DNA of 64,000 bases, taken from positions 180,695 to 244,694 of the forward strand of contig JAOAQX010000007.1 in assembly GCA_025210805.1 (NCBI GenBank), written 5' to 3'. This document shows positions 1 to 64,000 of the stretch, one piece after another. A program made the position numbers and the translations under genes. Within the stretch, counting starts at the first letter, position 1. The number at the start of each line of letters is the position of its first letter. The stretch is from Flavobacteriales bacterium. Lineage in GTDB: Bacteria > Bacteroidota > Bacteroidia > Flavobacteriales > CAJXXR01. The notes beneath the pieces were generated by a model. It was not told the origin of the DNA. It was given only the letters and a program-made list of their open reading frames with translations, and did not search any database.

Positions 1-293
1 AAGCGGTAGGCTATTGGGCTATAAAGCTCCATATAAACCTTAGCATGCAGAGACCACTTTTTATACTTAAAAACTTCCCTATGATAACCAAAAGCAAATT
101 CTGGTGCCCAAGACATATTGGGTTTATAGAAACCCTCTGAGTGTGTTATTTGTGCGGGCGTTTTTGCTTTGGCAGCAAGATATAAAGCACTGGTGTAGTA
201 AGGTTTGCTTTCTTGAGCTAGAGCAATATAACTCAATAAAAATAGAAGGGTAAATAAGTATTTACCACTATATTTTTTCGAAATTTCAATCAT
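1..293 (-). CDS. hypothetical secreted protein, N-terminal part (gene runs off the left window edge)
   Basis: Not in the ORF track. My own reverse-strand translation from the ATG at 293-291 gives MIEISKKYSGKYLFTLLFLLSYIALAQESKPYY..., open to position 1, with a signal-peptide-like N-terminus. Confidence 0.4.
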   Translation of the reverse strand, partial: MIEISKKYSGKYLFTLLFLLSYIALAQESKPYYTSALYLAAKAKTPAQITHSEGFYKPNMSWAPEFAFGYHREVFKYKKWSLHAKVYMELYSPIAYR

Positions 294-367
294 GAATTTT
301 AATTCTTTATTATACTACCAAAAATATCTATAATATTCTGTTACACTGAATAAAATGCTTTTTTTTA

Positions 368-1135
368 TCACAACCGATATCCAAGGGAAATAGATGGAAT
401 AAACCATTTTATACCAAAGCTAGAAATAGTGCTCTCAAAATAGTTATTCTTACCCGAATAAATTCCATGGCTTGCATGATTACCGTGGTGGTAATAGGTT
501 CTTATAAAATACATATTTCCTGATGATCTCTGATATTCCAAATTGACATTGAAATTCAATGCAATCAGAAGTTTATAAAAGCTTTTTGTCACCTTTATTT
601 TTGTTCTAATTCCAGAAGCAAATGTATTTGGTTTATCAAAATAATAGTAAAATTTTTCTTTGTATTTAAAGTATTCCAAGGATTCATGTGCCACACCTTG
701 TTTTCCCCACCAACGGTAATATAAAGCGGCAGAAACAGAAATATCTAAGTATCTATTGGGTAACACATCTTTTCCAAATCCAAGAGAAATAGTGTTTTCG
801 TCAAAGAATGCTCCTTCATTCATTTTCTGAACCAAAAACTCTGGATAATTACCTATTACTTCATATTCATTTCTATACTGATGTTTTAAATACTCTAGAA
901 GAATGAAGCTTTTTTCTCTGTAAAAATATCTGGTTTCTATTCCCCATTTAGACGAAAAAGCATTTGGTGCTTTATGTAATTCGAGCGGATTTTTGGATTC
1001 TTCTACGATATTCTTATAGTCTTTATTTCCTGAAAACTTATATCCATCAAAATAGAATTCCACACGCTTTTGAGCCCAGCCAAAAGACACAAAAGAAAAA
1101 GCTAATACTGCTAATAATCTATTCTTAGAAAACAT
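368..1135 (-). CDS. hypothetical signal-peptide protein, outer-membrane beta-barrel-like
   Basis: Track ORF 368..1141 starts at TTG. The in-frame ATG at 1135 gives MFSKNRLLAVLAFSFVSFGWAQ (signal peptide). The protein is rich in Tyr/Phe with an alternating pattern. No family recognised. Confidence 0.5.
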   Translation of the reverse strand: MFSKNRLLAVLAFSFVSFGWAQKRVEFYFDGYKFSGNKDYKNIVEESKNPLELHKAPNAFSSKWGIETRYFYREKSFILLEYLKHQYRNEYEVIGNYPEFLVQKMNEGAFFDENTISLGFGKDVLPNRYLDISVSAALYYRWWGKQGVAHESLEYFKYKEKFYYYFDKPNTFASGIRTKIKVTKSFYKLLIALNFNVNLEYQRSSGNMYFIRTYYHHGNHASHGIYSGKNNYFESTISSFGIKWFIPSISLGYRL

Positions 1136-1862
1136 AAGCAAAGAATAAAGCAGGATTCAACAAATCTAAATTGATTTCTTGGGTATTTACTTCTATATAG
1201 TTTGTTTCAAACTGATCTGGAAATTTCTCAAGCTGATAGGTATTTATTTGCATCTGTTTTTCACCATGCCATTGATAATAAAGAAGATTATCGAAAGACA
1301 GACCGAGTAGAAGTTTTCCCCATTTTTTCATCAACCTTGGTTGAAGAACGAAACCTACACGTCTTTCTTTAGGTATCAAATACTCATTTGCACTATTTTC
1401 TAAAGGGGATACTAAAGTCGTGTAATTTCTTGCCCGATTCATCTCAAAATAACTATGTAAACCTCCCAAAAAATCTATTGATACACCTTTTCCTAAAGTA
1501 TATCTTCTTCCATAAGACAGTTGAACACTTATAAATCCCGCAGGAGTATAGTTTGAAGCCCCATTTATTGTGGAATTTAAAATTTCTGCAACTATATACC
1601 TCTTCTCCTTCCAATGTCCTATATTCCCCTGTATTTCTATTTGTATTAAATGCTTTTTGTTATGAATTTTATTAACAAACACACCTAATTCAAGATTAGT
1701 ACTCCTACTAGAAGTTGTCGTTTTAATGCCTGTTTTGGAATTTTTGTATAAATACTCACCTGAAAAACTATTGACATCTCTAAAAGAAAGACCTACAGTG
1801 GTTTGAGCACTCCCTACAAGAATGCCTAAAAAAAATGTGTAAAAGAAAATTTTTCTTATCAT
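1125..1862 (-). CDS. hypothetical signal-peptide protein, outer-membrane beta-barrel-like
   Basis: 245-aa ORF with an ATG start, signal peptide MIRKIFFYTFFLGILVGSAQ and a C-terminal ...FFAYVF (terminal Phe is typical of OM barrels). It overlaps the downstream gene by 11 nt, suggesting an operon. Confidence 0.5.
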   Translation of the reverse strand: MIRKIFFYTFFLGILVGSAQTTVGLSFRDVNSFSGEYLYKNSKTGIKTTTSSRSTNLELGVFVNKIHNKKHLIQIEIQGNIGHWKEKRYIVAEILNSTINGASNYTPAGFISVQLSYGRRYTLGKGVSIDFLGGLHSYFEMNRARNYTTLVSPLENSANEYLIPKERRVGFVLQPRLMKKWGKLLLGLSFDNLLYYQWHGEKQMQINTYQLEKFPDQFETNYIEVNTQEINLDLLNPALFFAYVF

Positions 1863-2011
1863 GCTGATTATTAATTATTCAACAATGATAAGAAAAAATA
1901 TCAAACTGGTTTATTTTTTTCTTAAATCACAAATAAAACCTGTCGGTCTAGTTTTTTAATTTTCTTTTTAACAAAAATGATGATTACTTTTAAATTATTG
2001 AATATTACCGA

Positions 2012-2140
2012 GTTCTCGATACAATTTCTTTTCCGTTTCTCTCCAAATAAATCACTCGAACTGACATACTCGATACAATTTCTTGTCAATTCGAGTGGTT
2101 TTTGATGAAATGCAATGGAATCAAAAGTTGTATCGAGAAC
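2012..2140. repeat. R-family mosaic palindromic repeat, locus 1 (module A reversed + module B)
   Basis: GTTCTCGATACAATTTCTTTTCCGTTTCTCTCCAAATAAATCACTCGAACTGACA, a spacer, then TGTCAATTCGAGTGGTTTTTGATGAAATGCAATGGAATCAAAAGTTGTATCGAGAAC. Confidence 0.9.
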
Positions 2141-2188
2141 ACCCGCCACATGATTTATCCAATAAAAATGATGAGATATTTGTTATTT

Positions 2189-2911
2189 CTAAACTCCTGA
2201 TTTATAGGTATCCAAAACCATTTTGATAGAACCCACGGCTAATTCGGTTTTGAGTTTCACAGGAACTTTTTGATGGTCTTTGGTTATCCAAACCTTTAGG
2301 GGTTCTCCGTCACCAAAAACACGTCCTGAGGCTACTTTTACATCGAAAACCATGCATTTTGTATCGTCGCCAAGAATGGAATCCATTTCTTCGTCCTCAC
2401 GATAAATAAACTCGGTTACAAAAACTTCGTTATTTAAATAGATAGGAACCTCTATACTGGCTCCCATTTCTAAATTCTGTAGGTTTTGCTTTCGCAAATA
2501 GTAGAAAAACGAAACTAAATCTTGGGTATTCGTTGGGCAGTCAATAGTATCTGTTTTAGAAGTTGCTTTTCCTCCTCCAAATGTGGTTTGTTGCACTCTT
2601 TCGTAGCTTCCTTCTTTTACATCCCGCTTAAATATTTGCGGGGTGATATCCTTTGAAGTATAAGAATCATAATAATCTCTTACTTTAAAAAAATTATCAA
2701 AAAAACTGGTGCTCCAGCCCTTTGCTCTAAAATGGTAGCTATTTTCTTTTTCGTAGGTTACTAATTGTCCATAACCCGCTTTAATAAAACCATATTTTAC
2801 CTTAAAACGCATCGTTTCACCATTGGAAAAAGGAATAGAATCCTTTTCTATAGCGAATCCATTTAGGCTGAAAAAACTAATAAATGTCAGTAGGGAGATA
2901 AATTTTTTCAT
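2189..2911 (-). CDS. DUF3108-like secreted protein
   Basis: 240-aa ORF with a signal peptide. The N-terminal GETMRFKVKYGFIKAGYGQL pattern resembles the DUF3108 family from memory. Not verified by search. Confidence 0.5.
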   Translation of the reverse strand: MKKFISLLTFISFFSLNGFAIEKDSIPFSNGETMRFKVKYGFIKAGYGQLVTYEKENSYHFRAKGWSTSFFDNFFKVRDYYDSYTSKDITPQIFKRDVKEGSYERVQQTTFGGGKATSKTDTIDCPTNTQDLVSFFYYLRKQNLQNLEMGASIEVPIYLNNEVFVTEFIYREDEEMDSILGDDTKCMVFDVKVASGRVFGDGEPLKVWITKDHQKVPVKLKTELAVGSIKMVLDTYKSGV

Positions 2912-3075
2912 ATTAAGGTAAATTATGGTTTCAGGTAATTTAAAACAATTTTTGTACCAAAAGGGCTTGTTCTTTTAAGGATATTTTAAATAACCACTTC
3001 CTAATCAAGACAGAAAGCACTTTCCTTTTTCATTTTTTTGTATATTTACCTATATCATTACAATCAATAATTATT

Positions 3076-3540
3076 ATGAAAAATATTATTATTTTCTGTG
3101 CTTTTTTCACATTTATTCAAATGGGATTCTCTCAAAAACTAGAAATTAAAAATGGAGGAGTTTATACAGAAACGGGTCAAAAACTGTCTCACAAAGAAAT
3201 AAAACAGAAATTAGCCGTTTATCCTGAGGCATTAAAAAATTACAGGAGATCTAGAACCAAGGCTGTTACGGCAATTTTTTCATCTGGACTGGGTGGTGCT
3301 TGTTTTGGAATCAATATTGCACAACTTATTAAGGGTCATCAAATTACTTGGCAGGCTTCGGCAGTTGGAGCTTGGTTTATTGGTGGAGCTTTAGTTTTGG
3401 CAGGAGGTGCAAATAGAAAGGCTCGAAAAGCCATTGATCTTTACAACAGTAATCAAACGGCTTATATTCCGCCTCAAAATCAGCGTGAATTAAAACTCCA
3501 TATCACTGGAAATGGTGTTGGTTTAGCTTTTCATTTTTAA
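3076..3540 (+). CDS. hypothetical membrane protein
   Basis: 154-aa ORF with an ATG start and signal peptide ending FSQ. It has Gly/Ala-rich hydrophobic segments (SSGLGGACFGINIAQ, GAWFIGGALVLAGGA). Confidence 0.5.
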   Translation: MKNIIIFCAFFTFIQMGFSQKLEIKNGGVYTETGQKLSHKEIKQKLAVYPEALKNYRRSRTKAVTAIFSSGLGGACFGINIAQLIKGHQITWQASAVGAWFIGGALVLAGGANRKARKAIDLYNSNQTAYIPPQNQRELKLHITGNGVGLAFHF

Positions 3541-3551
3541 GGTTTTATTGG

Positions 3552-4187
3552 GTTCTCGATACAATTTTTGACTCCATTGCATTCCATCAAAAACCACTCG
3601 AACTGACATACTCGATACAGTTTTATATTCCTGTCAGTTCGAGTGATTTCTTTGGAGAGAAGCGGAAAAGAAATTGTATCGAGAACTCACTGCATTCCAT
3701 CAAAAACCACTTGAACCGACATACTCAATACAATTTTATATTCCTGTCAGTTCGAGTGATTTCTTTGGAGAGAAACGGAAAAGAAATTGTATCGAGAACT
3801 CTTTGCATTCCATAAAAAACCACTTGAACCGACATACTCAATTCAATTTTATATTCCTGTCAGTTCGAGTGATTTCTTTGGAGAGAAACGGAAAAGAAAT
3901 TGTATCGAGAACTCTCTGCACTTCATCAAAAACTACTTGAACCGATATAGTCAATACAATTTTATATTCCTGTCAGTTCGAGTGATTTCTTTGGAGAGAA
4001 ACGGAAAAGAAATTGTATCGAGAACTCTCTGCATTTCATCAAAAACCTCTCAAACTGACATAGTCAATACAATTTAATATTCCTGTCAGTTCGAGTGATT
4101 TCTTTGGAGAGAAACGGAAAAGAAATTGTATCGAGAACTCTCTGCACTTCATCAAAAACTACTTGAACTGACATGCTCAATACAATT
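3552..4187. repeat. R-family tandem array, 113-bp period, about 5.5 units
   Basis: TGTATCGAGAAC recurs at 3675, 3788, 3901, 4014 and 4127. Each unit carries 14-bp inverted arms CACTCGAACTGACA/TGTCAGTTCGAGTG. Confidence 0.95.
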
Positions 4188-5549
4188 CTAATTTGCTCTT
4201 ACAGTCAGAACTTTTAATAAACGATCGTAAGAGAGTACTTGACTATTTGATCGATGATAAAAATAGATTCTATACTGGTTACTTGCCTCAGAGAAATTCC
4301 CTTCCACGAGGTCAAAAGTTGCTTTTGCATTGGCAATATGCGGTACAAAGATATAAGCATAGTTATAATACCCTTGTTTTAATTGCATTTTCAAGCGATA
4401 GGCATTTTCGTCGGGATGATAAATCATTTTCGATTTTTCGTCTAAATTCCAATCATTTAAAGCTCCTAAAACATAGAGATCTCCTTCTAGTTTACCATAT
4501 TTAGATTCATAGGTAAAATGGACATTTGCATATTCTGCTTCCAGTTCAGAGTTCGTACTATTAAAACGGTTTATGAGATAACCACCATTAATATCTACGG
4601 CATTTCTAAAATAACCTTTGTTATTGTTCTCTCCAAGTCTGACTTTTACCTGTGCTTGGTCTTCTGTACCAGTTCTACGTATAGACTCCACCCCTAATCC
4701 AAAAGATAGGAGAGAAGTCATTTCAAAAGTTCTATATTCTGCTCCTGCTTCAAAAATATTGGTGTTTAATGCATCAAAAATCAAGCTTTCATTGCGTATA
4801 TGCCCTATTCTTGGATTAAAAATAGCATTATCCCATCGTCCATTTTGTTGAATCACTACTCGTATTTCTTCGGGCATTATATAGTGTGGGATATCTTCTG
4901 TAGAAATCTCTGCTACTACTTCGTGGTGGGTGGTTCTATACTGAGGACTTCTTGCAATATTTGCCTGCGCATTTGCTCCAATACTCAGTTCATCTTGCAC
5001 AGCAAACCGCTTGGTCAAAAGCACTCTTTCTTCATCTTCTTCAAATACTACAAGCAGATAATTTCCAGAAACTTTGGGTTTCATCATTTCATTGGGAAAA
5101 AAGAGCTCATACCGCACATAGTTTTGGGCAACTCCTTGAGAGAAATCGTAGTCTCTTATTTCAGCTTGACTAAAACCTTCTATATAATCTAATGGATCTA
5201 TTTCACTCAATTTCCAATCATATGTACAATGTAGGATTTGGTAATGGTATTGTTGATCTTCGCCAAACTCATCAAAAGTTAAGCGAATTCTGTTTTTTGA
5301 ACCTAAAGAAACCACAGGAAGCAAATTCAAATTTGGATCTGCAATGGTGGTAATACTCTTTATCGTCTGGGCTTGTAGTCCAGAATATTCTGCGGTAATT
5401 CTAGCGGTTTTTATAGCTTCATCATAGACTTTATTCTCAGCTTTTATTCCTTCCAAAAATTCGGGAATTTGAGCCTTTATTCCAAAAGGAATGAACAATA
5501 AAGAATATAAAAACAGATATTTAATCAACAATTTTTCCATATAAATCAT
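4188..5549 (-). CDS. DUF5103 / type IX secretion plug-domain-like protein
   Basis: 453-aa ORF with a signal peptide. The segment RLTFDEFGEDQQYHYQILHCTYDWKLSEIDPLDYIEGF...YELFFPN matches my recollection of the DUF5103 (T9SS_plug_1st) signature. An alternative ATG lies at 5540. Confidence 0.55.
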   Translation of the reverse strand: MIYMEKLLIKYLFLYSLLFIPFGIKAQIPEFLEGIKAENKVYDEAIKTARITAEYSGLQAQTIKSITTIADPNLNLLPVVSLGSKNRIRLTFDEFGEDQQYHYQILHCTYDWKLSEIDPLDYIEGFSQAEIRDYDFSQGVAQNYVRYELFFPNEMMKPKVSGNYLLVVFEEDEERVLLTKRFAVQDELSIGANAQANIARSPQYRTTHHEVVAEISTEDIPHYIMPEEIRVVIQQNGRWDNAIFNPRIGHIRNESLIFDALNTNIFEAGAEYRTFEMTSLLSFGLGVESIRRTGTEDQAQVKVRLGENNNKGYFRNAVDINGGYLINRFNSTNSELEAEYANVHFTYESKYGKLEGDLYVLGALNDWNLDEKSKMIYHPDENAYRLKMQLKQGYYNYAYIFVPHIANAKATFDLVEGNFSEASNQYRIYFYHRSNSQVLSYDRLLKVLTVRAN

Positions 5550-6837
5550 AAGGTTCTGCCGAGGTGATTTCTACACGAGCAAAATCACCAATTCGGATAT
5601 GGTTTTCTTCACTTACTGGAACCAAAACTTCATTATCCACCTCTGGTGAGTCATATTCTGTTCTTCCGATAAAGAAACCATCTTCTACACGATCAAACAA
5701 TACTTCAAAAACTTTGCCTACTTTTTTGATATTATTTGAATGAGAAATCCCAGCTTGCAGTTCCATAACGGCATTTGCTCGTTTTTGTTTTATTTCTTGT
5801 GGAACATCATCTTCAAAGTTAAAAGCATGGGTGTTTTCTTCATGAGAATAAGTAAATGCTCCCAATCTTTCAAATTGCATTTCTTCTACCCAATCCATCA
5901 TTTCTTGGAAATCTTCTTCGGTTTCCCCTGGATATCCTACAATAAGTGTGGTACGGATGGCTATATCTGGTATTATTGCACGAATGTCATGAATAAGTTT
6001 CGTGGTTTTTTCTCTAGTAATTCCTCGTCTCATAGCTTTTAAAACACTTGTAGAGCCATGTTGAAGAGGCATATCGAGGTAATTACATATATTTTTATGC
6101 TTTTTCATCACCTCTATAACTTCCATAGGGAAGCCTGCGGGATAAGCATAATGTAACCTAATCCAGTCTAATCCTTCAATTTTAGCCATTTGATCTAAAA
6201 GATCTGCCAATTTTCGTTCTTTGTATAGATCCAAACCATAAAATGTAAGATCTTGGGCGATAAGTAAGACTTCTTTAGTTCCGTTTTTTACTAAATTTCT
6301 TACTTGATCTAAGAGTTCTTCTATTGGGGTAGATTGGTGTTTTCCACGCATCAAAGGAATGGCACAAAAGGAACAAGGTCTATCACATCCTTCGGCTATT
6401 TTTAGATAGGCGTAGTGTGCTGGAGTGGTTAATAAGCGTTCTCCAATCAATTCTTTTTTATAATCTGCTCTCAGTGTTTTTAAGAGTTTGGGTAGGTCTT
6501 TTGTTCCGAAATACTTATCTACATCTGGTATTTCTTTTTCCAAATCATCTTTATACCGCTCAGAAAGACAACCTGTAACATAGAGTCTCTCTATTAATCC
6601 TGCTTCCTTTGCTTCCACAAATTGTAGGATAGTATTTACAGATTCTTCCTTGGCACTTTCTATAAAACCACAAGTGTTTACAATTACAATGGACGAGTCT
6701 TCAGCCTGAGATTCATGCTCTACTTCGTAGTTATTTGCTTTTAACTGGCTCATCATCACCTCAGAATCAAAAAGGTTTTTGGCACAACCAAGTGTTACCA
6801 CATTGATTTTGTTCTTCTTTAATGTTTTGGTTTTCAT
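5521..6837 (-). CDS. rimO: ribosomal protein S12 methylthiotransferase RimO
   Basis: 438 aa. It has the N-terminal UPF0004 pattern KINVVTLGCAKNLFDSE, the radical-SAM motif CDRPCSFCAIP and a C-terminal TRAM-like end. Confidence 0.93.
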   Translation of the reverse strand: MKTKTLKKNKINVVTLGCAKNLFDSEVMMSQLKANNYEVEHESQAEDSSIVIVNTCGFIESAKEESVNTILQFVEAKEAGLIERLYVTGCLSERYKDDLEKEIPDVDKYFGTKDLPKLLKTLRADYKKELIGERLLTTPAHYAYLKIAEGCDRPCSFCAIPLMRGKHQSTPIEELLDQVRNLVKNGTKEVLLIAQDLTFYGLDLYKERKLADLLDQMAKIEGLDWIRLHYAYPAGFPMEVIEVMKKHKNICNYLDMPLQHGSTSVLKAMRRGITREKTTKLIHDIRAIIPDIAIRTTLIVGYPGETEEDFQEMMDWVEEMQFERLGAFTYSHEENTHAFNFEDDVPQEIKQKRANAVMELQAGISHSNNIKKVGKVFEVLFDRVEDGFFIGRTEYDSPEVDNEVLVPVSEENHIRIGDFARVEITSAEPYDLYGKIVD

Positions 6838-6906
6838 TTAGGTTGGTTTGGTGGGGTAAAATTACGAAGGCTTTTTGGATATTCCTTTTTTTGCTGGAAA
6901 GGATTT

Positions 6907-7177
6907 GTTCTCGATAAAATTTTTGACTCCATTGCATTTCATCAAAAATCACTCGAACTGACATACTCAATATAATTTTTTTCCTGTCAGTTCGAGTGAA
7001 TTTTCTGGAGAGAAACGTAAGAAAATTTTTATCGAGAACCCACTGCATTTCATCAAAAATCACTCGAACTGACATACTCGATACAATTTTACATCTCTGT
7101 CAGTTCGAGTGATTTCTTTGGAGAGAAACGGAAAAGAAATTGTATCGAGAACCCACTACATTCCATCAAAAACCACT
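6907..7177. repeat. R-family mosaic palindromic repeat, locus 3
   Basis: It has the same modules as 3552-4187 (two A-type, two reversed B-type pieces), between the rimO start codon and the upstream gene's terminator. Confidence 0.9.
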
Positions 7178-7200
7178 TCCCAAAGAAACAGGAAGTGGTT
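7165..7200 (-). terminator. rho-independent terminator of 7220..7900
   Basis: Stem AACCACTTCC/GGAAGTGGTT with a 10-nt loop, and a T-run on the minus strand. Confidence 0.65.
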
Positions 7201-7219
7201 TGTAAATGCTCATTCTAAT

Positions 7220-7900
7220 CTAAATCTTAACCCCTATGTAGATATTAGGCTCAAATAAGAAATAGTTCCTCCATTTATCATCTAAAACTTTAAAGCTTTC
7301 TGGGGTTTTGGTATCAAATACCCAAAACTGAGAATGCACTTGTGGCTCAATAAAGAACTGTTTGTTTTTTCCGAAACTAAAGTGATATCCAAGATGGAAG
7401 GAATTATAAAGTTTAAATCCGTTTCCTATTTTCTTTCTATCCATGTCTAAATAGGTCTTAAACAAAGGTAGTACCTCAACGGTTACAAATAAATCTTTCC
7501 AAATAGTACGTTGATAAGTTATTCCTAGTCCTCTTTCTCTTAGATGACCGGGGTAAAACTCACTTTTTGTTTCTATCTTGTCTAAAAGTCCATCCCACCA
7601 TGTGATTCCCATAGGCTGAAATAATTGCCAAGTTGCAAACTTAACTCCCAAAGTAGCTTTTTTGCTAATTTCTCGCTTATAGTGCAGCTCTATATGCTGG
7701 GTATTTGTTCTGTCTTCCCATGATTTTGAAAAAAACTGTGGTACAATAATGAAGGGTAGGCTCACTCTATTTTTAAGTTTTGCTCCTTTTTCAATATCTG
7801 ATGGATGGTCTTTTTGGGCTTGTGCTCCAAGTGAAGCAAATAGAAAGAACAATAATAGTAATTGTTTTCTCGAATTCTGAAGGTAATATCTTGTTCTCAT
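7220..7900 (-). CDS. hypothetical outer-membrane protein
   Basis: 226-aa ORF with signal peptide ...LFASLGAQAQ and a beta-strand-like alternating aromatic pattern. A hairpin terminator follows it. Confidence 0.5.
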   Translation of the reverse strand: MRTRYYLQNSRKQLLLLFFLFASLGAQAQKDHPSDIEKGAKLKNRVSLPFIIVPQFFSKSWEDRTNTQHIELHYKREISKKATLGVKFATWQLFQPMGITWWDGLLDKIETKSEFYPGHLRERGLGITYQRTIWKDLFVTVEVLPLFKTYLDMDRKKIGNGFKLYNSFHLGYHFSFGKNKQFFIEPQVHSQFWVFDTKTPESFKVLDDKWRNYFLFEPNIYIGVKI

Positions 7901-8099
7901 TTTTTGGATTTTAACTTTGTGTCAAACAATACTGTTGTGATCCCTATTCTTCTGATTCTACGAAAGCCGTAAATGGTATTAATAGGTTTTATTTACAACA
8001 GAATAACGATGCAAAAATGCATGAGAAAATGAGAAGAATCGTACTAAAATATAATTTCGAACCTTCTTTGTTTTTATATATTGTGATACTCTATTCTTT

Positions 8100-8441
8100 C
8101 TATTTAATCTTTTTTATAAGTCGCATGATATTTAAACGAGCTTCATAGGTTGACACGATCCTTAAAGCTAAAAATGAAAGCAATACTAACCACAACACTA
8201 ATTCAGGCATTTCGAATCTATATTTTATCGTTTGAAGTAACTGAATAATTAATGAAATATTAAAAATAATGATTATACGATCAAAAACGGTATTTTTTCT
8301 CGACCAGCCTATATAGCTTATCATAATCGAACAAAATAAAGGGATTATAAAACTCCAGATGGAATTTTCTAGTATAATATCAGTAAAATACCAAGGGATA
8401 AATTCAATAAAAAATAAACGACTTGTAATTTCTTTATTCAT
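8100..8441 (-). CDS. small hypothetical multi-pass membrane protein
   Basis: 113-aa ORF with an ATG start and 3-4 hydrophobic spans. No recognisable family. Part of the low-GC island. Confidence 0.4.
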   Translation of the reverse strand: MNKEITSRLFFIEFIPWYFTDIILENSIWSFIIPLFCSIMISYIGWSRKNTVFDRIIIIFNISLIIQLLQTIKYRFEMPELVLWLVLLSFLALRIVSTYEARLNIMRLIKKIK

Positions 8442-8521
8442 GTTTGATAAGGTGTTGAGTTTTTTTAAATCATTCTAATTCTCAACAGTTATTTATGGGT
8501 GTTTTTTGGAGGAAACCAAGC

Positions 8522-8836
8522 TTAATCTAGTACCCAATAAAGCCCTTCATACACTGTGTTACTTAGTAGATAAAACAAAAGACTAAACCAATATAGCTGA
8601 GTCAGAACAATGCTCTGATTCTTAAATTTTGTTACAAAAAGCCTCATAAACTCATACATAATATTGAATAAAACTGTTATAAAACATATAGAATACAAAT
8701 AATATACAATTTCCGAGTATATAAATTTATTGAATTCATATTTAGAGTTAGCTTCTGAACTAATCAAAATAAAAACAGACACTAAAGAGGATATTATAAA
8801 CATTATTTGATATACTTTTCGAATAATTTTCCACAT
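8522..8836 (-). CDS. small hypothetical multi-pass membrane protein
   Basis: 104-aa ORF with an ATG start and about 3 hydrophobic spans. No recognisable family. Confidence 0.4.
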   Translation of the reverse strand: MWKIIRKVYQIMFIISSLVSVFILISSEANSKYEFNKFIYSEIVYYLYSICFITVLFNIMYEFMRLFVTKFKNQSIVLTQLYWFSLLFYLLSNTVYEGLYWVLD

Positions 8837-8884
8837 AATTTATCTCTTATTTAAATCCATTTGGAACTTGCAAAAACAAAGTCT

Positions 8885-9412
8885 TTATTGACATTGAAAA
8901 TCTTCCACATGAAAACCCACTTGGGTAATTGACCTATAATAAACGAAGTCTAGAAACTCTTCCCAAGTAATATCACCGTTTCTGTAATGATAAATTGCAG
9001 CGTCATTATAGTTATAATAAAGCCCTACCAAATTTGCCCCTATTGATCCGTAATCAAAATATTGAGCGTTTATCATTTCTTCTAAACAGTCATTTTCCTT
9101 TAATTCTCTAAGTTTATCAAAAAAAGGATCTTCAAATGTAATCAACAGTATTTGTGTTTCTTTTGAAGGAATCTGATACTTGGAGACAATTCTTTTATTC
9201 TCTTTCAAATAGAACGGTAAATATTTGCAAATATGTTCTTTTGGCTTGTTTTGCAGATAGATATAATTTGACTCACTTGAGTGATCCACTATAAACTCTG
9301 CCTGACTGACATTATTCGCCACTAAAAAAGAATCTAATCTCGAACGTTGAGCAATCGCTATCGAAAATATCGATAAAAAAACTATTGTTAGTTTAACTTT
9401 AGTTGAGTCCAT
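8885..9412 (-). CDS. hypothetical secreted protein
   Basis: 175-aa ORF with signal peptide LTIVFLSIFSIAIAQ. No recognisable family. Confidence 0.45.
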   Translation of the reverse strand: MDSTKVKLTIVFLSIFSIAIAQRSRLDSFLVANNVSQAEFIVDHSSESNYIYLQNKPKEHICKYLPFYLKENKRIVSKYQIPSKETQILLITFEDPFFDKLRELKENDCLEEMINAQYFDYGSIGANLVGLYYNYNDAAIYHYRNGDITWEEFLDFVYYRSITQVGFHVEDFQCQ

Positions 9413-9453
9413 AATAATTTAAAAATTGATGAATAACACTGACAAACTGCACC

Positions 9454-9472
9454 TTAACACCATAAATGGTAT
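9454..9472. repeat. solo W-module fragment (TTAACACCATAAATGGTAT)
   Basis: An exact 19-mer shared with 55692-55710. Related copies lie inside the S-family loci (14497-14515 reversed, 24119-24137, 24258-24276). Confidence 0.6.
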
Positions 9473-9555
9473 ATTTTTTATGCTATCTGTACGTTTCCCA
9501 AAAAGAGAATTTACTCAAGAATGAGAAACTGTTTTTTGAGACAGCGGAGGTGTTG

Positions 9556-10164
9556 CTATATCTCAAAATCTGATGTAAATAACATTTTTGAATCTAAAAC
9601 TGTATCCTCAGGGAGAATAGACAATTCCATGTCTCCCTTTACTTTCATTAATGAATCTTCATTTTTATAGTAAAAATTTTTTTGGTAGGTATTCATATTA
9701 TACCTAGGAGCTATTTCGCAATCAAAACAAGAATTAGCATTTAAATAGTATTTACCAGATATGACAACTATTTCATCTTCATATTTTCTTGTTAAAAGAT
9801 AGTAAAACAAAGGTAGTTTTCGTGGACTGATAAAGTGAAAAACAGTGTCTTTCCCATTGAAACCCCTATAAGAAAATTCGTTACCGACTCTATTCTCAAA
9901 AATACGTTCATATTGAGATCCCGCTTCATTATCAATATACAAGATATATTGAGTATAATCTTTATTGAAATAACTAAATTCACTGATATTATTCGGAAAA
10001 TTCTCTTTACGTATTATACTGAAATCCTCAATAACTAAAGAACGATCATTTTTTTCTTTTATTATCTTTAAAATGTTTCCACTCTCTGTTTCTAAGTTAT
10101 TTTTACAGGAAACCAAGGTAAGAGTAACAATAAATAAAAAGTGCTTTATAAAGTTTTTAAACAT
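9556..10164 (-). CDS. hypothetical lipoprotein
   Basis: 202-aa ORF with the lipobox-like sequence LTLVSCKNN after a hydrophobic leader. Confidence 0.45.
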   Translation of the reverse strand: MFKNFIKHFLFIVTLTLVSCKNNLETESGNILKIIKEKNDRSLVIEDFSIIRKENFPNNISEFSYFNKDYTQYILYIDNEAGSQYERIFENRVGNEFSYRGFNGKDTVFHFISPRKLPLFYYLLTRKYEDEIVVISGKYYLNANSCFDCEIAPRYNMNTYQKNFYYKNEDSLMKVKGDMELSILPEDTVLDSKMLFTSDFEI

Positions 10165-10397
10165 GATTAGTTATAATTAATTGGAGTATAAATCGAAAAT
10201 AAAACCTGTATCAAAATAAGTCCTAAAATTACGAAAGCAAGAATATAAATCCACTTTTGGATATAAATTTTTAGCAGTTTAAAATGAAGCCCCTAACTTT
10301 ATCAAAATTAAGATTGGCTGAAAAGGAAAATGATAAAAATAGTAATGATTACAAACATATAGTTATATCATTTTACGTACCGACTTCCAATTAAAAA

Positions 10398-10790
10398 CTA
10401 CCGTTTAGATTGCTTATACCTTTCTAACCAAAAATGTGCATTTCTTGCATTGGTGTCCAATGGCATATATGAGTTCATCTCATTGTAAAAAAAGACATTA
10501 ATTAAGCTATCATTCCTAAATTGATATACATGATAGTCTCCACTATGCTTTTCAATTGAGTCTGAAACTTTCAGGGCATCATAAATATCTTTAGTTACAT
10601 AAACTACTTCATTACCATCCTGAAGAATAGCTTTAAACGCTCCATGATCCATTTTGTCATAATACAAACGTTTTACAACTCCATTAAATGACTTTTCTCC
10701 GTGATCTTTAATCTGTGTACCTATCGGGTTATTACAGGAAATAAAGCTAATTCCTAGTAATAATGTGATTAATCGAATTTCCATATCCAT
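10398..10790 (-). CDS. hypothetical lipoprotein (paralog of 10853..11224)
   Basis: 130-aa ORF with the lipobox-like sequence GISFISCNN. It aligns by eye with the neighbouring gene (DKMDHGAF / DKRNHATQ, SDSIEKHSG / GDSIVKKKG, YMPLDTN / YYPIDTN). Confidence 0.45.
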   Translation of the reverse strand: MDMEIRLITLLLGISFISCNNPIGTQIKDHGEKSFNGVVKRLYYDKMDHGAFKAILQDGNEVVYVTKDIYDALKVSDSIEKHSGDYHVYQFRNDSLINVFFYNEMNSYMPLDTNARNAHFWLERYKQSKR

Positions 10791-10852
10791 GTTCTACTTT
10801 CTGAAATTGAAAAATTTAATGCTCCGTGTTTTTATTGGGGGGAGCTGGGGAT

Positions 10853-11224
10853 TTACTGAGTGTTTTCGTTAGCGGGGGAGTAGTTCGTATCAATTGGATA
10901 ATAACTACTAAAACTGTTATAAGCAATAAGTTTTAGTTTTGACATCCTATAACGTTCGATTGTATAAAATCCTTTTTTTTTAACAATAGAATCGCCTATC
11001 TCTATTTGGTCGAAAAGAGGAGTTGGTAAATCATACTTTCTTGAACCCACCAATAAAGTCTGTGTAGCATGATTTCTCTTGTCTATGAATTTATCTACCA
11101 CAACACCTTCATATTGCTGTCTTGAAACAAATTCCATCATTCTTTCCTTCTTATCACAAGAAACGCAAAAGGACATTGATATAATCAAAATATTTATACT
11201 TTTCTTTAAAAATCCCTTATCCAT
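10853..11224 (-). CDS. hypothetical lipoprotein (paralog of 10398..10790)
   Basis: The track ORF starts at TTG 11230. The in-frame ATG at 11224 gives MDKGFLKKSINILIISMSFCVSCDKK (lipobox-like). Confidence 0.45.
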   Translation of the reverse strand: MDKGFLKKSINILIISMSFCVSCDKKERMMEFVSRQQYEGVVVDKFIDKRNHATQTLLVGSRKYDLPTPLFDQIEIGDSIVKKKGFYTIERYRMSKLKLIAYNSFSSYYPIDTNYSPANENTQ

Positions 11225-11456
11225 ATTCAATACCTATTATTTGTTAATCCCTCACTTACTTCATTTCACTCATAATAAGTTTTATAATGCAACATTTTAC
11301 CAGTAAAGCAACACCATAGATGATATAAACTCATAGTAATCAAAATATAACCACTTTGATAATGATACTAAATTAACGATTTTTCCAAAAACAAAAAAAC
11401 CACCAATGAGAGTCTAGTTTCCTAATTAGTGGTTTTTTTAAAAGTTTATTCATGCA

Positions 11457-13748
11457 TTATTGAGCATCACGCATAGGATTATAGCTTTTTCTTTTCTTCT
11501 TGAAAATTTCGAATCTTGAAGCCTCCTTTTTACTTGGCCAGTGGTTGTTATTTCTATCTACATCGGCTGTTTCTAAGAAAGGATCTAGCTCTATTTGAGT
11601 AACTTTTTTGGTAAACCAAAAGGTTTTTGTTCCTTTTACGTTGTCCTTTACCCAAAACTCTGCGGGAACATATTTGGTTTCTTTGCTTCCGTCTTCAAAA
11701 GTAAATTCCAAAATTATGGGCATGACCAAACCTCCAATATTTTCAAAGTCCATTGCATAGTAATAGAACTCATTTTCTAGCATCGTTTTTTGATACGCTT
11801 CTAAGTGGTTCATATTCGTCTCATGAGCTTCTAAATCGCTTTTAGATGGTTTATCCGCATCATAATCATTATAGAAGTCTCTAAGTTCTGGATAGCGTTC
11901 TAAACGTGTTTTTTCGGTTCTTTTTTTGTTTCTAGAATAGGTAATTTCTTTGTTTCTTAATGTTTCCTTGTCTTCCTTTATGTGTTGATAAGCCTCTTTA
12001 GGTGATTCCTTCTTTACTGAGGTCTCTCTTACATCATTTAGTGCAATATCCACATGTTCATTGGTAAAAAACCATCCTCTCCAGAACCAGTCTAAATCCA
12101 CTCCCGAAGCATCTTCCATGGTTCTGAAAAAATCGGCAGGTGAAGGGTGTTTAAACATCCAACGCTGTGCATAGGTCTTAAAAGCATGATCAAACAGTTC
12201 TCTTCCCATAATCGTTTCTCTAAGGATATTGAGTGCAGTGGCAGGTTTTCCATAAGCATTATTCCCAAACTGTAGTAATGACTCAGAATTGGTCATAATA
12301 GGCATAATATTACTTTTTTCTCCTTTCATATAGCCCACAATTTTGTGTGCAGGTCCACGACGTGAAGGATAATCTAAATCCCAATCTTGTTCTGTAAGAA
12401 ACTGTAAAAAAGTGTTTAAACCTTCATCCATCCAAGTCCATTGTCTTTCATCGGAGTTGATAATCATTGGGAAATAATTATGACCTACTTCATGGATAAT
12501 TACGGAGATCATTCCGTATTTTGTTCTCGCCGAATACGTTCCATCGGCTTCGGGTCTTCCTCCATTAAAACAGATCATTGGGTATTCCATCCCGATACTT
12601 TTTGTGTGAACAGAAATGGCTACAGGATAAGGGTAGTCAAAGGTATGACGTGAGTAGGTTTCCAAGGTTTGGGCTACAGCATGAGTAGAGTATTTTTCCC
12701 AAAGCGGATTTCCCTCTTTTGGGTAAAAAGACATGGCTAATACATCTTTTGTTTGCTGTTTTACTGCCATGGCATCCCAAATAAATTTTCTGGACGAAGC
12801 AAATGCAAAATCTCTTACATTTTTCGCTTTAAAATGCCATGTTTTATTTCTTGTTGCTTTTTCCTTTTCGTTTTCTATTGCTTCTTCTTCGGTTACAATA
12901 AAAACAGGCTTGTCATAGGTTTTCTTGGCTTTATTAAAACGGTTGAGTTGCTTTTTTGTAAGTACAGATTTTGCGTTTTGCAACACACCCGTAGCCGATA
13001 CAATATGATCAGAAGGAACCTTTATTTTTACATCATAATTTCCAAAAGGAAGTGCAAATTCACCATTACCTAAAAATTGTTTGTTTTGCCATCCTTCAAT
13101 ATCAGAATACACACACATTCTTGGAAAAAACTGTGCAATGGTATAAAGGTAATTATCTTCTTTTTTGAAGTATTCCAAACCAGACCGACCACCTAGTTTA
13201 TCTCTGTCATTTATATTATAGTTCCACTTTATTTTGAACTTATATTTTTGTCCTGGCTTCAATGGTTTTACTAAGTCTATACGCATCATCGTTTTGTTGA
13301 TGGTATAATCCAATTTTTTACCCGATGCACTAGTAACTTGCTCTATTTTAAAACCTCCATCAAACTCCGTATGCATCCTTTTAAGGTAATAAGAATGTGT
13401 TTTGGAACTAAAATTCATTCGAGCAGCCATTTTACTATCCGAATCTTTTTTACGGATATTTTGATCTAGCTGTAGCCAAAGATATTCTAGATTGTCAGGT
13501 GAATTATTGACATATTCTATGGTTTCGTCTCCTTTTATAGATTGGTTTTCGTCATCCAGTTCAATACTCATCCAGTAGTGAGCATTGTTTTGGTAATACT
13601 GGTGTCCTGGTGCTCCACTTGCCGCTCTATACACATTGGGTGTTGCAAGTTCTTGTTTAAGCTGTTTAAACTTATTATTGTTATAAAACTGGTTTTGACC
13701 AAATGCAATACTTACTGCAAAAAGAGATAAAAAGAAAAGATTCTTCAT
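11457..13748 (-). CDS. M1-family zinc metallopeptidase (aminopeptidase N-like)
   Basis: 763 aa with a signal peptide. It carries the gluzincin signature HEVGH-X18-E (IIHEVGHNYFPMIINSDERQWTWMDEG). Confidence 0.9.
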   Translation of the reverse strand: MKNLFFLSLFAVSIAFGQNQFYNNNKFKQLKQELATPNVYRAASGAPGHQYYQNNAHYWMSIELDDENQSIKGDETIEYVNNSPDNLEYLWLQLDQNIRKKDSDSKMAARMNFSSKTHSYYLKRMHTEFDGGFKIEQVTSASGKKLDYTINKTMMRIDLVKPLKPGQKYKFKIKWNYNINDRDKLGGRSGLEYFKKEDNYLYTIAQFFPRMCVYSDIEGWQNKQFLGNGEFALPFGNYDVKIKVPSDHIVSATGVLQNAKSVLTKKQLNRFNKAKKTYDKPVFIVTEEEAIENEKEKATRNKTWHFKAKNVRDFAFASSRKFIWDAMAVKQQTKDVLAMSFYPKEGNPLWEKYSTHAVAQTLETYSRHTFDYPYPVAISVHTKSIGMEYPMICFNGGRPEADGTYSARTKYGMISVIIHEVGHNYFPMIINSDERQWTWMDEGLNTFLQFLTEQDWDLDYPSRRGPAHKIVGYMKGEKSNIMPIMTNSESLLQFGNNAYGKPATALNILRETIMGRELFDHAFKTYAQRWMFKHPSPADFFRTMEDASGVDLDWFWRGWFFTNEHVDIALNDVRETSVKKESPKEAYQHIKEDKETLRNKEITYSRNKKRTEKTRLERYPELRDFYNDYDADKPSKSDLEAHETNMNHLEAYQKTMLENEFYYYAMDFENIGGLVMPIILEFTFEDGSKETKYVPAEFWVKDNVKGTKTFWFTKKVTQIELDPFLETADVDRNNNHWPSKKEASRFEIFKKKRKSYNPMRDAQ

Positions 13749-13756
13749 AAGTGAGC

Positions 13757-14266
13757 TTATTTAAGTTCGAAAGTATGATGGGTATTGATCCCATTAAAAT
13801 AAAAGGTATTGTTTTTACTTTGAGGAGATTTTTTGAAATGAACAATATTTCTTTGATCACTATAATGAGCTATTAAAATAGTATTTACTACTTCTATTGC
13901 TTCAGCTTTTTTGACTCCTTTGAATTCAAAATAAATAAAAGAATTTCCATCTAAATGTTCTTCTTTCCCAACAAAAATAGGAGAGAGTTTCACTCCGTTT
14001 TGAAAAACTTTTAAATGAGATCCAAAATAATCTGACAGACATATATCTGCTTGACCTACAAAACGACTTTGTTGAATACTTTTCTCACAAGTGGTTCCCA
14101 TTTTCTTAAATGCCACCTCTAAATCGTGAGTATGAACTTTTATACTCATCTCCAATGTCCCTTTTTGTTCATTATAATCTATTTCTGTAATAGAAAAATA
14201 ATAATCATGAGCAAAAGAAAATTGCGCTAATAGCAACCATGCTAAAGCTAAATACCACCTTTTCAT
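13757..14266 (-). CDS. hypothetical secreted protein (DUF6702-like)
   Basis: The track start is TTG 14293. The ATG at 14266 gives MKRWYLALAWLLLAQFSFAHDYYFS, and a CAAATATA -7 box lies 16 nt upstream. The family call is from memory only. It is co-oriented with the M1 peptidase with a 9-nt gap. Confidence 0.5.
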   Translation of the reverse strand: MKRWYLALAWLLLAQFSFAHDYYFSITEIDYNEQKGTLEMSIKVHTHDLEVAFKKMGTTCEKSIQQSRFVGQADICLSDYFGSHLKVFQNGVKLSPIFVGKEEHLDGNSFIYFEFKGVKKAEAIEVVNTILIAHYSDQRNIVHFKKSPQSKNNTFYFNGINTHHTFELK

Positions 14267-14281
14267 ATTGTAAGTTTTCCC

Positions 14282-14289
14282 CAAATATA
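14282..14289 (-). promoter_or_regulatory. candidate Bacteroidota -7 promoter box (TAnnTTTG)
   Basis: The plus strand reads CAAATATA, which is TATATTTG on the minus strand. It lies 16 nt upstream of ATG 14266. Confidence 0.4.
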
Positions 14290-14496
14290 ACAAAGCTAGA
14301 GGAAAAGCTTAAAAACATCTTGTTAATATTCATAAAATCCCTATTACAAATTGTAATAAAAAGACTTGTCGAGTGTTTTTGGAATTTGGTCTATGAAAAA
14401 CGAGTCTAAATATATTGTATTGTAAATGATTCAAATAAAGAATGAAATTAGCAATATGCACCAAGGTTGATAATCACAAATTTCGAAATTATATCA

Positions 14497-14683
14497 TTTT
14501 ATGGTGTTAATTTACTCACAGTTATAAGCCCTCCCGAAAAGTCGGGACAAGCTATTTGAAGGGAAGGGGGATGTTACACAAAGTAAACACCTATAAAAAG
14601 AAACTAAAGAAATGCTATTTCGATTATGAAACAAGATGCAACATCCCCCTTACCCCCTTCAAAGGGGGATTTGAATTCCAGAG
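14497..14683. repeat. S-family composite repeat, locus 1
   Basis: W module (reversed) at 14497-14515. Hairpin module CCCTCCCGAAAAGTCGGGACAAGCTAT at 14529-14555. G5-rich inverted repeats at 14556-14578 and 14637-14662 flank a 58-bp core. Confidence 0.85.
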
Positions 14684-14830
14684 TTGTTCTTACTTTTCAG
14701 GAGGAGGATTAAGAGATGTTCTACAACGAAAAACTCCGAAAAAGGAACAAAATATATGGGCAAATTAACAACGTAAACGGTATTATATCGTGTTTTCAAC
14801 CCTTGGTAACATAATTAAAAAAACAAAGCC

Positions 14831-15670
14831 ATGAAAACACTTTTATTACCCCTCTGTTTGATTTTTGGATGGACACTATCTAGCAATGCTCAAAGTACAC
14901 TTGAAGGTACTGCTTATTACACCGTTAAATCAAAAGTTATTATCGATTTTTCAAATATGAAGGCTCCACCTGAAAGACAAAAACGCATAAAAGGGATGCT
15001 CAATGAAGCGTCTATGAAACAATATGTTTTACAATTTGATTCAAAAGGAAGATCACTTTATACAAAACCCAATAATGAAAGTGCTGAAAGTGCCTCATCT
15101 AGCCATAGAGCAAAAAGAATGGCAATGATGAGCACTTTACTCAACCAAGGAAGTTCTCAATACTTTGTAGATACGAAAGCTCAACAAACAATTGATAAAC
15201 GCGAGATGTATGGTAAAACATTTTCTATACAGAATGCACTAGGCAATTTTGAATGGGAGATTACGGGTGAAACAAAAAAAATAGGAAAATATACTTGTGT
15301 CAAAGCATTGGCAAAAACGAAAGAATATCCTCCATTTGAGCCAAAATTTGGCAAAAAACGGTCAGAAAAACAAAAAATTGAGCAAATAGAGAGTGAAATC
15401 ATTGCTTGGTTTACCTTAGATATTCCTGTTCCTTATGGACCTGACAAATTCAATGGACTACCAGGTTTAATATTGGAATTAAAAACGAACAGTCTTACTT
15501 TTCTTTGTTCTAAAGTTCAATTAAATAGTCAAGAAGCCAAAGAAATAGAAAAACCCAAAGGAGGCAAAAAGATCAGTAAATCAGAATACGATGCACTTTT
15601 TGTAAAGAAAACAAAAGAGATTGAACAACAGATGAAAAATAGACGCAGATCACACCAAAGAAGAAAATAA
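14831..15670 (+). CDS. GLPGLI family protein
   Basis: 279 aa with a signal peptide and the eponymous motif FNGLPGLILELK. Confidence 0.85.
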   Translation: MKTLLLPLCLIFGWTLSSNAQSTLEGTAYYTVKSKVIIDFSNMKAPPERQKRIKGMLNEASMKQYVLQFDSKGRSLYTKPNNESAESASSSHRAKRMAMMSTLLNQGSSQYFVDTKAQQTIDKREMYGKTFSIQNALGNFEWEITGETKKIGKYTCVKALAKTKEYPPFEPKFGKKRSEKQKIEQIESEIIAWFTLDIPVPYGPDKFNGLPGLILELKTNSLTFLCSKVQLNSQEAKEIEKPKGGKKISKSEYDALFVKKTKEIEQQMKNRRRSHQRRK

Positions 15671-15703
15671 TTTAGAGGAAGATTTACACTAAAATACAAC
15701 GAT

Positions 15704-18403
15704 ATGAAATATCAATTCGTCTATATAGTAATGTTTCTATTTTTTGCCAATTCTTACGCTCAAAACCACATTACATTTACAGGGCATGTATTGGATGAAA
15801 ATGGAAAACCGCTTCCTTCAGCTAATTTAATGAGCTTTAAAAAAGGGGAAAGCAAAATGGAAAGTTTTGGAATTACTGATCTAAATGGCCGTTTTAAACT
15901 ACGCCTAAACGCTCATGAAACTTATCTTGTCAAAACGAGTTTTATCGGTTATATATCAGATAGTTTAATAATAAACACTACTACACAGCCCATTCAAAAA
16001 GATCTTATTCTGAAAGAACAAAATGCCACTCTGGGTGAGGTGGAACTTGTGGAAAATATTCCCATAATGGTAAAAGGAGATTCCATAGTTTATCATGCTG
16101 ATGACTTCACAAACGGAACAGAAAAAAAACTAGGAGATATTTTGGAAAACTTACCAGGAGTAGAAGTAAATGAGGATGGAGAAGTGGAAGTAGAAGGAAA
16201 AACAGTACAAACGGTGCTTGTTGAGGGAAAAAAATTCTTTGACGGTGATTCTAAAATTGCCGTAGAAAATATTCCTTCAGATGCGGTTTCTAAAATAGAG
16301 GTTCTCAAGAATTTTTCTGATATTAAACAACTCCAAAATGTAAGAAATAACCAAGATAATATCGCATTAAACATCAAACTAAAAGAAGGTAAAAAGAACT
16401 TTTGGTTTGGAGATATTTCGGCAGGAATAGGTTACGAAAATAGGTATATTGTGAACCCAAAATTATTCTATTATAGCCCGAAATTGAGCGTAAACGTACT
16501 CACAAACTTTAATAATAATGGAGATATTCCATTCACCAGACGAGATTTTTTTAGATTCACAGGAGGAATACAAGGTCGTAATCAGGGAACTTCATTAGCA
16601 CTAAGCTCAGATAATTTGGGTTTTTCGAGTATGAAAAACAACAGAGCCGAAGAAATAGGAACGCAGTTTGGTGCGCTAAATTTGGATTATGAGTTCAATG
16701 AAAAATTGCGTTTAAACACTTTCTTTGTTTATAGTGGAAATCAAACAGATATGAGAGAAGCTAAAACCAGTCTTTTTCTTAAAGATCAAGAGCTTGAACG
16801 CTCTAATAGAATCACTCATCAAGAAAATACATTAGCACTAGGAAAAGTAAGTTTAGTGTATAAAAAAGATGAAAACCTACAGATAAATTATACCCTTTTT
16901 GGAAAAATTTCAGATGAACAAGAAACGGTTGATATTCATTCGCAATCCTCTAAAATAGAAAATAATATCCAGGAATATAGGAATGCCGATCCCGCATCTG
17001 TCAACCAATCTTTAAATATCTACAAAACACTCGATAACCAAGATATTATCAGTATAGATATTAAACATCTTTGGTCTAAAGAAAATCCCTTTTATGAAGC
17101 AGAATTTAACAATTTAGAAAGCAATGCATCTCTACCGTTTTCAACGCTGTTTCCTTATCAAAATTTTGATATTAATATGCCTATTGGTATCGGGCAAAAT
17201 AAAAAAATAAACACAAATAAACTAGATGGTTTAATAGATTATTATTGGGTGTTTAATAAAAAACAAAATATCAGTTTCACTTTAGGTAACACTTATAGTA
17301 ATCAAAACTTTAACTCAGGTATTTTTCAATTCCAAGAACAAACAAAAATTGGTTTTTCGGATGATAAATTTAATAATGATATACTGTTTTCATTCAATGA
17401 TTTGTTTGCAGGAGTTAATTATCGACACTTGATAGGGAAGTGGTTAATCAATCCTAGCTTCACCTACCATCAATATCATATTAAAGATGAACAAAAAGGA
17501 CAATTAAACTCCAAAAATAAAGGTTTTTTATCTCCAAAACTCATGTTAGAATATCGCTTCAAAGAAAATGAAAATATTAGATTCAACTACAACCGTACGG
17601 CACATTTTGCAGATGTTTACTCCTATATAAATTCCTATGTTTTAAATAACTACAGAAGTATTTATCAAGGAAATAACGGGATTCAAAATGGTATTTATGA
17701 TACTTATAGCTTGGCATATAGCAGTTTTAGTTTTTACAATGGAACATCAGTTAATGCACAATTGAGTTATAACAGAAATCAAGATGCTATTAAAAATAAC
17801 TTTGTGTATGAGGGAATCAATGCCATTTCTTCAATAATAAACTCTTCGGTAGAGGACGAGTCTTGGACACTTAGAGGTAAAGTGGATCAATCTATTGGGA
17901 AAATAAAGCTAAACTTTAATACCAGAATTGGATTAAAAAACAACTTTAATACTTTGGAAAACAAAATAGTAGAATCAAATTCTTTTACACAACTTTATAA
18001 AGCAAGCCTAAGAACCAATTTTGATAAAGGACCTAATTTTGAAATTGGATATCAGCATAATTATGATCAATTTGACAACCATAGAAATACACAAAACTAC
18101 ACCACAAACAGACCTTTTTTGGAAGTGGAATGGAGAATAAAAGATTCTTGGACATTTCAAGCAGACTACAGCTTTTATAGATATGCACAAGAAGGTGAGG
18201 CATTGAATACTTATGATTTCCTTAATAGTAGAATTTCTTATGAAAAGAATGAGGATAGCCAATGGGAGTGGTCTTTGGGGATGACCAATTTATTGAATAC
18301 TCAACAAATAAATGCGAACTCTTTTTCTGATCAAATAAGCTCTACAACGAACTATTATGTTCAACCAAGAATGCTCATTTTTAAGGTGAATTATGCCTTA
18401 TAA
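15704..18403 (+). CDS. large outer-membrane beta-barrel protein with N-terminal carboxypeptidase-regulatory-like domain (TonB-dependent-receptor-like)
   Basis: 899 aa with a signal peptide. It has an N-terminal FTGHVLDENGKPLPSANL...DLNGRFKL CarboxypepD_reg-like fold pattern, a plug-like region and a C-terminal ...IFKVNYAL. Confidence 0.7.
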   Translation: MKYQFVYIVMFLFFANSYAQNHITFTGHVLDENGKPLPSANLMSFKKGESKMESFGITDLNGRFKLRLNAHETYLVKTSFIGYISDSLIINTTTQPIQKDLILKEQNATLGEVELVENIPIMVKGDSIVYHADDFTNGTEKKLGDILENLPGVEVNEDGEVEVEGKTVQTVLVEGKKFFDGDSKIAVENIPSDAVSKIEVLKNFSDIKQLQNVRNNQDNIALNIKLKEGKKNFWFGDISAGIGYENRYIVNPKLFYYSPKLSVNVLTNFNNNGDIPFTRRDFFRFTGGIQGRNQGTSLALSSDNLGFSSMKNNRAEEIGTQFGALNLDYEFNEKLRLNTFFVYSGNQTDMREAKTSLFLKDQELERSNRITHQENTLALGKVSLVYKKDENLQINYTLFGKISDEQETVDIHSQSSKIENNIQEYRNADPASVNQSLNIYKTLDNQDIISIDIKHLWSKENPFYEAEFNNLESNASLPFSTLFPYQNFDINMPIGIGQNKKINTNKLDGLIDYYWVFNKKQNISFTLGNTYSNQNFNSGIFQFQEQTKIGFSDDKFNNDILFSFNDLFAGVNYRHLIGKWLINPSFTYHQYHIKDEQKGQLNSKNKGFLSPKLMLEYRFKENENIRFNYNRTAHFADVYSYINSYVLNNYRSIYQGNNGIQNGIYDTYSLAYSSFSFYNGTSVNAQLSYNRNQDAIKNNFVYEGINAISSIINSSVEDESWTLRGKVDQSIGKIKLNFNTRIGLKNNFNTLENKIVESNSFTQLYKASLRTNFDKGPNFEIGYQHNYDQFDNHRNTQNYTTNRPFLEVEWRIKDSWTFQADYSFYRYAQEGEALNTYDFLNSRISYEKNEDSQWEWSLGMTNLLNTQQINANSFSDQISSTTNYYVQPRMLIFKVNYAL

Positions 18404-18433
18404 TTTACTTGAAGGTTCAATAAGGTATTAAGG

Positions 18434-18477
18434 AAAAAAAGAGCTAAATTCAATCACTATGAATTTAGCTCTTTTGT
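18434..18477. terminator. bidirectional terminator between 15704..18403(+) and asd(-)
   Basis: Stem AGAGCTAAATTC/GAATTTAGCTCT flanked by an A-run and a T-run. Confidence 0.7.
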
Positions 18478-18491
18478 TATACTAGAGATTC

Positions 18492-19475
18492 CTAAAAGAA
18501 TTTTAAACAATATTCGGCAATTTGAACGGCATTGGTTGCAGCACCTTTTCTAAGGTTATCTGCCACAATCCACATGTTTAAAGTATTGTCATCAGATTCA
18601 TCTCTTCTTAATCTTCCCACAAAAACTTCGTCTTTTTCCTTTGCATAAAGCGGCATAGGGTAGGTTAATGTATCAATATTGTCTTTTAGAACTATTCCTT
18701 CTTGCTCATGAAGCATTTTGCGTACATCTGAAAGCTCATAATCCTTTTTGAATCTTGCATTAACACTTTCGCTGTGTCCTCCCGTTACGGGTACTCTTAC
18801 GGCTGTAGAAGAAACTCTAATAGAGGAATCACCTAATATTTTTTGTGTTTCATGAACCAGTTTCATTTCTTCTTTTGTGTAACCATTCTCTAGGAAAACA
18901 TCACAGTGAGGAATACAGTTTTGATCAATAGGGTATGGGTAAACTTTTGCTGAGTCTTCTCCTTGCCTTTCATGATTCATTTGATCTAAAGCCGCTTTTC
19001 CTGTTCCACTAACCGATTGATAAGTGGAAACAACAATTCTGTCTAGTCCATAGTTTTTATGAAGTGGAAAAAGAGCCAAAACCATTTGAATGGTACTACA
19101 ATTTGGATTGGCTATTATTTTAGTTTCTTCAGAAATTGTTTCAGGGTTTATTTCTGGAACTACCAAAGGAATCTTTTTGTGCATTCTCCATGCCGAAGAA
19201 TTATCAATTACAAATGTTCCTTTCTCAGCAAACAATGGAGCATATTTTATTGAAGTCTCAGAACCCGCAGAAAAAAGTGCGATATCCATTTCGAGTTTTA
19301 ATGCTTCATCCGCTGTTATTATGTTAAATTCTCTATTCTGAAAATTAATTTTCTTACCCACAGAAGATGAAGAAGCAATAGGAATAAGCTCTTTTACAGG
19401 AAAATTACGTTCTTCTAACAATTTTATGATTTTGGAACCCACTAAACCTGTGGCTCCTACAACTGCAATACGCAT
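18492..19475 (-). CDS. asd: aspartate-semialdehyde dehydrogenase
   Basis: 327 aa with the NAD-binding N-terminus MRIAVVGATGLVGSK and the active-site Cys context ANPNCSTIQMV. Confidence 0.93.
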   Translation of the reverse strand: MRIAVVGATGLVGSKIIKLLEERNFPVKELIPIASSSSVGKKINFQNREFNIITADEALKLEMDIALFSAGSETSIKYAPLFAEKGTFVIDNSSAWRMHKKIPLVVPEINPETISEETKIIANPNCSTIQMVLALFPLHKNYGLDRIVVSTYQSVSGTGKAALDQMNHERQGEDSAKVYPYPIDQNCIPHCDVFLENGYTKEEMKLVHETQKILGDSSIRVSSTAVRVPVTGGHSESVNARFKKDYELSDVRKMLHEQEGIVLKDNIDTLTYPMPLYAKEKDEVFVGRLRRDESDDNTLNMWIVADNLRKGAATNAVQIAEYCLKFF

Positions 19476-19628
19476 ATCTTTACATTTTTAATACAAGTGA
19501 CAATCTTTAGACAAAATTGCCCAAAAATTGATAGATTTTCTCTCAAAAAGCACATTTTTTAATGAAATGTTCAATTTTAAACCAATTTTCACATTTAATG
19601 TCATTTATGGTATTGAATTGCATCTCTA

Positions 19629-19962
19629 TGTCAATTCGAGTGGTTTTTGATGGAATGCAATGGAGTCAAAAATTGCATCACTCTTGTCAGTTCGAGTGGT
19701 TTTTGATGGAATACAGTGGAATCAAAATTGCATCACTCTTGTCAGTTCGAGTGGTTTTTGATGGAATGCAATGGAGTCAAAAATTGTATCGAGAACAACA
19801 TACGATCGTCAAAAAAGTTCTCGATACAATTTCTTTTCCGTTTCTCTTCAAAGAAATCACTCGAACTGACAGAGAAGTAAAATAGTATCACTCTTGTCAG
19901 TTCGAGTGGTTTTTGATGGAATACAGTGGAGTCAAAAATTTTATCACTCTTGTCAGTTCGAG
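19629..19962. repeat. R-family locus 4: module-B sub-array (55-56-bp period) with one reversed module A
   Basis: TGTCA(A/G)TTCGAGTGG starts at 19629, 19685, 19740, 19895 and 19951. A reversed module A lies at 19817-19871. Confidence 0.9.
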
Positions 19963-20720
19963 TTCAACAAACACCATATAACACTCTCCAAAGTGTTAAG
20001 AACATATCCTCCAGATTGTATTTCGTTTTCAACAATAGACATTAGATTACCTGATAATATTCTATCAAACAAAATTAACTCGTTACTATTAAATTCTTGA
20101 ATTTCTGCATAATTCTTCACATTGTCAATGGCTATTTTATAAGCTTTTTCAGTATCAAATTTTAATAATTCTAAACCAAATTCTACAAACAAAAAACATG
20201 AAAAAATTGATCTAAAATGAGCGTGTGTTATCGAGGATACTTTTTTAATCATAGAATATCTTTTATTGATATCATTTTCATTTTTTAAGAAAAATATCAT
20301 TGGAAGAATTCTCATCAATGATCCATTACCGTTATTTTCTTCAAAAAAAGCCCCGCTAAATAAAGGATTTTCGCCCTTCATTACTCTCTCTATACTTTCT
20401 TTTGTGGTATTTCCAATATCAAAAACCTTATTATGGGCTCCCCAAAATCCATCGCGATACCACTTAACAAAATTCTGAGCCATATCATCTAAACAAAAAC
20501 TTTTACATAAACTTTCTGCTGTACAAAACATCATAGAAGAATCATCAGAAAACGTACCTGGTGGTTGATTCCAAGTCCCATATCCTCTATAATTAGTAAC
20601 CGGATTTTTGATAAGAGACTTTCTTGTCGAAAATTCTACAGGTACACCCAAAGCATCACCTATCGCATGTCCTAAAAAGGAAGCCATAATATCAGATTTT
20701 GACAAAATTTGATTGTTCAT
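19953..20720 (-). CDS. ADP-ribosylglycohydrolase family protein, apparently 3'-truncated (possible pseudogene)
   Basis: 255 aa with the N-terminal metal-site motif HAIGDALGVPVEF. The ORF ends at ...SGGYVLNTLESVIWCLLNSN, before the expected C-terminal GGDTDT-type motif. The last codons and the stop come from the R-family repeat. Confidence 0.6.
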   Translation of the reverse strand: MNNQILSKSDIMASFLGHAIGDALGVPVEFSTRKSLIKNPVTNYRGYGTWNQPPGTFSDDSSMMFCTAESLCKSFCLDDMAQNFVKWYRDGFWGAHNKVFDIGNTTKESIERVMKGENPLFSGAFFEENNGNGSLMRILPMIFFLKNENDINKRYSMIKKVSSITHAHFRSIFSCFLFVEFGLELLKFDTEKAYKIAIDNVKNYAEIQEFNSNELILFDRILSGNLMSIVENEIQSGGYVLNTLESVIWCLLNSN

Positions 20721-20860
20721 TATTCGAAATTTTAAGTTTCTATATTAAACAAATATTTTTGTTTTCACTTTAAATATTTCATTTGCTTTATATTTTCAAT
20801 AAGCATCATGGATATTCATTTTATTAAACGCTTCTATTTATTTCAATTCAGATAATAGTT

Positions 20861-20868
20861 TACTTTTG
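20861..20868 (+). promoter_or_regulatory. candidate Bacteroidota -7 promoter box (TAnnTTTG)
   Basis: TACTTTTG, 12 nt upstream of the rpiB ATG. Confidence 0.4.
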
Positions 20869-20880
20869 TAAAAAAAAGTC

Positions 20881-21333
20881 ATGAAAATTATCATTGGATC
20901 AGATCACGCTGGTGTGAGTTATAAAAAAGCGATTGTTGCTTTATTAGAATCAAAAGGAATTAACGTTCAAGATATCGGACCTTTTACAGAAAATAGTGTT
21001 CACTATCCTGAATATGCGCATGCCGTAGCTTTTGAGTTATTACATACGGATGAAGAATCACTTGGGATTGTTCTTTGTGGAAGTGGAAATGGAATTAATA
21101 TGACTGTAAATAAGCATCAAGCTGTTCGTTCTGCACTTTGTTGGAATGCAGAAATAGCGAGTTTGGCTCGCCAACATAATGATGCTAATATTCTTTCTTT
21201 ACCTGCTCGTTTTGTTTCAGAAAAAGAAGCTTTGGAAATCGTTGAAGCATTTTTAGCTGCAGAATTTGAAGGAGGAAGACATGCTACTCGTGTAGATATG
21301 ATTCCTATCCAAGATATAGAAATTGATGAATAA
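20881..21333 (+). CDS. rpiB: ribose-5-phosphate isomerase B
   Basis: 150 aa with MKIIIGSDHAGVSYK and CGSGNGINMTVNKH motifs typical of RpiB/LacAB. Confidence 0.92.
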   Translation: MKIIIGSDHAGVSYKKAIVALLESKGINVQDIGPFTENSVHYPEYAHAVAFELLHTDEESLGIVLCGSGNGINMTVNKHQAVRSALCWNAEIASLARQHNDANILSLPARFVSEKEALEIVEAFLAAEFEGGRHATRVDMIPIQDIEIDE

Positions 21334-21354
21334 TAATCATCTGCTTTACGATAA

Positions 21355-21394
21355 AATAAGCCTGTGAAATTGAGTTTTCACAGGCTTATTTTTT
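21355..21394 (+). terminator. rho-independent terminator of rpiB
   Basis: Stem AAGCCTGTGAAA/TTTCACAGGCTT followed by ATTTTTT. Confidence 0.7.
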
Positions 21395-21432
21395 ACAATT
21401 ATTTAAAATTTTCTGGCTAAAAAACATGAATT

Positions 21433-21446
21433 GTTCCACGTGGAAC
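21433..21446. promoter_or_regulatory. 14-bp perfect palindrome GTTCCACGTGGAAC, 7 nt downstream of the mnmG stop codon
   Basis: Read directly from the sequence. The 17-mer ATTGTTCCACGTGGAAC (21430-21446) is repeated exactly at 23335-23351. Confidence 0.4.
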
Positions 21447-21452
21447 TTTTAT

Positions 21453-23324
21453 TTATCTTCCCATATAGACTAAAAGCACACTTACATCTGAGGGAGAAAC
21501 TCCAGAAATTCTTGATGCCTGACCGATAGTTCCTGGTTTAATTTCTTTGAGTTTATTCTTTCCCTCAGAACTTAAAGAAGGGATTTCTTCAAAGTTTACC
21601 CAAGCGGGTATTTTTGTTTGTTCTAGCTTCTCTAGTTTCTTGGCATTATCTTCTTCTCTCTTTATATATCCACTATATTTTGTAAGAATTTCTACTTGCT
21701 CAATGGCTTCTTCATCTCTTCCGTTTTGCTCATAATATTCCTTGATTGTTGGCAAAACTTCTAGGTCTTTGAAGCTTACATTGGGTCTAGAAAGTACGTT
21801 CTTTATTTTGTTTTTTTGTTTCAAAATTTGCGAACCGATTCTTTCTAAAATAGGATTTACAAGAACTGGATCTGCTGATTCTTTCTGAATAAATGCATCT
21901 AATTGATCTGCATATTCAAGTTTTTCCTTCAATCTAACAAGACGATTTTCATCAGCTAAACCTAAATGATAACCTTTTTCGGTAAGTCTAATATCTGCAT
22001 TATCTTGTCTTAATAATAAGCGATATTCTGCCCTTGAGGTAAACATTCTATAAGGTTCATTTGTTCCTTTGTTTACCAAATCATCTATCAGAACGCCGAT
22101 ATAAGCTTCATTTCTCAATAAAACAAATTCCTCTTCCTTTCTTATTTTTCTTACGGCATTTATAGCAGCTATCAATCCTTGACATCCTGCCTCTTCATAG
22201 CCTGTAGTTCCATTAATTTGCCCTGCGAAATAAAGTCCGTTTACTTTTTTTGTTTCAAGTGTTCTTCTCAATTGTGTTGGCGGAAAATAATCATATTCTA
22301 TCGCATAACCTGGTTTAAACATTTTCACATTTTCAAAACCTGGAATCAATTTCAGTGCTTGATATTGTATTTCTTCTGGCAAGGAAGTAGAAAATCCATT
22401 AACATAGATTTCACAGGTTTCCGCTCCTTCGGGTTCTACAAATATTTGATGTCTATTTCGCTCAGAAAAACGAGTGATTTTATCTTCAATAGATGGGCAG
22501 TATCTTGGTCCAAGTCCTTTTATTCTGCCCTGAAACATGGGTGATTCACTAAATCCTTGTTCCAAAATTTTATGTACTTCAGGATTGGTATAAGTGATAT
22601 AACAACTTCTTTGCTTTTCCAATACTTTGGTTTGCGTATAAGAAAATTTTAAGGGATTTTCATCTCCTGGTTGTTCTTCCATTTTAGAATAATCCAGACT
22701 TCTTCCGTCCACTCTTGGTGGGGTTCCTGTCTTCATTCTACCCGATTCGAAACCGAGTTCTTGTAAAGCTTCTGTAAGTCCTTTTGCAGCATGTTCGCCA
22801 GAACGTCCTCCACCAAATTGTTTATTTCCTATATGGATTTTTCCATTCAGAAAAGTACCGTTTGTTAGTATAACTGTTTCTGCAAAAATGGTCATTCCTA
22901 ACTGTGTTTTCACACCTTTTATTATTCCATCTTCCACAATAAGATCAGTAACCATATCTTGCCAGAAATCCAACATTTCTTGTTTTTCAAGCTCTATTCT
23001 CCATCGATCTGCAAAACGCATTCGGTCTGATTGAGCTCGTGGACTCCACATAGCAGGTCCCTTGGATCTATTGAGTATTTTAAACTGGATCATGGTTTCG
23101 TCAGTGATAATTCCTGACATTCCTCCAAGAGCGTCTATTTCTCTAACTATTTGACCTTTTGCAACACCTCCCATGGCAGGATTACAAGACATCTGCCCGA
23201 TAGTTTGCATATTCATGGTAATCAAAAGTGTTTGCTCACCCATCTTTGCGGCAGCATGAGCTGCTTCACAACCCGCATGTCCACCTCCTACAACGATTAC
23301 CTTATATGGTTTTTCTCCAAACAT
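21453..23324 (-). CDS. mnmG: tRNA uridine-5-carboxymethylaminomethyl(34) synthesis enzyme MnmG (GidA)
   Basis: 623 aa with the FAD-binding N-terminus [23 protein letters not shown] and full-length GidA-like sequence. Confidence 0.97.
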
Positions 23325-23332
23325 AATTTCAC

Positions 23333-23764
23333 CTATTGTTCCACGTGGAACATTTTTTTATAAAGGGTTATATAAAAATCTTCTTTTGTACGCATGAGTT
23401 TTTCATCTTCGTCAGATTTATCTTTGTAACCACAAAGATGCAGTACTCCATGACAAAGTACTCGAAGTAATTCATCTCCGAAATTGACTTGATAATATTC
23501 TGCGTTATCCTTTATGCGTTCTATGCTGATAAATAAATCACCACTAATTACCGAATCTTCCACATAATCAAATGTGATAATATCCGTGTAATAGTCATGA
23601 TTCAAATATTCTCTATTTATTTTAAGAAGATACTCATCATCACAAAGAATATAAGAGATATCACCTTCTGTTAGAGATTCTTCTTCAATGAGTTTAGAAA
23701 TCCATAATTGGATATTTTCTTCTTGCTCTAATTGAAAGTCCGTTTCGTAGTTAAATATCAGCAC
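23333..23764 (-). CDS. ybeY: rRNA maturation RNase YbeY
   Basis: 143 aa with the zinc motif [11 protein letters not shown] and a GTG start. It lies 8 nt upstream of mnmG. Confidence 0.9.
23338..23351. promoter_or_regulatory. 14-bp perfect palindrome GTTCCACGTGGAAC, 14 nt upstream of the mnmG start codon (inside the last codons of ybeY)
   Basis: Read directly from the sequence. It encodes the ybeY C-terminus MFHVEQ. Confidence 0.4.
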
Positions 23765-23784
23765 TTTATAATAATTTTGACCTG

Positions 23785-23792
23785 CAAAGGTA
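23785..23792 (-). promoter_or_regulatory. candidate Bacteroidota -7 promoter box (TAnnTTTG)
   Basis: TACCTTTG on the minus strand, 21 nt upstream of the ybeY start codon. Confidence 0.4.
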
Positions 23793-23830
23793 CTAAATTA
23801 TAAGATGTTAATTGGAATTTACTTAACGTT

Positions 23831-24383
23831 ATAACTCTCGTTATAATTAAAAACAGAGTTTTATATTGCCAATAGTTTCTATTATTAAAACTCTCCTACT
23901 GGATATTCTCTCCAAAACAAAACCCTCCCGAAAAGTTAGGACAAGCTCTGTAATTCAAATCCCTCCCGAATAGTCGGGACAAGCTATTTGAAGGGGGTAA
24001 GGGGGATGTTGCATCTTGTTTCATTATCGAATAGCATTTTTTAGTTTCTTTTTATAGGTGGTATTTACTTTGTGTAACATCCCCCTTCCCCCCTTCAAAG
24101 GGGGATTATGATATTCAGTAAATTAACACCACGAAAGCTATAACTTATATTATAATCAAAAACAGAGTTTTATATAGCCAATAGTTTCTTTCTATAGGTG
24201 TTTACTTTGTGTAACATCCCCCTTACCCCCTTCAAAGGGGGATTATGATATTCAGCAAATTAACACCATAAAGGCTATAACTTATATTATAATCAAAAAC
24301 AGAGTTTTATGAAGCCAATAGTTTCTATTATTAAAGCTCTCCTAATGGACATTTTCTCCAAAACAAAACCCTCCCGAAAAGTC
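23831..24383. repeat. S-family composite repeat, locus 2 (nested / partly tandem, about 140-bp period)
   Basis: Inverted repeats at 23988-24014 and 24073-24098, with an extra right end at 24210-24235. Hairpin modules at 23921, 23961 and 24368. The anchor TAGTTTCT recurs at 23873, 24042, 24182 and 24319. Confidence 0.85.
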
Positions 24384-24428
24384 TGTAAACGTTTCAAAGA
24401 GGGTTAAAAACTAATTGATATAGATTCA

Positions 24429-25769
24429 CTATAAACCGCCAATTTCAGCAATCTTGGCAAATACTTTCTTTGCCTCACCTATATGTCTTGGTGCAGCTAC
24501 GAGTTGTCTTTTATTATTGACAATAAAAAATGAAGGGGTTTTTATTACTCTAAAATCATCTGCAATTGGTGAATCCCATTTTTTAAGATCTGAAACATTC
24601 ACCCAATCTTTTTTCTGCTTCTTCAAAGCATCTTGCCAAGCGGCCTTATAATTATCCATAGAGAATGCTACAAATTCTACTTTGTGCTTTTTTAAAACGT
24701 CATACAGTCTTTCTATTTCTGGCATTTGTTCTTCACAGTGCTTACACCAGCTAGACCAAAAGAAAAGCATGGTATAATTATTTTTTGATACAATATCTGA
24801 GAATCTGATATTCTTTCCTTTGTCATCAGGAGCTTTAAAATCAAAAGTTACCGCTCCTACCGAGAGTTTCTTGAAAGATTCTCCTTTCTTTTTTAGCAAG
24901 TCACTCACCTTAAAATCTCCTCCACAGTCTTCTCCATAAATATATTCGTCCATTATATATTTCGAAATATCTTTAAATCCGCTATTATGAAATCCTTCGA
25001 GCATTTGATAAGCAGCAAACTCATAAACCTCCTGTGTTACTTTTGCTCTTCCCATAAACTCATCTACACAGTCCATCATTTTATACTTCTGTCCTTGCCC
25101 GTATCTCACGATGAATTGAGACAATCTTTTTGATAAAACTGGAGTGTTTAGCAAGCGTGTATCTTTAAAATCATAATCATCCCAAAATTTACTCATCTCC
25201 TTTTTATTATCGGGGTCGAGTGCCAAAATCATGGCGGTGAAAAATGTTTTTGGTCCCTTATCTACCAATTCAGAAACTTTCTTGAAATGTTGCATTTCGG
25301 TTTTCTGAATACTTTCCATATAGGCTTTTCTCTTTTCTTGACTAAGATTAGGAATCGACAAATTTTTCTTGATGCCTTGAAGAACGATATTTTTTCTTCT
25401 AAGTGAATTTTGATACGTTGTATATAGTGAATTCTCTAACTCAGAAACACTCGATTCTCTAAGTGAATTAGAATTAAAAAAGAACATTATTTCCTTTTGG
25501 TTATTTAATATTATGTCAAATCCTTGTTTGGTTTTTGGATCTTTTATTTTATACAACCCAACAGGGCGTTTTTCATTTTTAAAGATAAATTGCCGTCCAT
25601 TCGTAATATTTACTTCAGAAACTTTTTTTGTTTTGTTTCCTTCGTAAATGTGAAGTTCAATTTTATCACCTCCTGGGTAATTGGCTTGAAATTTTCCTTC
25701 TATTTTTTGTGCCTTGAGCGAATTTGTAAAAAATCCTAAACTAAGGACCACCAGCAAAAACTTTTTCAT
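24429..25769 (-). CDS. TlpA-family thiol:disulfide oxidoreductase (thioredoxin-like) with N-terminal extra domain
   Basis: C-terminal thioredoxin fold with FFWSSWCKHCEEQMPEI (WCxxC). The track start 25844 overlaps oxyR. The ATG at 25769 gives MKKFLLVVLSLGFFTNSLKAQ (signal peptide) and removes the overlap. Confidence 0.8.
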   Translation of the reverse strand: MKKFLLVVLSLGFFTNSLKAQKIEGKFQANYPGGDKIELHIYEGNKTKKVSEVNITNGRQFIFKNEKRPVGLYKIKDPKTKQGFDIILNNQKEIMFFFNSNSLRESSVSELENSLYTTYQNSLRRKNIVLQGIKKNLSIPNLSQEKRKAYMESIQKTEMQHFKKVSELVDKGPKTFFTAMILALDPDNKKEMSKFWDDYDFKDTRLLNTPVLSKRLSQFIVRYGQGQKYKMMDCVDEFMGRAKVTQEVYEFAAYQMLEGFHNSGFKDISKYIMDEYIYGEDCGGDFKVSDLLKKKGESFKKLSVGAVTFDFKAPDDKGKNIRFSDIVSKNNYTMLFFWSSWCKHCEEQMPEIERLYDVLKKHKVEFVAFSMDNYKAAWQDALKKQKKDWVNVSDLKKWDSPIADDFRVIKTPSFFIVNNKRQLVAAPRHIGEAKKVFAKIAEIGGL

Positions 25770-25774
25770 ATCTT

Positions 25775-26725
25775 TTATTTCCATTCTACAATTTGACCTC
25801 TTTCTCGATAATGCATCACGGGTGAGACAACCGATTTTAAACATTCTTCCAATAAAGATACCAATCTTTCCTTCGAAAAATTTCTTGATACCGCAATACT
25901 CACTTCCCGCAAAGGAGTAAAATCAGAAAATTCTTTTATATGTTTCAGTTTAGAATCCTCCAAATCTAAAACGGTTAATTCTGGTAACAATGTAAACCCT
26001 CCTTCCCTATCAATCATTTTTATGAGCGTTTCAAAAGAACTACTTTGATATTTGTATTCACAACCTGTATGGCTATTATCGGTTCCTCTATGCGCACAAA
26101 GATTGATTACTTGAGATTGAAAACAGTTCCCAGTATTCAGTAACCATAAATCTTCTGTATCAAGATCAGTAGTCTTAATTTGTTCTTTTGAGAATAGATC
26201 ATGTGTTTTATTTACGTAGATTTTGATATCCTCATAGAACACGGGAATAGTTGTTATTGCCTCTTCGTTTGGCAATGGAGTTACGAGAATCCCTACATCG
26301 ATCAAATCCTTATTTAAACGCTCTAAAATTTGTTCTGTTTTCAATTCCTCAATCTCTAGGCAAACTTGCGGATACTTCCTCTTAAATGTTCCTAAAAAAC
26401 GAGGGATAACCGTATTTGCCAAAGTAGGTATAATTCCTATTTTTAGGCTCCCAGAAATTTCATTATTATGAAAATTTATGAGCTCTTTTATCTTCTTGTC
26501 CTCACTCAAAATTTTGCGGGCTTGCTCAATAATTTTTTTACCGACATCAGTGGGTAAAACAGGCTGTTTTGTTCTATCAAAAATGACCACTTCTAACTCC
26601 TGCTCTAGCTTTTTTATTTGCATACTTAAAGTGGGCTGACTCACGAAACATTTGTCTGCCGCCGTAGCAAAATGACGATAAGTATCTACCGCCACGATAT
26701 ACTGATATTGAGTAATGGATGCCAT
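25775..26725 (-). CDS. oxyR: LysR-family transcriptional regulator, OxyR-like
   Basis: N-terminal LysR HTH (HFATAADKCFVSQPTLSMQIKKLEQELEV) and a Cys pair 9 residues apart (GNCFQSQVINLC), as for OxyR C199/C208. The start was moved to ATG 26725 (MASITQYQY). A CAAAGATA -7 box lies 19 nt upstream. Confidence 0.78.
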   Translation of the reverse strand: MASITQYQYIVAVDTYRHFATAADKCFVSQPTLSMQIKKLEQELEVVIFDRTKQPVLPTDVGKKIIEQARKILSEDKKIKELINFHNNEISGSLKIGIIPTLANTVIPRFLGTFKRKYPQVCLEIEELKTEQILERLNKDLIDVGILVTPLPNEEAITTIPVFYEDIKIYVNKTHDLFSKEQIKTTDLDTEDLWLLNTGNCFQSQVINLCAHRGTDNSHTGCEYKYQSSSFETLIKMIDREGGFTLLPELTVLDLEDSKLKHIKEFSDFTPLREVSIAVSRNFSKERLVSLLEECLKSVVSPVMHYRERGQIVEWK

Positions 26726-26743
26726 ATTCAAAAAATTGTTTTC

Positions 26744-26751
26744 CAAAGATA
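26744..26751 (-). promoter_or_regulatory. candidate Bacteroidota -7 promoter box (TAnnTTTG)
   Basis: TATCTTTG on the minus strand, 19 nt upstream of ATG 26725 (oxyR-like gene). Confidence 0.4.
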
Positions 26752-26978
26752 GACAAAAGCCCCAGTTTTTCAACTTGAACAATTGAATCAATATATATTA
26801 GTTATAGACCTTTTTCTTTTTTATAAATACTAAAAACTATTATATATAATATATCCGTTGATAAGTCATTATTTAAATTCTTTGTTATTTAGTTTATCAT
26901 TTGTTATGAACAAAATTAACAGACTTATCAACGTATTATTTAGCTAATAATAATCAATTTAATGCTTTTATTCACAAC

Positions 26979-27073
26979 TGTGGATAAGTACTATCAACAG
27001 TCTTTTGTGGATAAATTTCTAGTGTATAAACCTGAGGATAACCCCTATTTTCTGTGGGTAATCCTGTGGATTA
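26979..27073. promoter_or_regulatory. cluster of five co-oriented DnaA boxes
   Basis: TGTGGATAA at 26979 and 27006 (both perfect), TGAGGATAA at 27033, TGTGGGTAA at 27053 and TGTGGATTA at 27065. Confidence 0.7.
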
Positions 27074-27470
27074 TTTTTGAAAGGTTGATGAAGGTTTTTT
27101 GAGGATTTTTTTTCATTAAGAAATCTAAATGAAAATATCAAGAGCTAATTTTAAAAACTTGTAAACGTGCTACTAAATTTAATTAACAAAAAATGTTGAA
27201 AAGTCGTTAATGATTTTCAGTTTATTAAGAACAGATATCAACAGACTTGTTGATAAGTATAAATGTAGAATTAGATATTTTTTATACAATGTAAAAATCT
27301 AATTTACAATTAAATAAAACATTACCCTAAGATTAAGTGTTTGTAAATCAATCATGGTGATAAATAGCTAATTGAAGAACGATTTAAGCGTGTTTTTTAA
27401 ATGTATTATAATAAAAAATATAGGATGGCTATTTTTACCAAAAGAATTCCCGAAAACCATTTCTGCATAG

Positions 27471-27478
27471 TAAATTTG
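27471..27478 (+). promoter_or_regulatory. candidate Bacteroidota -7 promoter box (TAnnTTTG)
   Basis: TAAATTTG, 22 nt upstream of ATG 27500 (M16 peptidase). Confidence 0.4.
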
Positions 27479-27499
27479 AATAATTATAATCTTAAAGTG

Positions 27500-30379
27500 A
27501 TGATTAAAAGGAATTTATTAAAATTTTTTGTACTTGTTTTTCTAGGAACACTGTTGAGTTTATTGCATTCTTGTGATAAAAAAGAGGGTTTTAAGGAAAT
27601 AGAAAGTGGGAAAAATCCATTTGAATATAAAGTATATCAGTTAGATAACGGTCTAAAAGTATATTTAAGTAAGAACGAAGTAGCACCGAGAATTCAAACC
27701 TATATAGGAGTAAAAGTGGGAAGTAAAAACGACCCAAATACCCACACGGGTTTGGCACATTATTTAGAACATTTATTGTTTAAAGGAACTCAAAAATTAG
27801 GGACTGATCAATGGGAAAAAGAACGACCAATTCTAGATAAAATTGAAGAGAAATATGAGCAATATCAATCTTCATCTGATGGAAAAAAAAGGGAGAAAAT
27901 TTATCAAGAAATAGACAGTTTATCTTATATCGCTTCGCAATATTCTATTGCCAATGAGTACGACAAAATAATGGCAGAAATGGGGAGTAATGGAACCAAT
28001 GCTTATACTTCTTTTGATCAAACTGTTTATCTTACCAATATCCCTTCAAAAAGTCTAGAAAAATGGGTTAAAATAGAAGCCGACAGATTTCAAAATATGG
28101 TGATAAGGTTATTTCATACCGAACTGGAAGCTGTCTATGAAGAATATAATATTAGTTGTGAATCTGATGATGATAGAATAGCAGATTTACTAATGAAAAA
28201 ACTCTATCCCCAGCATGGTTATGGAACAAAAACTACCATTGGAAAACCTGAACATTTAAAGAATCCTTCTATAAAAAGAATAAAAGATTTTTATAATAAA
28301 TATTATATTCCTAATAATATGGTTATGGTTTTGTCTGGTGATTTAAATTATGAAAATACCATCAAAAAAATAGCCAAAGAATTTGGATCTTGGAATTCAA
28401 AAGAATTAATAAAAGAAAAGCAAATTGCCACAGAGCTAAAAGGTGTTGAGAACATAAAAACTATCGGAAATGAAAGTGCGAAAGTAGCCATTGGTTATCG
28501 TCTTCCAGGATATAGAGCCGATGATAATTTTGTATTTTCTATTATAGAAAGAATGCTTTTTAATGGTTTTGGAGGTTTAATGGACAAAAATTTGATTAAA
28601 TCCAATAGAGTACAAGATGCCTATGCTTATTTGTGGTCAAATGAGGATTATTCTACTTTTATTCTTGGTGGTAACGGGCATGATAATCAAGAATTAGTGG
28701 AAACACAGATTTTACTTTTTGAGCAAATAGAGTTACTAAAGCTTGGAGCATTCCCAGATTGGCTACCAAAAGCAGCTTATAATGATCTTAAAAACGAGTA
28801 CTTAAAACGCATTGATAATAACGAGCATAGAGCCAATGAAATGCTTTCTGCTGGGCTATATGATTACTCTACAGAGGATTTTATACAAAGATTAGAGAAG
28901 TATAAAAATATTAGTAAACAGGATATTGTAAAGAAAGCAAATGATTTTTTTAAGAATAACTATTGTACCATTTCTATGGAACAAGGAAATTTTAAAGCTC
29001 CAAAAATTGCCGCTCCAAAAATAACTCCTATAAAAAGAAGGAAAAATAGTAAATCTGATTTTTATAAAGAGGTATCAAACCTGCCTGAAGAAGTAGAAAA
29101 ACAGGAGTTTAAAGATATTGATGCAATCTTGAAAAAGAACAAAAAAGGAAACTACTTTTTTGTTGAAAACAAAGCAAATGACCTTTTTCAGCTTGAGTTT
29201 ATTATGGAGAAAGGCTCTTATGATAATCCGCTACTTGCTCTAGGTTTAGAGTATATAAAACAGCTGGGAAGTGCCGAAATGAGTCAAGAAGAATTAACCA
29301 ATGAGTTTTATAAAAATGGGGTGAACTGGGATCTTAAAATAGCATCAAAAACAATAAGAATTCAAATGGAAGGCTTGGCAGAAAGCTTACCCAAAACACT
29401 GTCTTTAATTGAAAACTTGATTCAAAAACCAAAACCAAATTCTACAATTTTCAAATCCTTTATTGCTTCTAAAATTAAACAAAGGTCCGATCTCTTTTAT
29501 AAGCAAGAAGACTTGCTTTGGAAGGTATTTTTGGGTCATATTAAACATGGAAAAGAGAATCCTATGATGGATACTTATTCAAAGAAATTTCTTACTTCCG
29601 TAAATGAAAAGGATTTATTATTGGCAGTAAATAACTTCTTTCATGAGCTTGATTATGTTCATTATTTTGGACCAAAACCTTTTAATAAAGTTAAAAAAAA
29701 TCTAGAATTTGTAGCTTTTGATAATCAGCGTGAAGAAAAAAATATTCTGGAAAAAAATATTGAACAAAAAACCTATTTTATGCATCATCAAATGGTACAA
29801 GCCGAAGTACTCATGGTAGCTAAAAGTGGTGTGGTACACGAAAATAACTGGGTAGACCATTTAGTTTATAAAGGTTATTTTGGAAATCTGGCTTATAGAG
29901 AATTAAGAGAATCAAGAGGTTTAGCATATTCTACTTATATAACAATAAGAGAAGCCACAAGAAAAAATAAGCATGATTATGTAATGGGATATATAGGTGC
30001 TCAAGCGGATAAATTACCCTTGGCATTAAATGGATTAAAAACTTTGATAAAAAGAAGTCCTGATGATGTAAAACTTTTTGAGGAATCAAAAACGAGTTTA
30101 ATCAAACAGATTCAATCTCAAAGACTCAAAGATCGCTATATTTTTGAGCGTTGGTATGTGCTTCAAAAGAAAGGTTTTGAACGTGACTTATACGAAAAAG
30201 CACTAAAAAAATTGGAAAACTATTCCTTTAATGATTTTGTTGCATTTTATGAAAATAATATTGCCAATCTCGATTATTCCACACTCATATTGGGAGATAA
30301 AACAGCTATTGATTTCAATATGTTGGATGCCCGTGTGAAAAATATAGAATGGGTAGATAAAAAAGACCTATTAGAATAA
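27500..30379 (+). CDS. M16-family (insulinase/pitrilysin-like) zinc peptidase, lipoprotein
   Basis: Inverted zincin motif HYLEH in GLAHYLEHLLFKGT. The start was moved to ATG 27500 (MIKRNLLKFFVLVFLGTLLSLLHSCDK, lipobox). A TAAATTTG -7 box lies 22 nt upstream. Confidence 0.85.
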   Translation: MIKRNLLKFFVLVFLGTLLSLLHSCDKKEGFKEIESGKNPFEYKVYQLDNGLKVYLSKNEVAPRIQTYIGVKVGSKNDPNTHTGLAHYLEHLLFKGTQKLGTDQWEKERPILDKIEEKYEQYQSSSDGKKREKIYQEIDSLSYIASQYSIANEYDKIMAEMGSNGTNAYTSFDQTVYLTNIPSKSLEKWVKIEADRFQNMVIRLFHTELEAVYEEYNISCESDDDRIADLLMKKLYPQHGYGTKTTIGKPEHLKNPSIKRIKDFYNKYYIPNNMVMVLSGDLNYENTIKKIAKEFGSWNSKELIKEKQIATELKGVENIKTIGNESAKVAIGYRLPGYRADDNFVFSIIERMLFNGFGGLMDKNLIKSNRVQDAYAYLWSNEDYSTFILGGNGHDNQELVETQILLFEQIELLKLGAFPDWLPKAAYNDLKNEYLKRIDNNEHRANEMLSAGLYDYSTEDFIQRLEKYKNISKQDIVKKANDFFKNNYCTISMEQGNFKAPKIAAPKITPIKRRKNSKSDFYKEVSNLPEEVEKQEFKDIDAILKKNKKGNYFFVENKANDLFQLEFIMEKGSYDNPLLALGLEYIKQLGSAEMSQEELTNEFYKNGVNWDLKIASKTIRIQMEGLAESLPKTLSLIENLIQKPKPNSTIFKSFIASKIKQRSDLFYKQEDLLWKVFLGHIKHGKENPMMDTYSKKFLTSVNEKDLLLAVNNFFHELDYVHYFGPKPFNKVKKNLEFVAFDNQREEKNILEKNIEQKTYFMHHQMVQAEVLMVAKSGVVHENNWVDHLVYKGYFGNLAYRELRESRGLAYSTYITIREATRKNKHDYVMGYIGAQADKLPLALNGLKTLIKRSPDDVKLFEESKTSLIKQIQSQRLKDRYIFERWYVLQKKGFERDLYEKALKKLENYSFNDFVAFYENNIANLDYSTLILGDKTAIDFNMLDARVKNIEWVDKKDLLE

Positions 30380-30422
30380 CAACAAATGAATTTAAGACAA
30401 GTGATAAAAATAATCCTGTGAT

Positions 30423-32075
30423 ATGAAGAAGGTATTAATTATTACAATCGCATTAGTAATCAGTATAAAAAGTGTTTATGCGCAGAATATTGAAGATAAA
30501 TTATTATCTCAATTATCGCTTGCAAAAGTAGATACCCAAAAAGTGAATTTGATGATTGATCTTTTCTATTATTATACAGAAATAGATTATGTAAAGAGTC
30601 AGGATTTTGCAGAAAAAACCTTAGATCTATCCAAAAGTATAGGATATGAAGAAGGAGAAGCTCAAGGATATTTTGGATTAGGCTTGGCTTATGATCATTT
30701 TGGAGAATATGAGAAAGCTTTAGAATATTATATAAAAAGCTTAACCATATTTGATAAACTTAATGACTATAGAAGTTCATCGTCGGTTTACACAACAGTA
30801 GGAATATTTTTTAGAAAAAGGAAAAACTATGATCAGGCAATAGAATACTATTTGAAGGCCGTGCATTTAGATTCAATTTATCAGAGAAATATAGAACTTG
30901 CTGGTAATTATAATAATATAGGGAATATTTATGCAGATCTGAATGAAGCGGAAAAGACCATGGAGTATTATCAAAAGTCTTTAGCACTGTATGAAGCAGA
31001 AGGAGATTTGTTTCAAATGGCAGCTATAAAGGTAAACTTGGGTATTCAGTATGAGGAAAATGGAGATTTTAAGAAAGCAGAAAACCTTTTTATCGAATCT
31101 TATAAAATATCTCATGAAATTCAGGACTTAAAAGATATTATGATTGCCAGTACCAATTTAGGATTCAATTATGTTAAACAAAAAGAGTTTGACAAAGCGA
31201 AACGATATCTTTTTGAAGCTCAAGAAATTTGCGATTCATTAAAGTTTAAAAACTGGAGAGAAAACTTATTGGAAGGGTGGATTTTATACGCAACTGAACA
31301 AGGAAATTTTCAGGAGGCTTACGAGTACCAAAAAGAGCTCATAATGCACAATGATAGTCTTTATGACATTGCCCAGCAAAATACGATTGAAGAATTGCAA
31401 GCTCGATTTGAAAATGAACAAAAAGAAAAAAAAATCATTGAGCTACAAAAAGAACAAAGCCTTCAGAATAAAAAGAGATGGAATTTGATCATTATTCTAG
31501 CAGTTTCTATTCTTTCAGGAATATTTTTGTTTTTTTGGCAACGAACGAAACTTCTCAAAGAAAGAAAAATAGCCCAACAGAAAAAACAGATTCTTGACGC
31601 TCAAAACAAACAGCTTGCATTGGAAAGAGAAAAAATTCAGCAAGAACTAGAATTTCGAGATAAAGAACTTTCTACTTTTGCTTTGCATTTGGTTCAAAAA
31701 AATGATTTTTTGACACATATTGAGAAGATCATAAAACAGGTTTCTGCTAAGAGTCAAGAAACAAAAAAAGCACTTAAAGATATTTCCTTAGAGCTTCACC
31801 ACAATAAACTAATAGGAAAAGACCTTGTGGATTTTCAGGCACGCTTGGATCTTGTAAATAATCAATTTTTTGAATTACTAGAAAAGAAGTTTCCAACTAT
31901 GACCAAAAATGAAAAACGCCTTGCAGCCTTGTTGAGATTAGACCTAAGTACCAAAGAGATTTCTGTGCTAAATCATGTGAGTGAACAAGCCGTAAAAATG
32001 TCAAGACATCGACTAAGAAAAAAATTAAACATGGATTCTAAAGTAAATCTGACGGATTTTTTCAAGAAAATATAG
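30423..32075 (+). CDS. TPR-repeat, single-pass membrane, LuxR-type HTH transcriptional regulator
   Basis: 550 aa. It has a signal peptide, multiple TPR-like repeats (AL.YY.KSL pattern), a TM segment WNLIIILAVSILSGIFLFFW, a coiled coil and a C-terminal LuxR HTH (KEISVLNHVSEQAVKMSRHRLRKKL). Confidence 0.75.
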   Translation: MKKVLIITIALVISIKSVYAQNIEDKLLSQLSLAKVDTQKVNLMIDLFYYYTEIDYVKSQDFAEKTLDLSKSIGYEEGEAQGYFGLGLAYDHFGEYEKALEYYIKSLTIFDKLNDYRSSSSVYTTVGIFFRKRKNYDQAIEYYLKAVHLDSIYQRNIELAGNYNNIGNIYADLNEAEKTMEYYQKSLALYEAEGDLFQMAAIKVNLGIQYEENGDFKKAENLFIESYKISHEIQDLKDIMIASTNLGFNYVKQKEFDKAKRYLFEAQEICDSLKFKNWRENLLEGWILYATEQGNFQEAYEYQKELIMHNDSLYDIAQQNTIEELQARFENEQKEKKIIELQKEQSLQNKKRWNLIIILAVSILSGIFLFFWQRTKLLKERKIAQQKKQILDAQNKQLALEREKIQQELEFRDKELSTFALHLVQKNDFLTHIEKIIKQVSAKSQETKKALKDISLELHHNKLIGKDLVDFQARLDLVNNQFFELLEKKFPTMTKNEKRLAALLRLDLSTKEISVLNHVSEQAVKMSRHRLRKKLNMDSKVNLTDFFKKI

Positions 32076-32222
32076 ACTTTGAACTATTCTCATTTTGTAA
32101 ACCTATTTATTTTCGTTAATGTATTGATATTCTTTGTTTTGATTTTTATGTTGTTAACTCATTTAAGAGAAAATATCTCGTTTGTAAACCTTCTGTAACC
32201 CCCATTTTTCTGTTTTTGGTTT

Positions 32223-32280
32223 AAGATTTGGATAAGCTTGCCAAAGATTTGGATAAGAAAAAAGTTCTCCTTCCAAATCT
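32223..32280. promoter_or_regulatory. direct repeats AAGATTTGGATAAG x2 (21-bp spacing) plus an inverted half-site CCAAATCT
   Basis: Copies at 32223-32236 and 32244-32257, with the inverted AGATTTGG at 32273-32280. It lies 30-87 nt upstream of the ATG at 32310. Confidence 0.35.
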
Positions 32281-32309
32281 GATTTGTTTAATTCAAAAAA
32301 CTACAAGAA

Positions 32310-33023
32310 ATGTTACTCAAAAAAACACTTAAAATTACTTTGCTTTGTGGAGCTCTTTTAGCTTCTTCTACTTCTAGCTATGCACAAAATTTTTCTCAAA
32401 GAGAGCAACAAGAAAATGTCATTAAAATGAATGTGGTGGGTCTTTTTGTTGGTCAATATCAATTCGCTTATGAAAAAGCATTAAATAATAAATTTTCTGT
32501 CCAATTTTCTGCTGGTTTCATTAACTCAAGTTCTTCAGGAAGCTCAACAATTAACGGGGTAGAAAGTAAATACGACAATGCTCGAAATGGCTTTATTGTA
32601 ATCCCTGAATGTAGATTTTATCCCTTTTCAGATGAAGCACCAAGAGGAATGTATCTTGCTGTATTTGGTCGTTATAGAAACGTTACAAATGATCTTACAG
32701 ATGTCAGTGAAATAAAGGAAGGACAAGATAAGGATCTTTCAAGAGAACGAACGAATACATCTATAGGTGGTGGAGCTGTTCTTGGTTATCAATGGATTGG
32801 TAAAGGAGGTTTTAGCTTCGAAATTTTCGCTGGACCGCAATACAAATCTAGAACATCGACAACAGAATATGATGTAGCTGAATTAAACGAACCAGCATCT
32901 AATTCCACAAGCTATGACTCGCTTGGAGACGAATTGTTCGCCAAAAAATATATTGATTTCGAAGTTGATGATGCAGCTGGAATGGGAATCAGATTTGGGT
33001 TTAATTTCGGGTTCGCATTCTAA
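32310..33023 (+). CDS. hypothetical outer-membrane beta-barrel protein
   Basis: 237 aa with signal peptide ...SSTSSYAQ and C-terminal GIRFGFNFGFAF (aromatic terminus). Confidence 0.5.
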   Translation: MLLKKTLKITLLCGALLASSTSSYAQNFSQREQQENVIKMNVVGLFVGQYQFAYEKALNNKFSVQFSAGFINSSSSGSSTINGVESKYDNARNGFIVIPECRFYPFSDEAPRGMYLAVFGRYRNVTNDLTDVSEIKEGQDKDLSRERTNTSIGGGAVLGYQWIGKGGFSFEIFAGPQYKSRTSTTEYDVAELNEPASNSTSYDSLGDELFAKKYIDFEVDDAAGMGIRFGFNFGFAF

Positions 33024-33120
33024 ATATTTCATTGAATACCAAAGAATTTGAAATTCTTAAATCAATAAGAATATATTTCTTATAACACCACTTATGGTGT
33101 CAATTTTCTCATAGTATAAT

Positions 33121-33169
33121 AAAAAAAATACCCCCTCTGTTTCACGAACAAGAAACAGAGGGGGTTTTT
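33121..33169. terminator. bidirectional terminator between convergent genes
   Basis: Stem CCCCCTCTGTTTC/GAAACAGAGGGGG flanked by A8 and a T-run. Confidence 0.75.
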
Positions 33170-33182
33170 ATAAGCAGGTTGG

Positions 33183-33824
33183 TTACACTCTCACAAACAT
33201 ATTTCCTACTTTCTCTTCACCTACTGTAGTTCTTGGTCCATGACCTGGGAAAAGCACAGTATCATCGGGGAAAGAGTAAATCGTATTTCGAATAGCATCT
33301 ACAAGATCTTGTTGGTTACAATGTGGTAAATCTGTTCTACCAATGCTGTTTTTAAAGATCACATCTCCCACAATACATTGCTTACTCTCTGGGTGATGAA
33401 AAACCACATGTCCTGGCGCATGTCCTGGGCAAAGGTGGATTTCAAGTTCGGTATTCCCAAAACCGATACTTTTCATTTCATCTAGGTGAATTCCATAATC
33501 AGCTCCAAAATCTTCCATTTCGAACCCAAACATTTTGGCATGTTCTTGCATTCCTTGTACCCAAACCTCTTCTTTACTGTGGTAATAAGGTTTTAAACCC
33601 CATTTTTCGGTTGTAAAATACCAGCCCATAATATGATCAATATGGCAGTGGGTATTGATGATTTTTACAAGTTTTAGGTCGTTTTTTTCAATGAATTCCA
33701 CCAGTTCTTCATATTCGTGTTCTGTGTGGCATCCTGGGTCAATTAATACAGCCTCTTTGGTTTCATCAAACAAAAGATAGGTGTTTTCCTGAAAAGGATT
33801 AAAAGTAAATATTTGAATTTGCAT
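33183..33824 (-). CDS. MBL-fold metallo-hydrolase (glyoxalase II-like)
   Basis: 213 aa with the THCHIDH metal motif, plus downstream His/Asp ligands (GHAPGH, GD). Confidence 0.88.
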   Translation of the reverse strand: MQIQIFTFNPFQENTYLLFDETKEAVLIDPGCHTEHEYEELVEFIEKNDLKLVKIINTHCHIDHIMGWYFTTEKWGLKPYYHSKEEVWVQGMQEHAKMFGFEMEDFGADYGIHLDEMKSIGFGNTELEIHLCPGHAPGHVVFHHPESKQCIVGDVIFKNSIGRTDLPHCNQQDLVDAIRNTIYSFPDDTVLFPGHGPRTTVGEEKVGNMFVRV

Positions 33825-33844
33825 TTTTAGACTTTTTGGTTAGG

Positions 33845-33852
33845 CAAAGATA
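33845..33852 (-). promoter_or_regulatory. candidate Bacteroidota -7 promoter box (TAnnTTTG)
   Basis: TATCTTTG on the minus strand, 21 nt upstream of ATG 33824. Confidence 0.4.
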
Positions 33853-34013
33853 AGGAGTGGTCGTTTAATTTTGAAAACTCTTGAACATTAATGGCATTTC
33901 AGAGGAGTTTAAAGCATTAGAAATCGACTTTTATCATTTGTTTTGAAATATATTTGATATTAATCCCTCAAATTTTAGTTTTTTTGTAATACCAATTCAA
34001 TCTCAAAAACCCA

Positions 34014-35936
34014 ATGGAACAGAAAGCATTCTATTTAAAATCTTTATCAGAATTCCAACGCTATAAAAGTAGAGAAGTTATGGTAGGAAATATTGGAATA
34101 GGTGGGAATAACCCAATTAGAATCCAATCAATGACCACCACAGATACGATGGATACCGAGGCAACGGTAAAAGAGTGTGTAGAATTAATAGAGGCAGGTT
34201 GTGAAATTGTTAGAATTACGGCTCCGGGAGTAAAAGAAGCCGAGAATTTAAGGAAGATCAAAGAAGAATTGGCAAAACTAGGGCATCATACTCCTTTGGT
34301 GGCAGATATACATTTTACGCCAAAGGCCGCAGAAGTCGCCGCTACCATTATAGAAAAGGTGAGGGTAAATCCTGGAAATTATGTAGATAAAAAGAAATTC
34401 AAAATCATTGAATATGATGATATTACTTATCAAAAAGATGTTTCTAAGATAAGAAAACGCTTTGCTCCATTAGTAGAAATTTGTAAAAAACATGGCACAG
34501 CCATGAGAATAGGAACAAATCATGGTTCACTTTCAGACAGAATATTAAGCAGATATGGAGATACACCTGAAGGAATGGTGGAATCGGCAATGGAATTCTT
34601 AAGAATCTGTAAAGAAATGGATTATCTAGATGTCGTTCTTTCAATGAAAGCTTCCAATACCATTATCATGATGCAGGCTTATCGTTTACTCATTGTAGCT
34701 ATGGAAAAAGAAGGAATGAACTTTCCGCTTCACTTGGGAGTAACAGAGGCTGGAGATGGCGACGATGGAAGAATAAAATCAGCTGTTGGAATGGGCGCTT
34801 TACTTATGGATGGAATAGGAGATACGGTACGTGTTTCCTTAACAGAAGCACCAGTTTTTGAAATTCCAGTTGCCCAAGAAATGGTGAAACAACTGGGAGA
34901 GAAAACCCCCGCTCCTAATATCAAAAATTTTGAAGGAGAAAACGATTATAATCCTTACCACTTTGAAAGGCGAAAAAGTATTGGTTTCGGAAAAATTGGA
35001 AGTGGAAAAGTCCCTGTTGTAGTTTCAGATTTGAGTGATTTTAAGGAAATTACTTTGAATGATTTAGAAGAAATTACTTTCCAATATTTTCTAGAAACAG
35101 ATAAATGGACTTTAGGTGATCAAGCCCCTGATTTTGTGTGTTTTGATCAAGGAAATAAAATCAATATGCCCGAAGCAACTGGGGTGATAAAAAAAGCCAA
35201 AGAGGGACTTTCGGATTTAAACTTATTTAGTGTTTCAGAATACCAAGATACGGCAGCAGAAAAACGCTCTTCCTTGCATAATTTCGTTCTTGTAAATGCT
35301 CAAAATCTTGAAGATGGAGCCTTGTTTCAAGACGATCCTACTGTTGTTTGGGTGTTGTATTCTGAGAATAAAAACACGCTTTGGGAAATGAGAAGATGGA
35401 TCCTTGAAACAAATAAGAAAAACAAATTAAAACATCCTATTCTTCTTTATTTCAATACAGAAAACACAGAAAAACTCACCATACAAATGCAAGCCGCAGG
35501 TGGTTTTGGAGCTTTATTGTTGGATGGAATGGTTGATGGTTTATGGATGAAACCTCCGCAAAAAAATCTGATCAAAACCTATAATCAATTGGCTTTCGGA
35601 ATGCTCCAATCTTCACGAATGCGTTCTTCTAAAACAGAATATATTTCTTGCCCATCTTGTGGTAGAACTCTTTTTGACTTGCAAGAAACCACGGCAAAAG
35701 TAAGAGAGGCAACAGAACATCTAAAAGGTCTAAAAATAGGAGTTATGGGCTGTATTGTGAACGGACCAGGAGAAATGGCTGATGCAGATTATGGCTATGT
35801 AGGAACAGGAGTAGGAAAAATATCTTTGTATAAAGGGCAAGAAGTTATGAAACGAAATCTTCCCTCTGAAGTAGCAGTAGAAGAACTCATTAATCTTATA
35901 AGAGAAAATGGTGACTGGAAAGAACCTGTTCGTTAA
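34014..35936 (+). CDS. ispG: 4-hydroxy-3-methylbut-2-en-1-yl diphosphate synthase IspG (long form with inserted domain)
   Basis: 640 aa. It has an N-terminal TIM-barrel part (IRIQSMTTTDT, RITAPG), a roughly 250-aa insertion and a C-terminal 4Fe-4S part (CPSCGRT ... GCIVNGPGE). Confidence 0.95.
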   Translation: MEQKAFYLKSLSEFQRYKSREVMVGNIGIGGNNPIRIQSMTTTDTMDTEATVKECVELIEAGCEIVRITAPGVKEAENLRKIKEELAKLGHHTPLVADIHFTPKAAEVAATIIEKVRVNPGNYVDKKKFKIIEYDDITYQKDVSKIRKRFAPLVEICKKHGTAMRIGTNHGSLSDRILSRYGDTPEGMVESAMEFLRICKEMDYLDVVLSMKASNTIIMMQAYRLLIVAMEKEGMNFPLHLGVTEAGDGDDGRIKSAVGMGALLMDGIGDTVRVSLTEAPVFEIPVAQEMVKQLGEKTPAPNIKNFEGENDYNPYHFERRKSIGFGKIGSGKVPVVVSDLSDFKEITLNDLEEITFQYFLETDKWTLGDQAPDFVCFDQGNKINMPEATGVIKKAKEGLSDLNLFSVSEYQDTAAEKRSSLHNFVLVNAQNLEDGALFQDDPTVVWVLYSENKNTLWEMRRWILETNKKNKLKHPILLYFNTENTEKLTIQMQAAGGFGALLLDGMVDGLWMKPPQKNLIKTYNQLAFGMLQSSRMRSSKTEYISCPSCGRTLFDLQETTAKVREATEHLKGLKIGVMGCIVNGPGEMADADYGYVGTGVGKISLYKGQEVMKRNLPSEVAVEELINLIRENGDWKEPVR

Positions 35937-35964
35937 GAAATACGAAGGATAAAAACTAAAAAAA

Positions 35965-36000
35965 CAAAAAAAGGATAGCAATGTTGCTATCCTTTTTGTT
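35965..36000. terminator. bidirectional terminator between ispG(+) and tRNA-Cys(-)
   Basis: Stem AGGATAGCA/TGCTATCCT flanked by an A-run and a T-run. Confidence 0.7.
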
Positions 36001-36003
36001 TTG

Positions 36004-36074
36004 AGGTCGATACCGGATTCGAACCGGTGTACACGGTTTTGCAGACCGCTGCGTAGCCTCTCCGCCAACCGACC
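36004..36074 (-). tRNA. tRNA-Cys (anticodon GCA)
   Basis: Hand-folded cloverleaf. Acceptor GGTCGGT/ATCGACC, anticodon stem GCGGT/ACCGT with loop CTGCAAA, T-arm CCGG-TTCGAAT-CCGG, and discriminator U as expected for tRNA-Cys. No encoded CCA. Confidence 0.85.
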
Positions 36075-36314
36075 CTTTGAGGATGGCAAATATAACTAAT
36101 TTTCTGAAAAAATATGAAAATTTTTATGGAAAGATTTTTAAGTCAATCTTTTTAGAAACAAGGGGTAAATTGTAATTTTACACTTCAAAAGATTTCGTAG
36201 AGTTTTTCTATTTCTTTGAGAAGAAAAACCATACCATTTATTATGTTAATTCACTAGTTTGTATAAGTTGTTTTATATCAATTAGTTTGTGATAAAAAAG
36301 AGAGGAAAAATACA

Positions 36315-36884
36315 ATGTTTATTGAGCATAGAAGAAGTAAATCCAAAGTAAAAGGATGGCTAGAAGTTATTTGTGGATCCATGTTTTCGGGGAAAACAGA
36401 AGAATTGATTCGCAGGCTCAAACGAGCTAAAATAGCCAAATTGGAAGTTCAAATTTTTAAGCCACAAATAGATACTCGTTATCATGAAAATAAAGTTGTT
36501 TCTCATGATTCAAACAGTATTTCCTCTGTGGCTGTAGCAAGCTCTAAAGAAATTTTGACACTCGCTCAAAATTTTGATGTGATCGGTGTAGATGAAGTTC
36601 AGTTTTTTGATGAAGACATTGTAGAGGTTTGTAATGCACTTGCAAATCAAGGAATAAGGGTTTTGGTTGCTGGTTTGGATATGGATTTCGAGGGAAAACC
36701 CTTTGGTCCCATGCCTCTCTTAATGGCAACTGCCGAATTTGTCACAAAAGTCCATGCAATATGTGTATCTTGTGGAGATGTCGCTCAATATTCCCATAGA
36801 ATACATAAAGATAAGCAACAAGTTTTGTTGGGCGAAAAAAATGAATATGAACCACTTTGTAGAGTGTGTTATACACAAAAATAA
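36315..36884 (+). CDS. tdk: thymidine kinase
   Basis: 189 aa with the P-loop [14 protein letters not shown] and C-terminal zinc-ribbon cysteines (CVSCG ... CRVC). Confidence 0.95.
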
Positions 36885-39355
36885 TGCAATTAAACGCCAA
36901 AGAACTATTAGCGATCTCTCAGGATTCAGAAAGTAAAATTTTTGATTATAATCAATCAATTCATCAAGTAATTATTGATAGTAGAATAACGGTTTCTAAT
37001 CCTCAAGAAGTTCTTTTTGTAGCCTTAAAAGGAACTCAATTTGATGGTCATGATTTCGTAAAAGCACTTATTAAAAAAGGCTTTTATAATTTTTTGGTAG
37101 AATATATCCCTACTGATTTAGAAGATGAATCAGTTAATTTTTTTGTTTGCGAAGATTCTTTAAGTACTTTACAGGATATCGCAAAAAAATATCGCAAAAA
37201 ATTGCGATTCCCCATTCTCGGGATCACAGGTAGTAATGGGAAAACAGTAGTGAAAGAATTTATCTATCATCTACTTTGTAAAGAATATCATATTAGCCGT
37301 TCTCCTAAAAGTTTCAATTCCCAGATAGGCGTTCCTTTATCTGTTCTAGAAGCAGAAGAAGGAAGTGATTATGGAGTGTTTGAAGCAGGAATATCCGAAA
37401 TAAATGAGATGCGCAAATTGCAAGAAATAATCTTGCCTGAGGTGGGGATATTTACAAATTTGGGCGATGCTCACCAAAAGAATTTTGAATCATTTTCACA
37501 TAAATTTTCTGAAAAATTACAACTTTTTAGAGACTCAAAAACACTGATTATCCATGAGGATTTAGCAAATCAATTTTATCAAGAAATTAAAAACGCTTTA
37601 CCTAATATAAAACTGCTAAAATGGGGGGAAACTTCGACTTCTGAAATAAGAATTTTAGAAATAATCAGAAAAAATAATTTCACAGAAATAACGGTACAAA
37701 TAAAAGCGGAAAAATACACTTTCAAAATTCCCTTTCATGGAAAAATATGGGAGGAAAACGCCTTGCATACTTTTGCCTTTCTTTGGTGTATAAAAATGCT
37801 CCATCCCGAAGTTTTAAAACGTTTTGAAACCTTGCCCTCTATGTCCATGAGACTAGAAAAAACAAAGGGACTTTATCAGTCAATTTTGATAAACGACGCT
37901 TATTCAAACGATACACAATCTCTTTATAGAGCCTTAGAAACGATGAAAGAAGGCGGTGGAGAAAAGTGGTTGATTCTTTCAGATTTTGTGGATGTTTTTA
38001 AGGATAAAAAGACATTCTTCACACAGCTTTCAAAAGACTTATTACAATACCCAAATTACCGAATTATCGGAATTGGAAACGATTGGCAATCTTTTGGATA
38101 TTTGTTTCAGAATTTGATAGAGACTCATGAAAATGCTCAAAACTTTCTAAAATCTTTTGATAAAACCCGTTTAAACAATAAAAGAATTCTCATAAAAGGA
38201 GCTCGACGTTTTGCTTTTGAAAAAATTGTCGAGCATTTTTCACAACGGCCTCATAGTACCATTTTGAATGTCAATTTGGATTATTTAAAGCACAATTTTC
38301 AATACTTTCAAACCCAAATTCCGCAGGATACAGAAATCATTTTGATGCTCAAGGCATTCTCCTATGGAGTAGGGGCTGTAGAGCTCGCTTTGGAGCTCGA
38401 AAAACAGGCAATTTGGGGCTTTGCTGTAGCTTATGTAAATGAAGGTATAGAACTGAGAAATGCAGGGGTAAAAGCGAAAATTATGGTGTTAAATCATCAA
38501 GATTCCTCTATTGATCTCATGATTAAACATCACCTGGAACCCGAAATCTTTCAAAGTTCTATGCTCGTTTCTTGGCAAAATACACTTTCTTCAAAAAAAA
38601 TAGACTCCTACCCTGTTCACATTAAGTTGGATACAGGAATGAATCGCTTGGGTTTTAAACTAGGTGACGACCTCTTTGCCATTGAGACAATTCAAGAATG
38701 CCCAAATATTCAATTGGCTTCTATTTTTTCTCATCTTGCAGATAGTTTTTCTGAAGACGGAAAAAGCTTTACCTGTCAACAAATCAATCAATTTAAAGAA
38801 AGAGCACAGCTTTTCGAAAAAAAATTAAACCAACAAATTCCCCAACATATTCTCAATACCAATGGTATTCTTAATTACCCTCAAGCCAGCTTTGACATGG
38901 TGCGTTTGGGTATTGGACTTTTTGGACTTTCAGTAGCGGAAAAACATCAGAAAAATCTACTTACTGTTCTTTCCCTCACCACTTTTATTAGTCAAATAAA
39001 ATGCCTTGAAAAAGGTGAAGCAGTAGGATACAATAGAAAATTTATTGCCCAAAAACAAACCAAAATAGCCACTATAGGAATGGGATATGCCGATGGGATT
39101 CCAAGAAAGCTCGGAAATGGTGTTTGGGGGGTATTTATTCGTGGCATTTTCTGTCCTTTTGTGGGAGATATTTGCATGGATATGTCTATGATAGATATCA
39201 GTCATCTGAAAGAAATTTCAGAAAATGATGAGGTAGTTCTATGGGATGAACGATTTCCGATTTTAGAAGAATTTGCTAAAAAAGCAGACAGTATCAGCTA
39301 TGAAATCCTTTGTGGTCTTAGTGAACGGATCATGCGAATATACCAACGTGATTGA
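36884..39355 (+). CDS. bifunctional UDP-N-acetylmuramoyl-tripeptide--D-alanyl-D-alanine ligase (MurF) / alanine racemase (Alr)
   Basis: The N-terminal half carries the Mur ligase P-loop GITGSNGKT. The C-terminal half is alanine-racemase-like (PLP lysine context MLKAFSYGVGA, ...GYADGIPR). ATG 36884 overlaps the tdk stop codon (TAATG). Confidence 0.9.
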   Translation: MQLNAKELLAISQDSESKIFDYNQSIHQVIIDSRITVSNPQEVLFVALKGTQFDGHDFVKALIKKGFYNFLVEYIPTDLEDESVNFFVCEDSLSTLQDIAKKYRKKLRFPILGITGSNGKTVVKEFIYHLLCKEYHISRSPKSFNSQIGVPLSVLEAEEGSDYGVFEAGISEINEMRKLQEIILPEVGIFTNLGDAHQKNFESFSHKFSEKLQLFRDSKTLIIHEDLANQFYQEIKNALPNIKLLKWGETSTSEIRILEIIRKNNFTEITVQIKAEKYTFKIPFHGKIWEENALHTFAFLWCIKMLHPEVLKRFETLPSMSMRLEKTKGLYQSILINDAYSNDTQSLYRALETMKEGGGEKWLILSDFVDVFKDKKTFFTQLSKDLLQYPNYRIIGIGNDWQSFGYLFQNLIETHENAQNFLKSFDKTRLNNKRILIKGARRFAFEKIVEHFSQRPHSTILNVNLDYLKHNFQYFQTQIPQDTEIILMLKAFSYGVGAVELALELEKQAIWGFAVAYVNEGIELRNAGVKAKIMVLNHQDSSIDLMIKHHLEPEIFQSSMLVSWQNTLSSKKIDSYPVHIKLDTGMNRLGFKLGDDLFAIETIQECPNIQLASIFSHLADSFSEDGKSFTCQQINQFKERAQLFEKKLNQQIPQHILNTNGILNYPQASFDMVRLGIGLFGLSVAEKHQKNLLTVLSLTTFISQIKCLEKGEAVGYNRKFIAQKQTKIATIGMGYADGIPRKLGNGVWGVFIRGIFCPFVGDICMDMSMIDISHLKEISENDEVVLWDERFPILEEFAKKADSISYEILCGLSERIMRIYQRD

Positions 39356-39380
39356 TGATTTTCTGAAAGATAATAAAAGT

Positions 39381-39424
39381 AAAAGAGCTCAATATTTGAA
39401 CAAAATATTGAGCTCTTTTTTGTA
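39381..39424. terminator. terminator after murF-alr (convergent with the TonB-dependent receptor)
   Basis: Stem AAGAGCTCAATATT/AATATTGAGCTCTT followed by a T-run. Confidence 0.75.
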
Positions 39425-39469
39425 ATGCTAGTATGTTATACCATAAAGTGGCATAAGCATTTCATGGTT

Positions 39470-41722
39470 TTAATCAATACGGTAAGTGATTCCTAAATAC
39501 CATTCTCTCCCGCGGATCGGTCCCCAAGCATAAGCTGTTTCAAAATCCCTAGAAAAAGGGTTTTTTGTATCCAAAATAGGTTTTTTCTGCTTGTAGTTAA
39601 AGATATTTTCTAATCCTGTGTAGAATTTAAACTTCTTGTAATAATAAGAAACTTGTCCGTTTATTAACCAATAGTTCTCGCCTTGTACTAAAGGATTTTC
39701 TGTAGGAACAGGAACAGCACTATTAAAATGCGCATTGAGATCTAGGTGAAGTTTTTCCTCCATAAGTCTATATGAAGTAGCTATTCCGAACTGATGAGGA
39801 ACATAAAATGGTGTTTCATTATATTGCTCATTTTTTTCCATTTGGTTTTGGGTAAAAGTATAAGACAGTTTCAGATCCAATTTTTCTTTATACGTAGATG
39901 AAATCTCTATTTGTCCTCCACGAGATCTACTTTTTTGAAGATTTTTGATGATAATTTCCTCATTATTTTTGCTATAATCATAGAAAACTTGGTTGTCAAA
40001 ATGTGTCTGGTAAACATCTGCACTAAGATAACCTTCCCAATTTTCGGTACTGAAATTTTGCGTAAAATTCAAACCATAATTTAGGGCTTTTTCGGGCATT
40101 AACTCATCAATAACGAGGTTTCTACCTGTGGATAAAACTTTAATGTTTTCAGGAAACAAAAGTGGATTTCGCCACCCAGATCCTATACTTGCTCTAAGGC
40201 TTGAGTTTTCATTTAAATCCCACTTAGTGAGTAATCTTGGAACAAAAAATGCTCCATGCTCTTGGTGATGATCTAGTCTTAATCCTAAAATCATGGTCAT
40301 TCTACTAGGGATTATTTCCGATTTAAACTCTCCAAAAATACTTGCCACTTGGTGATTTTCTGTATAAAGTCCATCAAAGTCTCTTTTTAAAGGATTTTCT
40401 GTAAAGCTAATGTCTTGATCCATATCTAATAATCGAAATCCTGCACCTAATTTATAACTTGATTTCTCATTGAGTCTCACGCTATAAAAAGCTTTGGCGT
40501 AAGCCAAAATCTGTTGTGCATCATACAAAGTGGTTCCATAATAACTTTTTTGATCATGATAAGATGCGGAGAGGTTTACGCTAAGAAAACGATCGTCATC
40601 CCATTTGTAGATGTTTTTAGACCAAAATTCGGGTTGTTTAAATGATACAGATTGTCCATAAACTTCTGTTCCTCCCAAGTGTTTTTCTTTATCAAAGTCC
40701 ATTTGACCACCGAGTCTATCCTCTTGAATATACCTAAAGGTTGTGGTAGAGAAAAACCCCCAATCTTTTTTATTTCCAAACTGGACAGTGTTCAGTACAT
40801 GGAATCGATTAAGTTGAGGTAAATCCATAAAACCATCATCATTATTATCGGTTTTTTGGGCAGGAAATACGGTGTTTAAAGAGAGTAAATTACTCCAGCC
40901 TTTTCCTTTGTATTTATAATGAACATTCCAATGGTTTTCACCAAAATTATTGATAAACATATTGGCGGTAAGCTTTTCTGAGTCATTTGGTTTTTTGAGT
41001 TTTACATCAATTACTCCCGAGATTACATCATAATCTTGCATTACGCTATTTGCTCCTTTTGCTACATCGATGGCGTTGATAAGTGGTCCTGCTATTCCAC
41101 TGGTTCCATAGGTATAATTGAGTCCTTGCTGGAGCGGAAAACCATCAAACATTACTTGATTATAAACTCCTGACACACCCAATAATTGAAGCTCACGAGC
41201 GTAGGTAATCACGTTGGACGTTTTGGTTTTTACAGATTGTTGGGTAGCAAAACTTCCTGCAAGATCACAACAAGCAAATTTGTTTAGTTCTGTTTCCGAT
41301 ACTTGCTCAACTTTTACAGTTTTTAGGTTAGAAATTTTTATTCCTTTCCTTTTTTCCACAAGATCAACTCCTTCTAACTCATTGCTTTCTTCAAGAGTTA
41401 TTTGCTGATAAGTGTTTGGATTCGTTATTTTTAGTTTTTGAGTTTGATATCCCACATGACTAATGACCAAAGTTCTGTTGGTACTAGACGGGAGATTTAG
41501 GGAGAAATTCCCTTGTTTATCAGTAACGGTTCCAATAACGGTATTATCCCAGAATACATTGGCTTCTGATAAGGCATTTTTGTTTTGGTCAACTACATTT
41601 CCGCTTATTTTTTCTTGGGCAAAAGAAAACTGTATGAGCAGAAAAAAGAACCCCAACAAGTAGCCTTTCCCCAAAACGGCAAACTGACTCGCTTTAGGGA
41701 AAAGTGAATAAAGACTTTTCAT
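39470..41722 (-). CDS. TonB-dependent receptor with N-terminal carboxypeptidase-regulatory-like domain
   Basis: 750 aa. It has a signal peptide, a CarboxypepD_reg-like N-terminus (ISGNVVDQNKNALSEANV...DKQGNFSL), a plug region and a large beta-barrel with a C-terminal ...EWYLGITYRID. Confidence 0.85.
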   Translation of the reverse strand: MKSLYSLFPKASQFAVLGKGYLLGFFFLLIQFSFAQEKISGNVVDQNKNALSEANVFWDNTVIGTVTDKQGNFSLNLPSSTNRTLVISHVGYQTQKLKITNPNTYQQITLEESNELEGVDLVEKRKGIKISNLKTVKVEQVSETELNKFACCDLAGSFATQQSVKTKTSNVITYARELQLLGVSGVYNQVMFDGFPLQQGLNYTYGTSGIAGPLINAIDVAKGANSVMQDYDVISGVIDVKLKKPNDSEKLTANMFINNFGENHWNVHYKYKGKGWSNLLSLNTVFPAQKTDNNDDGFMDLPQLNRFHVLNTVQFGNKKDWGFFSTTTFRYIQEDRLGGQMDFDKEKHLGGTEVYGQSVSFKQPEFWSKNIYKWDDDRFLSVNLSASYHDQKSYYGTTLYDAQQILAYAKAFYSVRLNEKSSYKLGAGFRLLDMDQDISFTENPLKRDFDGLYTENHQVASIFGEFKSEIIPSRMTMILGLRLDHHQEHGAFFVPRLLTKWDLNENSSLRASIGSGWRNPLLFPENIKVLSTGRNLVIDELMPEKALNYGLNFTQNFSTENWEGYLSADVYQTHFDNQVFYDYSKNNEEIIIKNLQKSRSRGGQIEISSTYKEKLDLKLSYTFTQNQMEKNEQYNETPFYVPHQFGIATSYRLMEEKLHLDLNAHFNSAVPVPTENPLVQGENYWLINGQVSYYYKKFKFYTGLENIFNYKQKKPILDTKNPFSRDFETAYAWGPIRGREWYLGITYRID

Positions 41723-41742
41723 TTGATCTTAAATGTTTTGTC

Positions 41743-42096
41743 TTAGTATTTTACTTTATAAGGAAAATCTTCTCCAGATTCACAACTAGGAATGGCTTCT
41801 ACCGTTTTCTTAATCGTTTCTTTGCTGGTTTTTTCAGCACTAAAAACAACAAGGAATTTTGTCTTGGCACCCATTTTTCCTTCAATTGTAGCTTCGGTAA
41901 CTCCCTCAGATTCTGTAAGGGCTTTAATAATTTTGGCTACACCATTTTTACATTTAATTCCTTTTACGGAAATAATTACTCGATCATTTTCTATTTCAGA
42001 AATAACAGAAGTAGCTGTAGAAGGTGCTGTAGCAAAAGTTGAAAATGTCACCATATTTAAGGTGAAAACAAGTGTGAATGAAAGTATTTTTTTCAT
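41743..42096 (-). CDS. secreted heavy-metal-associated (HMA)-like domain protein with degenerate metal motif
   Basis: 117 aa with a signal peptide. It has a ferredoxin-like pattern, VIISVKGIKCKNGVAKIIKAL...GV, in place of the canonical GMxCxxC (only one Cys). It lies 20 nt upstream of the TonB-dependent receptor. Confidence 0.5.
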   Translation of the reverse strand: MKKILSFTLVFTLNMVTFSTFATAPSTATSVISEIENDRVIISVKGIKCKNGVAKIIKALTESEGVTEATIEGKMGAKTKFLVVFSAEKTSKETIKKTVEAIPSCESGEDFPYKVKY

Positions 42097-42263
42097 GGTT
42101 TAATTTTTTTTTTGTGAATCATCTCAAGAAAAATAGGTAGTCCTATTCTTGAAGATGAATATTGTACAGACCAAAGAAATCATTCTTTGGTTAAGAATCG
42201 TTCCTTTCTATAATGGAACAAACTAGTCTTCTTTATTATGAAAGAAGATTAGAAAAAGAAAAA

Positions 42264-42626
42264 TTAAACGCTTTTAGGAGGATTCCAAACATCTGTTGTG
42301 GCAATGCTTGAATAAAGATTGATATAGCAAGAAAGCAAAGGCTTTTCTTGATTTTCATGTTTAGGACTTAATCTAAAAAAATCTACTGGTAGAAAGTTAA
42401 TCGACGAATTTACGACCACTTGGTTACAAGTTGTGGGTGTGCAACAAGAAGGAGTACCAGCTTCTTGAGTGTTGTTTACTTTACAGCAACTCATTTCGCA
42501 ATTTGTTCCACAGCTCATCTCAGAATTTTGAGAAAAATCCTGAGCCAAACTATTGTCTAACACCAAGCTAGCGGGTGTTATAAATAGCAGTAATAAACTG
42601 AAAATGATTGAAACAATTGCTTTCAT
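42264..42626 (-). CDS. small Cys-rich membrane-anchored/secreted protein
   Basis: The track start is GTG 42644. ATG 42626 gives MKAIVSIIFSLLLLFITPASL. There are eight Cys in 30 residues (SCGTNCEMSCCKVNNTQEAGTPSCCTPTTC). The C-terminal ...DVWNPPKSV resembles a Bacteroidota short-protein family (DUF6660), from memory only. Confidence 0.5.
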   Translation of the reverse strand: MKAIVSIIFSLLLLFITPASLVLDNSLAQDFSQNSEMSCGTNCEMSCCKVNNTQEAGTPSCCTPTTCNQVVVNSSINFLPVDFFRLSPKHENQEKPLLSCYINLYSSIATTDVWNPPKSV

Positions 42627-42745
42627 TATTTCAAAAGTAAGCACTAAGAATGAATAATGAGTATATAAAATCCAAAAAAATGGTAATATTTATCTTAAAA
42701 AATGTTGTTGATTTATGGATTTGTTATTAGATTTGCACTCGCAAT

Positions 42746-42818
42746 TGGCCTATGGTGTAACTGGCAACACATCTGATTTTGGTTCAGAAGAGTCTAGGTT
42801 CGAGCCCTAGTAGGCCAA
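42746..42818 (+). tRNA. tRNA-Gln (anticodon UUG), copy 1
   Basis: Hand-folded cloverleaf. Acceptor TGGCCTA/TAGGCCA, D-arm GTGT-AACTGGCA-ACAC, anticodon stem TCTGA/TCAGA with loop TTTTGGT, and T-arm CTAGG-TTCGAGC-CCTAG. Confidence 0.88.
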
Positions 42819-42828
42819 CTAATTGCAA

Positions 42829-42901
42829 TGGCCTATGGTGTAACTGGCAACACATCTGATTTTGGTTCAGAAGAGTCTAGGTTCGAGCCCTAGTAGGCCA
42901 A
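42829..42901 (+). tRNA. tRNA-Gln (anticodon UUG), copy 2 (identical tandem duplicate)
   Basis: The 73-nt sequence is identical to copy 1 and lies 83 bp downstream. Confidence 0.88.
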
Positions 42902-42992
42902 CTGCTGATGCAAAAAGGTAGTTTTCTTAATTTTTTTGAAAAAAAAGATTACAACAAAGGAAAAAAATACCATATATTTGCATCCACATTCT

Positions 42993-43074
42993 GCGGCTGT
43001 GGTGGAATTGGTAGACACGCTAGACTTAGGATCTAGTGCCGCAAGGCGTGGGGGTTCGACTCCCTTCAGCCGCA
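42993..43074 (+). tRNA. tRNA-Leu (anticodon UAG)
   Basis: Hand-folded cloverleaf. Acceptor GCGGCTG/CAGCCGC, anticodon stem CTAGA/TCTAG with loop CTTAGGA, a long variable arm (GTGCCGCAAGGCGT) and T-arm GGGGG-TTCGACT-CCCTT. Confidence 0.88.
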
Positions 43075-43084
43075 CAGAAGCAAA

Positions 43085-43119
43085 AACCCGATGAATTTTC
43101 ATCGGGTTTTTTGTTTTTT
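43085..43119 (+). terminator. rho-independent terminator after the tRNA cluster
   Basis: Hairpin AAACCCGATGA-ATTT-TCATCGGGTTT followed by a T-run. Confidence 0.7.
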
Positions 43120-43317
43120 CTAAGCCATAGTTTTTTGGAATCAAGAATAAATATAGCTGGTATAACACAAAAGAATTCATTTCTTATTAGGGAAGCTTTT
43201 ATTTTAAAATAATTTGGTAATTTCACGCTGTAAGCGATTTTAATTTACAGGTTTACACTGAATTTCTGGGGAAAATTATGCTTGTTCATTTGTAACTGTC
43301 ATTGCTCAATCCTGTAA

Positions 43318-43842
43318 CCAAAAAAAACCGAACAAACATTGGAAAAAGAGTTAATAAGAAAAGCTATTTCAGAAATCAATAATCCAACTTTTGTAACTAC
43401 TGAACAATTTATGGAAGTTCATAATGTTGAATTAGAAAATGGAATACCTAAAATATAACGAGTTGATTTTGAGTCATTCTATAAAACAAACGTTGTCTAT
43501 TTACCTATTAAAGATGAACCATTTTTTTTGCGTATTCATTTCTCTAAAGAAAATAATGAAATAACAAATGTTGGAACTGAAAACGGAAATCAAGTATATC
43601 TAACGGCTACTTCAGAGAACCTGACATTCGAACAACTTTCGGAATTGACAATAATGAGCGGACTTTCAGGCTGGAGTGTAAATGAAGTCATAAAAAATGG
43701 AAGAGGAAAATATACTTTTAGTCGTCTATCATTTGAACCAATTAAAAGTCGATTCATAGCAATATTAAAGATATTTTTTTATTCAGGTTTATTACAGGTC
43801 ACTTATTACCCCTTTTTGGTTATAGAATTAAAACCATTTTAA
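43318..43842 (+). pseudogene. gene remnant with in-frame stop (hypothetical protein)
   Basis: The frame is open from 43318 with no start codon. An in-frame TAA at 43456-43458 separates ...EQTLEKELIRKAISEINNPTFVTTEQFMEVHNVELENGIPKI from RVDFESFYKTNVVYLPIKDEPFF(L)RIHFSKENNE... (track ORF 43528..43842, TTG start). It lies directly downstream of the tRNA cluster. Confidence 0.3.
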
Positions 43843-43957
43843 ATCAAGAATAATTGTAATGAGTTTTTTGTAGAAATTCTTTCCTATACCATAAAAATAG
43901 AAAGGATCCTATAATTAGCATTTGCAAGGATTTAGATTCTTATTGAAACAGTCTTCC

Positions 43958-43965
43958 TATCTTTG
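43958..43965 (+). promoter_or_regulatory. candidate Bacteroidota -7 promoter box (TAnnTTTG)
   Basis: TATCTTTG, 22 nt upstream of ATG 43987 (helicase). Confidence 0.4.
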
Positions 43966-43986
43966 TATCCAATTATTTCCTCAAAT

Positions 43987-45225
43987 ATGATGATGCAAGA
44001 AGAAAATAAAAACGCCTTTAGTCATTTAGGTTTACGTGCAAAAGTACTTTCCACCATTAGAGATCATGGTTTTACCGATGCTACAGCCATCCAAAAAAGA
44101 GCTATTCCCGCCATGCTGGAAAGAAAAAACATGATAGGTGTTGCCAGAACAGGAACAGGAAAAACACTTTCTTTTCTTTTACCTATAATAGATCAATGGT
44201 TGGAAGACAAATCACGTCAGTTTTTATTGCTTTGTCCCAGTAAAGAACTTGCTTACCAGCTAAGGGATGAATTGGAGAAATGGCGACCAGATGAACTCAT
44301 GAGTTATGCCATTGTATCTGGAGGAATGAAAGAACGTTCTATTCAAAATTTGAGAAAAAAGAATCCATCGGTAATTATTGCCAATCCCGGAATGCTTGCC
44401 ACTTTACTCTCCAAAAGTAGATTTAACCTTGCTGGAATTTATACTATGGTAATGGATGAAGTAGATCAAATGATGGAAAAAAGCATGAAAGGTGCGGTGG
44501 AAAAAATTCTTGTATCAGTACCTAGCAAATGTCAGAAAGCTTTTTTCTCGGCAACAGTCCCTAAAAACCTGAAAGCGATTATTGAAGAACAGGCAAAAGA
44601 TACTGAATGGATTGAAATTCAAAAACATATTTCCAACAAACTGAATATTGAGGAAAAAGTTTATTATTCAAAAAAAGATGATAAAGAAGAGCTTCTGTTT
44701 CATCTCTTATATGAATATCTTCATCATAAAACTATTCTATTTTTTAATGACCGATTCTTTGCCAGAGACTTTTATCAAGCACTCAAAAAAGCAGATTTTC
44801 AAGTGGAATTTCTTCATGGAAAAAAAGGAAATAATACCCGTTTGAACTCCATTAATCGATTTAGGAATAATGAATTCAATATATTAATTACCACAGATGT
44901 TCTCGGAAGAGGAATTGATATTCCTGATACCACTTTAGTGATCAATGCCGAAGTACCGGATAATAAAGAAAACTATGAACACCGCATAGGAAGAACAGGA
45001 AGATTAGGGAGAAAAGGTATCGCCATTAGTTGTATTTGTGTAGAAGAATTGCAAAAATTCCGTCAAATACAAAAACTTCATAAAGAAACTATTAAGGAGG
45101 TGTATAACCATCCATTTTATGAAAAAATGCCCGAAAATATCATAAAAACAAAACTAAAAAATAGCGGAAAAGACGGTTCAAATGTCCATAGACTGGCTTG
45201 GAATAATCTTTTGAAGGGGAAATAG
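43987..45225 (+). CDS. DEAD-box-type ATP-dependent RNA helicase (DEVD variant)
   Basis: It has the Q-motif region (GFTDATAIQKRAIP), motif I ARTGTGKT, Ia PSKELA, II MDEVD, III SAT, V TDVLGRGIDIP and VI HRIGRTGRLG. The start was moved from TTG 43963 to ATG 43987. A TATCTTTG -7 box lies 22 nt upstream. Confidence 0.88.
   Translation: MMMQEENKNAFSHLGLRAKVLSTIRDHGFTDATAIQKRAIPAMLERKNMIGVARTGTGKTLSFLLPIIDQWLEDKSRQFLLLCPSKELAYQLRDELEKWRPDELMSYAIVSGGMKERSIQNLRKKNPSVIIANPGMLATLLSKSRFNLAGIYTMVMDEVDQMMEKSMKGAVEKILVSVPSKCQKAFFSATVPKNLKAIIEEQAKDTEWIEIQKHISNKLNIEEKVYYSKKDDKEELLFHLLYEYLHHKTILFFNDRFFARDFYQALKKADFQVEFLHGKKGNNTRLNSINRFRNNEFNILITTDVLGRGIDIPDTTLVINAEVPDNKENYEHRIGRTGRLGRKGIAISCICVEELQKFRQIQKLHKETIKEVYNHPFYEKMPENIIKTKLKNSGKDGSNVHRLAWNNLLKGK
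45151..45221 (+). repeat. 71-bp direct repeat, copy 1 (3' end of helicase gene)
   Basis: AAACTAAAAAATAGCGGAAAAGACGGTTCAAATGTCCATAGACTGGCTTGGAATAATCTTTTGAAGGGGAA. It is identical to 45981-46051 except for one C/T difference. Confidence 0.95.
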
Positions 45226-45240
45226 TTAAAACAAATATAA

Positions 45241-45819
45241 ATGAAAAATTTATACATAATAGCAGGTCCAAATGGTGCTGGAAAAACAACAGCATCTTTT
45301 ACAGTACTGCCAGAAATATTGAATTGCCAAGAGTTCGTTAACGCAGATGAAATAGCTCAAGGTTTATCTCCTTTAAATCAAAATGGAGTAAGTGTTCAAC
45401 TACAATCAGGAAGGCTAATGCTACGCCGAATTCACGAATTATTGGAAAAAGGTATTAATTTTGCATTAGAAACTACATTGTCCACAAGGAGTTATATTAA
45501 GTTTATTAAATTAGCTCAAAGTAAAGGATATCTTGTCACGTTACTCTTTTTACATTTAGATTCAAGTGAGTTAGCTATAAAACGTGTTGAGATAAGAGTG
45601 AAAGAAGGAGGACATTCGATACCCGAGAATGTTATTATCCGTAGGTATCAGAGTGGATTAAAGAATTTTTTCCAATTGTTTAATAATGTTGTTAATAAAT
45701 GGGTTCTAGTCAACAACACTCATGGGAGCATGGACGTAATTGCCGAAAAAAATGATGATTCAGTGAGCGTTGTTGATCATGAAGTATGGTGTAAACTTAA
45801 AAAAGAGTATGATGAATAA
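45241..45819 (+). CDS. zeta-toxin-like / COG4185-type P-loop ATPase (kinase fold)
   Basis: 192 aa with Walker A GPNGAGKTT at the extreme N-terminus. The overall pattern (FVNADEIA, ETTLS, hydrophobic strand LLFLHLD) is typical of zeta-toxin/AAA_33-like small kinases, from memory. Confidence 0.72.
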   Translation: MKNLYIIAGPNGAGKTTASFTVLPEILNCQEFVNADEIAQGLSPLNQNGVSVQLQSGRLMLRRIHELLEKGINFALETTLSTRSYIKFIKLAQSKGYLVTLLFLHLDSSELAIKRVEIRVKEGGHSIPENVIIRRYQSGLKNFFQLFNNVVNKWVLVNNTHGSMDVIAEKNDDSVSVVDHEVWCKLKKEYDE

Positions 45820-45994
45820 AGAAAAGGAATTATCAGATTTTAGTAAAAAAATTGTTAAAGGATTTGACATGTCTTATATAAAAATGTTAAAGTATAAAAT
45901 TTATAAAAATAGTCCAGTCGTAATCTCTAGAAACGGCCGTATTATTGAAGAAGATCCTAGGAAGCTTCTAAAAGAAGTACAAACTAAAAAATAG
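45809..45994 (+). CDS. small hypothetical protein translationally coupled to the ATPase (possible antitoxin-like partner)
   Basis: 61 aa from ATG 45809 (MMNKEKELSDFSKKIVKG...), overlapping the ATPase stop codon. Alternative in-frame starts lie at 45770 (TTG) and 45779 (ATG). Its stop codon falls inside the second copy of the 71-bp direct repeat. Confidence 0.4.
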   Translation: MMNKEKELSDFSKKIVKGFDMSYIKMLKYKIYKNSPVVISRNGRIIEEDPRKLLKEVQTKK

Positions 45995-46051
45995 CGGAAA
46001 AGACGGTTCAAATGTCCATAGATTGGCTTGGAATAATCTTTTGAAGGGGAA
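45981..46051 (+). repeat. 71-bp direct repeat, copy 2
   Basis: It matches 45151-45221 at 70 of 71 positions, offset by 830 bp. Confidence 0.95.
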
Positions 46052-46283
46052 TAAATAATAGTAAAGTGAATATTATCTAGGCAGCATTCTCAACAAATGA
46101 AAAATAATTAATATTTCAAATTTACTTGACTGTAAACAGAGAGATACTTTTTTTAGGGGTCTATATATTTGTTTTTGATGTGTTTAGAGGGATTTGTAAG
46201 TTGAGCTAAATTTAAAAGGAAAATCAGTAAGAGAAAAGAAATTGTAAAAAAGTGATACGCACAAACTTCTAATTCTATTTCTG

Positions 46284-46291
46284 TACTTTTG
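46284..46291 (+). promoter_or_regulatory. candidate Bacteroidota -7 promoter box (TAnnTTTG)
   Basis: TACTTTTG, 16 nt upstream of ATG 46307. Confidence 0.4.
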
Positions 46292-46306
46292 CACAAAATA
46301 GTCATC

Positions 46307-47596
46307 ATGCAATTCGACAAACTCAAAATACCTTCACGACTTCAAACTTCCTTGATAGACATGGGAATTGAAGAATTTAGCAAAAGCCAAGCAAAGATTC
46401 ACAAAAGAGTGAATAGCGGTCAGAATTCTGCCGTTCGTACACAGCTAAACTTGGACAAAAAAATTGCTTATCTCACTTCCATCTGTCGTCAATTGAGCCA
46501 TGCTCAAGGAAACGTTCCTCGTGCATTATTAGTTGTGCCAGATAGAGAGGTCGTAATTGAGCTCGGACAAATGTTTCAAGAAATCTCAGCCCACACCGAT
46601 ATTAGAACCATGCTTTTTGCTCCAAAAATGGACCAGATAGAATGGATAGAAAAAGTGGAGGAAGGTTTTGATTTTGCAATTGCAACACCGGGGAAATTAT
46701 TTGCATTGTTTCAATCAAATTTATTTAAATTCAATGATATAAAGCTTTTTGTAGTTGATGATTTAGACTATCTTTTCGACTTGAATTTACAAGGAGAACT
46801 ACAGCATTTGGTGAACGAATTGCCTTCAAAATGCCATTCGGTATATTTTTCTGAGCTCTATTTTGATAAAACAAAAGAATGGCTAGAAAACAATTATTAT
46901 TATTTAGACTATTATCATTTTGAGGAAACTTTAGAGTTGAATCACCCAATTATAGAAAGTCAATATTTCTATACAACTCCAAACAATCAAACAAAAGTGA
47001 GAATGCTCAAAAACCAAATTGAGCAACTAGATCCTTCAGAAAAAATGGTGGTTGTTTGCCGATCTAACTCTTCGGTTCTATTGGTGAATCAGTATTTGGA
47101 AAGAAACACCGTAGGGGCATTTGGATTCTTGCATCCCAATGATAAGGTGAATAAAAATGAACATGATCTTGAGCAATTTGAACATAATTTACTCAATTTA
47201 TTAATTGTTCCTTTGTCGATGCTTTCTGAGCTTCCAATGAATAAAATAGACCAGTTAGTTTGTTTTGAGTCTTTCTTGAAATGGTCTCACTTCACAGCTT
47301 TTAATAATATTCAAGACCGTCATCCAGAAAGTAAAAGCTCTTACTATGGAACAGAAGAAGAAAACCAAGCATGGGCTGAAATGCTCTCTCAGGTAGAACT
47401 TTCTATTCAACAAATAGAACTTCCAGAAGGTGTTTTGGTAGATGAAAAGAAAATGTCTATCATTGAGGACGAAAGAGAAGCAAAAGCACAACTTTTTTCT
47501 AAAGGAAATACCCAGCAAGCAGAGAGAGGAAAAAGACTTGCAGGGGTGAACAAAGGTAGAAAAGTAACTAAGTTTAAGAAAAAGAGAAAGAAGTAA
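46307..47596 (+). CDS. DEAD-box-helicase-like protein with degenerate catalytic motifs and Lys-rich tail
   Basis: The helicase-like layout is retained (Ia-like VPDREVV, Ib-like ATPGKLF, II-like VVDDLD, III-like SEL). There is no Walker A (RTQLNLDKKIAY in its place) and no motif VI. The C-terminal tail is GRKVTKFKKKRKK. The start was moved from TTG 46289 to ATG 46307. A TACTTTTG -7 box lies 16 nt upstream. Confidence 0.6.
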   Translation: MQFDKLKIPSRLQTSLIDMGIEEFSKSQAKIHKRVNSGQNSAVRTQLNLDKKIAYLTSICRQLSHAQGNVPRALLVVPDREVVIELGQMFQEISAHTDIRTMLFAPKMDQIEWIEKVEEGFDFAIATPGKLFALFQSNLFKFNDIKLFVVDDLDYLFDLNLQGELQHLVNELPSKCHSVYFSELYFDKTKEWLENNYYYLDYYHFEETLELNHPIIESQYFYTTPNNQTKVRMLKNQIEQLDPSEKMVVVCRSNSSVLLVNQYLERNTVGAFGFLHPNDKVNKNEHDLEQFEHNLLNLLIVPLSMLSELPMNKIDQLVCFESFLKWSHFTAFNNIQDRHPESKSSYYGTEEENQAWAEMLSQVELSIQQIELPEGVLVDEKKMSIIEDEREAKAQLFSKGNTQQAERGKRLAGVNKGRKVTKFKKKRKK

Positions 47597-47719
47597 TACT
47601 ACATTCTGGGTTAATTTCCCGTAGGTAAATAAGCTGACTCATTGCTGAAAATAAACCATGGGTGTGGTAAAATACGTGAGTAATTTAGCAAAGGATCGGT
47701 ATAATCATAAGTCATTCCC

Positions 47720-49519
47720 TTGAACAGAATAGAACGTCTTAAAAATAAAATAAAAGTAGTACCACAAGAGCCTGGTGTTTATCTTTTTAAGGATAAAAAC
47801 GAGAAAGTGATTTATGTGGGAAAGGCAATCAAACTCAGAAACAGGCTTCTGTCCTATTTTAGAGATAATCAGGAGGGGAAAACCAAGGTTTTAGTAAGTA
47901 GAATTCAAGATTTCGAAACTATAAAAGTAGAAACTGAGGCAGATGCACTTTTATTAGAAAACACCCTGATAAAAAAATACCAACCACGGTATAATATTCT
48001 TCTTAAAGATGGGAAAAGTTATCCATGGATTTGTATTAAAAAAGAACGATTCCCAAGGGTCTTTATGACCCGCAATGTGATCAAAGATGGATCAGAATAT
48101 TTTGGCCCCTACACCAATGTGAAATTTGTTTATGTCCTGCTGGATTTGATCCGTCAATTATTTCCACTTAGGACTTGTAAATTTGATTTATCAGAAGAAA
48201 AAATTCAAGCGGGAAAATATAAAATTTGCTTGGACTACCATATAAAAAAATGCTTAGGACCTTGCGAAGGCTTACAATCAGAAGAGGCTTACCAAGAAGA
48301 TATTAAACAAATAAGGCAAATTCTTAAAGGAAACTCGGCTTATGTTTTAGATTATCTTAAAATTCAAATGAAAAATGCTGCCTCAAATTTAGAATTTGAA
48401 ACAGCTCAATTTTGGAAAGAAAAATGGGATGCCCTTCAAGATTATTCCTCAAAATCTACTGTGGTAAGTGCGAGTATTCACAATGTGGATGTATTCACAA
48501 TTCTATCTGATGATCAAGAAGCTTATGTGAATTATTTTAAGATAATGAACGGTTCTATTATACAGTCTTTTACTAGTGAATACAAAAAGAAAGTGGATAT
48601 TTCTGATGAGGAATTACTCAAGCGTGTGGTGGTGGAGATTAGAAATAAATTTAGCTCCAAGGCAAAACAAGTACTGATTAATATTCCTGAATTTGAAATT
48701 GAAGGATTTGATGCCAGATTTTCTACTCCAAAGATTGGAGACAAGAAAAAACTGATTGATTTATCCGAAAAAAATGTGAAATATTACCGCTTAGAAAAAT
48801 GGAAACATATCCAACAGACAGATCCAGAGAAACACAGTAAAAGAATTCTTACTCAAGTTCAAAAAGATCTAAGACTTACGGAGCTTCCTACACATATTGA
48901 GTGTTTTGATAATTCAAATTTTCAAGGAGCCGAGCCAGTTGCAGCCTGTGTGGTGTTTAAAAATGCACGACCAAGCAAAAAGGATTATCGCCATTTTTTA
49001 ATCAAAACGGTGGTAGGACCCGATGATTTTGCTTCTATGACCGAAGTACTCACAAGGCGTTATTCTAGGATGCTGAAAGAAGGAGAATCACTTCCTCATC
49101 TCATTGTGGTTGATGGAGGAAAAGGTCAGTTGAGTGCTGGAGTAAAAGCCTTAGAAAATGTAGGTTTAAAAGGAAAAGTACCCATTATTGGAATTGCCAA
49201 AAGATTGGAAGAAATATTTTTCCCAGGAGATTCTTACCCCTTGTATCTGGATAAAAGGTCGGAATCGTTAAAATTAATTCAAAAAATGCGTGACGAAGCC
49301 CATCGTTTTGGGATTACTCATCATAGAGGAAGACGGATTAATAACGCTCTCAAAAGTGAGCTTGAGGAAATAAAAGGTTTGGGAAAAGTAACCATTGAAA
49401 AATTACTCAAACATTTTGGCTCGGTAAAATCGGTGATACAAGCAAAAGAAAAGGATTTAATAAATTTGGTTGGAATCCACCGTACAAAATTGATAACAGA
49501 ATGGCGAAAACAAAAGTAA
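47720..49519 (+). CDS. uvrC: excinuclease ABC subunit C
   Basis: 599 aa with a GIY-YIG N-terminus (PGVYLFKDKNEKVIYVGKA...YF), a UVR domain, an endonuclease domain and a C-terminal HhH. A TTG start is inferred because the frame opens only 3 codons upstream and has no ATG. Confidence 0.95.
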   Translation: MNRIERLKNKIKVVPQEPGVYLFKDKNEKVIYVGKAIKLRNRLLSYFRDNQEGKTKVLVSRIQDFETIKVETEADALLLENTLIKKYQPRYNILLKDGKSYPWICIKKERFPRVFMTRNVIKDGSEYFGPYTNVKFVYVLLDLIRQLFPLRTCKFDLSEEKIQAGKYKICLDYHIKKCLGPCEGLQSEEAYQEDIKQIRQILKGNSAYVLDYLKIQMKNAASNLEFETAQFWKEKWDALQDYSSKSTVVSASIHNVDVFTILSDDQEAYVNYFKIMNGSIIQSFTSEYKKKVDISDEELLKRVVVEIRNKFSSKAKQVLINIPEFEIEGFDARFSTPKIGDKKKLIDLSEKNVKYYRLEKWKHIQQTDPEKHSKRILTQVQKDLRLTELPTHIECFDNSNFQGAEPVAACVVFKNARPSKKDYRHFLIKTVVGPDDFASMTEVLTRRYSRMLKEGESLPHLIVVDGGKGQLSAGVKALENVGLKGKVPIIGIAKRLEEIFFPGDSYPLYLDKRSESLKLIQKMRDEAHRFGITHHRGRRINNALKSELEEIKGLGKVTIEKLLKHFGSVKSVIQAKEKDLINLVGIHRTKLITEWRKQK

Positions 49520-49917
49520 GACTCGATAAATGGTTATGGAGTGTTAGGATGTTTAAATCCCGCACACAAGCCACCAAAGCATGCGAAAGAGGAAAGGTGA
49601 GAATTAATAAAAGAAGCACCAAGCCTTCTTCAGATGTTGTTGTGGGAGATATGGTGACCTTTGAAAAAAATAAAATAAATTACACACTAAAAATTCTCAA
49701 AATAATTGATCAAAGAGTAGGATTTCCCGTGGCTCAAACCTGTTATGAAGACCATACTCCACAAGAAGAAAAAGACAAATTTAAGGAACAATATGTCATT
49801 CGTCATAAAGGAGAATTTCGAGATTCAGGATTGGGAAGACCTACCAAGAAAGATCGTCGAGATATTGACGATTTTAAGGATTGGGATATCGAATTTGAAG
49901 ACTATTTTGATGAGTAA
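49501..49917 (+). CDS. S4-domain RNA-binding protein (Hsp15/HslR-like)
   Basis: 138 aa. The N-terminal VRLDKWLWSVRMFKSRTQATKACERGKVRIN is a typical S4 alpha-L motif. It overlaps uvrC by 19 nt. Confidence 0.8.
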   Translation: MAKTKVRLDKWLWSVRMFKSRTQATKACERGKVRINKRSTKPSSDVVVGDMVTFEKNKINYTLKILKIIDQRVGFPVAQTCYEDHTPQEEKDKFKEQYVIRHKGEFRDSGLGRPTKKDRRDIDDFKDWDIEFEDYFDE

Positions 49918-50648
49918 TTTTCTCCAATTTTCAACCAATAGGATCCTCCATGTTTCTCTACTCCATTCAATTTTGGATTTTCCCAAAGTGGTTTTAAAAT
50001 TCCATGAAGCTCAGGGTCTTCAAAAACAAAATAATTAGGCATAATGGTTTGATACTTATCTGAGTTTGCCATTAGATACATAGCAAGTCCGTATTGTTCA
50101 TTGTAAAAACGATCGCACATAAATTGTGGGTAATCATAAGGTAAATAAATATCATGAATATGAACAATAACCCCAGGTTTTAAGTTTGGTAATATTTCTA
50201 AAAAGAATACCATACTATCTGAATTGGGCAATATTCTGTGCGAATTATCAATAAACAAAACATCTCCAGCCTCTAAGGATAATATGCTTTCATAGTCCAA
50301 ATTTTCAAAAGGTTTACGAATGACTTCATCAGCTAAATGATCTATCTCTGCTCTTGGTTGGGGGTCAATGGAAATAATTTGTGTAGCCAAATTATTCTCC
50401 GATTTAGCTTTGTAAACTACTTTCGTAGAATTTCCTGAACCCACTTCTATATACTTTTTTGGATTCAATTCAGCGATAAGAGTATATAGCATTATAATAT
50501 CCAAACCAGGTAGAAAACCATTTACCCAATTAGGATGATTATTCTCACACGCTACTTTATTTATTTTTAAAAGATTGTTTGAATGATTTACAGCTTTTTC
50601 TAACCAACTAGCATAAAGTGCTCTATCTTGGTTAATGATTGAATACAA
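49902..50648 (-). CDS. class I SAM-dependent methyltransferase (start uncertain)
   Basis: It has the SAM-binding motif YIEVGSGNSTKV and the acidic loop SIDPQP. The track start is TTG. The frame stays open 35 more codons upstream (to 50753) without any ATG. Confidence 0.68.
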   Translation of the reverse strand: MYSIINQDRALYASWLEKAVNHSNNLLKINKVACENNHPNWVNGFLPGLDIIMLYTLIAELNPKKYIEVGSGNSTKVVYKAKSENNLATQIISIDPQPRAEIDHLADEVIRKPFENLDYESILSLEAGDVLFIDNSHRILPNSDSMVFFLEILPNLKPGVIVHIHDIYLPYDYPQFMCDRFYNEQYGLAMYLMANSDKYQTIMPNYFVFEDPELHGILKPLWENPKLNGVEKHGGSYWLKIGENYSSK

Positions 50649-50950
50649 GGATTGATGAGCAGGTTTCCCATGCCCGTATCTGGGGTTGGAACTGTACAGG
50701 ATAATCCGAAAACAAATTTTGAAATTTTGGCGATATAAATCGGTAAATATTTTTCAACATTCTTTTAATGATTTTTGATGGTGAACTATTGGCATTAGGC
50801 AAAGAGAAAAATCTAATATACGAGAAATGGTTTAATATCTAATTGTTCGAGGTAAAGTCATAAGACAATTCATAAATTACATAATAGACTCAAATATAAT
50901 ATAAAAATCTAATACAACTGCCATTTTGACAATTTTCCAATAATTGTGAG

Positions 50951-50958
50951 TAACTTTG
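50951..50958 (+). promoter_or_regulatory. candidate Bacteroidota -7 promoter box (TAnnTTTG)
   Basis: TAACTTTG, 21 nt upstream of the miaB ATG at 50979. Confidence 0.4.
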
Positions 50959-50978
50959 CTTCCTAATTTTCTTTGAAA

Positions 50979-52448
50979 ATGACAGATAACAACCACGAAA
51001 ATATCCAATTAGACGAAAGTCAACAAGGACAAGCTACAGTAGTCTCAGACCAAGAGGGACACAAAAAACTCTATATCGAAAGTTATGGATGCCAAATGAA
51101 CTTTTCGGATTCCGAAATTGTGGCTTCCATTCTCAACAAAGAAGGCTATGTAACTACCCGAAATATTGAAGAAGCCGATTTGGTTTTTGTAAATACCTGC
51201 TCTATCCGTGAAAAAGCCGAGCAAACAGTAAGAAAAAGACTCAGTACTTTTCAAAAACTCAAAAAAAACAATCCAGGACTCAAAGTAGGAGTTCTTGGAT
51301 GTATGGCAGAGCGTTTAAAAGATAAATTCTTAGAAGAAGAAAAAATCGTTGACCTCGTTGTGGGTCCAGATGCTTACCGAGCATTGCCTACTCTTTTAGG
51401 TGATCTTGATGACGGAAAAAAAGCCGTGAATGTACTTTTGAGTATGGAAGAAACCTATGCCGATATATCACCTGTACGACTCAGTACAAACGGAGTTTCT
51501 GCCTTTGTATCCATCATGAGAGGATGCGATAATATGTGTTCTTTCTGTGTTGTTCCCTTCACTCGTGGACGTGAAAGAAGTAGAGATCCAGAGTCTATCT
51601 TAAAAGAAATCAGTGAGCTTTCTGAAAAAGGATTTAAAGAAGTAACTCTTTTAGGACAAAATATCGATTCTTACCTTTGGTATGGTGGAGGTCCGAAAAA
51701 GCATTTCAAAAAACTCTCTGAAATAGAAAAAGCTACCAGTACAAATTTTGGACAATTGCTCGAAAAAGCAGCCAAAACAGCTCCTAATATGCGTATTAGA
51801 TTTACCACCTCTAACCCGCAGGATATGACAGATGACGTACTAGAAGCTATGGCAAACAATCACAATATTTGTAAATTTATTCATCTACCTTTTCAGTCTG
51901 GGAACGACCGTATTCTGAAACTAATGAATAGAGGATATACCAATGCAGAATACCGTGAAAGAATTGATGCTATTCGTAAAATAGTACCAGATTGTGCCCT
52001 TTCTCATGATATTATCACAGGATTTTGTACTGAGACAGAAGAGGAACACCAAGACACGCTTAAGCTCATGGAGTATGTGAAATTTGATTTTGGATATATG
52101 TTTGCCTATTCGGAAAGACCTAATACTTTGGCTGAAAAGAAAATGGAAGACGATATTCCAAAAGAAACAAAGAAAAAGAGGTTGACAGAGATTATTGACC
52201 TGCAACAAAAACATTCTTTGGCAAATAATCAAGCAAGAATTGGAAAAGTACAGGAAGTGTTGGTAGAAGGTGTTTCAAAAAGATCAGAAGAGCATCTTTT
52301 TGGAAGAAATTCACAGAATACCGTAATTGTTTTTCCAAAAGAACAATACAAAAAAGGAGATTTTATTAACGTAAAAATCGAAGATTGCACCAGTGCTACT
52401 TTGAAAGGAACAGCAGTAGGGTTTTCAAAAATGCAAGAATTACAATAG
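50979..52448 (+). CDS. miaB: tRNA-2-methylthio-N6-dimethylallyladenosine synthase MiaB
   Basis: It has a UPF0004 domain ([17 protein letters not shown]), the radical-SAM motif [11 protein letters not shown] and a TRAM domain. ATG 50979 was chosen over TTG 50973. A TAACTTTG -7 box lies 21 nt upstream. Confidence 0.95.
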
Positions 52449-52461
52449 GAATAGAACAGAG

Positions 52462-53751
52462 ATGGACGAACAAAATATTAAAAATAGATTTGGAATTATT
52501 GGTTTTTCGGAAGGTCTAAACAGAGCCATCAGAAAAGCCATGCAAGTAGCACCCACCGATATCACAACACTCATTGCAGGAGAAAGTGGAACGGGTAAGG
52601 AAGCTATTCCAAAAATCATCCATCAACTTTCTTTACGAAAACATAAATCTTTTATACCCGTAAACTGTGGAGCCATCCCTGATGGAACTATAGATTCTGA
52701 GCTTTTTGGTCACGAAAAAGGAGCATTTACGGGAGCCACCGGAGCCAGAAAAGGATATTTTGAAGAAGCCGATGGAGGAACCATTTTTTTAGACGAAGTG
52801 GCAGAACTTCCCTTGGCTACCCAAGTAAGGCTTCTAAGAGTATTGGAAACAGGGGAATTCATTCGTGTAGGATCCTCTAAAATACAAAAAACGGATGTAA
52901 GAATTGTTGCAGCTTCGCATGTAAATCTTTTTGAAGCCGTACAAAAAGGAAAATTTCGTGAAGATCTATTTTATCGTTTAAATACCATGCAAATCACGCT
53001 TCCTCCTTTGAGAGAAAGAGGAAATGATATCGGTTTACTCTTTAGAAAATTTGCGAGTGATTTTGCTAGTAAATACAGAATGCCCACTGTAAGGCTTACG
53101 CCTGATGCTTTAAGTGTCTTACACCAATACAATTGGCCAGGAAATATTCGTCAGCTTAGAAATGTGGTGGAGCAACTTTCTGTTGTGCAAGAAAATAGAA
53201 TGATAGATGCACCCACTTTGCAGTCTTTTCTTCCTAATTATTCGGCTTCAAAGAATGAGTTAGTTGTTAAGAATCCAGAAGATTCTTTTTCTGAAAGAGA
53301 AATACTTTATAAAGTGCTTTTTGATATGAAAAAGGATTTGGCAGAGCTCAAAAATCTCACCGTAGATTTACTCAAAAAAGGCTATAGTCAGGATTTTGCA
53401 AATGATCATGCACAAACCATTCAGAAACTGAATGAAGAAACACATTTGGCAACGAGTAATACAGGACTTTTACAAATAGCTCAAGCACAAGAGGTAGCTC
53501 CAAGGACCGAAGAAACAACCATTGATTCTTTTAGTTATACCACAGAAGAACCTAGTTTTTCTGCAGAAAAAGAATACTTTGAAGAACCCATACAGGACGC
53601 CGAGGAAGAAAGTCTCTCTATTCAAGAAATGGAAATACGCTTGATAAAAAAAGCCCTAGAAAAGCATAAAGGAAAAAGAAGAGAAGCAGCGAAAGAATTG
53701 GACATTTCTGAACGTACTTTATACAGAAAAATAAAACAATACGACCTATGA
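52462..53751 (+). CDS. sigma-54-dependent transcriptional activator (AAA+ EBP) without N-terminal sensory domain
   Basis: Walker A GESGTGKE, the sigma-54 contact loop GAFTGA, Walker B GGTIFLDEV and a C-terminal Fis-type HTH (AAKELDISERTLYRKIKQY). The AAA+ core begins about 10 residues from the N-terminus. Confidence 0.88.
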   Translation: MDEQNIKNRFGIIGFSEGLNRAIRKAMQVAPTDITTLIAGESGTGKEAIPKIIHQLSLRKHKSFIPVNCGAIPDGTIDSELFGHEKGAFTGATGARKGYFEEADGGTIFLDEVAELPLATQVRLLRVLETGEFIRVGSSKIQKTDVRIVAASHVNLFEAVQKGKFREDLFYRLNTMQITLPPLRERGNDIGLLFRKFASDFASKYRMPTVRLTPDALSVLHQYNWPGNIRQLRNVVEQLSVVQENRMIDAPTLQSFLPNYSASKNELVVKNPEDSFSEREILYKVLFDMKKDLAELKNLTVDLLKKGYSQDFANDHAQTIQKLNEETHLATSNTGLLQIAQAQEVAPRTEETTIDSFSYTTEEPSFSAEKEYFEEPIQDAEEESLSIQEMEIRLIKKALEKHKGKRREAAKELDISERTLYRKIKQYDL

Positions 53752-54254
53752 GAAAATGGCTTCTAACCCTTCTGATCCCGTTTTTTATGGGAATCCAATC
53801 TTGTGGAGTATATTCCCTTACCGGAATTAATATAGACCCAAGTATCAAGACTTTTTTTGTGCTTCCCATAGCCAATGAAGCCCTTACGGTAAGACCTTCA
53901 TTGGGTTTTAATATCCAGCAAGGACTCATTAATCGTATTTTGAGCCAAACAAAATTGGTAGAAAAAAGACTCGATCCCGACTTACAATATAAAATAACCG
54001 TAAAAGAATATAGCTTAAGACCGATAGGGATTTCTAATGCCAATACAGCAGAAAATACCCGTTTTTCAATCAAAGTACATTGTAAATTTATCAACATTAA
54101 GCAACCAGAAAATAATGTAGATAAATTATTTCCTGCCGTTTATAGAGACTTTAGTAAAGAAACTTCTTTTCAAAGTGTAGAAGAAGAATTGTCACAACAA
54201 ATTATTACAGAAATACTTGATAATATTATCAATGAAACCTTGACAAATTGGTAA
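53748..54254 (+). CDS. lptE: LptE-like lipoprotein
   Basis: 168 aa with the lipobox FFMGIQSCGVYSL and the pattern SL.G..I......F.V.PI.NEA, as in Bacteroidota LptE, from memory. Its start codon overlaps the upstream stop codon (ATGA). Confidence 0.55.
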   Translation: MRKWLLTLLIPFFMGIQSCGVYSLTGINIDPSIKTFFVLPIANEALTVRPSLGFNIQQGLINRILSQTKLVEKRLDPDLQYKITVKEYSLRPIGISNANTAENTRFSIKVHCKFINIKQPENNVDKLFPAVYRDFSKETSFQSVEEELSQQIITEILDNIINETLTNW

Positions 54255-55010
54255 ATGAATTTCGAAAATTTCGACATATTAAACTATCTTCAAAAAGAAG
54301 AATTCACCGCTGATGAAATTCAAAACTTGGAATCTTTAACCCAAGAATTTCCTTTTTTTCAGCTGGGGAGAATGCTTTATCAAAAAAGCCTTCAAGACCA
54401 AGAGGATGCACAAAAATATGAGCGAGAACTTCGAAAAACAGTAGCCTTTGCATCCGACTCCAAAAAACTTTTTCATCAACTCACTCAAATACCAGATGCA
54501 GTTTGGATTTTGGAGAATGAAACACCTGAAAAGAAAGACCTTGAAAACAAGGAAACTCTATATTTAACATCTCATTCTTCTCTTGAAAATACTGAAAAAA
54601 CAGAGGAATTTCCAGAAAAGATTACAGAAACAGTTCAAGAGGAACTTTCGTTTTCTTATTGGTTAAAACTGGCAATAAAGGACAAAAACAAAGTCCTAAA
54701 AGAAAGTTCTGAAGAAGAAAAGCCAGAAAACAAACAAAAAGTATTTGCTATAGAAGAATTCCTTGAAAACAGAAAAGGAAATAAACCGAACAAAGAAAAA
54801 CCCAAAGGCAAGCAAAAAAACTTGGCAGAGCAAAGTATTACCGATCACGGACACTTTACTACCGAAACTTTGGCGAAAATTTACAAAAATCAGGGACTTT
54901 ATAACAAAGCAATAGAAGCTTATGAGATATTAAGTTTGAAAAATCCCGAAAAAAGTAGTTTCTTTGCAAATCAGATAGAAGAAATCAAGAAACTGAAAAA
55001 AAATAAATAA
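54255..55010 (+). CDS. hypothetical protein with acidic/Lys-rich middle and TPR-like C-terminus
   Basis: 251-aa ORF with its ATG directly after the upstream stop codon. The C-terminal [31 protein letters not shown] is TPR-like. Confidence 0.5.
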
Positions 55011-55011
55011 T

Positions 55012-55401
55012 ATGATTGGTCTTATCGGAGCCTTATTGGTATTGGTTTGTGTTATATTGATAATCACAGTGATGGTACAAAACCCAAAAGGAGGAGGATT
55101 ATCTTCAACATTTGGTGGTGGAAACCAAATTTTGGGAGTTCAAAAAACCACTAATTTTATCGAAAAAACAACTTGGACACTTGCTGTAGTTCTTGTTGTC
55201 TTAGTATTAGCATCGCACAAGTTTATCAATGTTCAGACTAGAGCAGTTGATACACCAGAGCTTAAAAACGAATATCTTGAAGAGGTAAAAGAAACAGGAA
55301 TGCAAGCACCAGCTGCTCCTGCTGCACCAGCAAATACTGCACCAGCCACAGAAACTCCTGCAAGCACACCAGCTACAGAAGAAACACCAGCTGCTGAATA
55401 A
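55012..55401 (+). CDS. secG: preprotein translocase subunit SecG with Ala/Pro/Thr-rich C-terminal tail
   Basis: Two TM segments flank MVQNPKGGGLSSTFGGGNQILG, a characteristic SecG loop. The tail is APAAPAAPANTAPATETPASTPATEETPAAE. Confidence 0.85.
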   Translation: MIGLIGALLVLVCVILIITVMVQNPKGGGLSSTFGGGNQILGVQKTTNFIEKTTWTLAVVLVVLVLASHKFINVQTRAVDTPELKNEYLEEVKETGMQAPAAPAAPANTAPATETPASTPATEETPAAE

Positions 55402-55425
55402 GTATTTCGGTACCAAAAAAACTTA

Positions 55426-55462
55426 AAAACCTATTTTCTGGAAAGAGAATAGGTTTTTTTTG
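55426..55462 (+). terminator. rho-independent terminator after secG
   Basis: Imperfect stem AACCTATTTTCT/AGAGAATAGGTT followed by T8. Confidence 0.65.
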
Positions 55463-55572
55463 TGCAAAAATTACCTTTTATTGAATGAGGTGGCACCATT
55501 AAAACCTCTTCTTGATTGATCAATGTCACATACTTTGTTTGCTCATTTTTTCTTTATTCTAAGGTAGAATTT

Positions 55573-55580
55573 TAACTTTG
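55573..55580 (+). promoter_or_regulatory. candidate Bacteroidota -7 promoter box (TAnnTTTG) with a long downstream leader
   Basis: TAACTTTG, 162 nt upstream of ATG 55742. An imperfect hairpin (55606-55672) and a W module lie between the box and the ATG. Confidence 0.3.
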
Positions 55581-55691
55581 TGAATGATACCAAATACAAT
55601 TTATACCGATTACTTGCTAAAATCACCCACTTATTTCACTGCGTTCATAACTGGCTTTTAGCAATGTATCGGCATTATACCTATGAGTAAA

Positions 55692-55710
55692 TTAACACCA
55701 TAAATGGTAT
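55692..55710. repeat. solo W-module fragment (TTAACACCATAAATGGTAT)
   Basis: An exact 19-mer shared with 9454-9472. The extended match GAGTAAATTAACACCATAAA corresponds to the reverse of 14497-14518. Confidence 0.6.
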
Positions 55711-55741
55711 TATTTGGTACAAAATAGAGACAAACAGACCT

Positions 55742-56686
55742 ATGAAATCATTATTTTACACCAGTTTTTTTCTACTCAGTATCGGATTAATTTCTTGTGG
55801 AGGAGGACAAAAAAATACCAAACCACTTAGTCCAGAACAAAAACTTGCAGAAGGAGAGAAACTCTTAAAAATGAAATGTAATACTTGCCATATTCCCACG
55901 GCATCAAAAAATGGAAGTATTGCTCCTCCAATGGCTTATATAAAAGATGTGTATAAACAAAAATATCCTCAAGAGGCTAATTTTATCCAAGCCCTCAGTT
56001 CTTTTGCAAAAAAACCAAAAGCCGAAAATAGCCTAATGCCTGAAATGGTTAAGAAATATAATCTGATGCCTCCATTAGGTTTTTCAAAAAAAGAACTTGA
56101 GCAAATAGCTTTCTATATTTATCGAGAAAATTTACCTAAGCCAAAGTGGTATCAAGGTCTTTCTAGTATGGGGAAAAAAGACAAAAATCCCCATGCAGAT
56201 ATGATTTCTAAAGGAATGAAGATCGTGAGAACTACCAAAGGACAATTAGGGAAGAATTTGATGGGACAAATCAATAAAAATGGAACTTTAGCCGCATTAG
56301 ACTTCTGTCATCTAAACGCAAAAAGTATTACAGATAGTATGCAATTGGAGCTCAATGCCCAAATAAAAAGAGTTTCTGATAAGCCTAGAAATAAAAACCA
56401 AAGAGCAAACAGTTTAGAACAGGACTATATAAACTTCTTTAAGGATAAAATAAAGCAAGGTGAAACATTAGAGCCACAAATTACAATTACGGATGCTAAA
56501 AAGACTTTATATGCGCCTATAACTACGAATAAAATGTGTCTTCAGTGTCACGGTACACCCGATACCCAAATCAAGAAAGAAACACTACTTGCTTTAAATA
56601 AAAAATACCCTCTTGATGAAGCCGTAGGTTACGGTGTGAATGAACTTAGAGGGATTTGGGTAGTGGAGTTTGATATTGATAAATAA
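55742..56686 (+). CDS. dihaem c-type cytochrome-like lipoprotein (DUF3365-like C-terminal part)
   Basis: Lipobox LISCGGG and two CxxCH motifs (CNTCH at the N-terminal domain, CLQCH near the C-terminus). Confidence 0.72.
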   Translation: MKSLFYTSFFLLSIGLISCGGGQKNTKPLSPEQKLAEGEKLLKMKCNTCHIPTASKNGSIAPPMAYIKDVYKQKYPQEANFIQALSSFAKKPKAENSLMPEMVKKYNLMPPLGFSKKELEQIAFYIYRENLPKPKWYQGLSSMGKKDKNPHADMISKGMKIVRTTKGQLGKNLMGQINKNGTLAALDFCHLNAKSITDSMQLELNAQIKRVSDKPRNKNQRANSLEQDYINFFKDKIKQGETLEPQITITDAKKTLYAPITTNKMCLQCHGTPDTQIKKETLLALNKKYPLDEAVGYGVNELRGIWVVEFDIDK

Positions 56687-56730
56687 AGAACGGTTGTTGT
56701 GTTCCAAAAACGTTGGACTGCTAAATAGTA

Positions 56731-56768
56731 AAAAACCCTTTTAGAATTTTTCTAAAAGGGTTTTTTTA
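56731..56768. terminator. bidirectional terminator between the cytochrome gene(+) and the aminotransferase(-)
   Basis: Stem AACCCTTTTAGAA/TTCTAAAAGGGTT flanked by an A-run and a T-run. Confidence 0.75.
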
Positions 56769-56794
56769 ATGAATCGTATTTAAAAAATGATAAA

Positions 56795-57940
56795 TTATTT
56801 TTCAAAAAATCCTTTAATAGAAGCAACAACTTGTTCTAAATCTGTATCAGATAACTCATAGTATAACGGTAATCTTAATAGTTGATTCTCAAATTTATCA
56901 GAATTTGGAATCGTTCTATCCTCTTGGAATTTATCTTCGTAGTATTCACTTTTATGAAGGCTAAGGTAGTGGAAAACCGCTTGTACATCTTGCGCTCTCA
57001 TATACTTAATAAGAGCAGAGCGTTCTTCCAAAGAATTACAGATGATATAGAACATGTGAGCATTGTTTGTAGAGTTTCCATTTAAAACAGGAAGCTCAAA
57101 ATGACCTTTTTCAGCTAGTTCTTTTAAGTTTTTATAGTAATAATCCCAAATATGCAGTCTTTTGGTTTGGATATCTTCCATATTCTCTAACTGTGCCCAA
57201 AGAAAAGCTGCAATTACTTCACTTGGTAAAAAAGAAGAACCTGTATCAACCCATCCATATTTATTGACCTCTCCACGGAAAAATTCGGCTCTATTTGTCC
57301 CTTTCTCCCAAAGAATCTCGGCTCTGTTGAAGTACTTTGGATCATTGATAGCCAAAAGTCCTCCTTCTCCAGAAATGATATTTTTGGTTTCGTGAAAACT
57401 AAAAGTTGATAAATGACCGATGGAACCCAAAGCTCTTTTATTCCCATTTTTATCAATGAAATAATTGTCAATTGCTTGGGCAGCATCTTCTACTACAGGA
57501 ATATTGTGTTTCTCAGAAAGTGCCATAATTTCATCCATATCACAGGCAAATCCTGCATAATGAACCACTACAATGGCTTTGGTTTTGGGCGTAATGAGTT
57601 TTTCTATTTCTGAAACAGCAATATTTGGGTGATTTTCATTGGAATCAGCAAATCTGATTACCGCACCTTCTCTAACAAAAGCCAAGGCAGAAGAAACAAA
57701 AGTATAACTTGGAACAATAACCTCGTCACCCGGTTGGATATCCAAAAGAATAGCCGACATTTCTAGAGCATCGGTACAAGAAGTGGTGAGTAAACACTTT
57801 CCAAAACCATATTTATCTTCAAAATATTTTTGACAACGCTTGGTAAAATCTCCGTTTCCAGAGATTTTACCCGTTTGTACAGCTTCTTGAATATATTGAG
57901 TTTCTTTACCTGTTAAGTATGGTTTATTAAAAACAATCAT
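56795..57940 (-). CDS. rffA: DegT/DnrJ/EryC1/StrS-family aminotransferase, dTDP-4-amino-4,6-dideoxygalactose transaminase-like
   Basis: 381 aa. It has the N-terminus FNKPYLTGKETQYIQEAV...ISGNGDFTKRC and the PLP-lysine context SFHETKNI. Confidence 0.82.
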   Translation of the reverse strand: MIVFNKPYLTGKETQYIQEAVQTGKISGNGDFTKRCQKYFEDKYGFGKCLLTTSCTDALEMSAILLDIQPGDEVIVPSYTFVSSALAFVREGAVIRFADSNENHPNIAVSEIEKLITPKTKAIVVVHYAGFACDMDEIMALSEKHNIPVVEDAAQAIDNYFIDKNGNKRALGSIGHLSTFSFHETKNIISGEGGLLAINDPKYFNRAEILWEKGTNRAEFFRGEVNKYGWVDTGSSFLPSEVIAAFLWAQLENMEDIQTKRLHIWDYYYKNLKELAEKGHFELPVLNGNSTNNAHMFYIICNSLEERSALIKYMRAQDVQAVFHYLSLHKSEYYEDKFQEDRTIPNSDKFENQLLRLPLYYELSDTDLEQVVASIKGFFEK

Positions 57941-57970
57941 CTTCTATTTTTTCAAAAATTTTAGTTAAGT

Positions 57971-57978
57971 CAAATATA
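57971..57978 (-). promoter_or_regulatory. candidate Bacteroidota -7 promoter box (TAnnTTTG)
   Basis: TATATTTG on the minus strand, 31 nt upstream of ATG 57940. Confidence 0.35.
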
Positions 57979-58000
57979 TAATTTGTTTTTTATCTGATAA

Positions 58001-58996
58001 CTACATTGACCAAGTATTTTTTCCTCGAAGAATGGCATCTAGATCTCCATCATCAGAGAGTTGAGCTTCCATTGCATCTTCATATCGGAAACGATCTTCT
58101 TTGTATAAAATCCCGAAAGGACGTGGTAACTCAGGGTTATCTGCAAAAAATTGTGTGAGGATAAACCCTTTTATTTTATCTGAAGAATCATGCATCCACA
58201 GTTCTGTATCAGTACATTCTGCTAATGGTTTTACCACGGGTTTAAGCCCCTCCAAAACGACTGCTAATTCATTTTCTGCTCCAAAAACAAGGGGTTTTCC
58301 TTCTTCTAGATAGATAGTTTTTTCCTTTTTCGATCCTTTATCGGTAAACTGCTCAAATGCTTTATCATTAAAAATAATACAGTTTTGATAAATTTCTACC
58401 AAAGAAGTTCCTTTGTGTTTTTCTGCTTCCAAGAAAATAGCACGCATGTGTTTTGGGTCTCTATCCATCACTCGGGCAATAAAAGTAGAATCCGATCCCA
58501 TAGCTAAAGCTAAAGGATTAAATGGATGATCGATACTTCCTTTTGGAGTAGATTTTGTTACTTTTCCTATTTCAGAAGTAGGAGAGTATTGTCCTTTGGT
58601 TAATCCATAGATTTCATTGTTGAAAAGAAGTACATTCATATCTAAATTTCTTCTCAATAAATGAATTAAATGATTTCCTCCAATAGAGAGCGCATCTCCA
58701 TCACCAGTAATCATCCACACGGATAACTCTGGACGGCTGGCTTTAAGTCCCGAGGCAATAGCTGGAGCCCTACCGTGAATTCCATGCATTCCAAAAGTGT
58801 CCATATAGTAAGGAAACCTTGAGGAACATCCAATTCCTGAAATAAAAACAATATCTTCTTTCGCCACTCCTATTTCTGGAAGTGCCGCTTGTACTTGTTT
58901 TAAAATGGCATAATCACCACAACCTGGACACCACTTTACATCTTGATCCGATGCAAAATCTTTGGCTTTATATTTTTTGATTTCTTTTTCTAACAT
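58001..58996 (-). CDS. korB: 2-oxoglutarate/2-oxoacid:ferredoxin oxidoreductase subunit beta
   Basis: 331 aa with WCPGCGDYAIL and the TPP-binding ITGDGDALSIGGNH. Confidence 0.9.
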   Translation of the reverse strand: MLEKEIKKYKAKDFASDQDVKWCPGCGDYAILKQVQAALPEIGVAKEDIVFISGIGCSSRFPYYMDTFGMHGIHGRAPAIASGLKASRPELSVWMITGDGDALSIGGNHLIHLLRRNLDMNVLLFNNEIYGLTKGQYSPTSEIGKVTKSTPKGSIDHPFNPLALAMGSDSTFIARVMDRDPKHMRAIFLEAEKHKGTSLVEIYQNCIIFNDKAFEQFTDKGSKKEKTIYLEEGKPLVFGAENELAVVLEGLKPVVKPLAECTDTELWMHDSSDKIKGFILTQFFADNPELPRPFGILYKEDRFRYEDAMEAQLSDDGDLDAILRGKNTWSM

Positions 58997-59001
58997 GGGG
59001 T

Positions 59002-60840
59002 CTAGTTCAAATGTTCTTTTATTGCCGAAAGGATTTCTTGAACCTCAAAAGGAATTCCTTTTATTTTGTTCAACCCTTGGGCATCTACTAGATATTCTGC
59101 TCTTAGAAGATGAATTAATTGTCCATTATTAAGTTCTGGTACAATGATTTTATCAAAATGGCTTAATAGTTCTCCTAAGTTTTTTGGGAAAGGTAACAGG
59201 TTTCTAAGGTGAATATGTGCCACAGAAAGTTTTTGTCCTTCTTCAGATTTTAATGCCGATTTGATAGATCCAAATGTTGATCCCCAAGAGACCAGAAGGA
59301 TATCATCTTTTTCGCTACCTGTTTCAAAAGTTTGAAGCGGAATAAAATCTTTTATTTTATCCACTTTTTCTTTCCTAGTTTTAATCATCGATTGATGATT
59401 GAAGCTATCATAAGAAACGGCTCCTGTAAGGGCATCTTTTTCTAGTCCTCCTACTCGGTGTTCAAAACCTTCCATACCTGGGATTGCCCATTTTCTTACC
59501 AAGTTTTCATCTCTTTCGTAAGGTAAATATTGTCCTTTTTGGTCTTCAGAAACCATTGGAGGTTTGATGTCTTCTAAGTCTTTTGTTTGAGGAAACATCC
59601 AAGGTTCCGATCCATTAGCAATATATCCATCTGTGAGTAGCATAACAGGAGTCATGTGCTCAATAGCTATTTTACAAGCTTGGAAAGCGGCATCAAAACA
59701 ATCTGATGGAGATTGAGCGGCGATTATAGGAATGGGAGCTTCTCCATTTCTTCCATAAACCGCTTGGTTTAAGTCGGCTTGTTCTGTTTTTGTTGGCAAT
59801 CCTGTAGAGGGCCCACCTCTTTGAACATTCACAATAACCATAGGAAGTTCGAGCATGTGAACGAGTCCTAATGCTTCTCCTTTTAAGGCAATTCCAGGAC
59901 CCGAAGAGGCTGTTGTTGCCAATGCTCCTCCGTATGCTGCTCCAATGGCGGTACAAATTCCTGCAATTTCATCTTCTGCCTGAAAAGTTCTAATTCCAAA
60001 ATTTTTGTGTTTAGAAAGTTCATGCAAAACGTCGGAAGCTGGGGTTATTGGGTAACCTCCGTAGAACAAATCGAGACCAGATTTTACAGAAGCGGCAATC
60101 AAACCTAATGCAGTAGCTTGGTTTCCCATCACATTTCGGTATTCTCCCGAAGCCATTTTGGCAGGATTTACCTCATAAGTATTGGCAATAGCCTCAACGG
60201 TATCTCCATAGTAATATCCTGCTTTAAGTACTTTGATATTGGATTCTGCGATTACCGGTTTTTTGGCAAATTTTGTTTCCAAAAAGTTCACCGTATTTTT
60301 GAGGTCTCTATTATACAACCAATAGATAAACCCAAGAACGAACATATTTTTCGATCGGTCTTTATCTTTTGTGCTTAGATCAAATCCATCAAGAGCTTCA
60401 CGGGTGATTTTGGTAATATCTATTTCAATTACTTGATACGCTTCTCTAAGTTCATCAGTAATTGGTGAGGTTTCATACTCTGATAATCGGAGGTTCTTTT
60501 TGTCAAAACCAGCAGTATTGCAAATCAAGATTCCTCTTTTTTTCAGTCTGTCGATATTCTTTTTGAGTGCTGCGGCATTAAAAGCTACTAAAACATCTGC
60601 AATATCTCCAGAGTTAAATATTTCTATTGACCCGAAGTGTATTTGAAAACCTGACACTCCTGAAACCGTACCTTGTGGAGCACGAATTTCGGCAGGAAAA
60701 TCAGGGAAAGTACTTAGGTCGTTACCATATAGGGCGGTATTCTCAGAAAATTGACTTCCTGTCAACTGAATACCATCACCTGAATCTCCGGCAAATAGTA
60801 TGGTTACTTGATCTACCTTTTGGCTTGACTTATGCGTCAT
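59002..60840 (-). CDS. korA: 2-oxoglutarate/2-oxoacid:ferredoxin oxidoreductase subunit alpha
   Basis: The start was moved to ATG 60840 (MTHKSSQKVDQVTILFAGDSGDGIQ), since the upstream 24 codons of the track ORF overlap the nifU-like gene. It is a full-length KorA-like sequence. Confidence 0.9.
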   Translation of the reverse strand: MTHKSSQKVDQVTILFAGDSGDGIQLTGSQFSENTALYGNDLSTFPDFPAEIRAPQGTVSGVSGFQIHFGSIEIFNSGDIADVLVAFNAAALKKNIDRLKKRGILICNTAGFDKKNLRLSEYETSPITDELREAYQVIEIDITKITREALDGFDLSTKDKDRSKNMFVLGFIYWLYNRDLKNTVNFLETKFAKKPVIAESNIKVLKAGYYYGDTVEAIANTYEVNPAKMASGEYRNVMGNQATALGLIAASVKSGLDLFYGGYPITPASDVLHELSKHKNFGIRTFQAEDEIAGICTAIGAAYGGALATTASSGPGIALKGEALGLVHMLELPMVIVNVQRGGPSTGLPTKTEQADLNQAVYGRNGEAPIPIIAAQSPSDCFDAAFQACKIAIEHMTPVMLLTDGYIANGSEPWMFPQTKDLEDIKPPMVSEDQKGQYLPYERDENLVRKWAIPGMEGFEHRVGGLEKDALTGAVSYDSFNHQSMIKTRKEKVDKIKDFIPLQTFETGSEKDDILLVSWGSTFGSIKSALKSEEGQKLSVAHIHLRNLLPFPKNLGELLSHFDKIIVPELNNGQLIHLLRAEYLVDAQGLNKIKGIPFEVQEILSAIKEHLN

Positions 60841-61111
60841 TTTTCGTTGTTTTTTTGCGTCTTTTTTTCTTTGTGGAAGAAATTTCTTCCACAGCGGTAA
60901 TTTCGGGAGCATATTTTTTTATGGTGGTTTCCACCCCCACTTTTAGCGTTACTTGATTCACGCTACACCCTATGCAAGAGCCATGAAGTTCTACAATCAC
61001 AACACCTTCTTCGGTGATATCTACTAGCGAAATATCACCTCCATCAGATTGTAAATGGGGTCTTACTTCTTCTAGTGCTTTTAGTACATTGTCTCTCGTC
61101 TCTTGTTTCAT
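60830..61111 (-). CDS. NifU-family (Nfu-type) Fe-S cluster scaffold protein with Lys-rich tail
   Basis: 93 aa with LQSDGGDISLVDI and the CxxC in HGSCIGCS. The C-terminal extension is STKKKRRKKTTKNDA. Confidence 0.85.
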   Translation of the reverse strand: MKQETRDNVLKALEEVRPHLQSDGGDISLVDITEEGVVIVELHGSCIGCSVNQVTLKVGVETTIKKYAPEITAVEEISSTKKKRRKKTTKNDA

Positions 61112-61131
61112 CTTATGATTTTATTATTAAA

Positions 61132-62256
61132 TTAGGTAGAGCATCCGTCCATATTCGTAATTTCTACGATTTTGGTGGGTTCTAGTTCGCTTTTACGCTT
61201 TTTAGTTTGTTCTACAACTTTTTCTGAAAATTTTAAATAGGCTTTTGAAATCTCTGTTCCATTTTGCAATACTGCAGGTCGTCCTGCATCTGAGGCTTCA
61301 CGGATAGATTGCATAATCGGAATTTCCCCTAAAAATGGAACGCCAATATCTTCCGAAAGATGTTTTACACCATTCATTCCGAAAATATAATAACGATTTT
61401 CTGGTAATTCTTCTGGGGTAAAATATGCCATATTCTCTACTAATCCTAGGATAGGAACATTGATATTAGGCATTTGGAACATAGAAACTCCTTTTTTGGC
61501 ATCAGCCAAAGCAATTTTTTGTGGGGTACTTACTACTACCGCTCCATCTACAGGAAGTGATTGTACTAAGGAAAGGTGAATATCTGAAGTTCCTGGAGGA
61601 AGATCAATTAATAAATAATCGAGTTCTCCCCAATGGGCTTCATGAATCATTTGATTCAAGGCTTTGGTAGCCATAGGCCCTCTCCAAACAATGGCTTTAT
61701 TGGCATCTGAGAAAAATCCGATAGAAAGTAGTTTTACGCCATAACTTTCTATGGGTTCTATTTTGGTTTTCCCGTCTATATCAATAGCGTGAGGCTTTTC
61801 TCGTTCTACATCAAACATAATAGGAATAGAGGGTCCAAAAATATCGGCATCTATTAATCCTACTTTATAGCCTTGTTTAGCTAATGAACATGCTAAGTTT
61901 GAACTTAAAGTAGATTTTCCAACTCCTCCTTTTCCAGAGGCAATTGCGATAATATTATCAATTCCTGGAATTTTGTCTCCTCTAAGAGGTGGAACCTTTT
62001 CAACAGGCGGTTTTTCTACAATAAATTTTATTTTGAGGGTCGTATTCGGATGCTCTTTTTTCAAAGATGCTAAAATATCTGCTTCTACTTTCTTTTTGGC
62101 TTGCAAGGTTGGGTTGCTTATTACCAAATCGATATGCACATCGTCTCCAAAACAAACGATATTTCTAAGTGCATTTTCTGATACGATATCTACATCGCTA
62201 CCCGATACTCTTACGGCGGATAGGTTGGCTTTTACTTGGTCTTTTTTCCAGCTCAT
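61132..62256 (-). CDS. apbC: Mrp/NBP35-family Fe-S cluster carrier ATPase (ApbC)
   Basis: It has the deviant Walker A SGKGGVGKST and an N-terminal MIP18-like domain. The start was moved to ATG 62256 (MSWKKDQV). A CAAAGGTA -7 box lies 24 nt upstream. Confidence 0.9.
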   Translation of the reverse strand: MSWKKDQVKANLSAVRVSGSDVDIVSENALRNIVCFGDDVHIDLVISNPTLQAKKKVEADILASLKKEHPNTTLKIKFIVEKPPVEKVPPLRGDKIPGIDNIIAIASGKGGVGKSTLSSNLACSLAKQGYKVGLIDADIFGPSIPIMFDVEREKPHAIDIDGKTKIEPIESYGVKLLSIGFFSDANKAIVWRGPMATKALNQMIHEAHWGELDYLLIDLPPGTSDIHLSLVQSLPVDGAVVVSTPQKIALADAKKGVSMFQMPNINVPILGLVENMAYFTPEELPENRYYIFGMNGVKHLSEDIGVPFLGEIPIMQSIREASDAGRPAVLQNGTEISKAYLKFSEKVVEQTKKRKSELEPTKIVEITNMDGCST

Positions 62257-62279
62257 ATTTCTGATAGTCTGTAATGCAG

Positions 62280-62287
62280 CAAAGGTA
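62280..62287 (-). promoter_or_regulatory. candidate Bacteroidota -7 promoter box (TAnnTTTG)
   Basis: TACCTTTG on the minus strand, 24 nt upstream of ATG 62256 (apbC). Confidence 0.4.
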
Positions 62288-62447
62288 ATCAATAATTCAA
62301 TTGCGACCTTATGTCATTTAGATGAATTAACTCAGAAAGAGCAAGGCGGATTCCGTCCTATTCCTTTTGGGTGATTTCGGTTACGGGAAAAGGAGGATTT
62401 GTTTCTTCACAGGTTCTTTTTTTAGGCTAAAAAAAGGAAAATTTATA

Positions 62448-63833
62448 TCAATAAGTAGAAAGGGTTTCAAAATGAATTCCCCCTTTGTTATTCACTGTTA
62501 GGGTATCTGTTTTTGTGGCTCCAGAGAATGTTTCGAGGGTAAAAGTAAGTTTGTTCTCCCCTTTATCTAAAGGAATTCTTGAATAATAAATCTGACTTGG
62601 AAGTGACTGCCAGTTTCGGGTGTCGGCTTTTTCTGTTAATGCATTTACGATGCTCAAAACAGAACCTAAACCTTCTGCTTTTGACTCAGCCAGTGCTTCG
62701 GTAATTTTTTTGGTGGTGAGTCTGATAACAGCTTTTCCTATTTCACGTGCACGTCGGTCTTCTAAGTTTTTGATAGCAATAAACTCAAAGTCTTCTGTTT
62801 TCTCAAGTGGGTAAGCATATCCTTTTTTTGAAATTTTAGCCATTTTATATTCTGAGGCTCTACTCATAAATTTGGCGAAAGCCACAGATACCATACTCAG
62901 AGATCCGTCTTTAAAATTACTAGTAATAGGCACACTGATATTTAATCCTGTTTCTTCATTGTTCATATTGACAAAACCTCCGCCAGATGTTCCCGTAAAA
63001 AAAGTGAGGGCATCAGATGTTTTATAAGGAATCAACCCTTTTTCCCAAAAAACGATTAAACTTCCATTTGGGTATGTTTGGCTTTGATAATCTTGTGGTA
63101 CTTTGAGGATCTTTCTGTAATGACTTACATCATTATAAAATCCCATTTGGTTTGCCGTTCTTAGCAAATCATCAACAAGCTGATAAGGGATTGATGTATT
63201 GAAATAAACGGGATTAGAATCAATGGCGTGTTTGAGATATAGATCTACTGCATTTCTGTATGCAATAAATGCATTATTGATATCATTCATAGATTCATAA
63301 ATCATTCCCTGTAAACTAAGGGCAAAGGCATCGCTGGTATAGCGGTTTTTTTTGTCGGCAGGATATTTATCGTTTATTTCATAAAGGCGAAGATTGAGTC
63401 TTTTTACTTCTACTAAAGCCGCATCATGTTTTTTAAGATTGAGATAGTTGAGTGCTTTATAATAATGAATGACTACTTTTTCATAATCTTCTGGTTTATA
63501 CCTTTCCATTTCAGGGTTAGTAAAGGCTCCAATAATTTGGTTTCCAAGATCTCCAGAGTTTTCTTCTATTAGTGAATCAAAACTATTGAAATAACGATTA
63601 CTTTCTTCATATTGCCCTACTAGGAAAGCTAATTTTCCTTGTTCTAGTAGTTGTAAAGGATAGTTGCGCTTCTTTTTTAGGTAACTATTCTTTTTTACAA
63701 ATTTATAGGCTTTCTCATAGTTTCCACTTTCTAGTTCTGTTTGGTATTTTGAGCTCATTGCATAATAGCTCGCACAAGAATTAAGAACTAAAGCCGAAAT
63801 TAGAATGAAGAATATGGGTAGAAATCGTCTCAT
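62448..63833 (-). CDS. hypothetical TPR-containing lipoprotein
   Basis: 461 aa with the lipobox LVLNSCASYY and TPR-like repeats (GNYEKAYKFV, YYKALNYLNL). Family not recognised with confidence. Confidence 0.5.
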   Translation of the reverse strand: MRRFLPIFFILISALVLNSCASYYAMSSKYQTELESGNYEKAYKFVKKNSYLKKKRNYPLQLLEQGKLAFLVGQYEESNRYFNSFDSLIEENSGDLGNQIIGAFTNPEMERYKPEDYEKVVIHYYKALNYLNLKKHDAALVEVKRLNLRLYEINDKYPADKKNRYTSDAFALSLQGMIYESMNDINNAFIAYRNAVDLYLKHAIDSNPVYFNTSIPYQLVDDLLRTANQMGFYNDVSHYRKILKVPQDYQSQTYPNGSLIVFWEKGLIPYKTSDALTFFTGTSGGGFVNMNNEETGLNISVPITSNFKDGSLSMVSVAFAKFMSRASEYKMAKISKKGYAYPLEKTEDFEFIAIKNLEDRRAREIGKAVIRLTTKKITEALAESKAEGLGSVLSIVNALTEKADTRNWQSLPSQIYYSRIPLDKGENKLTFTLETFSGATKTDTLTVNNKGGIHFETLSTY

Positions 63834-64000
63834 TGTTATCTATGTGTAAGAAATAAATAGAGCTTTCTTTAAATGCCTTGGCGTATAAAAGAAAGCTCTT
63901 GTTTTATGAATACCAATTCAATTTCAAGACTTCCGTTAGAAATCAATTTTGAGGTATTATATCAAATAAAATTCAAATGAAAGAGCGTGTAAAAGGATTA

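Follow-up and report, generated by a model that had tools for sequence, protein, structure and literature searches.

Site-specific nucleases of single-stranded DNA (ssDNA) were described only in 2025, in Neisseria and a few relatives. SsnA of N. meningitidis, a 94-aa protein made of a single GIY-YIG domain, binds and cuts ssDNA alone, a few nucleotides to the 5′ side of the NTS hairpin repeat CGTCATTCCCGCGMAVGCGGGAATCYRG, and shows no RNA binding; the genes for its homologues usually have such repeats on either side (NTS-ssnA-NTS), and the main text of that study leaves Bacteroidota unmentioned (Chenal et al., Nat Commun 2025; PMC11893778). CGTC-tagged (often TGTC-tagged) palindromes had been reported from five phyla, Bacteroidetes among them, as repetitive extragenic palindromes (REPs) of 20–40 bp in total, with 8–9-bp stems, 4–5-nt loops and a CCA-like tail; they have no dedicated transposase and no reported link to RAYT genes (Di Nocera et al., BMC Genomics 2013; PMC3733652). 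Here we analyse a tandem array at 3552-4187 of a 64-kb window (the whole stretch of DNA under analysis), and propose that it is probably a BIME-like cluster of a Bacteroidota-wide, ~55-nt, ssDNA-folding repeat whose cognate enzyme is a ~96-aa GIY-YIG nuclease. We place the repeat family with the CGTC/TGTC-tagged REPs and Ssn-related motifs, as a probable long variant that the published motif misses.

A preliminary description of the window had reported a 113-bp tandem array that fills a convergent intergenic gap and adjoins the stop codon of the downstream gene, and on these points we agree with it. Tandem Repeats Finder places the array at 3578..4187 (period 113, 5.4 copies, 93% matches, 0% indels, score 1038), and the gap between 3076..3540(+) and 4188..5549(−) is wholly occupied by it. 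The conserved 14-mer ATTGTATCGAGAAC occurs on the + strand at 3673, 3786, 3899, 4012 and 4125, with its reverse complement at 3552; over the 64-kb window it has 15 matches versus 0.52 expected, and TGTCAGTTCGAGTG together with its complement has 22 versus 0.17 expected. The array and its two neighbours consist of the following features, with scores in bits from our covariance model of the unit (R1):

3076..3540, + strand: upstream flanking ORF of 154 aa; its stop lies 11 nt before the array
3552..3608, − strand: intact 57-nt unit, hairpin variant A (R1 59.1 bits, E = 2.3e-11)
3609..3631, no strand: 23-nt spacer separating head-to-head units; holds a 3′-box-like fragment, CTCGATACA
3632..3686, + strand: intact 55-nt unit, hairpin variant B (R1 64.4 bits)
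3687..3744, − strand: truncated inverted partner (35 nt), then a 23-nt spacer; 16 of 58 columns vary
3745..3799, + strand: intact 55-nt unit, variant B (R1 65.3 bits), identical to the next three units
3858..3912, + strand: intact 55-nt unit, variant B (R1 65.3 bits)
3971..4025, + strand: intact 55-nt unit, variant B (R1 65.3 bits)
4084..4138, + strand: intact 55-nt unit, variant B (R1 65.3 bits)
4139..4190, − strand: last, partial copy of the truncated partner and spacer, reaching the TAG stop (4188-4190) of the T9SS-plug gene
4188..5549, − strand: downstream, convergent gene for a T9SS plug/DUF5103 protein (PF17116)

Each 113-bp repeat is thus a composite: an intact + strand unit (55 nt), what is left (35 nt) of an inverted partner, and a 23-nt spacer. 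This remnant comprises half of hairpin A and a degenerate 5′ box, CACTTGAACCGACA, having neither the 3′ box nor the other half of its hairpin; with its spacer it recurs at 3800-3857, 3913-3970 and 4026-4083, and partially at 4139-4190. At the left end of the array both partners are whole: the unit at 3552..3608, which reads TGTCAGTTCGAGTG-GTTTTTGATGGAATGCAATGGAGTCAAAA-ATTGTATCGAGAAC on the − strand, forms with 3632-3686 a complete 135-nt head-to-head doublet. Loops of the same kind as the spacer at 3609..3631 occur at 2067-2083 and 7075-7097. Possible alteration of the T9SS-plug C-terminus by the array was considered and rejected, its length being normal compared with homologues; the nearest of these are 47–48% identical, and the source genome has no close relatives in the collections.

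This composite anatomy changes several details of the earlier picture. Nested inverted repeats had been assigned to every unit, and their elements are present: 14-bp arms, CACTCGAACTGACA at 3595-3608 and TGTCAGTTCGAGTG at 3632-3645, enclose a 23-nt loop, and the array also contains the ATTTCTTT/AAAGAAAT stem. The arms are perfect in the first copy only, the left arm carrying 2–3 mismatches in later copies. Pairing of termini between units had likewise been proposed, but cannot be general, as the array has a single copy of GTTCTCGATACAAT, at 3552. Nor are substitutions scattered over the whole repeat: only 1 of 55 columns varies in the intact unit versus 16 of 58 in the remainder (Fisher p = 1e-4), and the five intact + strand units are identical apart from one loop base. 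Because variation is so unevenly distributed, we conclude that the intact unit is kept or homogenised in this genome. The expectation that a transcript would form a string of long stem-loops holds for the first 135-nt doublet, which adopts a four-way fold at −30.6 kcal/mol (z = −7.0), and fails for the 113-nt repeat as a whole, whose structure is not significant (z = −0.3 and −0.8).

The array is also not the sole feature of its kind. Full units number 13 in the window, spread over four loci, the other three being:

2012..2140, no strand: separate head-to-head doublet; units 2012-2066(−) and 2084-2140(+) (R1 63.5 and 48.6 bits)
6907..7177, no strand: second period-113 array, 2.2 copies; units 6907-6963(−), 6985-7039(+) and 7098-7152(+)
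19616..20003, no strand: third cluster, found with R1 and Tandem Repeats Finder; full units 19740-19796(+) and 19817-19871(−)
19629-19736: 55-bp head-to-tail sub-array of partial units within the third cluster
19895-19947 and 19951-20003: further partial units of the third cluster

Since the array at 6907-7177 has the same junction between 3′ box and truncated partner as the one at 3552-4187, the 113-bp composite appears to have been copied between loci, not merely duplicated locally. Units also create spurious ORFs (for example 1922..2149, 3674..3940 and 19562..19885), and the stop codon of the gene at 19953..20720 is supplied by a unit.

The core unit measures ~55 nt (53–59 nt) and runs from a TGTCA tag through a helix, GTTCGAG/CGAGAAC, with an invariant tandem G·A, and a variable, covarying hairpin to TGTATCGAGAAC. 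Its consensus is TGTCA(G/C)TTCGAGTG, followed by a hairpin whose stem differs between genomes yet remains paired, followed by (AT)TGTATCGAGAA(C/G). A scan of genomes with this two-box pattern returned at least 120 loci, and the counts below use these 120 listed loci. A motif-based scan of them yields 320 units, 288 of them unique, and the covariance model 293 matches in 100 of the 120.

Helix P1 of the unit pairs (G/C)TTCGAG with CGAGAA(C/G), and its tandem G·A/A·G, in a 5′-CGAG-3′ context, is invariant; in our structural model this tandem lies mid-helix and is of the sheared type, with the 5′ TGTCA tag unpaired. P1 is followed by a 3-nt bulge, two invariant wobble pairs (U·G/G·U) and then a variable helix, P2. 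P1 is defined by covariation: base 6 of the 5′ box and the final 3′-box base change together (closing pair in the 288 unique units: G-C 186, C-G 79, U-A or A-U 5, non-pairs ~18), and the neighbouring pair occurs in A-U, G-C and C-G variants. A gapless alignment of 29 sequences has 96.1% of its cells paired, versus 82% in shuffles and at most 58% in slid controls, with both sides changing in 9 of the 14 pairs; the corresponding values for the 150 best model-aligned units, an alignment fitted to the covariance model and biased toward it, are 98.6%, 86% and at most 61%. Conservation of the boxes extends over at least 16 genera, with the P2 stem free to vary, and the tag reads TGTCA in 289 of the 320 units and CGTCA in 8.

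The two strands of the unit are not equivalent. In 276 of 287 units the more stable fold is that of the tag-bearing strand (−11.1 versus −7.2 kcal/mol for the complement with RNA parameters), since the complement has C·T or A·C in place of the G·A, U·G and G·U pairs. Taken singly, units fold only marginally better than shuffled sequences in thermodynamic terms (z = −1 to −1.9). The same loci contain short-loop intermediates, such as TGTCATTTCGAGCGTAGTCGAGAAGC, that join the long repeats described here to a shorter type, and short-loop forms with the same P1 read TGTCATTTCGAG-CGTAGT-CGAGAAG.

The taxonomic range of the repeat, which the preliminary description had left to a wider search, proved broad: among the matches listed for the at least 120 loci, units are carried by at least 16 genera of Bacteroidota, the named organisms being Flavobacteriia. 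Carriers include Tenacibaculum, Maribacter, Chishuiella, Leeuwenhoekiella, Zunongwangia, Winogradskyella, Polaribacter and Psychroflexus, along with metagenome-assembled genomes labelled Vicingaceae, Crocinitomix, Sphingobacteriaceae and Chitinophagaceae. Viral contigs gave no match to the two-box pattern, and the exact 55-mer of this genome was absent from metagenome contigs.

Motif-based clustering groups the units into 184 clusters, including 35 singles, ~54 tail-to-tail doublets, 15 head-to-head doublets and alternating arrays with as many as ten units each. By closing pair the units are of two types, G..C and C..G, which usually alternate in inverted orientation. Re-clustering of full units with a wider gap gives 161 clusters, and the array at 3552-4187, with its six full units, is one of the largest of them; it is unusual in consisting of direct rather than alternating repeats. 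Clusters lie in tandem (85), convergent (27) and divergent (11) gaps, so that divergent, promoter-containing gaps are depleted. At orthologous Maribacter loci the same site holds from one to at least three doublets, and no clean empty site was found among them. Of the roles entertained in the preliminary description, the non-autonomous element was of the right class: singles, inverted doublets and arrays that avoid divergent gaps are the habit of REPs and BIMEs. The bias of units toward one replication strand is weak and inconsistent (24 versus 12, p = 0.065), and the window's own units do not fit it.

We asked which genes accompany the repeat. When ORFs from the 120 listed loci were clustered, the top recurrent family was a ~96-aa protein consisting of a GIY-YIG domain alone (Pfam PF01541, E = 1.8e-17); no transposase recurred near the units in that clustering. 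Twenty-three copies of the gene lie in 22 of the 120 listed loci, which had been selected by their repeats, and all have long units at most 500 nt away. The reciprocal test gave the same association: four homologues picked solely for protein similarity, from Aestuariivivens, Hyunsoonleella, Mesoflavibacter and Hwangdonia, all have genes that lie among units. Taking the clustered GIY-YIG ORFs and the reciprocal-test loci together (24 gene copies), a unit lies within 200 nt on both sides in 20, and the stop codon of the gene is often 0–11 nt from the next unit or overlaps it. The gene occupies two kinds of spacer (S/S in 9 cases, T/T in 7), with no single fixed element architecture. Most unit clusters are without it, and none was found in the 64-kb window or the 5.8 kb beyond; our reading supposes that the present genome nevertheless encodes such a nuclease.

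We compared these loci with the Neisseria system directly. The gonococcal ssnA locus, as we recovered it, has its gene within an alternating array of eight NTS copies, all of which are detected by the published SRM pattern, HGTCWYN(0-2)YYVSBRHN(0-5)WNVSBRGN(0-2)RNCYNB; that pattern overlaps none of our 320 units and has three matches in 0.98 Mb. The unit carries the oriented 5′ HGTCW tag that marks Ssn/SRM repeats, and the repeat-gene-repeat order around a single-domain GIY-YIG gene of ~94 aa is found in related genomes. Gonococcal SsnA and the Bacteroidota protein share 39% identity (E = 4e-13). Because the Bacteroidota protein scores slightly higher against UPF0213 structures (1ZG2 and 1YWL, 58–62 bits) than against SsnA (39–46 bits), it is no more than a possible member of the characterised Ssn clade (cd10448); it also scores higher against a Methylobacterium homologue than against SsnA. 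The Methylobacterium gene is itself flanked by other palindromes.

A second nuclease provides an internal comparison. Tenacibaculum adriaticum encodes a closer SsnA homologue (44% identity, E = 2e-27), the gene for which is flanked by short canonical repeats of the form CGTCATTACGAGG...GTAATC (CGTCATT.CGAG). Of 121 sources, 43 contain short repeats of this kind; the 64-kb window has none. That two nuclease subfamilies accompany two repeat types points, at the level of sequence, to cognate nuclease-repeat pairs.

The likeness to Ssn systems is one of layout and design: a ~95-aa single-domain GIY-YIG protein, a multi-copy hairpin repeat on both sides of its gene, an unpaired 5′ YGTCA tag before a palindrome, an oriented, non-palindromic overall plan and clusters of alternating orientation; by analogy, recognition of one strand only is to be expected. 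There are also differences. The unit is 53–59 nt long as against ~28 nt for NTS/SRM, and adds a freely covarying helix in the loop, a tandem G·A in P1 and a 3-nt bulge; the accompanying nuclease, known here from its sequence, belongs to another, UPF0213-like subfamily. We read the long unit as a tagged palindrome whose loop has gained an additional helix and which, judging from alignments, has a nuclease subfamily of its own.

With the CGTC-tagged REPs the unit shares the CGTC/TGTC terminal tag, high copy number, intergenic location, occurrence in Bacteroidetes without a link to a Y1 transposase, and existence as short palindromes in singles, head-to-head dimers and clusters. It departs from them in size and architecture (53–59 nt, about twice the length, with two helices), in the commonness of tail-to-tail dimers, which are rare in the published survey (PMC3733652), and in having an identified candidate partner gene. 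The REP/BIME-RAYT systems of Proteobacteria are similar in their mosaics of two unit types in alternating orientation (the G..C/C..G alternation seen here resembles the Y and Z REPs of BIMEs), in their enrichment at 3′ gene ends, in presumed single-stranded recognition and in a gene flanked by its own repeats, but their tag is GTAG rather than TGTCA and their enzyme an HUH/Y1 rather than a GIY-YIG protein. Like the ends of IS200/IS605 elements and of their miniature derivatives, the units have imperfect, sub-terminal hairpins of which one DNA strand is read, and make no target duplications; unlike those ends, they come with no TnpA or TnpB and no distinct left and right ends, being a single module in symmetric use.

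The preliminary description did not recognise the repeat as belonging to any described family. Its box sequences are indeed not found in the searchable literature, a kind of search that cannot prove that no description exists, and literature on RAYTs, flavobacterial GIY-YIG proteins and UPF0213/YhbQ yielded nothing on this repeat family. The family nonetheless probably falls, as a longer form, among the CGTC/TGTC-tagged REPs (PMC3733652) and the Ssn-related repeats (PMC11893778). What is new here is the two-helix unit of about twice the length, the other nuclease subfamily and a phylum not treated in the main text on Ssn; the logic is shared with both Ssn/SRM repeats and CGTC-REPs.

These comparisons suggest how the array might have arisen. 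By analogy with SsnA and NTS of Neisseria, the nuclease would bind the folded unit solely where replication, transformation or conjugation exposes single strands, and would nick it to the 5′ side of the TGTCA tag, a few nucleotides away. Through repair and recombination among the many copies, the units could then spread, become homogenised and expand. In the 3552-4187 gap, one partner of a head-to-head doublet would have been partly deleted, and tandem amplification of the 113-bp composite so formed would have left the + strand with five identical, putatively cleavage-competent units and the − strand with one. The array would accordingly be a non-autonomous cluster of nuclease recognition and cleavage sites.

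A more far-reaching version, which we advance tentatively and as a minority prospect, is that the long unit and the UPF0213-like GIY-YIG gene together form a self-propagating mobile element, with a GIY-YIG ssDNA nuclease in a RAYT-like role, and that doublets and arrays without the gene are its non-autonomous progeny. If so, the agent that mobilises CGTC/TGTC-tagged palindromes, a question open since 2013, would be identified, and there would be a second, biochemically distinct class of Ssn-like enzyme reading a two-helix ssDNA fold.

The alternative that survives best, although we think it unlikely, takes the GIY-YIG gene for a free-standing homing endonuclease with the multi-copy repeat as no more than its landing site, the repeats having arisen, spread and functioned without it. 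Such landing would account for the two kinds of spacer in which the gene is found, for the direct doublet copies that always flank it and could serve as homology arms, and for the many clusters, those of the window included, that are geneless. It sits poorly with the pairing of two nuclease subfamilies with two repeat types in the same phylum, and with the precedent of SsnA, which recognises its flanking repeat as substrate (PMC11893778). The boxes, moreover, are conserved in at least 16 genera while P2 is free to vary, a pattern that argues for a conserved protein reader.

Less probable still is that the units are structured RNAs (a 3′-UTR stabiliser, a terminator or a small RNA) and the array a string of RNA modules, a class of role that the preliminary description had listed. 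The covariation is compatible with G·U pairing and includes the invariant U·G/G·U pairs, the tag-bearing strand folds the more stably with RNA parameters, and tandem and convergent gaps are preferred to divergent ones, all points in favour of an RNA. Single units, however, show no orientation bias relative to flanking genes (14 in the same and 15 in the opposite orientation; 8 versus 7 in a further count), an absence of bias that favours action at the level of DNA rather than mRNA. A terminator scan found no terminator-like site within the array; in Rfam searches only tRNAs reach the gathering threshold in the window, and the top-scoring models in 3400-4300 at E values up to 10 are those of plant miRNAs, spurious and far short of it. 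The lack of significant structure in the 113-nt repeat, and of RNA binding by SsnA (PMC11893778), further disfavour an RNA role.

Two transposition-based accounts we regard as very improbable, to about the same degree. A REP/BIME family moved by a RAYT (Y1/HUH) transposase, as in Proteobacteria, would have the same habit of singles, inverted doublets of two types and alternating arrays with an unpaired 5′ tag, and a Y1 or RAYT partner had been suggested at the outset; yet the tag is TGTC/CGTC instead of GTAG, the recurrent neighbour is the single-domain GIY-YIG gene, and CGTC-tagged REPs are reported as unlinked to RAYT genes (PMC3733652). A search with an IS200 TnpA sequence, a query that could miss very distant RAYTs, detected no Y1/IS200-like ORF in ~1 Mb of flanks or in the window. 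A classical miniature inverted-repeat element (MITE) moved by a DDE transposase and then duplicated locally would fit the 135-nt doublet with its perfect 14-bp terminal inverted repeats. Against it, flank identity in 153 elements equals the shuffled expectation, leaving no target-site duplication above chance of the kind that a catalogued MITE would have; half-elements, that is single units, are the commonest form after doublets; and folding is strand-asymmetric, with no recurrent transposase near the units.

The weakest alternative, an assembly artefact in which the repeat was collapsed or expanded, is suggested by the source being a metagenome contig and by a separate short-read contig that spans 4139..6935 of the window with both ends inside repeat copies, and is most improbable because the array copies differ from one another, at 17 columns in consistent register and with no indels, while arrays of 4–10 units are common in isolate and complete genomes with the family.

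We therefore return to the array as a probable cluster of sites for a cognate GIY-YIG nuclease. In practical terms, its units break short-read assemblies, create spurious ORFs and supply stop codons to genes, and none is annotated by Rfam. To the ssDNA nucleases of Neisseria the family would add a widespread, marine-dominated Bacteroidota branch with a larger, two-helix recognition element and a different nuclease subfamily, and with it potential new specificities for ssDNA tools. It would also serve as a test case for the spread of tagged palindromes and for the effects that they may have on recombination and transformation in Flavobacteriia.

The long units, folded repeats of about 55 nt found in Bacteroidota, overlap several ORFs in the window. 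The reverse complement of the repeat's 5' box (CTCGAACTGACA, 19951-19964) encodes the final three codons and TGA stop of ORF 19953..20720(-), a 255-aa product ending in …LLNSN*, and the end of the gene appears to be supplied by the repeat. Four further ORFs, of 75-107 aa, consist mostly of repeat units:

1922..2149, minus strand, repeat-made ORF
3674..3940, plus strand, repeat-made ORF
3787..4077, plus strand, repeat-made ORF
19562..19885, plus strand, repeat-made ORF

All four are almost certainly spurious; the 75-aa one is called as a gene in the source annotation (L132, 13392-13619).

Long units also fragment assemblies, as is shown by L001, a contig from an independent short-read assembly (Logan, SRR21418661) that matches window positions 4139..6935 at 100% identity and has both of its termini inside repeat copies. 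Two contigs carrying long units, L068 and L094, come from metagenome-assembled genomes labelled Candidatus Dojkabacteria and Hydrocarboniphaga; these occurrences outside Bacteroidota labels likely reflect mis-binned Bacteroidota contigs.

Elsewhere in the window, GC skew changes sign at ~26.8-28 kb, from about -0.08 to -0.14 on the upstream side to +0.15 afterwards, and gene orientation turns from minus to plus at the divergent gap 26791-27401. The region could hold the origin or the terminus of replication; a dnaA gene was not observed in its vicinity. A 137-bp tandem repeat at 24042-24326 (2.1 copies, 92% matches), which holds a CCCCCTT…AAGGGGG palindrome, is unrelated to the long units. Three tRNA genes were also found, the first two identical and 83 bp apart:

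42746-42818, tRNA gene, first of the tandem pair
42829-42901, tRNA gene, second of the tandem pair
42993-43074, third tRNA gene, after the pair

At one site in an orthologous gap of five Maribacter species (L019, L020, L044, L083 and L119), the number of doublets, each made of two units in inverted orientation, is one, two or at least three depending on the species, and some units there carry additional sequence between the variable hairpin P2 and the 3' box. Often interspersed among long units within a single array is a second repeat family, short CGTC-tagged palindromes (CGTCATT[AG]CGAGG…GCAATC), present in Tenacibaculum adriaticum (L061, 380-1300) and likewise in L010, L013, L016, L045 and L082. 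At the T. adriaticum locus they flank an SsnA-like GIY-YIG gene whose product is 44% identical to gonococcal SsnA.

The nearest homologue outside Bacteroidota of the nuclease, the ~96-aa GIY-YIG protein encoded between long units in other genomes, is from Methylobacterium bullatum (L131, 1090-1630; 45% identity). That gene is flanked by palindromic repeats of its own (GGCACCTCAGGATGAGGTG…), unrelated to the long units; because it too is repeat-flanked, the association with repeats is suggested to extend throughout the nuclease's GIY-YIG subfamily.

Follow-up and report, generated by a model that had tools for sequence, protein, structure and literature searches.

In the stretch analysed here, which belongs to an uncultured Flavobacteriales bacterium, the region from about 26,790 to 27,260 is very probably the chromosomal oriC, a replication origin that depends on DnaA; we assign this reading a probability of roughly 0.85. 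This stretch, called the window below, is 64 kb long and comes from a 301-kb contig (Ga0400167_020890) of JGI metagenome 3300039008, on which the gap lies near 207.8 kb; samples of about 21-22 kb from the corresponding loci of relatives were examined along with it. The candidate lies in an AT-rich gap between an oxyR-like gene and a gene for an M16 family peptidase, which are transcribed away from each other. The features by which origin-prediction tools recognize an origin were all found at this gap, namely a cluster of DnaA boxes, a switch in skew, an AT-rich element, an indicator gene and divergent genes. The conservation of the region across eight genomes and the negative controls add to the strength of the oriC reading. 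An oriC had already been proposed at this place in a sequence-only reading of the same DNA, and the proposal is supported by the boxes, the local skew switch, the divergent genes, the AT block and the recurrence of the arrangement in seven relatives.

The gap, its DnaA boxes and the AT-rich block

The gap measures 774 bp and has 24% G+C, the gene ends being set at the start codons of oxyR (ATG at 26725) and of the peptidase gene (ATG at 27500). The former yields a protein of 316 aa, in agreement with homologues (313-316 aa) and with the JGI gene call, while the latter, which opens a lipoprotein signal peptide, is most plausibly the start of the peptidase. The sequence-only reading correctly placed the gap between these two genes but, using the longest open reading frame, gave it a length of 708 bp. 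No open reading frame in the gap exceeds 46 aa and none is credible, and the Rfam search of the gap returned nothing credible either (best match, E = 0.13). The coordinates of all features are collected in Table 1.

Table 1. Features of the candidate origin and its surroundings, in window coordinates. Boxes on the + strand are in TGTGGATAA orientation and boxes on the - strand in TTATCCACA orientation; mismatches are counted against the DnaA-box consensus.
Feature	Position	Strand	Remarks
mnmG (gidA), origin-proximal indicator gene	21453..23324	-	TIGR00136, 844 bits; 3.4 kb from the gap
oxyR-like LysR regulator	25775..26725	-	NCBIfam OxyR, 5.9e-62; transcribed away from the gap
Intergenic region oxyR/M16 peptidase	26726..27499	.	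Whole candidate oriC and two promoters; from ORFs and gene calls
-7 element of oxyR promoter (probable)	26744..26751	-	TATCTTTG, fits Bacteroidota TAnnTTTG; inferred from the letters
Candidate DNA unwinding element, T-tract and (TA)n block	26791..26855	.	Directly left of F1
Box F1 CGTTGATAA	26856..26864	+	2 mismatches; abuts the AT block
Box Ra TTATGAACA	26904..26912	-	2 mismatches; GTTAT..ACA invariant in 8 genomes
Box Rb TTATCAACG	26925..26933	-	2 mismatches; conserved position
Box Rc TTATTCACA	26968..26976	-	1 mismatch; TTAT..ACA invariant in 8 genomes
Box F2 TGTGGATAA	26979..26987	+	Perfect; TGTTAATAA-type sites at the same position in relatives
Box Rd CTATCAACA	26991..26999	-	2 mismatches; window genome only, not conserved
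Box F3 TGTGGATAA	27006..27014	+	Perfect; L045 and L048 have TGTGAATAA here
Box F4 TGAGGATAA	27033..27041	+	1 mismatch; specific to the window genome
Box F5 TGTGGGTAA	27053..27061	+	1 mismatch; best conserved site
Box F6 TGTGGATTA	27065..27073	+	1 mismatch; specific to the window genome
Box F7 TGTTGAAAA	27194..27202	+	2 mismatches; conserved position
Box Re ATATCAACA	27235..27243	-	2 mismatches; palindrome with F8; not conserved
Box F8 TGTTGATAA	27248..27256	+	1 mismatch; TGTT.A.AA invariant in 8 genomes
-7 element of M16 peptidase promoter (probable)	27471..27478	+	TAAATTTG; inferred from the letters
M16 family peptidase, lipoprotein signal	27500..30379	+	Pfam Peptidase_M16, M16_C; transcribed away from the gap

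The core of the array consists of five co-oriented boxes, all on the + strand, which are spaced 27, 27, 20 and 12 bp apart (26979-27073). All five had been noticed earlier, and each was found where it had been placed, two of them perfect and three with one mismatch. Perfect boxes are rare in the window, where only three exist, the third (at 40127) lying inside a gene. Five or more same-strand matches with at most one mismatch within 100 bp did not occur in any of 200 Markov-simulated 64-kb sequences, in which the maximum was two, and a Poisson estimate for the five-box cluster is about 3e-7. When sites with at most one mismatch are counted, seven of them, including the two perfect ones, fall within 289 bp, and the simulations never gave more than three per 300 bp.

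Weaker sites are scattered around the strong boxes, among them TGTTGATAA/TTATCAACA variants, and GTTGATAAGT/ACTTATCAAC occurs three times in the gap. The weaker variants listed in the sequence-only reading are present, although the one given as 26992-27000 is better read as 26991-26999 (CTATCAACA). That list overlooked an opposite-oriented box with a single mismatch (TTATTCACA, 26968-26976) and two weak boxes whose positions are conserved (26904-26912 and 27194-27202). Some of the sites are parts of symmetrical arrangements. Boxes Rc and F2, which stand 2 bp apart, form a near-palindrome, and a 15-nt inverted repeat has one arm (26922-26936) that contains Rb and another (26853-26867) that covers F1.

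The AT-rich block lies to the left of the array. By nearest-neighbour energies, no duplex in the 64 kb is less stable than positions 26791-26891, at scales of 30, 60 and 100 bp alike, and the AT tract previously named as a candidate unwinding element falls within it. Its left part, with the T-tract and (TA)n sequence, would be the unwinding element proper. In the alignment of the gaps, the block CTTTTTTTTTAATT...TATATATATAAT is conserved in all eight genomes. The strong boxes are 120-190 bp away from the stability minimum, with three opposite-oriented boxes between. The motif TT[A/G]TT occurs 36 times on the upper strand versus 21, a weak excess that is not decisive in such AT-rich DNA.

The position of the block relative to the boxes agrees with what is known from model bacteria. 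The incC sequence of Bacillus subtilis has its DnaA-trios and AT-rich region after 5'-TTATCCACA. The same order is given in published work on B. subtilis (PMC6669920, PMC10721633), and in Escherichia coli the unwinding element stands to the left of R1 on the strand on which this box reads TGTGGATAA, next to the left-oriented array (PMC13643167). According to this orientation rule, the TGTGGATAA-oriented boxes described here point leftward, that is, to the side on which the AT block is found.

Promoters probably account for only the edges of the gap. The -7 element of Bacteroidota promoters has the consensus TAnnTTTG, and the probable elements of the oxyR and peptidase genes are both within 25 bp of their start codons; the central ~630 bp of the gap are therefore not needed for promoters. 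The columns of the oxyR element read CCAAAG or CCAAAA in the window and in three relatives (L045, L047 and L048) but not in the L051 group. A scan of the gap for sigma-70 promoters and terminators gave counts no higher than those in shuffled sequence. The single terminator-like match in the gap is produced by boxes F5 and F6 pairing with each other.

The neighbourhood is that of a chromosome. Between mnmG and the gap lie ybeY, a repeat-rich spacer, a thioredoxin-like gene and oxyR, and the other housekeeping genes of the window comprise rimO/miaB-type enzymes, a T9SS component, asd, rpiB, ispG, tdk, a murF-alr fusion, uvrC, secG and tRNAs. The origin of a plasmid, a prophage or a secondary replicon is ruled out by these housekeeping flanks, the conserved synteny and the lack of a rep gene. 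No Bac_DnaA domain was found in any open reading frame of at least 100 aa in the 64-kb window, and the earlier observation that dnaA is missing from it is thus confirmed.

Strand asymmetry and recurrence in relatives

The raw GC skew changes sign at the gap. Since raw skew also follows the coding strand, 500-bp bins were regressed on the net coding strand together with a step function, and the position of the step was scanned. The best change-point, at 27,000, is in the bin that holds the gap; a step placed there lowers the residual sum of squares (RSS) from 194.3 to 167.6 and measures +0.039 going rightward, which is the polarity of an origin. When residuals were permuted in blocks, an improvement of this size anywhere in the window was reached once in 1000 permutations (p about 0.001), so that the local skew switch at the gap stands after correction for coding strand. 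With a common coding coefficient, the intercepts of segments of about 9 kb (10 kb for the last one) are -0.042, -0.029 and -0.084 to the left of the gap, and +0.085, +0.029, +0.045 and 0.000 to the right of it. At third codon positions, GC skew read along the + strand (GC3) is likewise below zero in the genes to the left and above zero in those to the right, whichever way they are oriented. Skew at four-fold-degenerate sites is noisy, with too few G/C sites, and alone makes no switch visible in the window.

Gene orientation follows the same division. On the left of the gap, 17.4 kb are coding on the - strand versus 4.8 kb on the + strand (78% -), and on the right 21.0 kb are coding on the + strand versus 10.6 kb on the - strand (66% +), in keeping with the flip in strand bias noted before. 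A replication terminus is ruled out by the polarity of the skew and by the divergence of the genes.

A protein search with OxyR revealed a small clade with 62-71% identity, after which identity drops to about 53%. Seven relatives were available for comparison: contigs of four (L045, L047, L048 and L051) and three more from a metagenome scan (L053-L055). All seven have a gap of 670-860 bp with 22-24% G+C upstream of an oxyR-thioredoxin gene pair, and in each of them the genes diverge from the gap as they do in the window. The conserved neighbour of the gap is oxyR, present in all eight genomes. On the far side, the M16 peptidase gene is found in the window, L045, L047 and L048, and a gene for a UvrD-type helicase in L051, with whose gap those of L053-L055 align closely.

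An alignment of the eight gaps has 59% identity in the average column, and in it at least eight box positions are conserved at the level of single columns; their sites belong to the class TGT[G/T][G/A]ATAA. Conserved sites in TTATCCACA orientation lie at 26904, 26925 and 26968 (window coordinates), and those in TGTGGATAA orientation at 26979, 27006, 27053, 27194 and 27248, to which the weak site at 26856, at the AT block, can be added. These sites form one class, because columns that hold a perfect box in one genome may hold TGTGAATAA or TGTTAATAA in another; variation within the class is almost confined to box positions 4 and 5. The F1 position is conserved but weak, with two to three mismatches in each of the eight genomes, and in the L051 group a TGTTGATAA just upstream of it creates the tandem TGTTGATAAGGTGTATAAG. 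F5 has zero to two mismatches in all eight genomes and is a perfect TGTGGATAA in L051, L053 and L055, while the columns of F7 contain TGTTGATAA, TGTGGATAG, TGTTGATAG or TGTTAATAA in the relatives. Two boxes of the window genome have no counterpart in its relatives, and one of them, F4, sits in an 11-nt insertion (alignment columns 372-382) that all seven relatives lack.

Motif counts describe the same pattern. De novo 7-mer enrichment in the first five gaps gave ATTAACA, CTGTGGA, GTTAATA, GTTGATA and ATCCACA as the top words, all from one motif family. Exact matches to TGTKRATAA number 10 in the gap and 11 in the 21-kb locus of L045, 10 and 17 in L048, and 8 and 9 in L051; the array of L047 is degenerate, with 1 and 3. 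The commonest variant in the relatives is TGTTAATAA, which has two mismatches to the DnaA consensus and falls outside the relaxed consensus of E. coli. The gaps of L045, L047 and L048 contain no perfect box.

The skew switch recurs as well. When the seven relatives are pooled, leaving out the window, the switch is strongest 0.5 kb upstream of the oxyR start codon, inside the gap (RSS drop 76.6, step +0.058). The corresponding position of 22 distant oxyR loci shows no switch, with a drop of 0.7 and a step of -0.002. Segments 12-45 kb away from the gap, taken as 22-kb samples around mnmG on the contigs of three relatives, have coding-corrected values of -0.044, +0.088 and +0.077 (each +/- 0.014), all of the predicted sign. 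The strand asymmetry thus spans tens of kilobases and is not a local effect.

Distant oxyR loci served as further controls. The kilobase upstream of oxyR in 40 of them (at most 53% identity, some AT-rich) is free of the exact motif, apart from one match in one locus. A scan of a genome collection with OxyR returned distant loci only (at most 51% identity), which have no box cluster and were used as negative controls. An OxyR operator was considered as a reading of the boxes and is ruled out by their absence upstream of the 40 distant oxyR genes, the single match notwithstanding.

The indicator gene mnmG, which had been cited as a classic neighbour of oriC at 3.5 kb, is indeed close in the window (3.4 kb), but the adjacency is loose. 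It shares a contig with oxyR in three relatives, where it is 31, 33.5 and 21.6 kb from the gap. In L048, as in the window, it is on the same side of the gap as oxyR, and in L045 it is on the other, a change consistent with an inversion across the origin.

Rival readings and a possible course of initiation

The nearest rival keeps the DnaA boxes and denies them a role in initiation. The cluster would then be a titration or reactivation locus similar to datA or DARS, or a DnaA-controlled promoter, and oriC would lie elsewhere, for instance beside dnaA. Clusters of DnaA boxes outside origins are established in well-studied bacteria, dnaA is located outside the window, and the view of skew is local here, the source being one metagenome contig. 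Such a locus does not predict a skew switch of origin polarity at the gap, let alone one that is found in seven relatives and is still there 12-45 kb away, nor does it predict the window-wide minimum of duplex stability or the divergence of the genes; we consider it improbable. A little less probable still is that the 9-mers are sites of another lineage-specific protein, such as a dimeric regulator or a nucleoid protein, that recognizes TGTTAATAA and its palindromes and controls the divergent oxyR-thioredoxin and peptidase genes. The constant linkage to oxyR, the near-palindromes Rc/F2 and Re/F8 and the distance of TGTTAATAA, the commonest variant in relatives, from the DnaA consensus all fit such a protein. 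Yet the same columns hold either TGTGGATAA or TGTTAATAA/TGTGAATAA, so that the sites form one class centred on the DnaA consensus; most of them are single, non-palindromic and irregularly spaced, the 40 more distant oxyR loci lack them, and the skew switch would be left without explanation.

It is also conceivable that the boxes are a chance cluster in an AT-rich promoter spacer and that the change in skew has no cause other than the change of coding strand between two divergent genes. Raw GC skew does track the coding strand, with a coefficient of 0.06-0.11, and the gap does separate divergent genes. The switch nevertheless survives both correction for the coding strand and block permutation, it is missing from oxyR in the 22 control loci, no simulation produced such a cluster, and the box positions have been kept across eight genomes, which makes coincidence hardly credible.

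If the gap is the oriC, as we favour, initiation may proceed as follows. DnaA would first bind the near-consensus boxes at 26979-27073 and then occupy about nine weaker conserved sites of the class TGT[G/T][G/A]ATAA, three of them in TTATCCACA orientation at the left and at least five in TGTGGATAA orientation at the right. The resulting DnaA oligomer would melt either the block of T-tract and (TA)n sequence at 26791-26855 or the adjoining T-rich DNA as far as about 26960, after which the replicative helicase would be loaded and two forks would depart in opposite directions. Divergent transcription of oxyR and the peptidase gene from the edges of the gap may aid opening, a speculation based on the analogy with gidA and mioC in E. 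coli. The odd order of the array, the distance between the strong boxes and the stability minimum, the weak asymmetry of TT[A/G]TT, the lack of an adjoining trio run, the prevalence of TGTTAATAA and the degenerate array of L047 bear on how this origin works and not on its identity.

A more far-reaching reading of the alignment is possible, though we hold it only tentatively and think it rather unlikely. At this origin, TGTTAATAA/TGTTGATAA may have replaced the universal DnaA box by drift, the window genome having regained consensus boxes, one of them through the 11-nt insertion, while the array would be permanently coupled to oxyR, whose divergent transcription abuts the unwinding block. Should this be true, the clade would have either a DnaA whose specificity is shifted or relaxed at box positions 4 and 5 or a second origin-binding protein acting on the array.

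Relation to known origins and significance

The closest published counterparts are two origins of cultured Flavobacteriaceae, from the same order. For Mariniflexile litorale KMM 9835, the oriC predicted by Ori-Finder adjoins mnmG and agrees with the GC skew, while the position of dnaA does not match the skew plot (PMC11278836). The Ori-Finder oriC of Algorimicrobium KMM 8389 also adjoins mnmG and agrees with the GC skew (PMC12843772). Judged by their published descriptions, both resemble the candidate reported here in lying near mnmG (3.4 kb away in the window). The difference is that oxyR constantly adjoins the gap in our clade, whereas mnmG is 21-34 kb off in three sister genomes.

Like oriC of E. 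coli, the candidate has DnaA boxes of graded affinity (here a prediction), lies close to gidA/mnmG but not to dnaA, carries its AT-rich candidate unwinding region where TGTGGATAA-oriented boxes (such as R1 in E. coli) point, and is flanked by genes transcribed away from it. The gap is nevertheless not a member of the E. coli type, as it has no GATC, no 13-mers and another array order. There is no GATC site in the gap and one in the 6.2 kb of the eight aligned gaps, which means that control of the Dam/SeqA type is absent, and no 13-mer repeat family was found in the gap. The core is also longer (about 470 bp versus 245 bp), and box positions 4 and 5 are relaxed to T and A. Finally, the AT block is separated from the TGTGGATAA-oriented array by TTATCCACA-oriented sites, a reversal of the order in E. 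coli, where the unwinding element is directly adjoined by the left-oriented array (PMC13643167) and the right-oriented array is distal.

The incC region of B. subtilis provides another model. Its basal unwinding system (BUS) comprises two co-oriented DnaA boxes, directly followed by at least three DnaA-trios (3'-GAT-5') and then an AT-rich stretch (PMC6669920, PMC10721633). The candidate shares with it the anchor of co-oriented boxes and an AT-rich region on the side predicted by their orientation (PMC6669920, PMC10721633). In contrast to B. subtilis, the gap is not situated between dnaA and dnaN, and no GC cluster with a run of DnaA-trios lies directly beside any box. The sole trio-like run, TTATTATTA, is 26 nt from the box at 26979, past an opposite-oriented box, and such matches are uninformative in DNA with 76% A+T.

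A precedent for turning such predictions to use exists in the same phylum, though in a different class (Cytophagia). The oriC of Cytophaga hutchinsonii, first located by the same kind of prediction, was reportedly used by Xu et al. in 2012 (cited in PMC4009838) for replicative plasmids; it is a precedent only.

With the confidence attached to the oriC reading, an origin has been located in a Flavobacteriales lineage that is uncultured and represented by metagenomes only. Such a landmark could be used in orienting contigs of metagenome-assembled genomes, in deriving growth rates from coverage gradients and in building origin-based shuttle plasmids. The candidate is of an ordinary type, away from dnaA and already predicted for other flavobacteria, and leaves the current understanding of bacterial origins unchanged. 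It adds uncultured Flavobacteriales to the cases in which the predicted origin is close to mnmG and dnaA is not in the vicinity. The stable neighbour of the origin in this clade is oxyR, not mnmG, and the alignment of eight genomes offers a site-by-site picture of how DnaA-box strength turns over at fixed positions.

Gene order around the candidate origin gap in sister genomes

The order of the genes flanking the candidate origin gap (26726-27499) differs among the sister genomes, as seen in loci L045 with L133 (both on contig Ga0400167_111332), L048 with L134, and L051 with L135. In the window and in L048, the mnmG gene is located on the oxyR side of the gap, while in L045 it lies on the opposite side; this change of side fits an inversion across the origin. 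In L051, a gene encoding a UvrD-type helicase occurs in place of the M16 peptidase neighbour and is followed by a gene with a PD-(D/E)XK nuclease domain.

DnaA-box matches and repeats outside the gap

In the box scan of the window, only one perfect TGTGGATAA was found outside the origin gap, at 40127-40135, within an ORF with a CarboxypepD_reg domain (39470-41722, minus strand). This isolated match is probably a chance occurrence. Two further matches, with one mismatch each, are provided by the repeat pair at 32223-32257, a 14-nt direct repeat (AAGATTTGGATAAG) present in two copies 21 bp apart. The pair is situated between the gene of a TPR-LuxR regulator (30423-32075) and a DUF3575 gene (32310-33023), and it may represent a regulator binding site.

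A 660-bp spacer between ybeY and a thioredoxin-like gene (23765-24428) is rich in repeats, which are listed in the table together with two ORFs located to the right of the gap. No Rfam family reached the gathering score in this spacer, and its repeats look like REP/MITE-like elements or a small-RNA repeat.

Repeats of the spacer 23765-24428 and two ORFs right of the gap
Feature	Position	Strand	Description
Tandem direct repeat, 130 nt	24060-24189 and 24197-24326		94% identical
Direct repeat, 112 nt	23825-23936 and 24271-24382		88%
Inverted repeats, 27 nt	23987-24013 versus 24073-24099 and 24210-24236		G-rich, TTTGAAGGGGGTAAGGGGGATGTTGCA
murF-alr type fusion	36866-39355	+	one 829-aa ORF; Mur ligase domain and both alanine racemase domains
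Zeta-toxin/AAA_33-like ORF, 192 aa	45241-45819	+	between two DEAD-box helicase genes

Zeta-toxin-like ORF and low-skew segment

On either side of the Zeta-toxin/AAA_33-like ORF lies a DEAD-box helicase gene (43963-45225 to the left, 46289-47596 to the right). Further to the right, the coding-strand GC skew of the plus-strand genes at 53748-56686 ranges from -0.07 to +0.03 and is thereby unusually low or negative; in most other plus-strand genes right of the gap it is about +0.1 to +0.2. Matching these values, the coding-corrected intercept (segment GC skew after regression on coding strand) is zero in the 54-64 kb segment. A local rearrangement, or recent acquisition of the segment, could be behind the low skew at 53748-56686.
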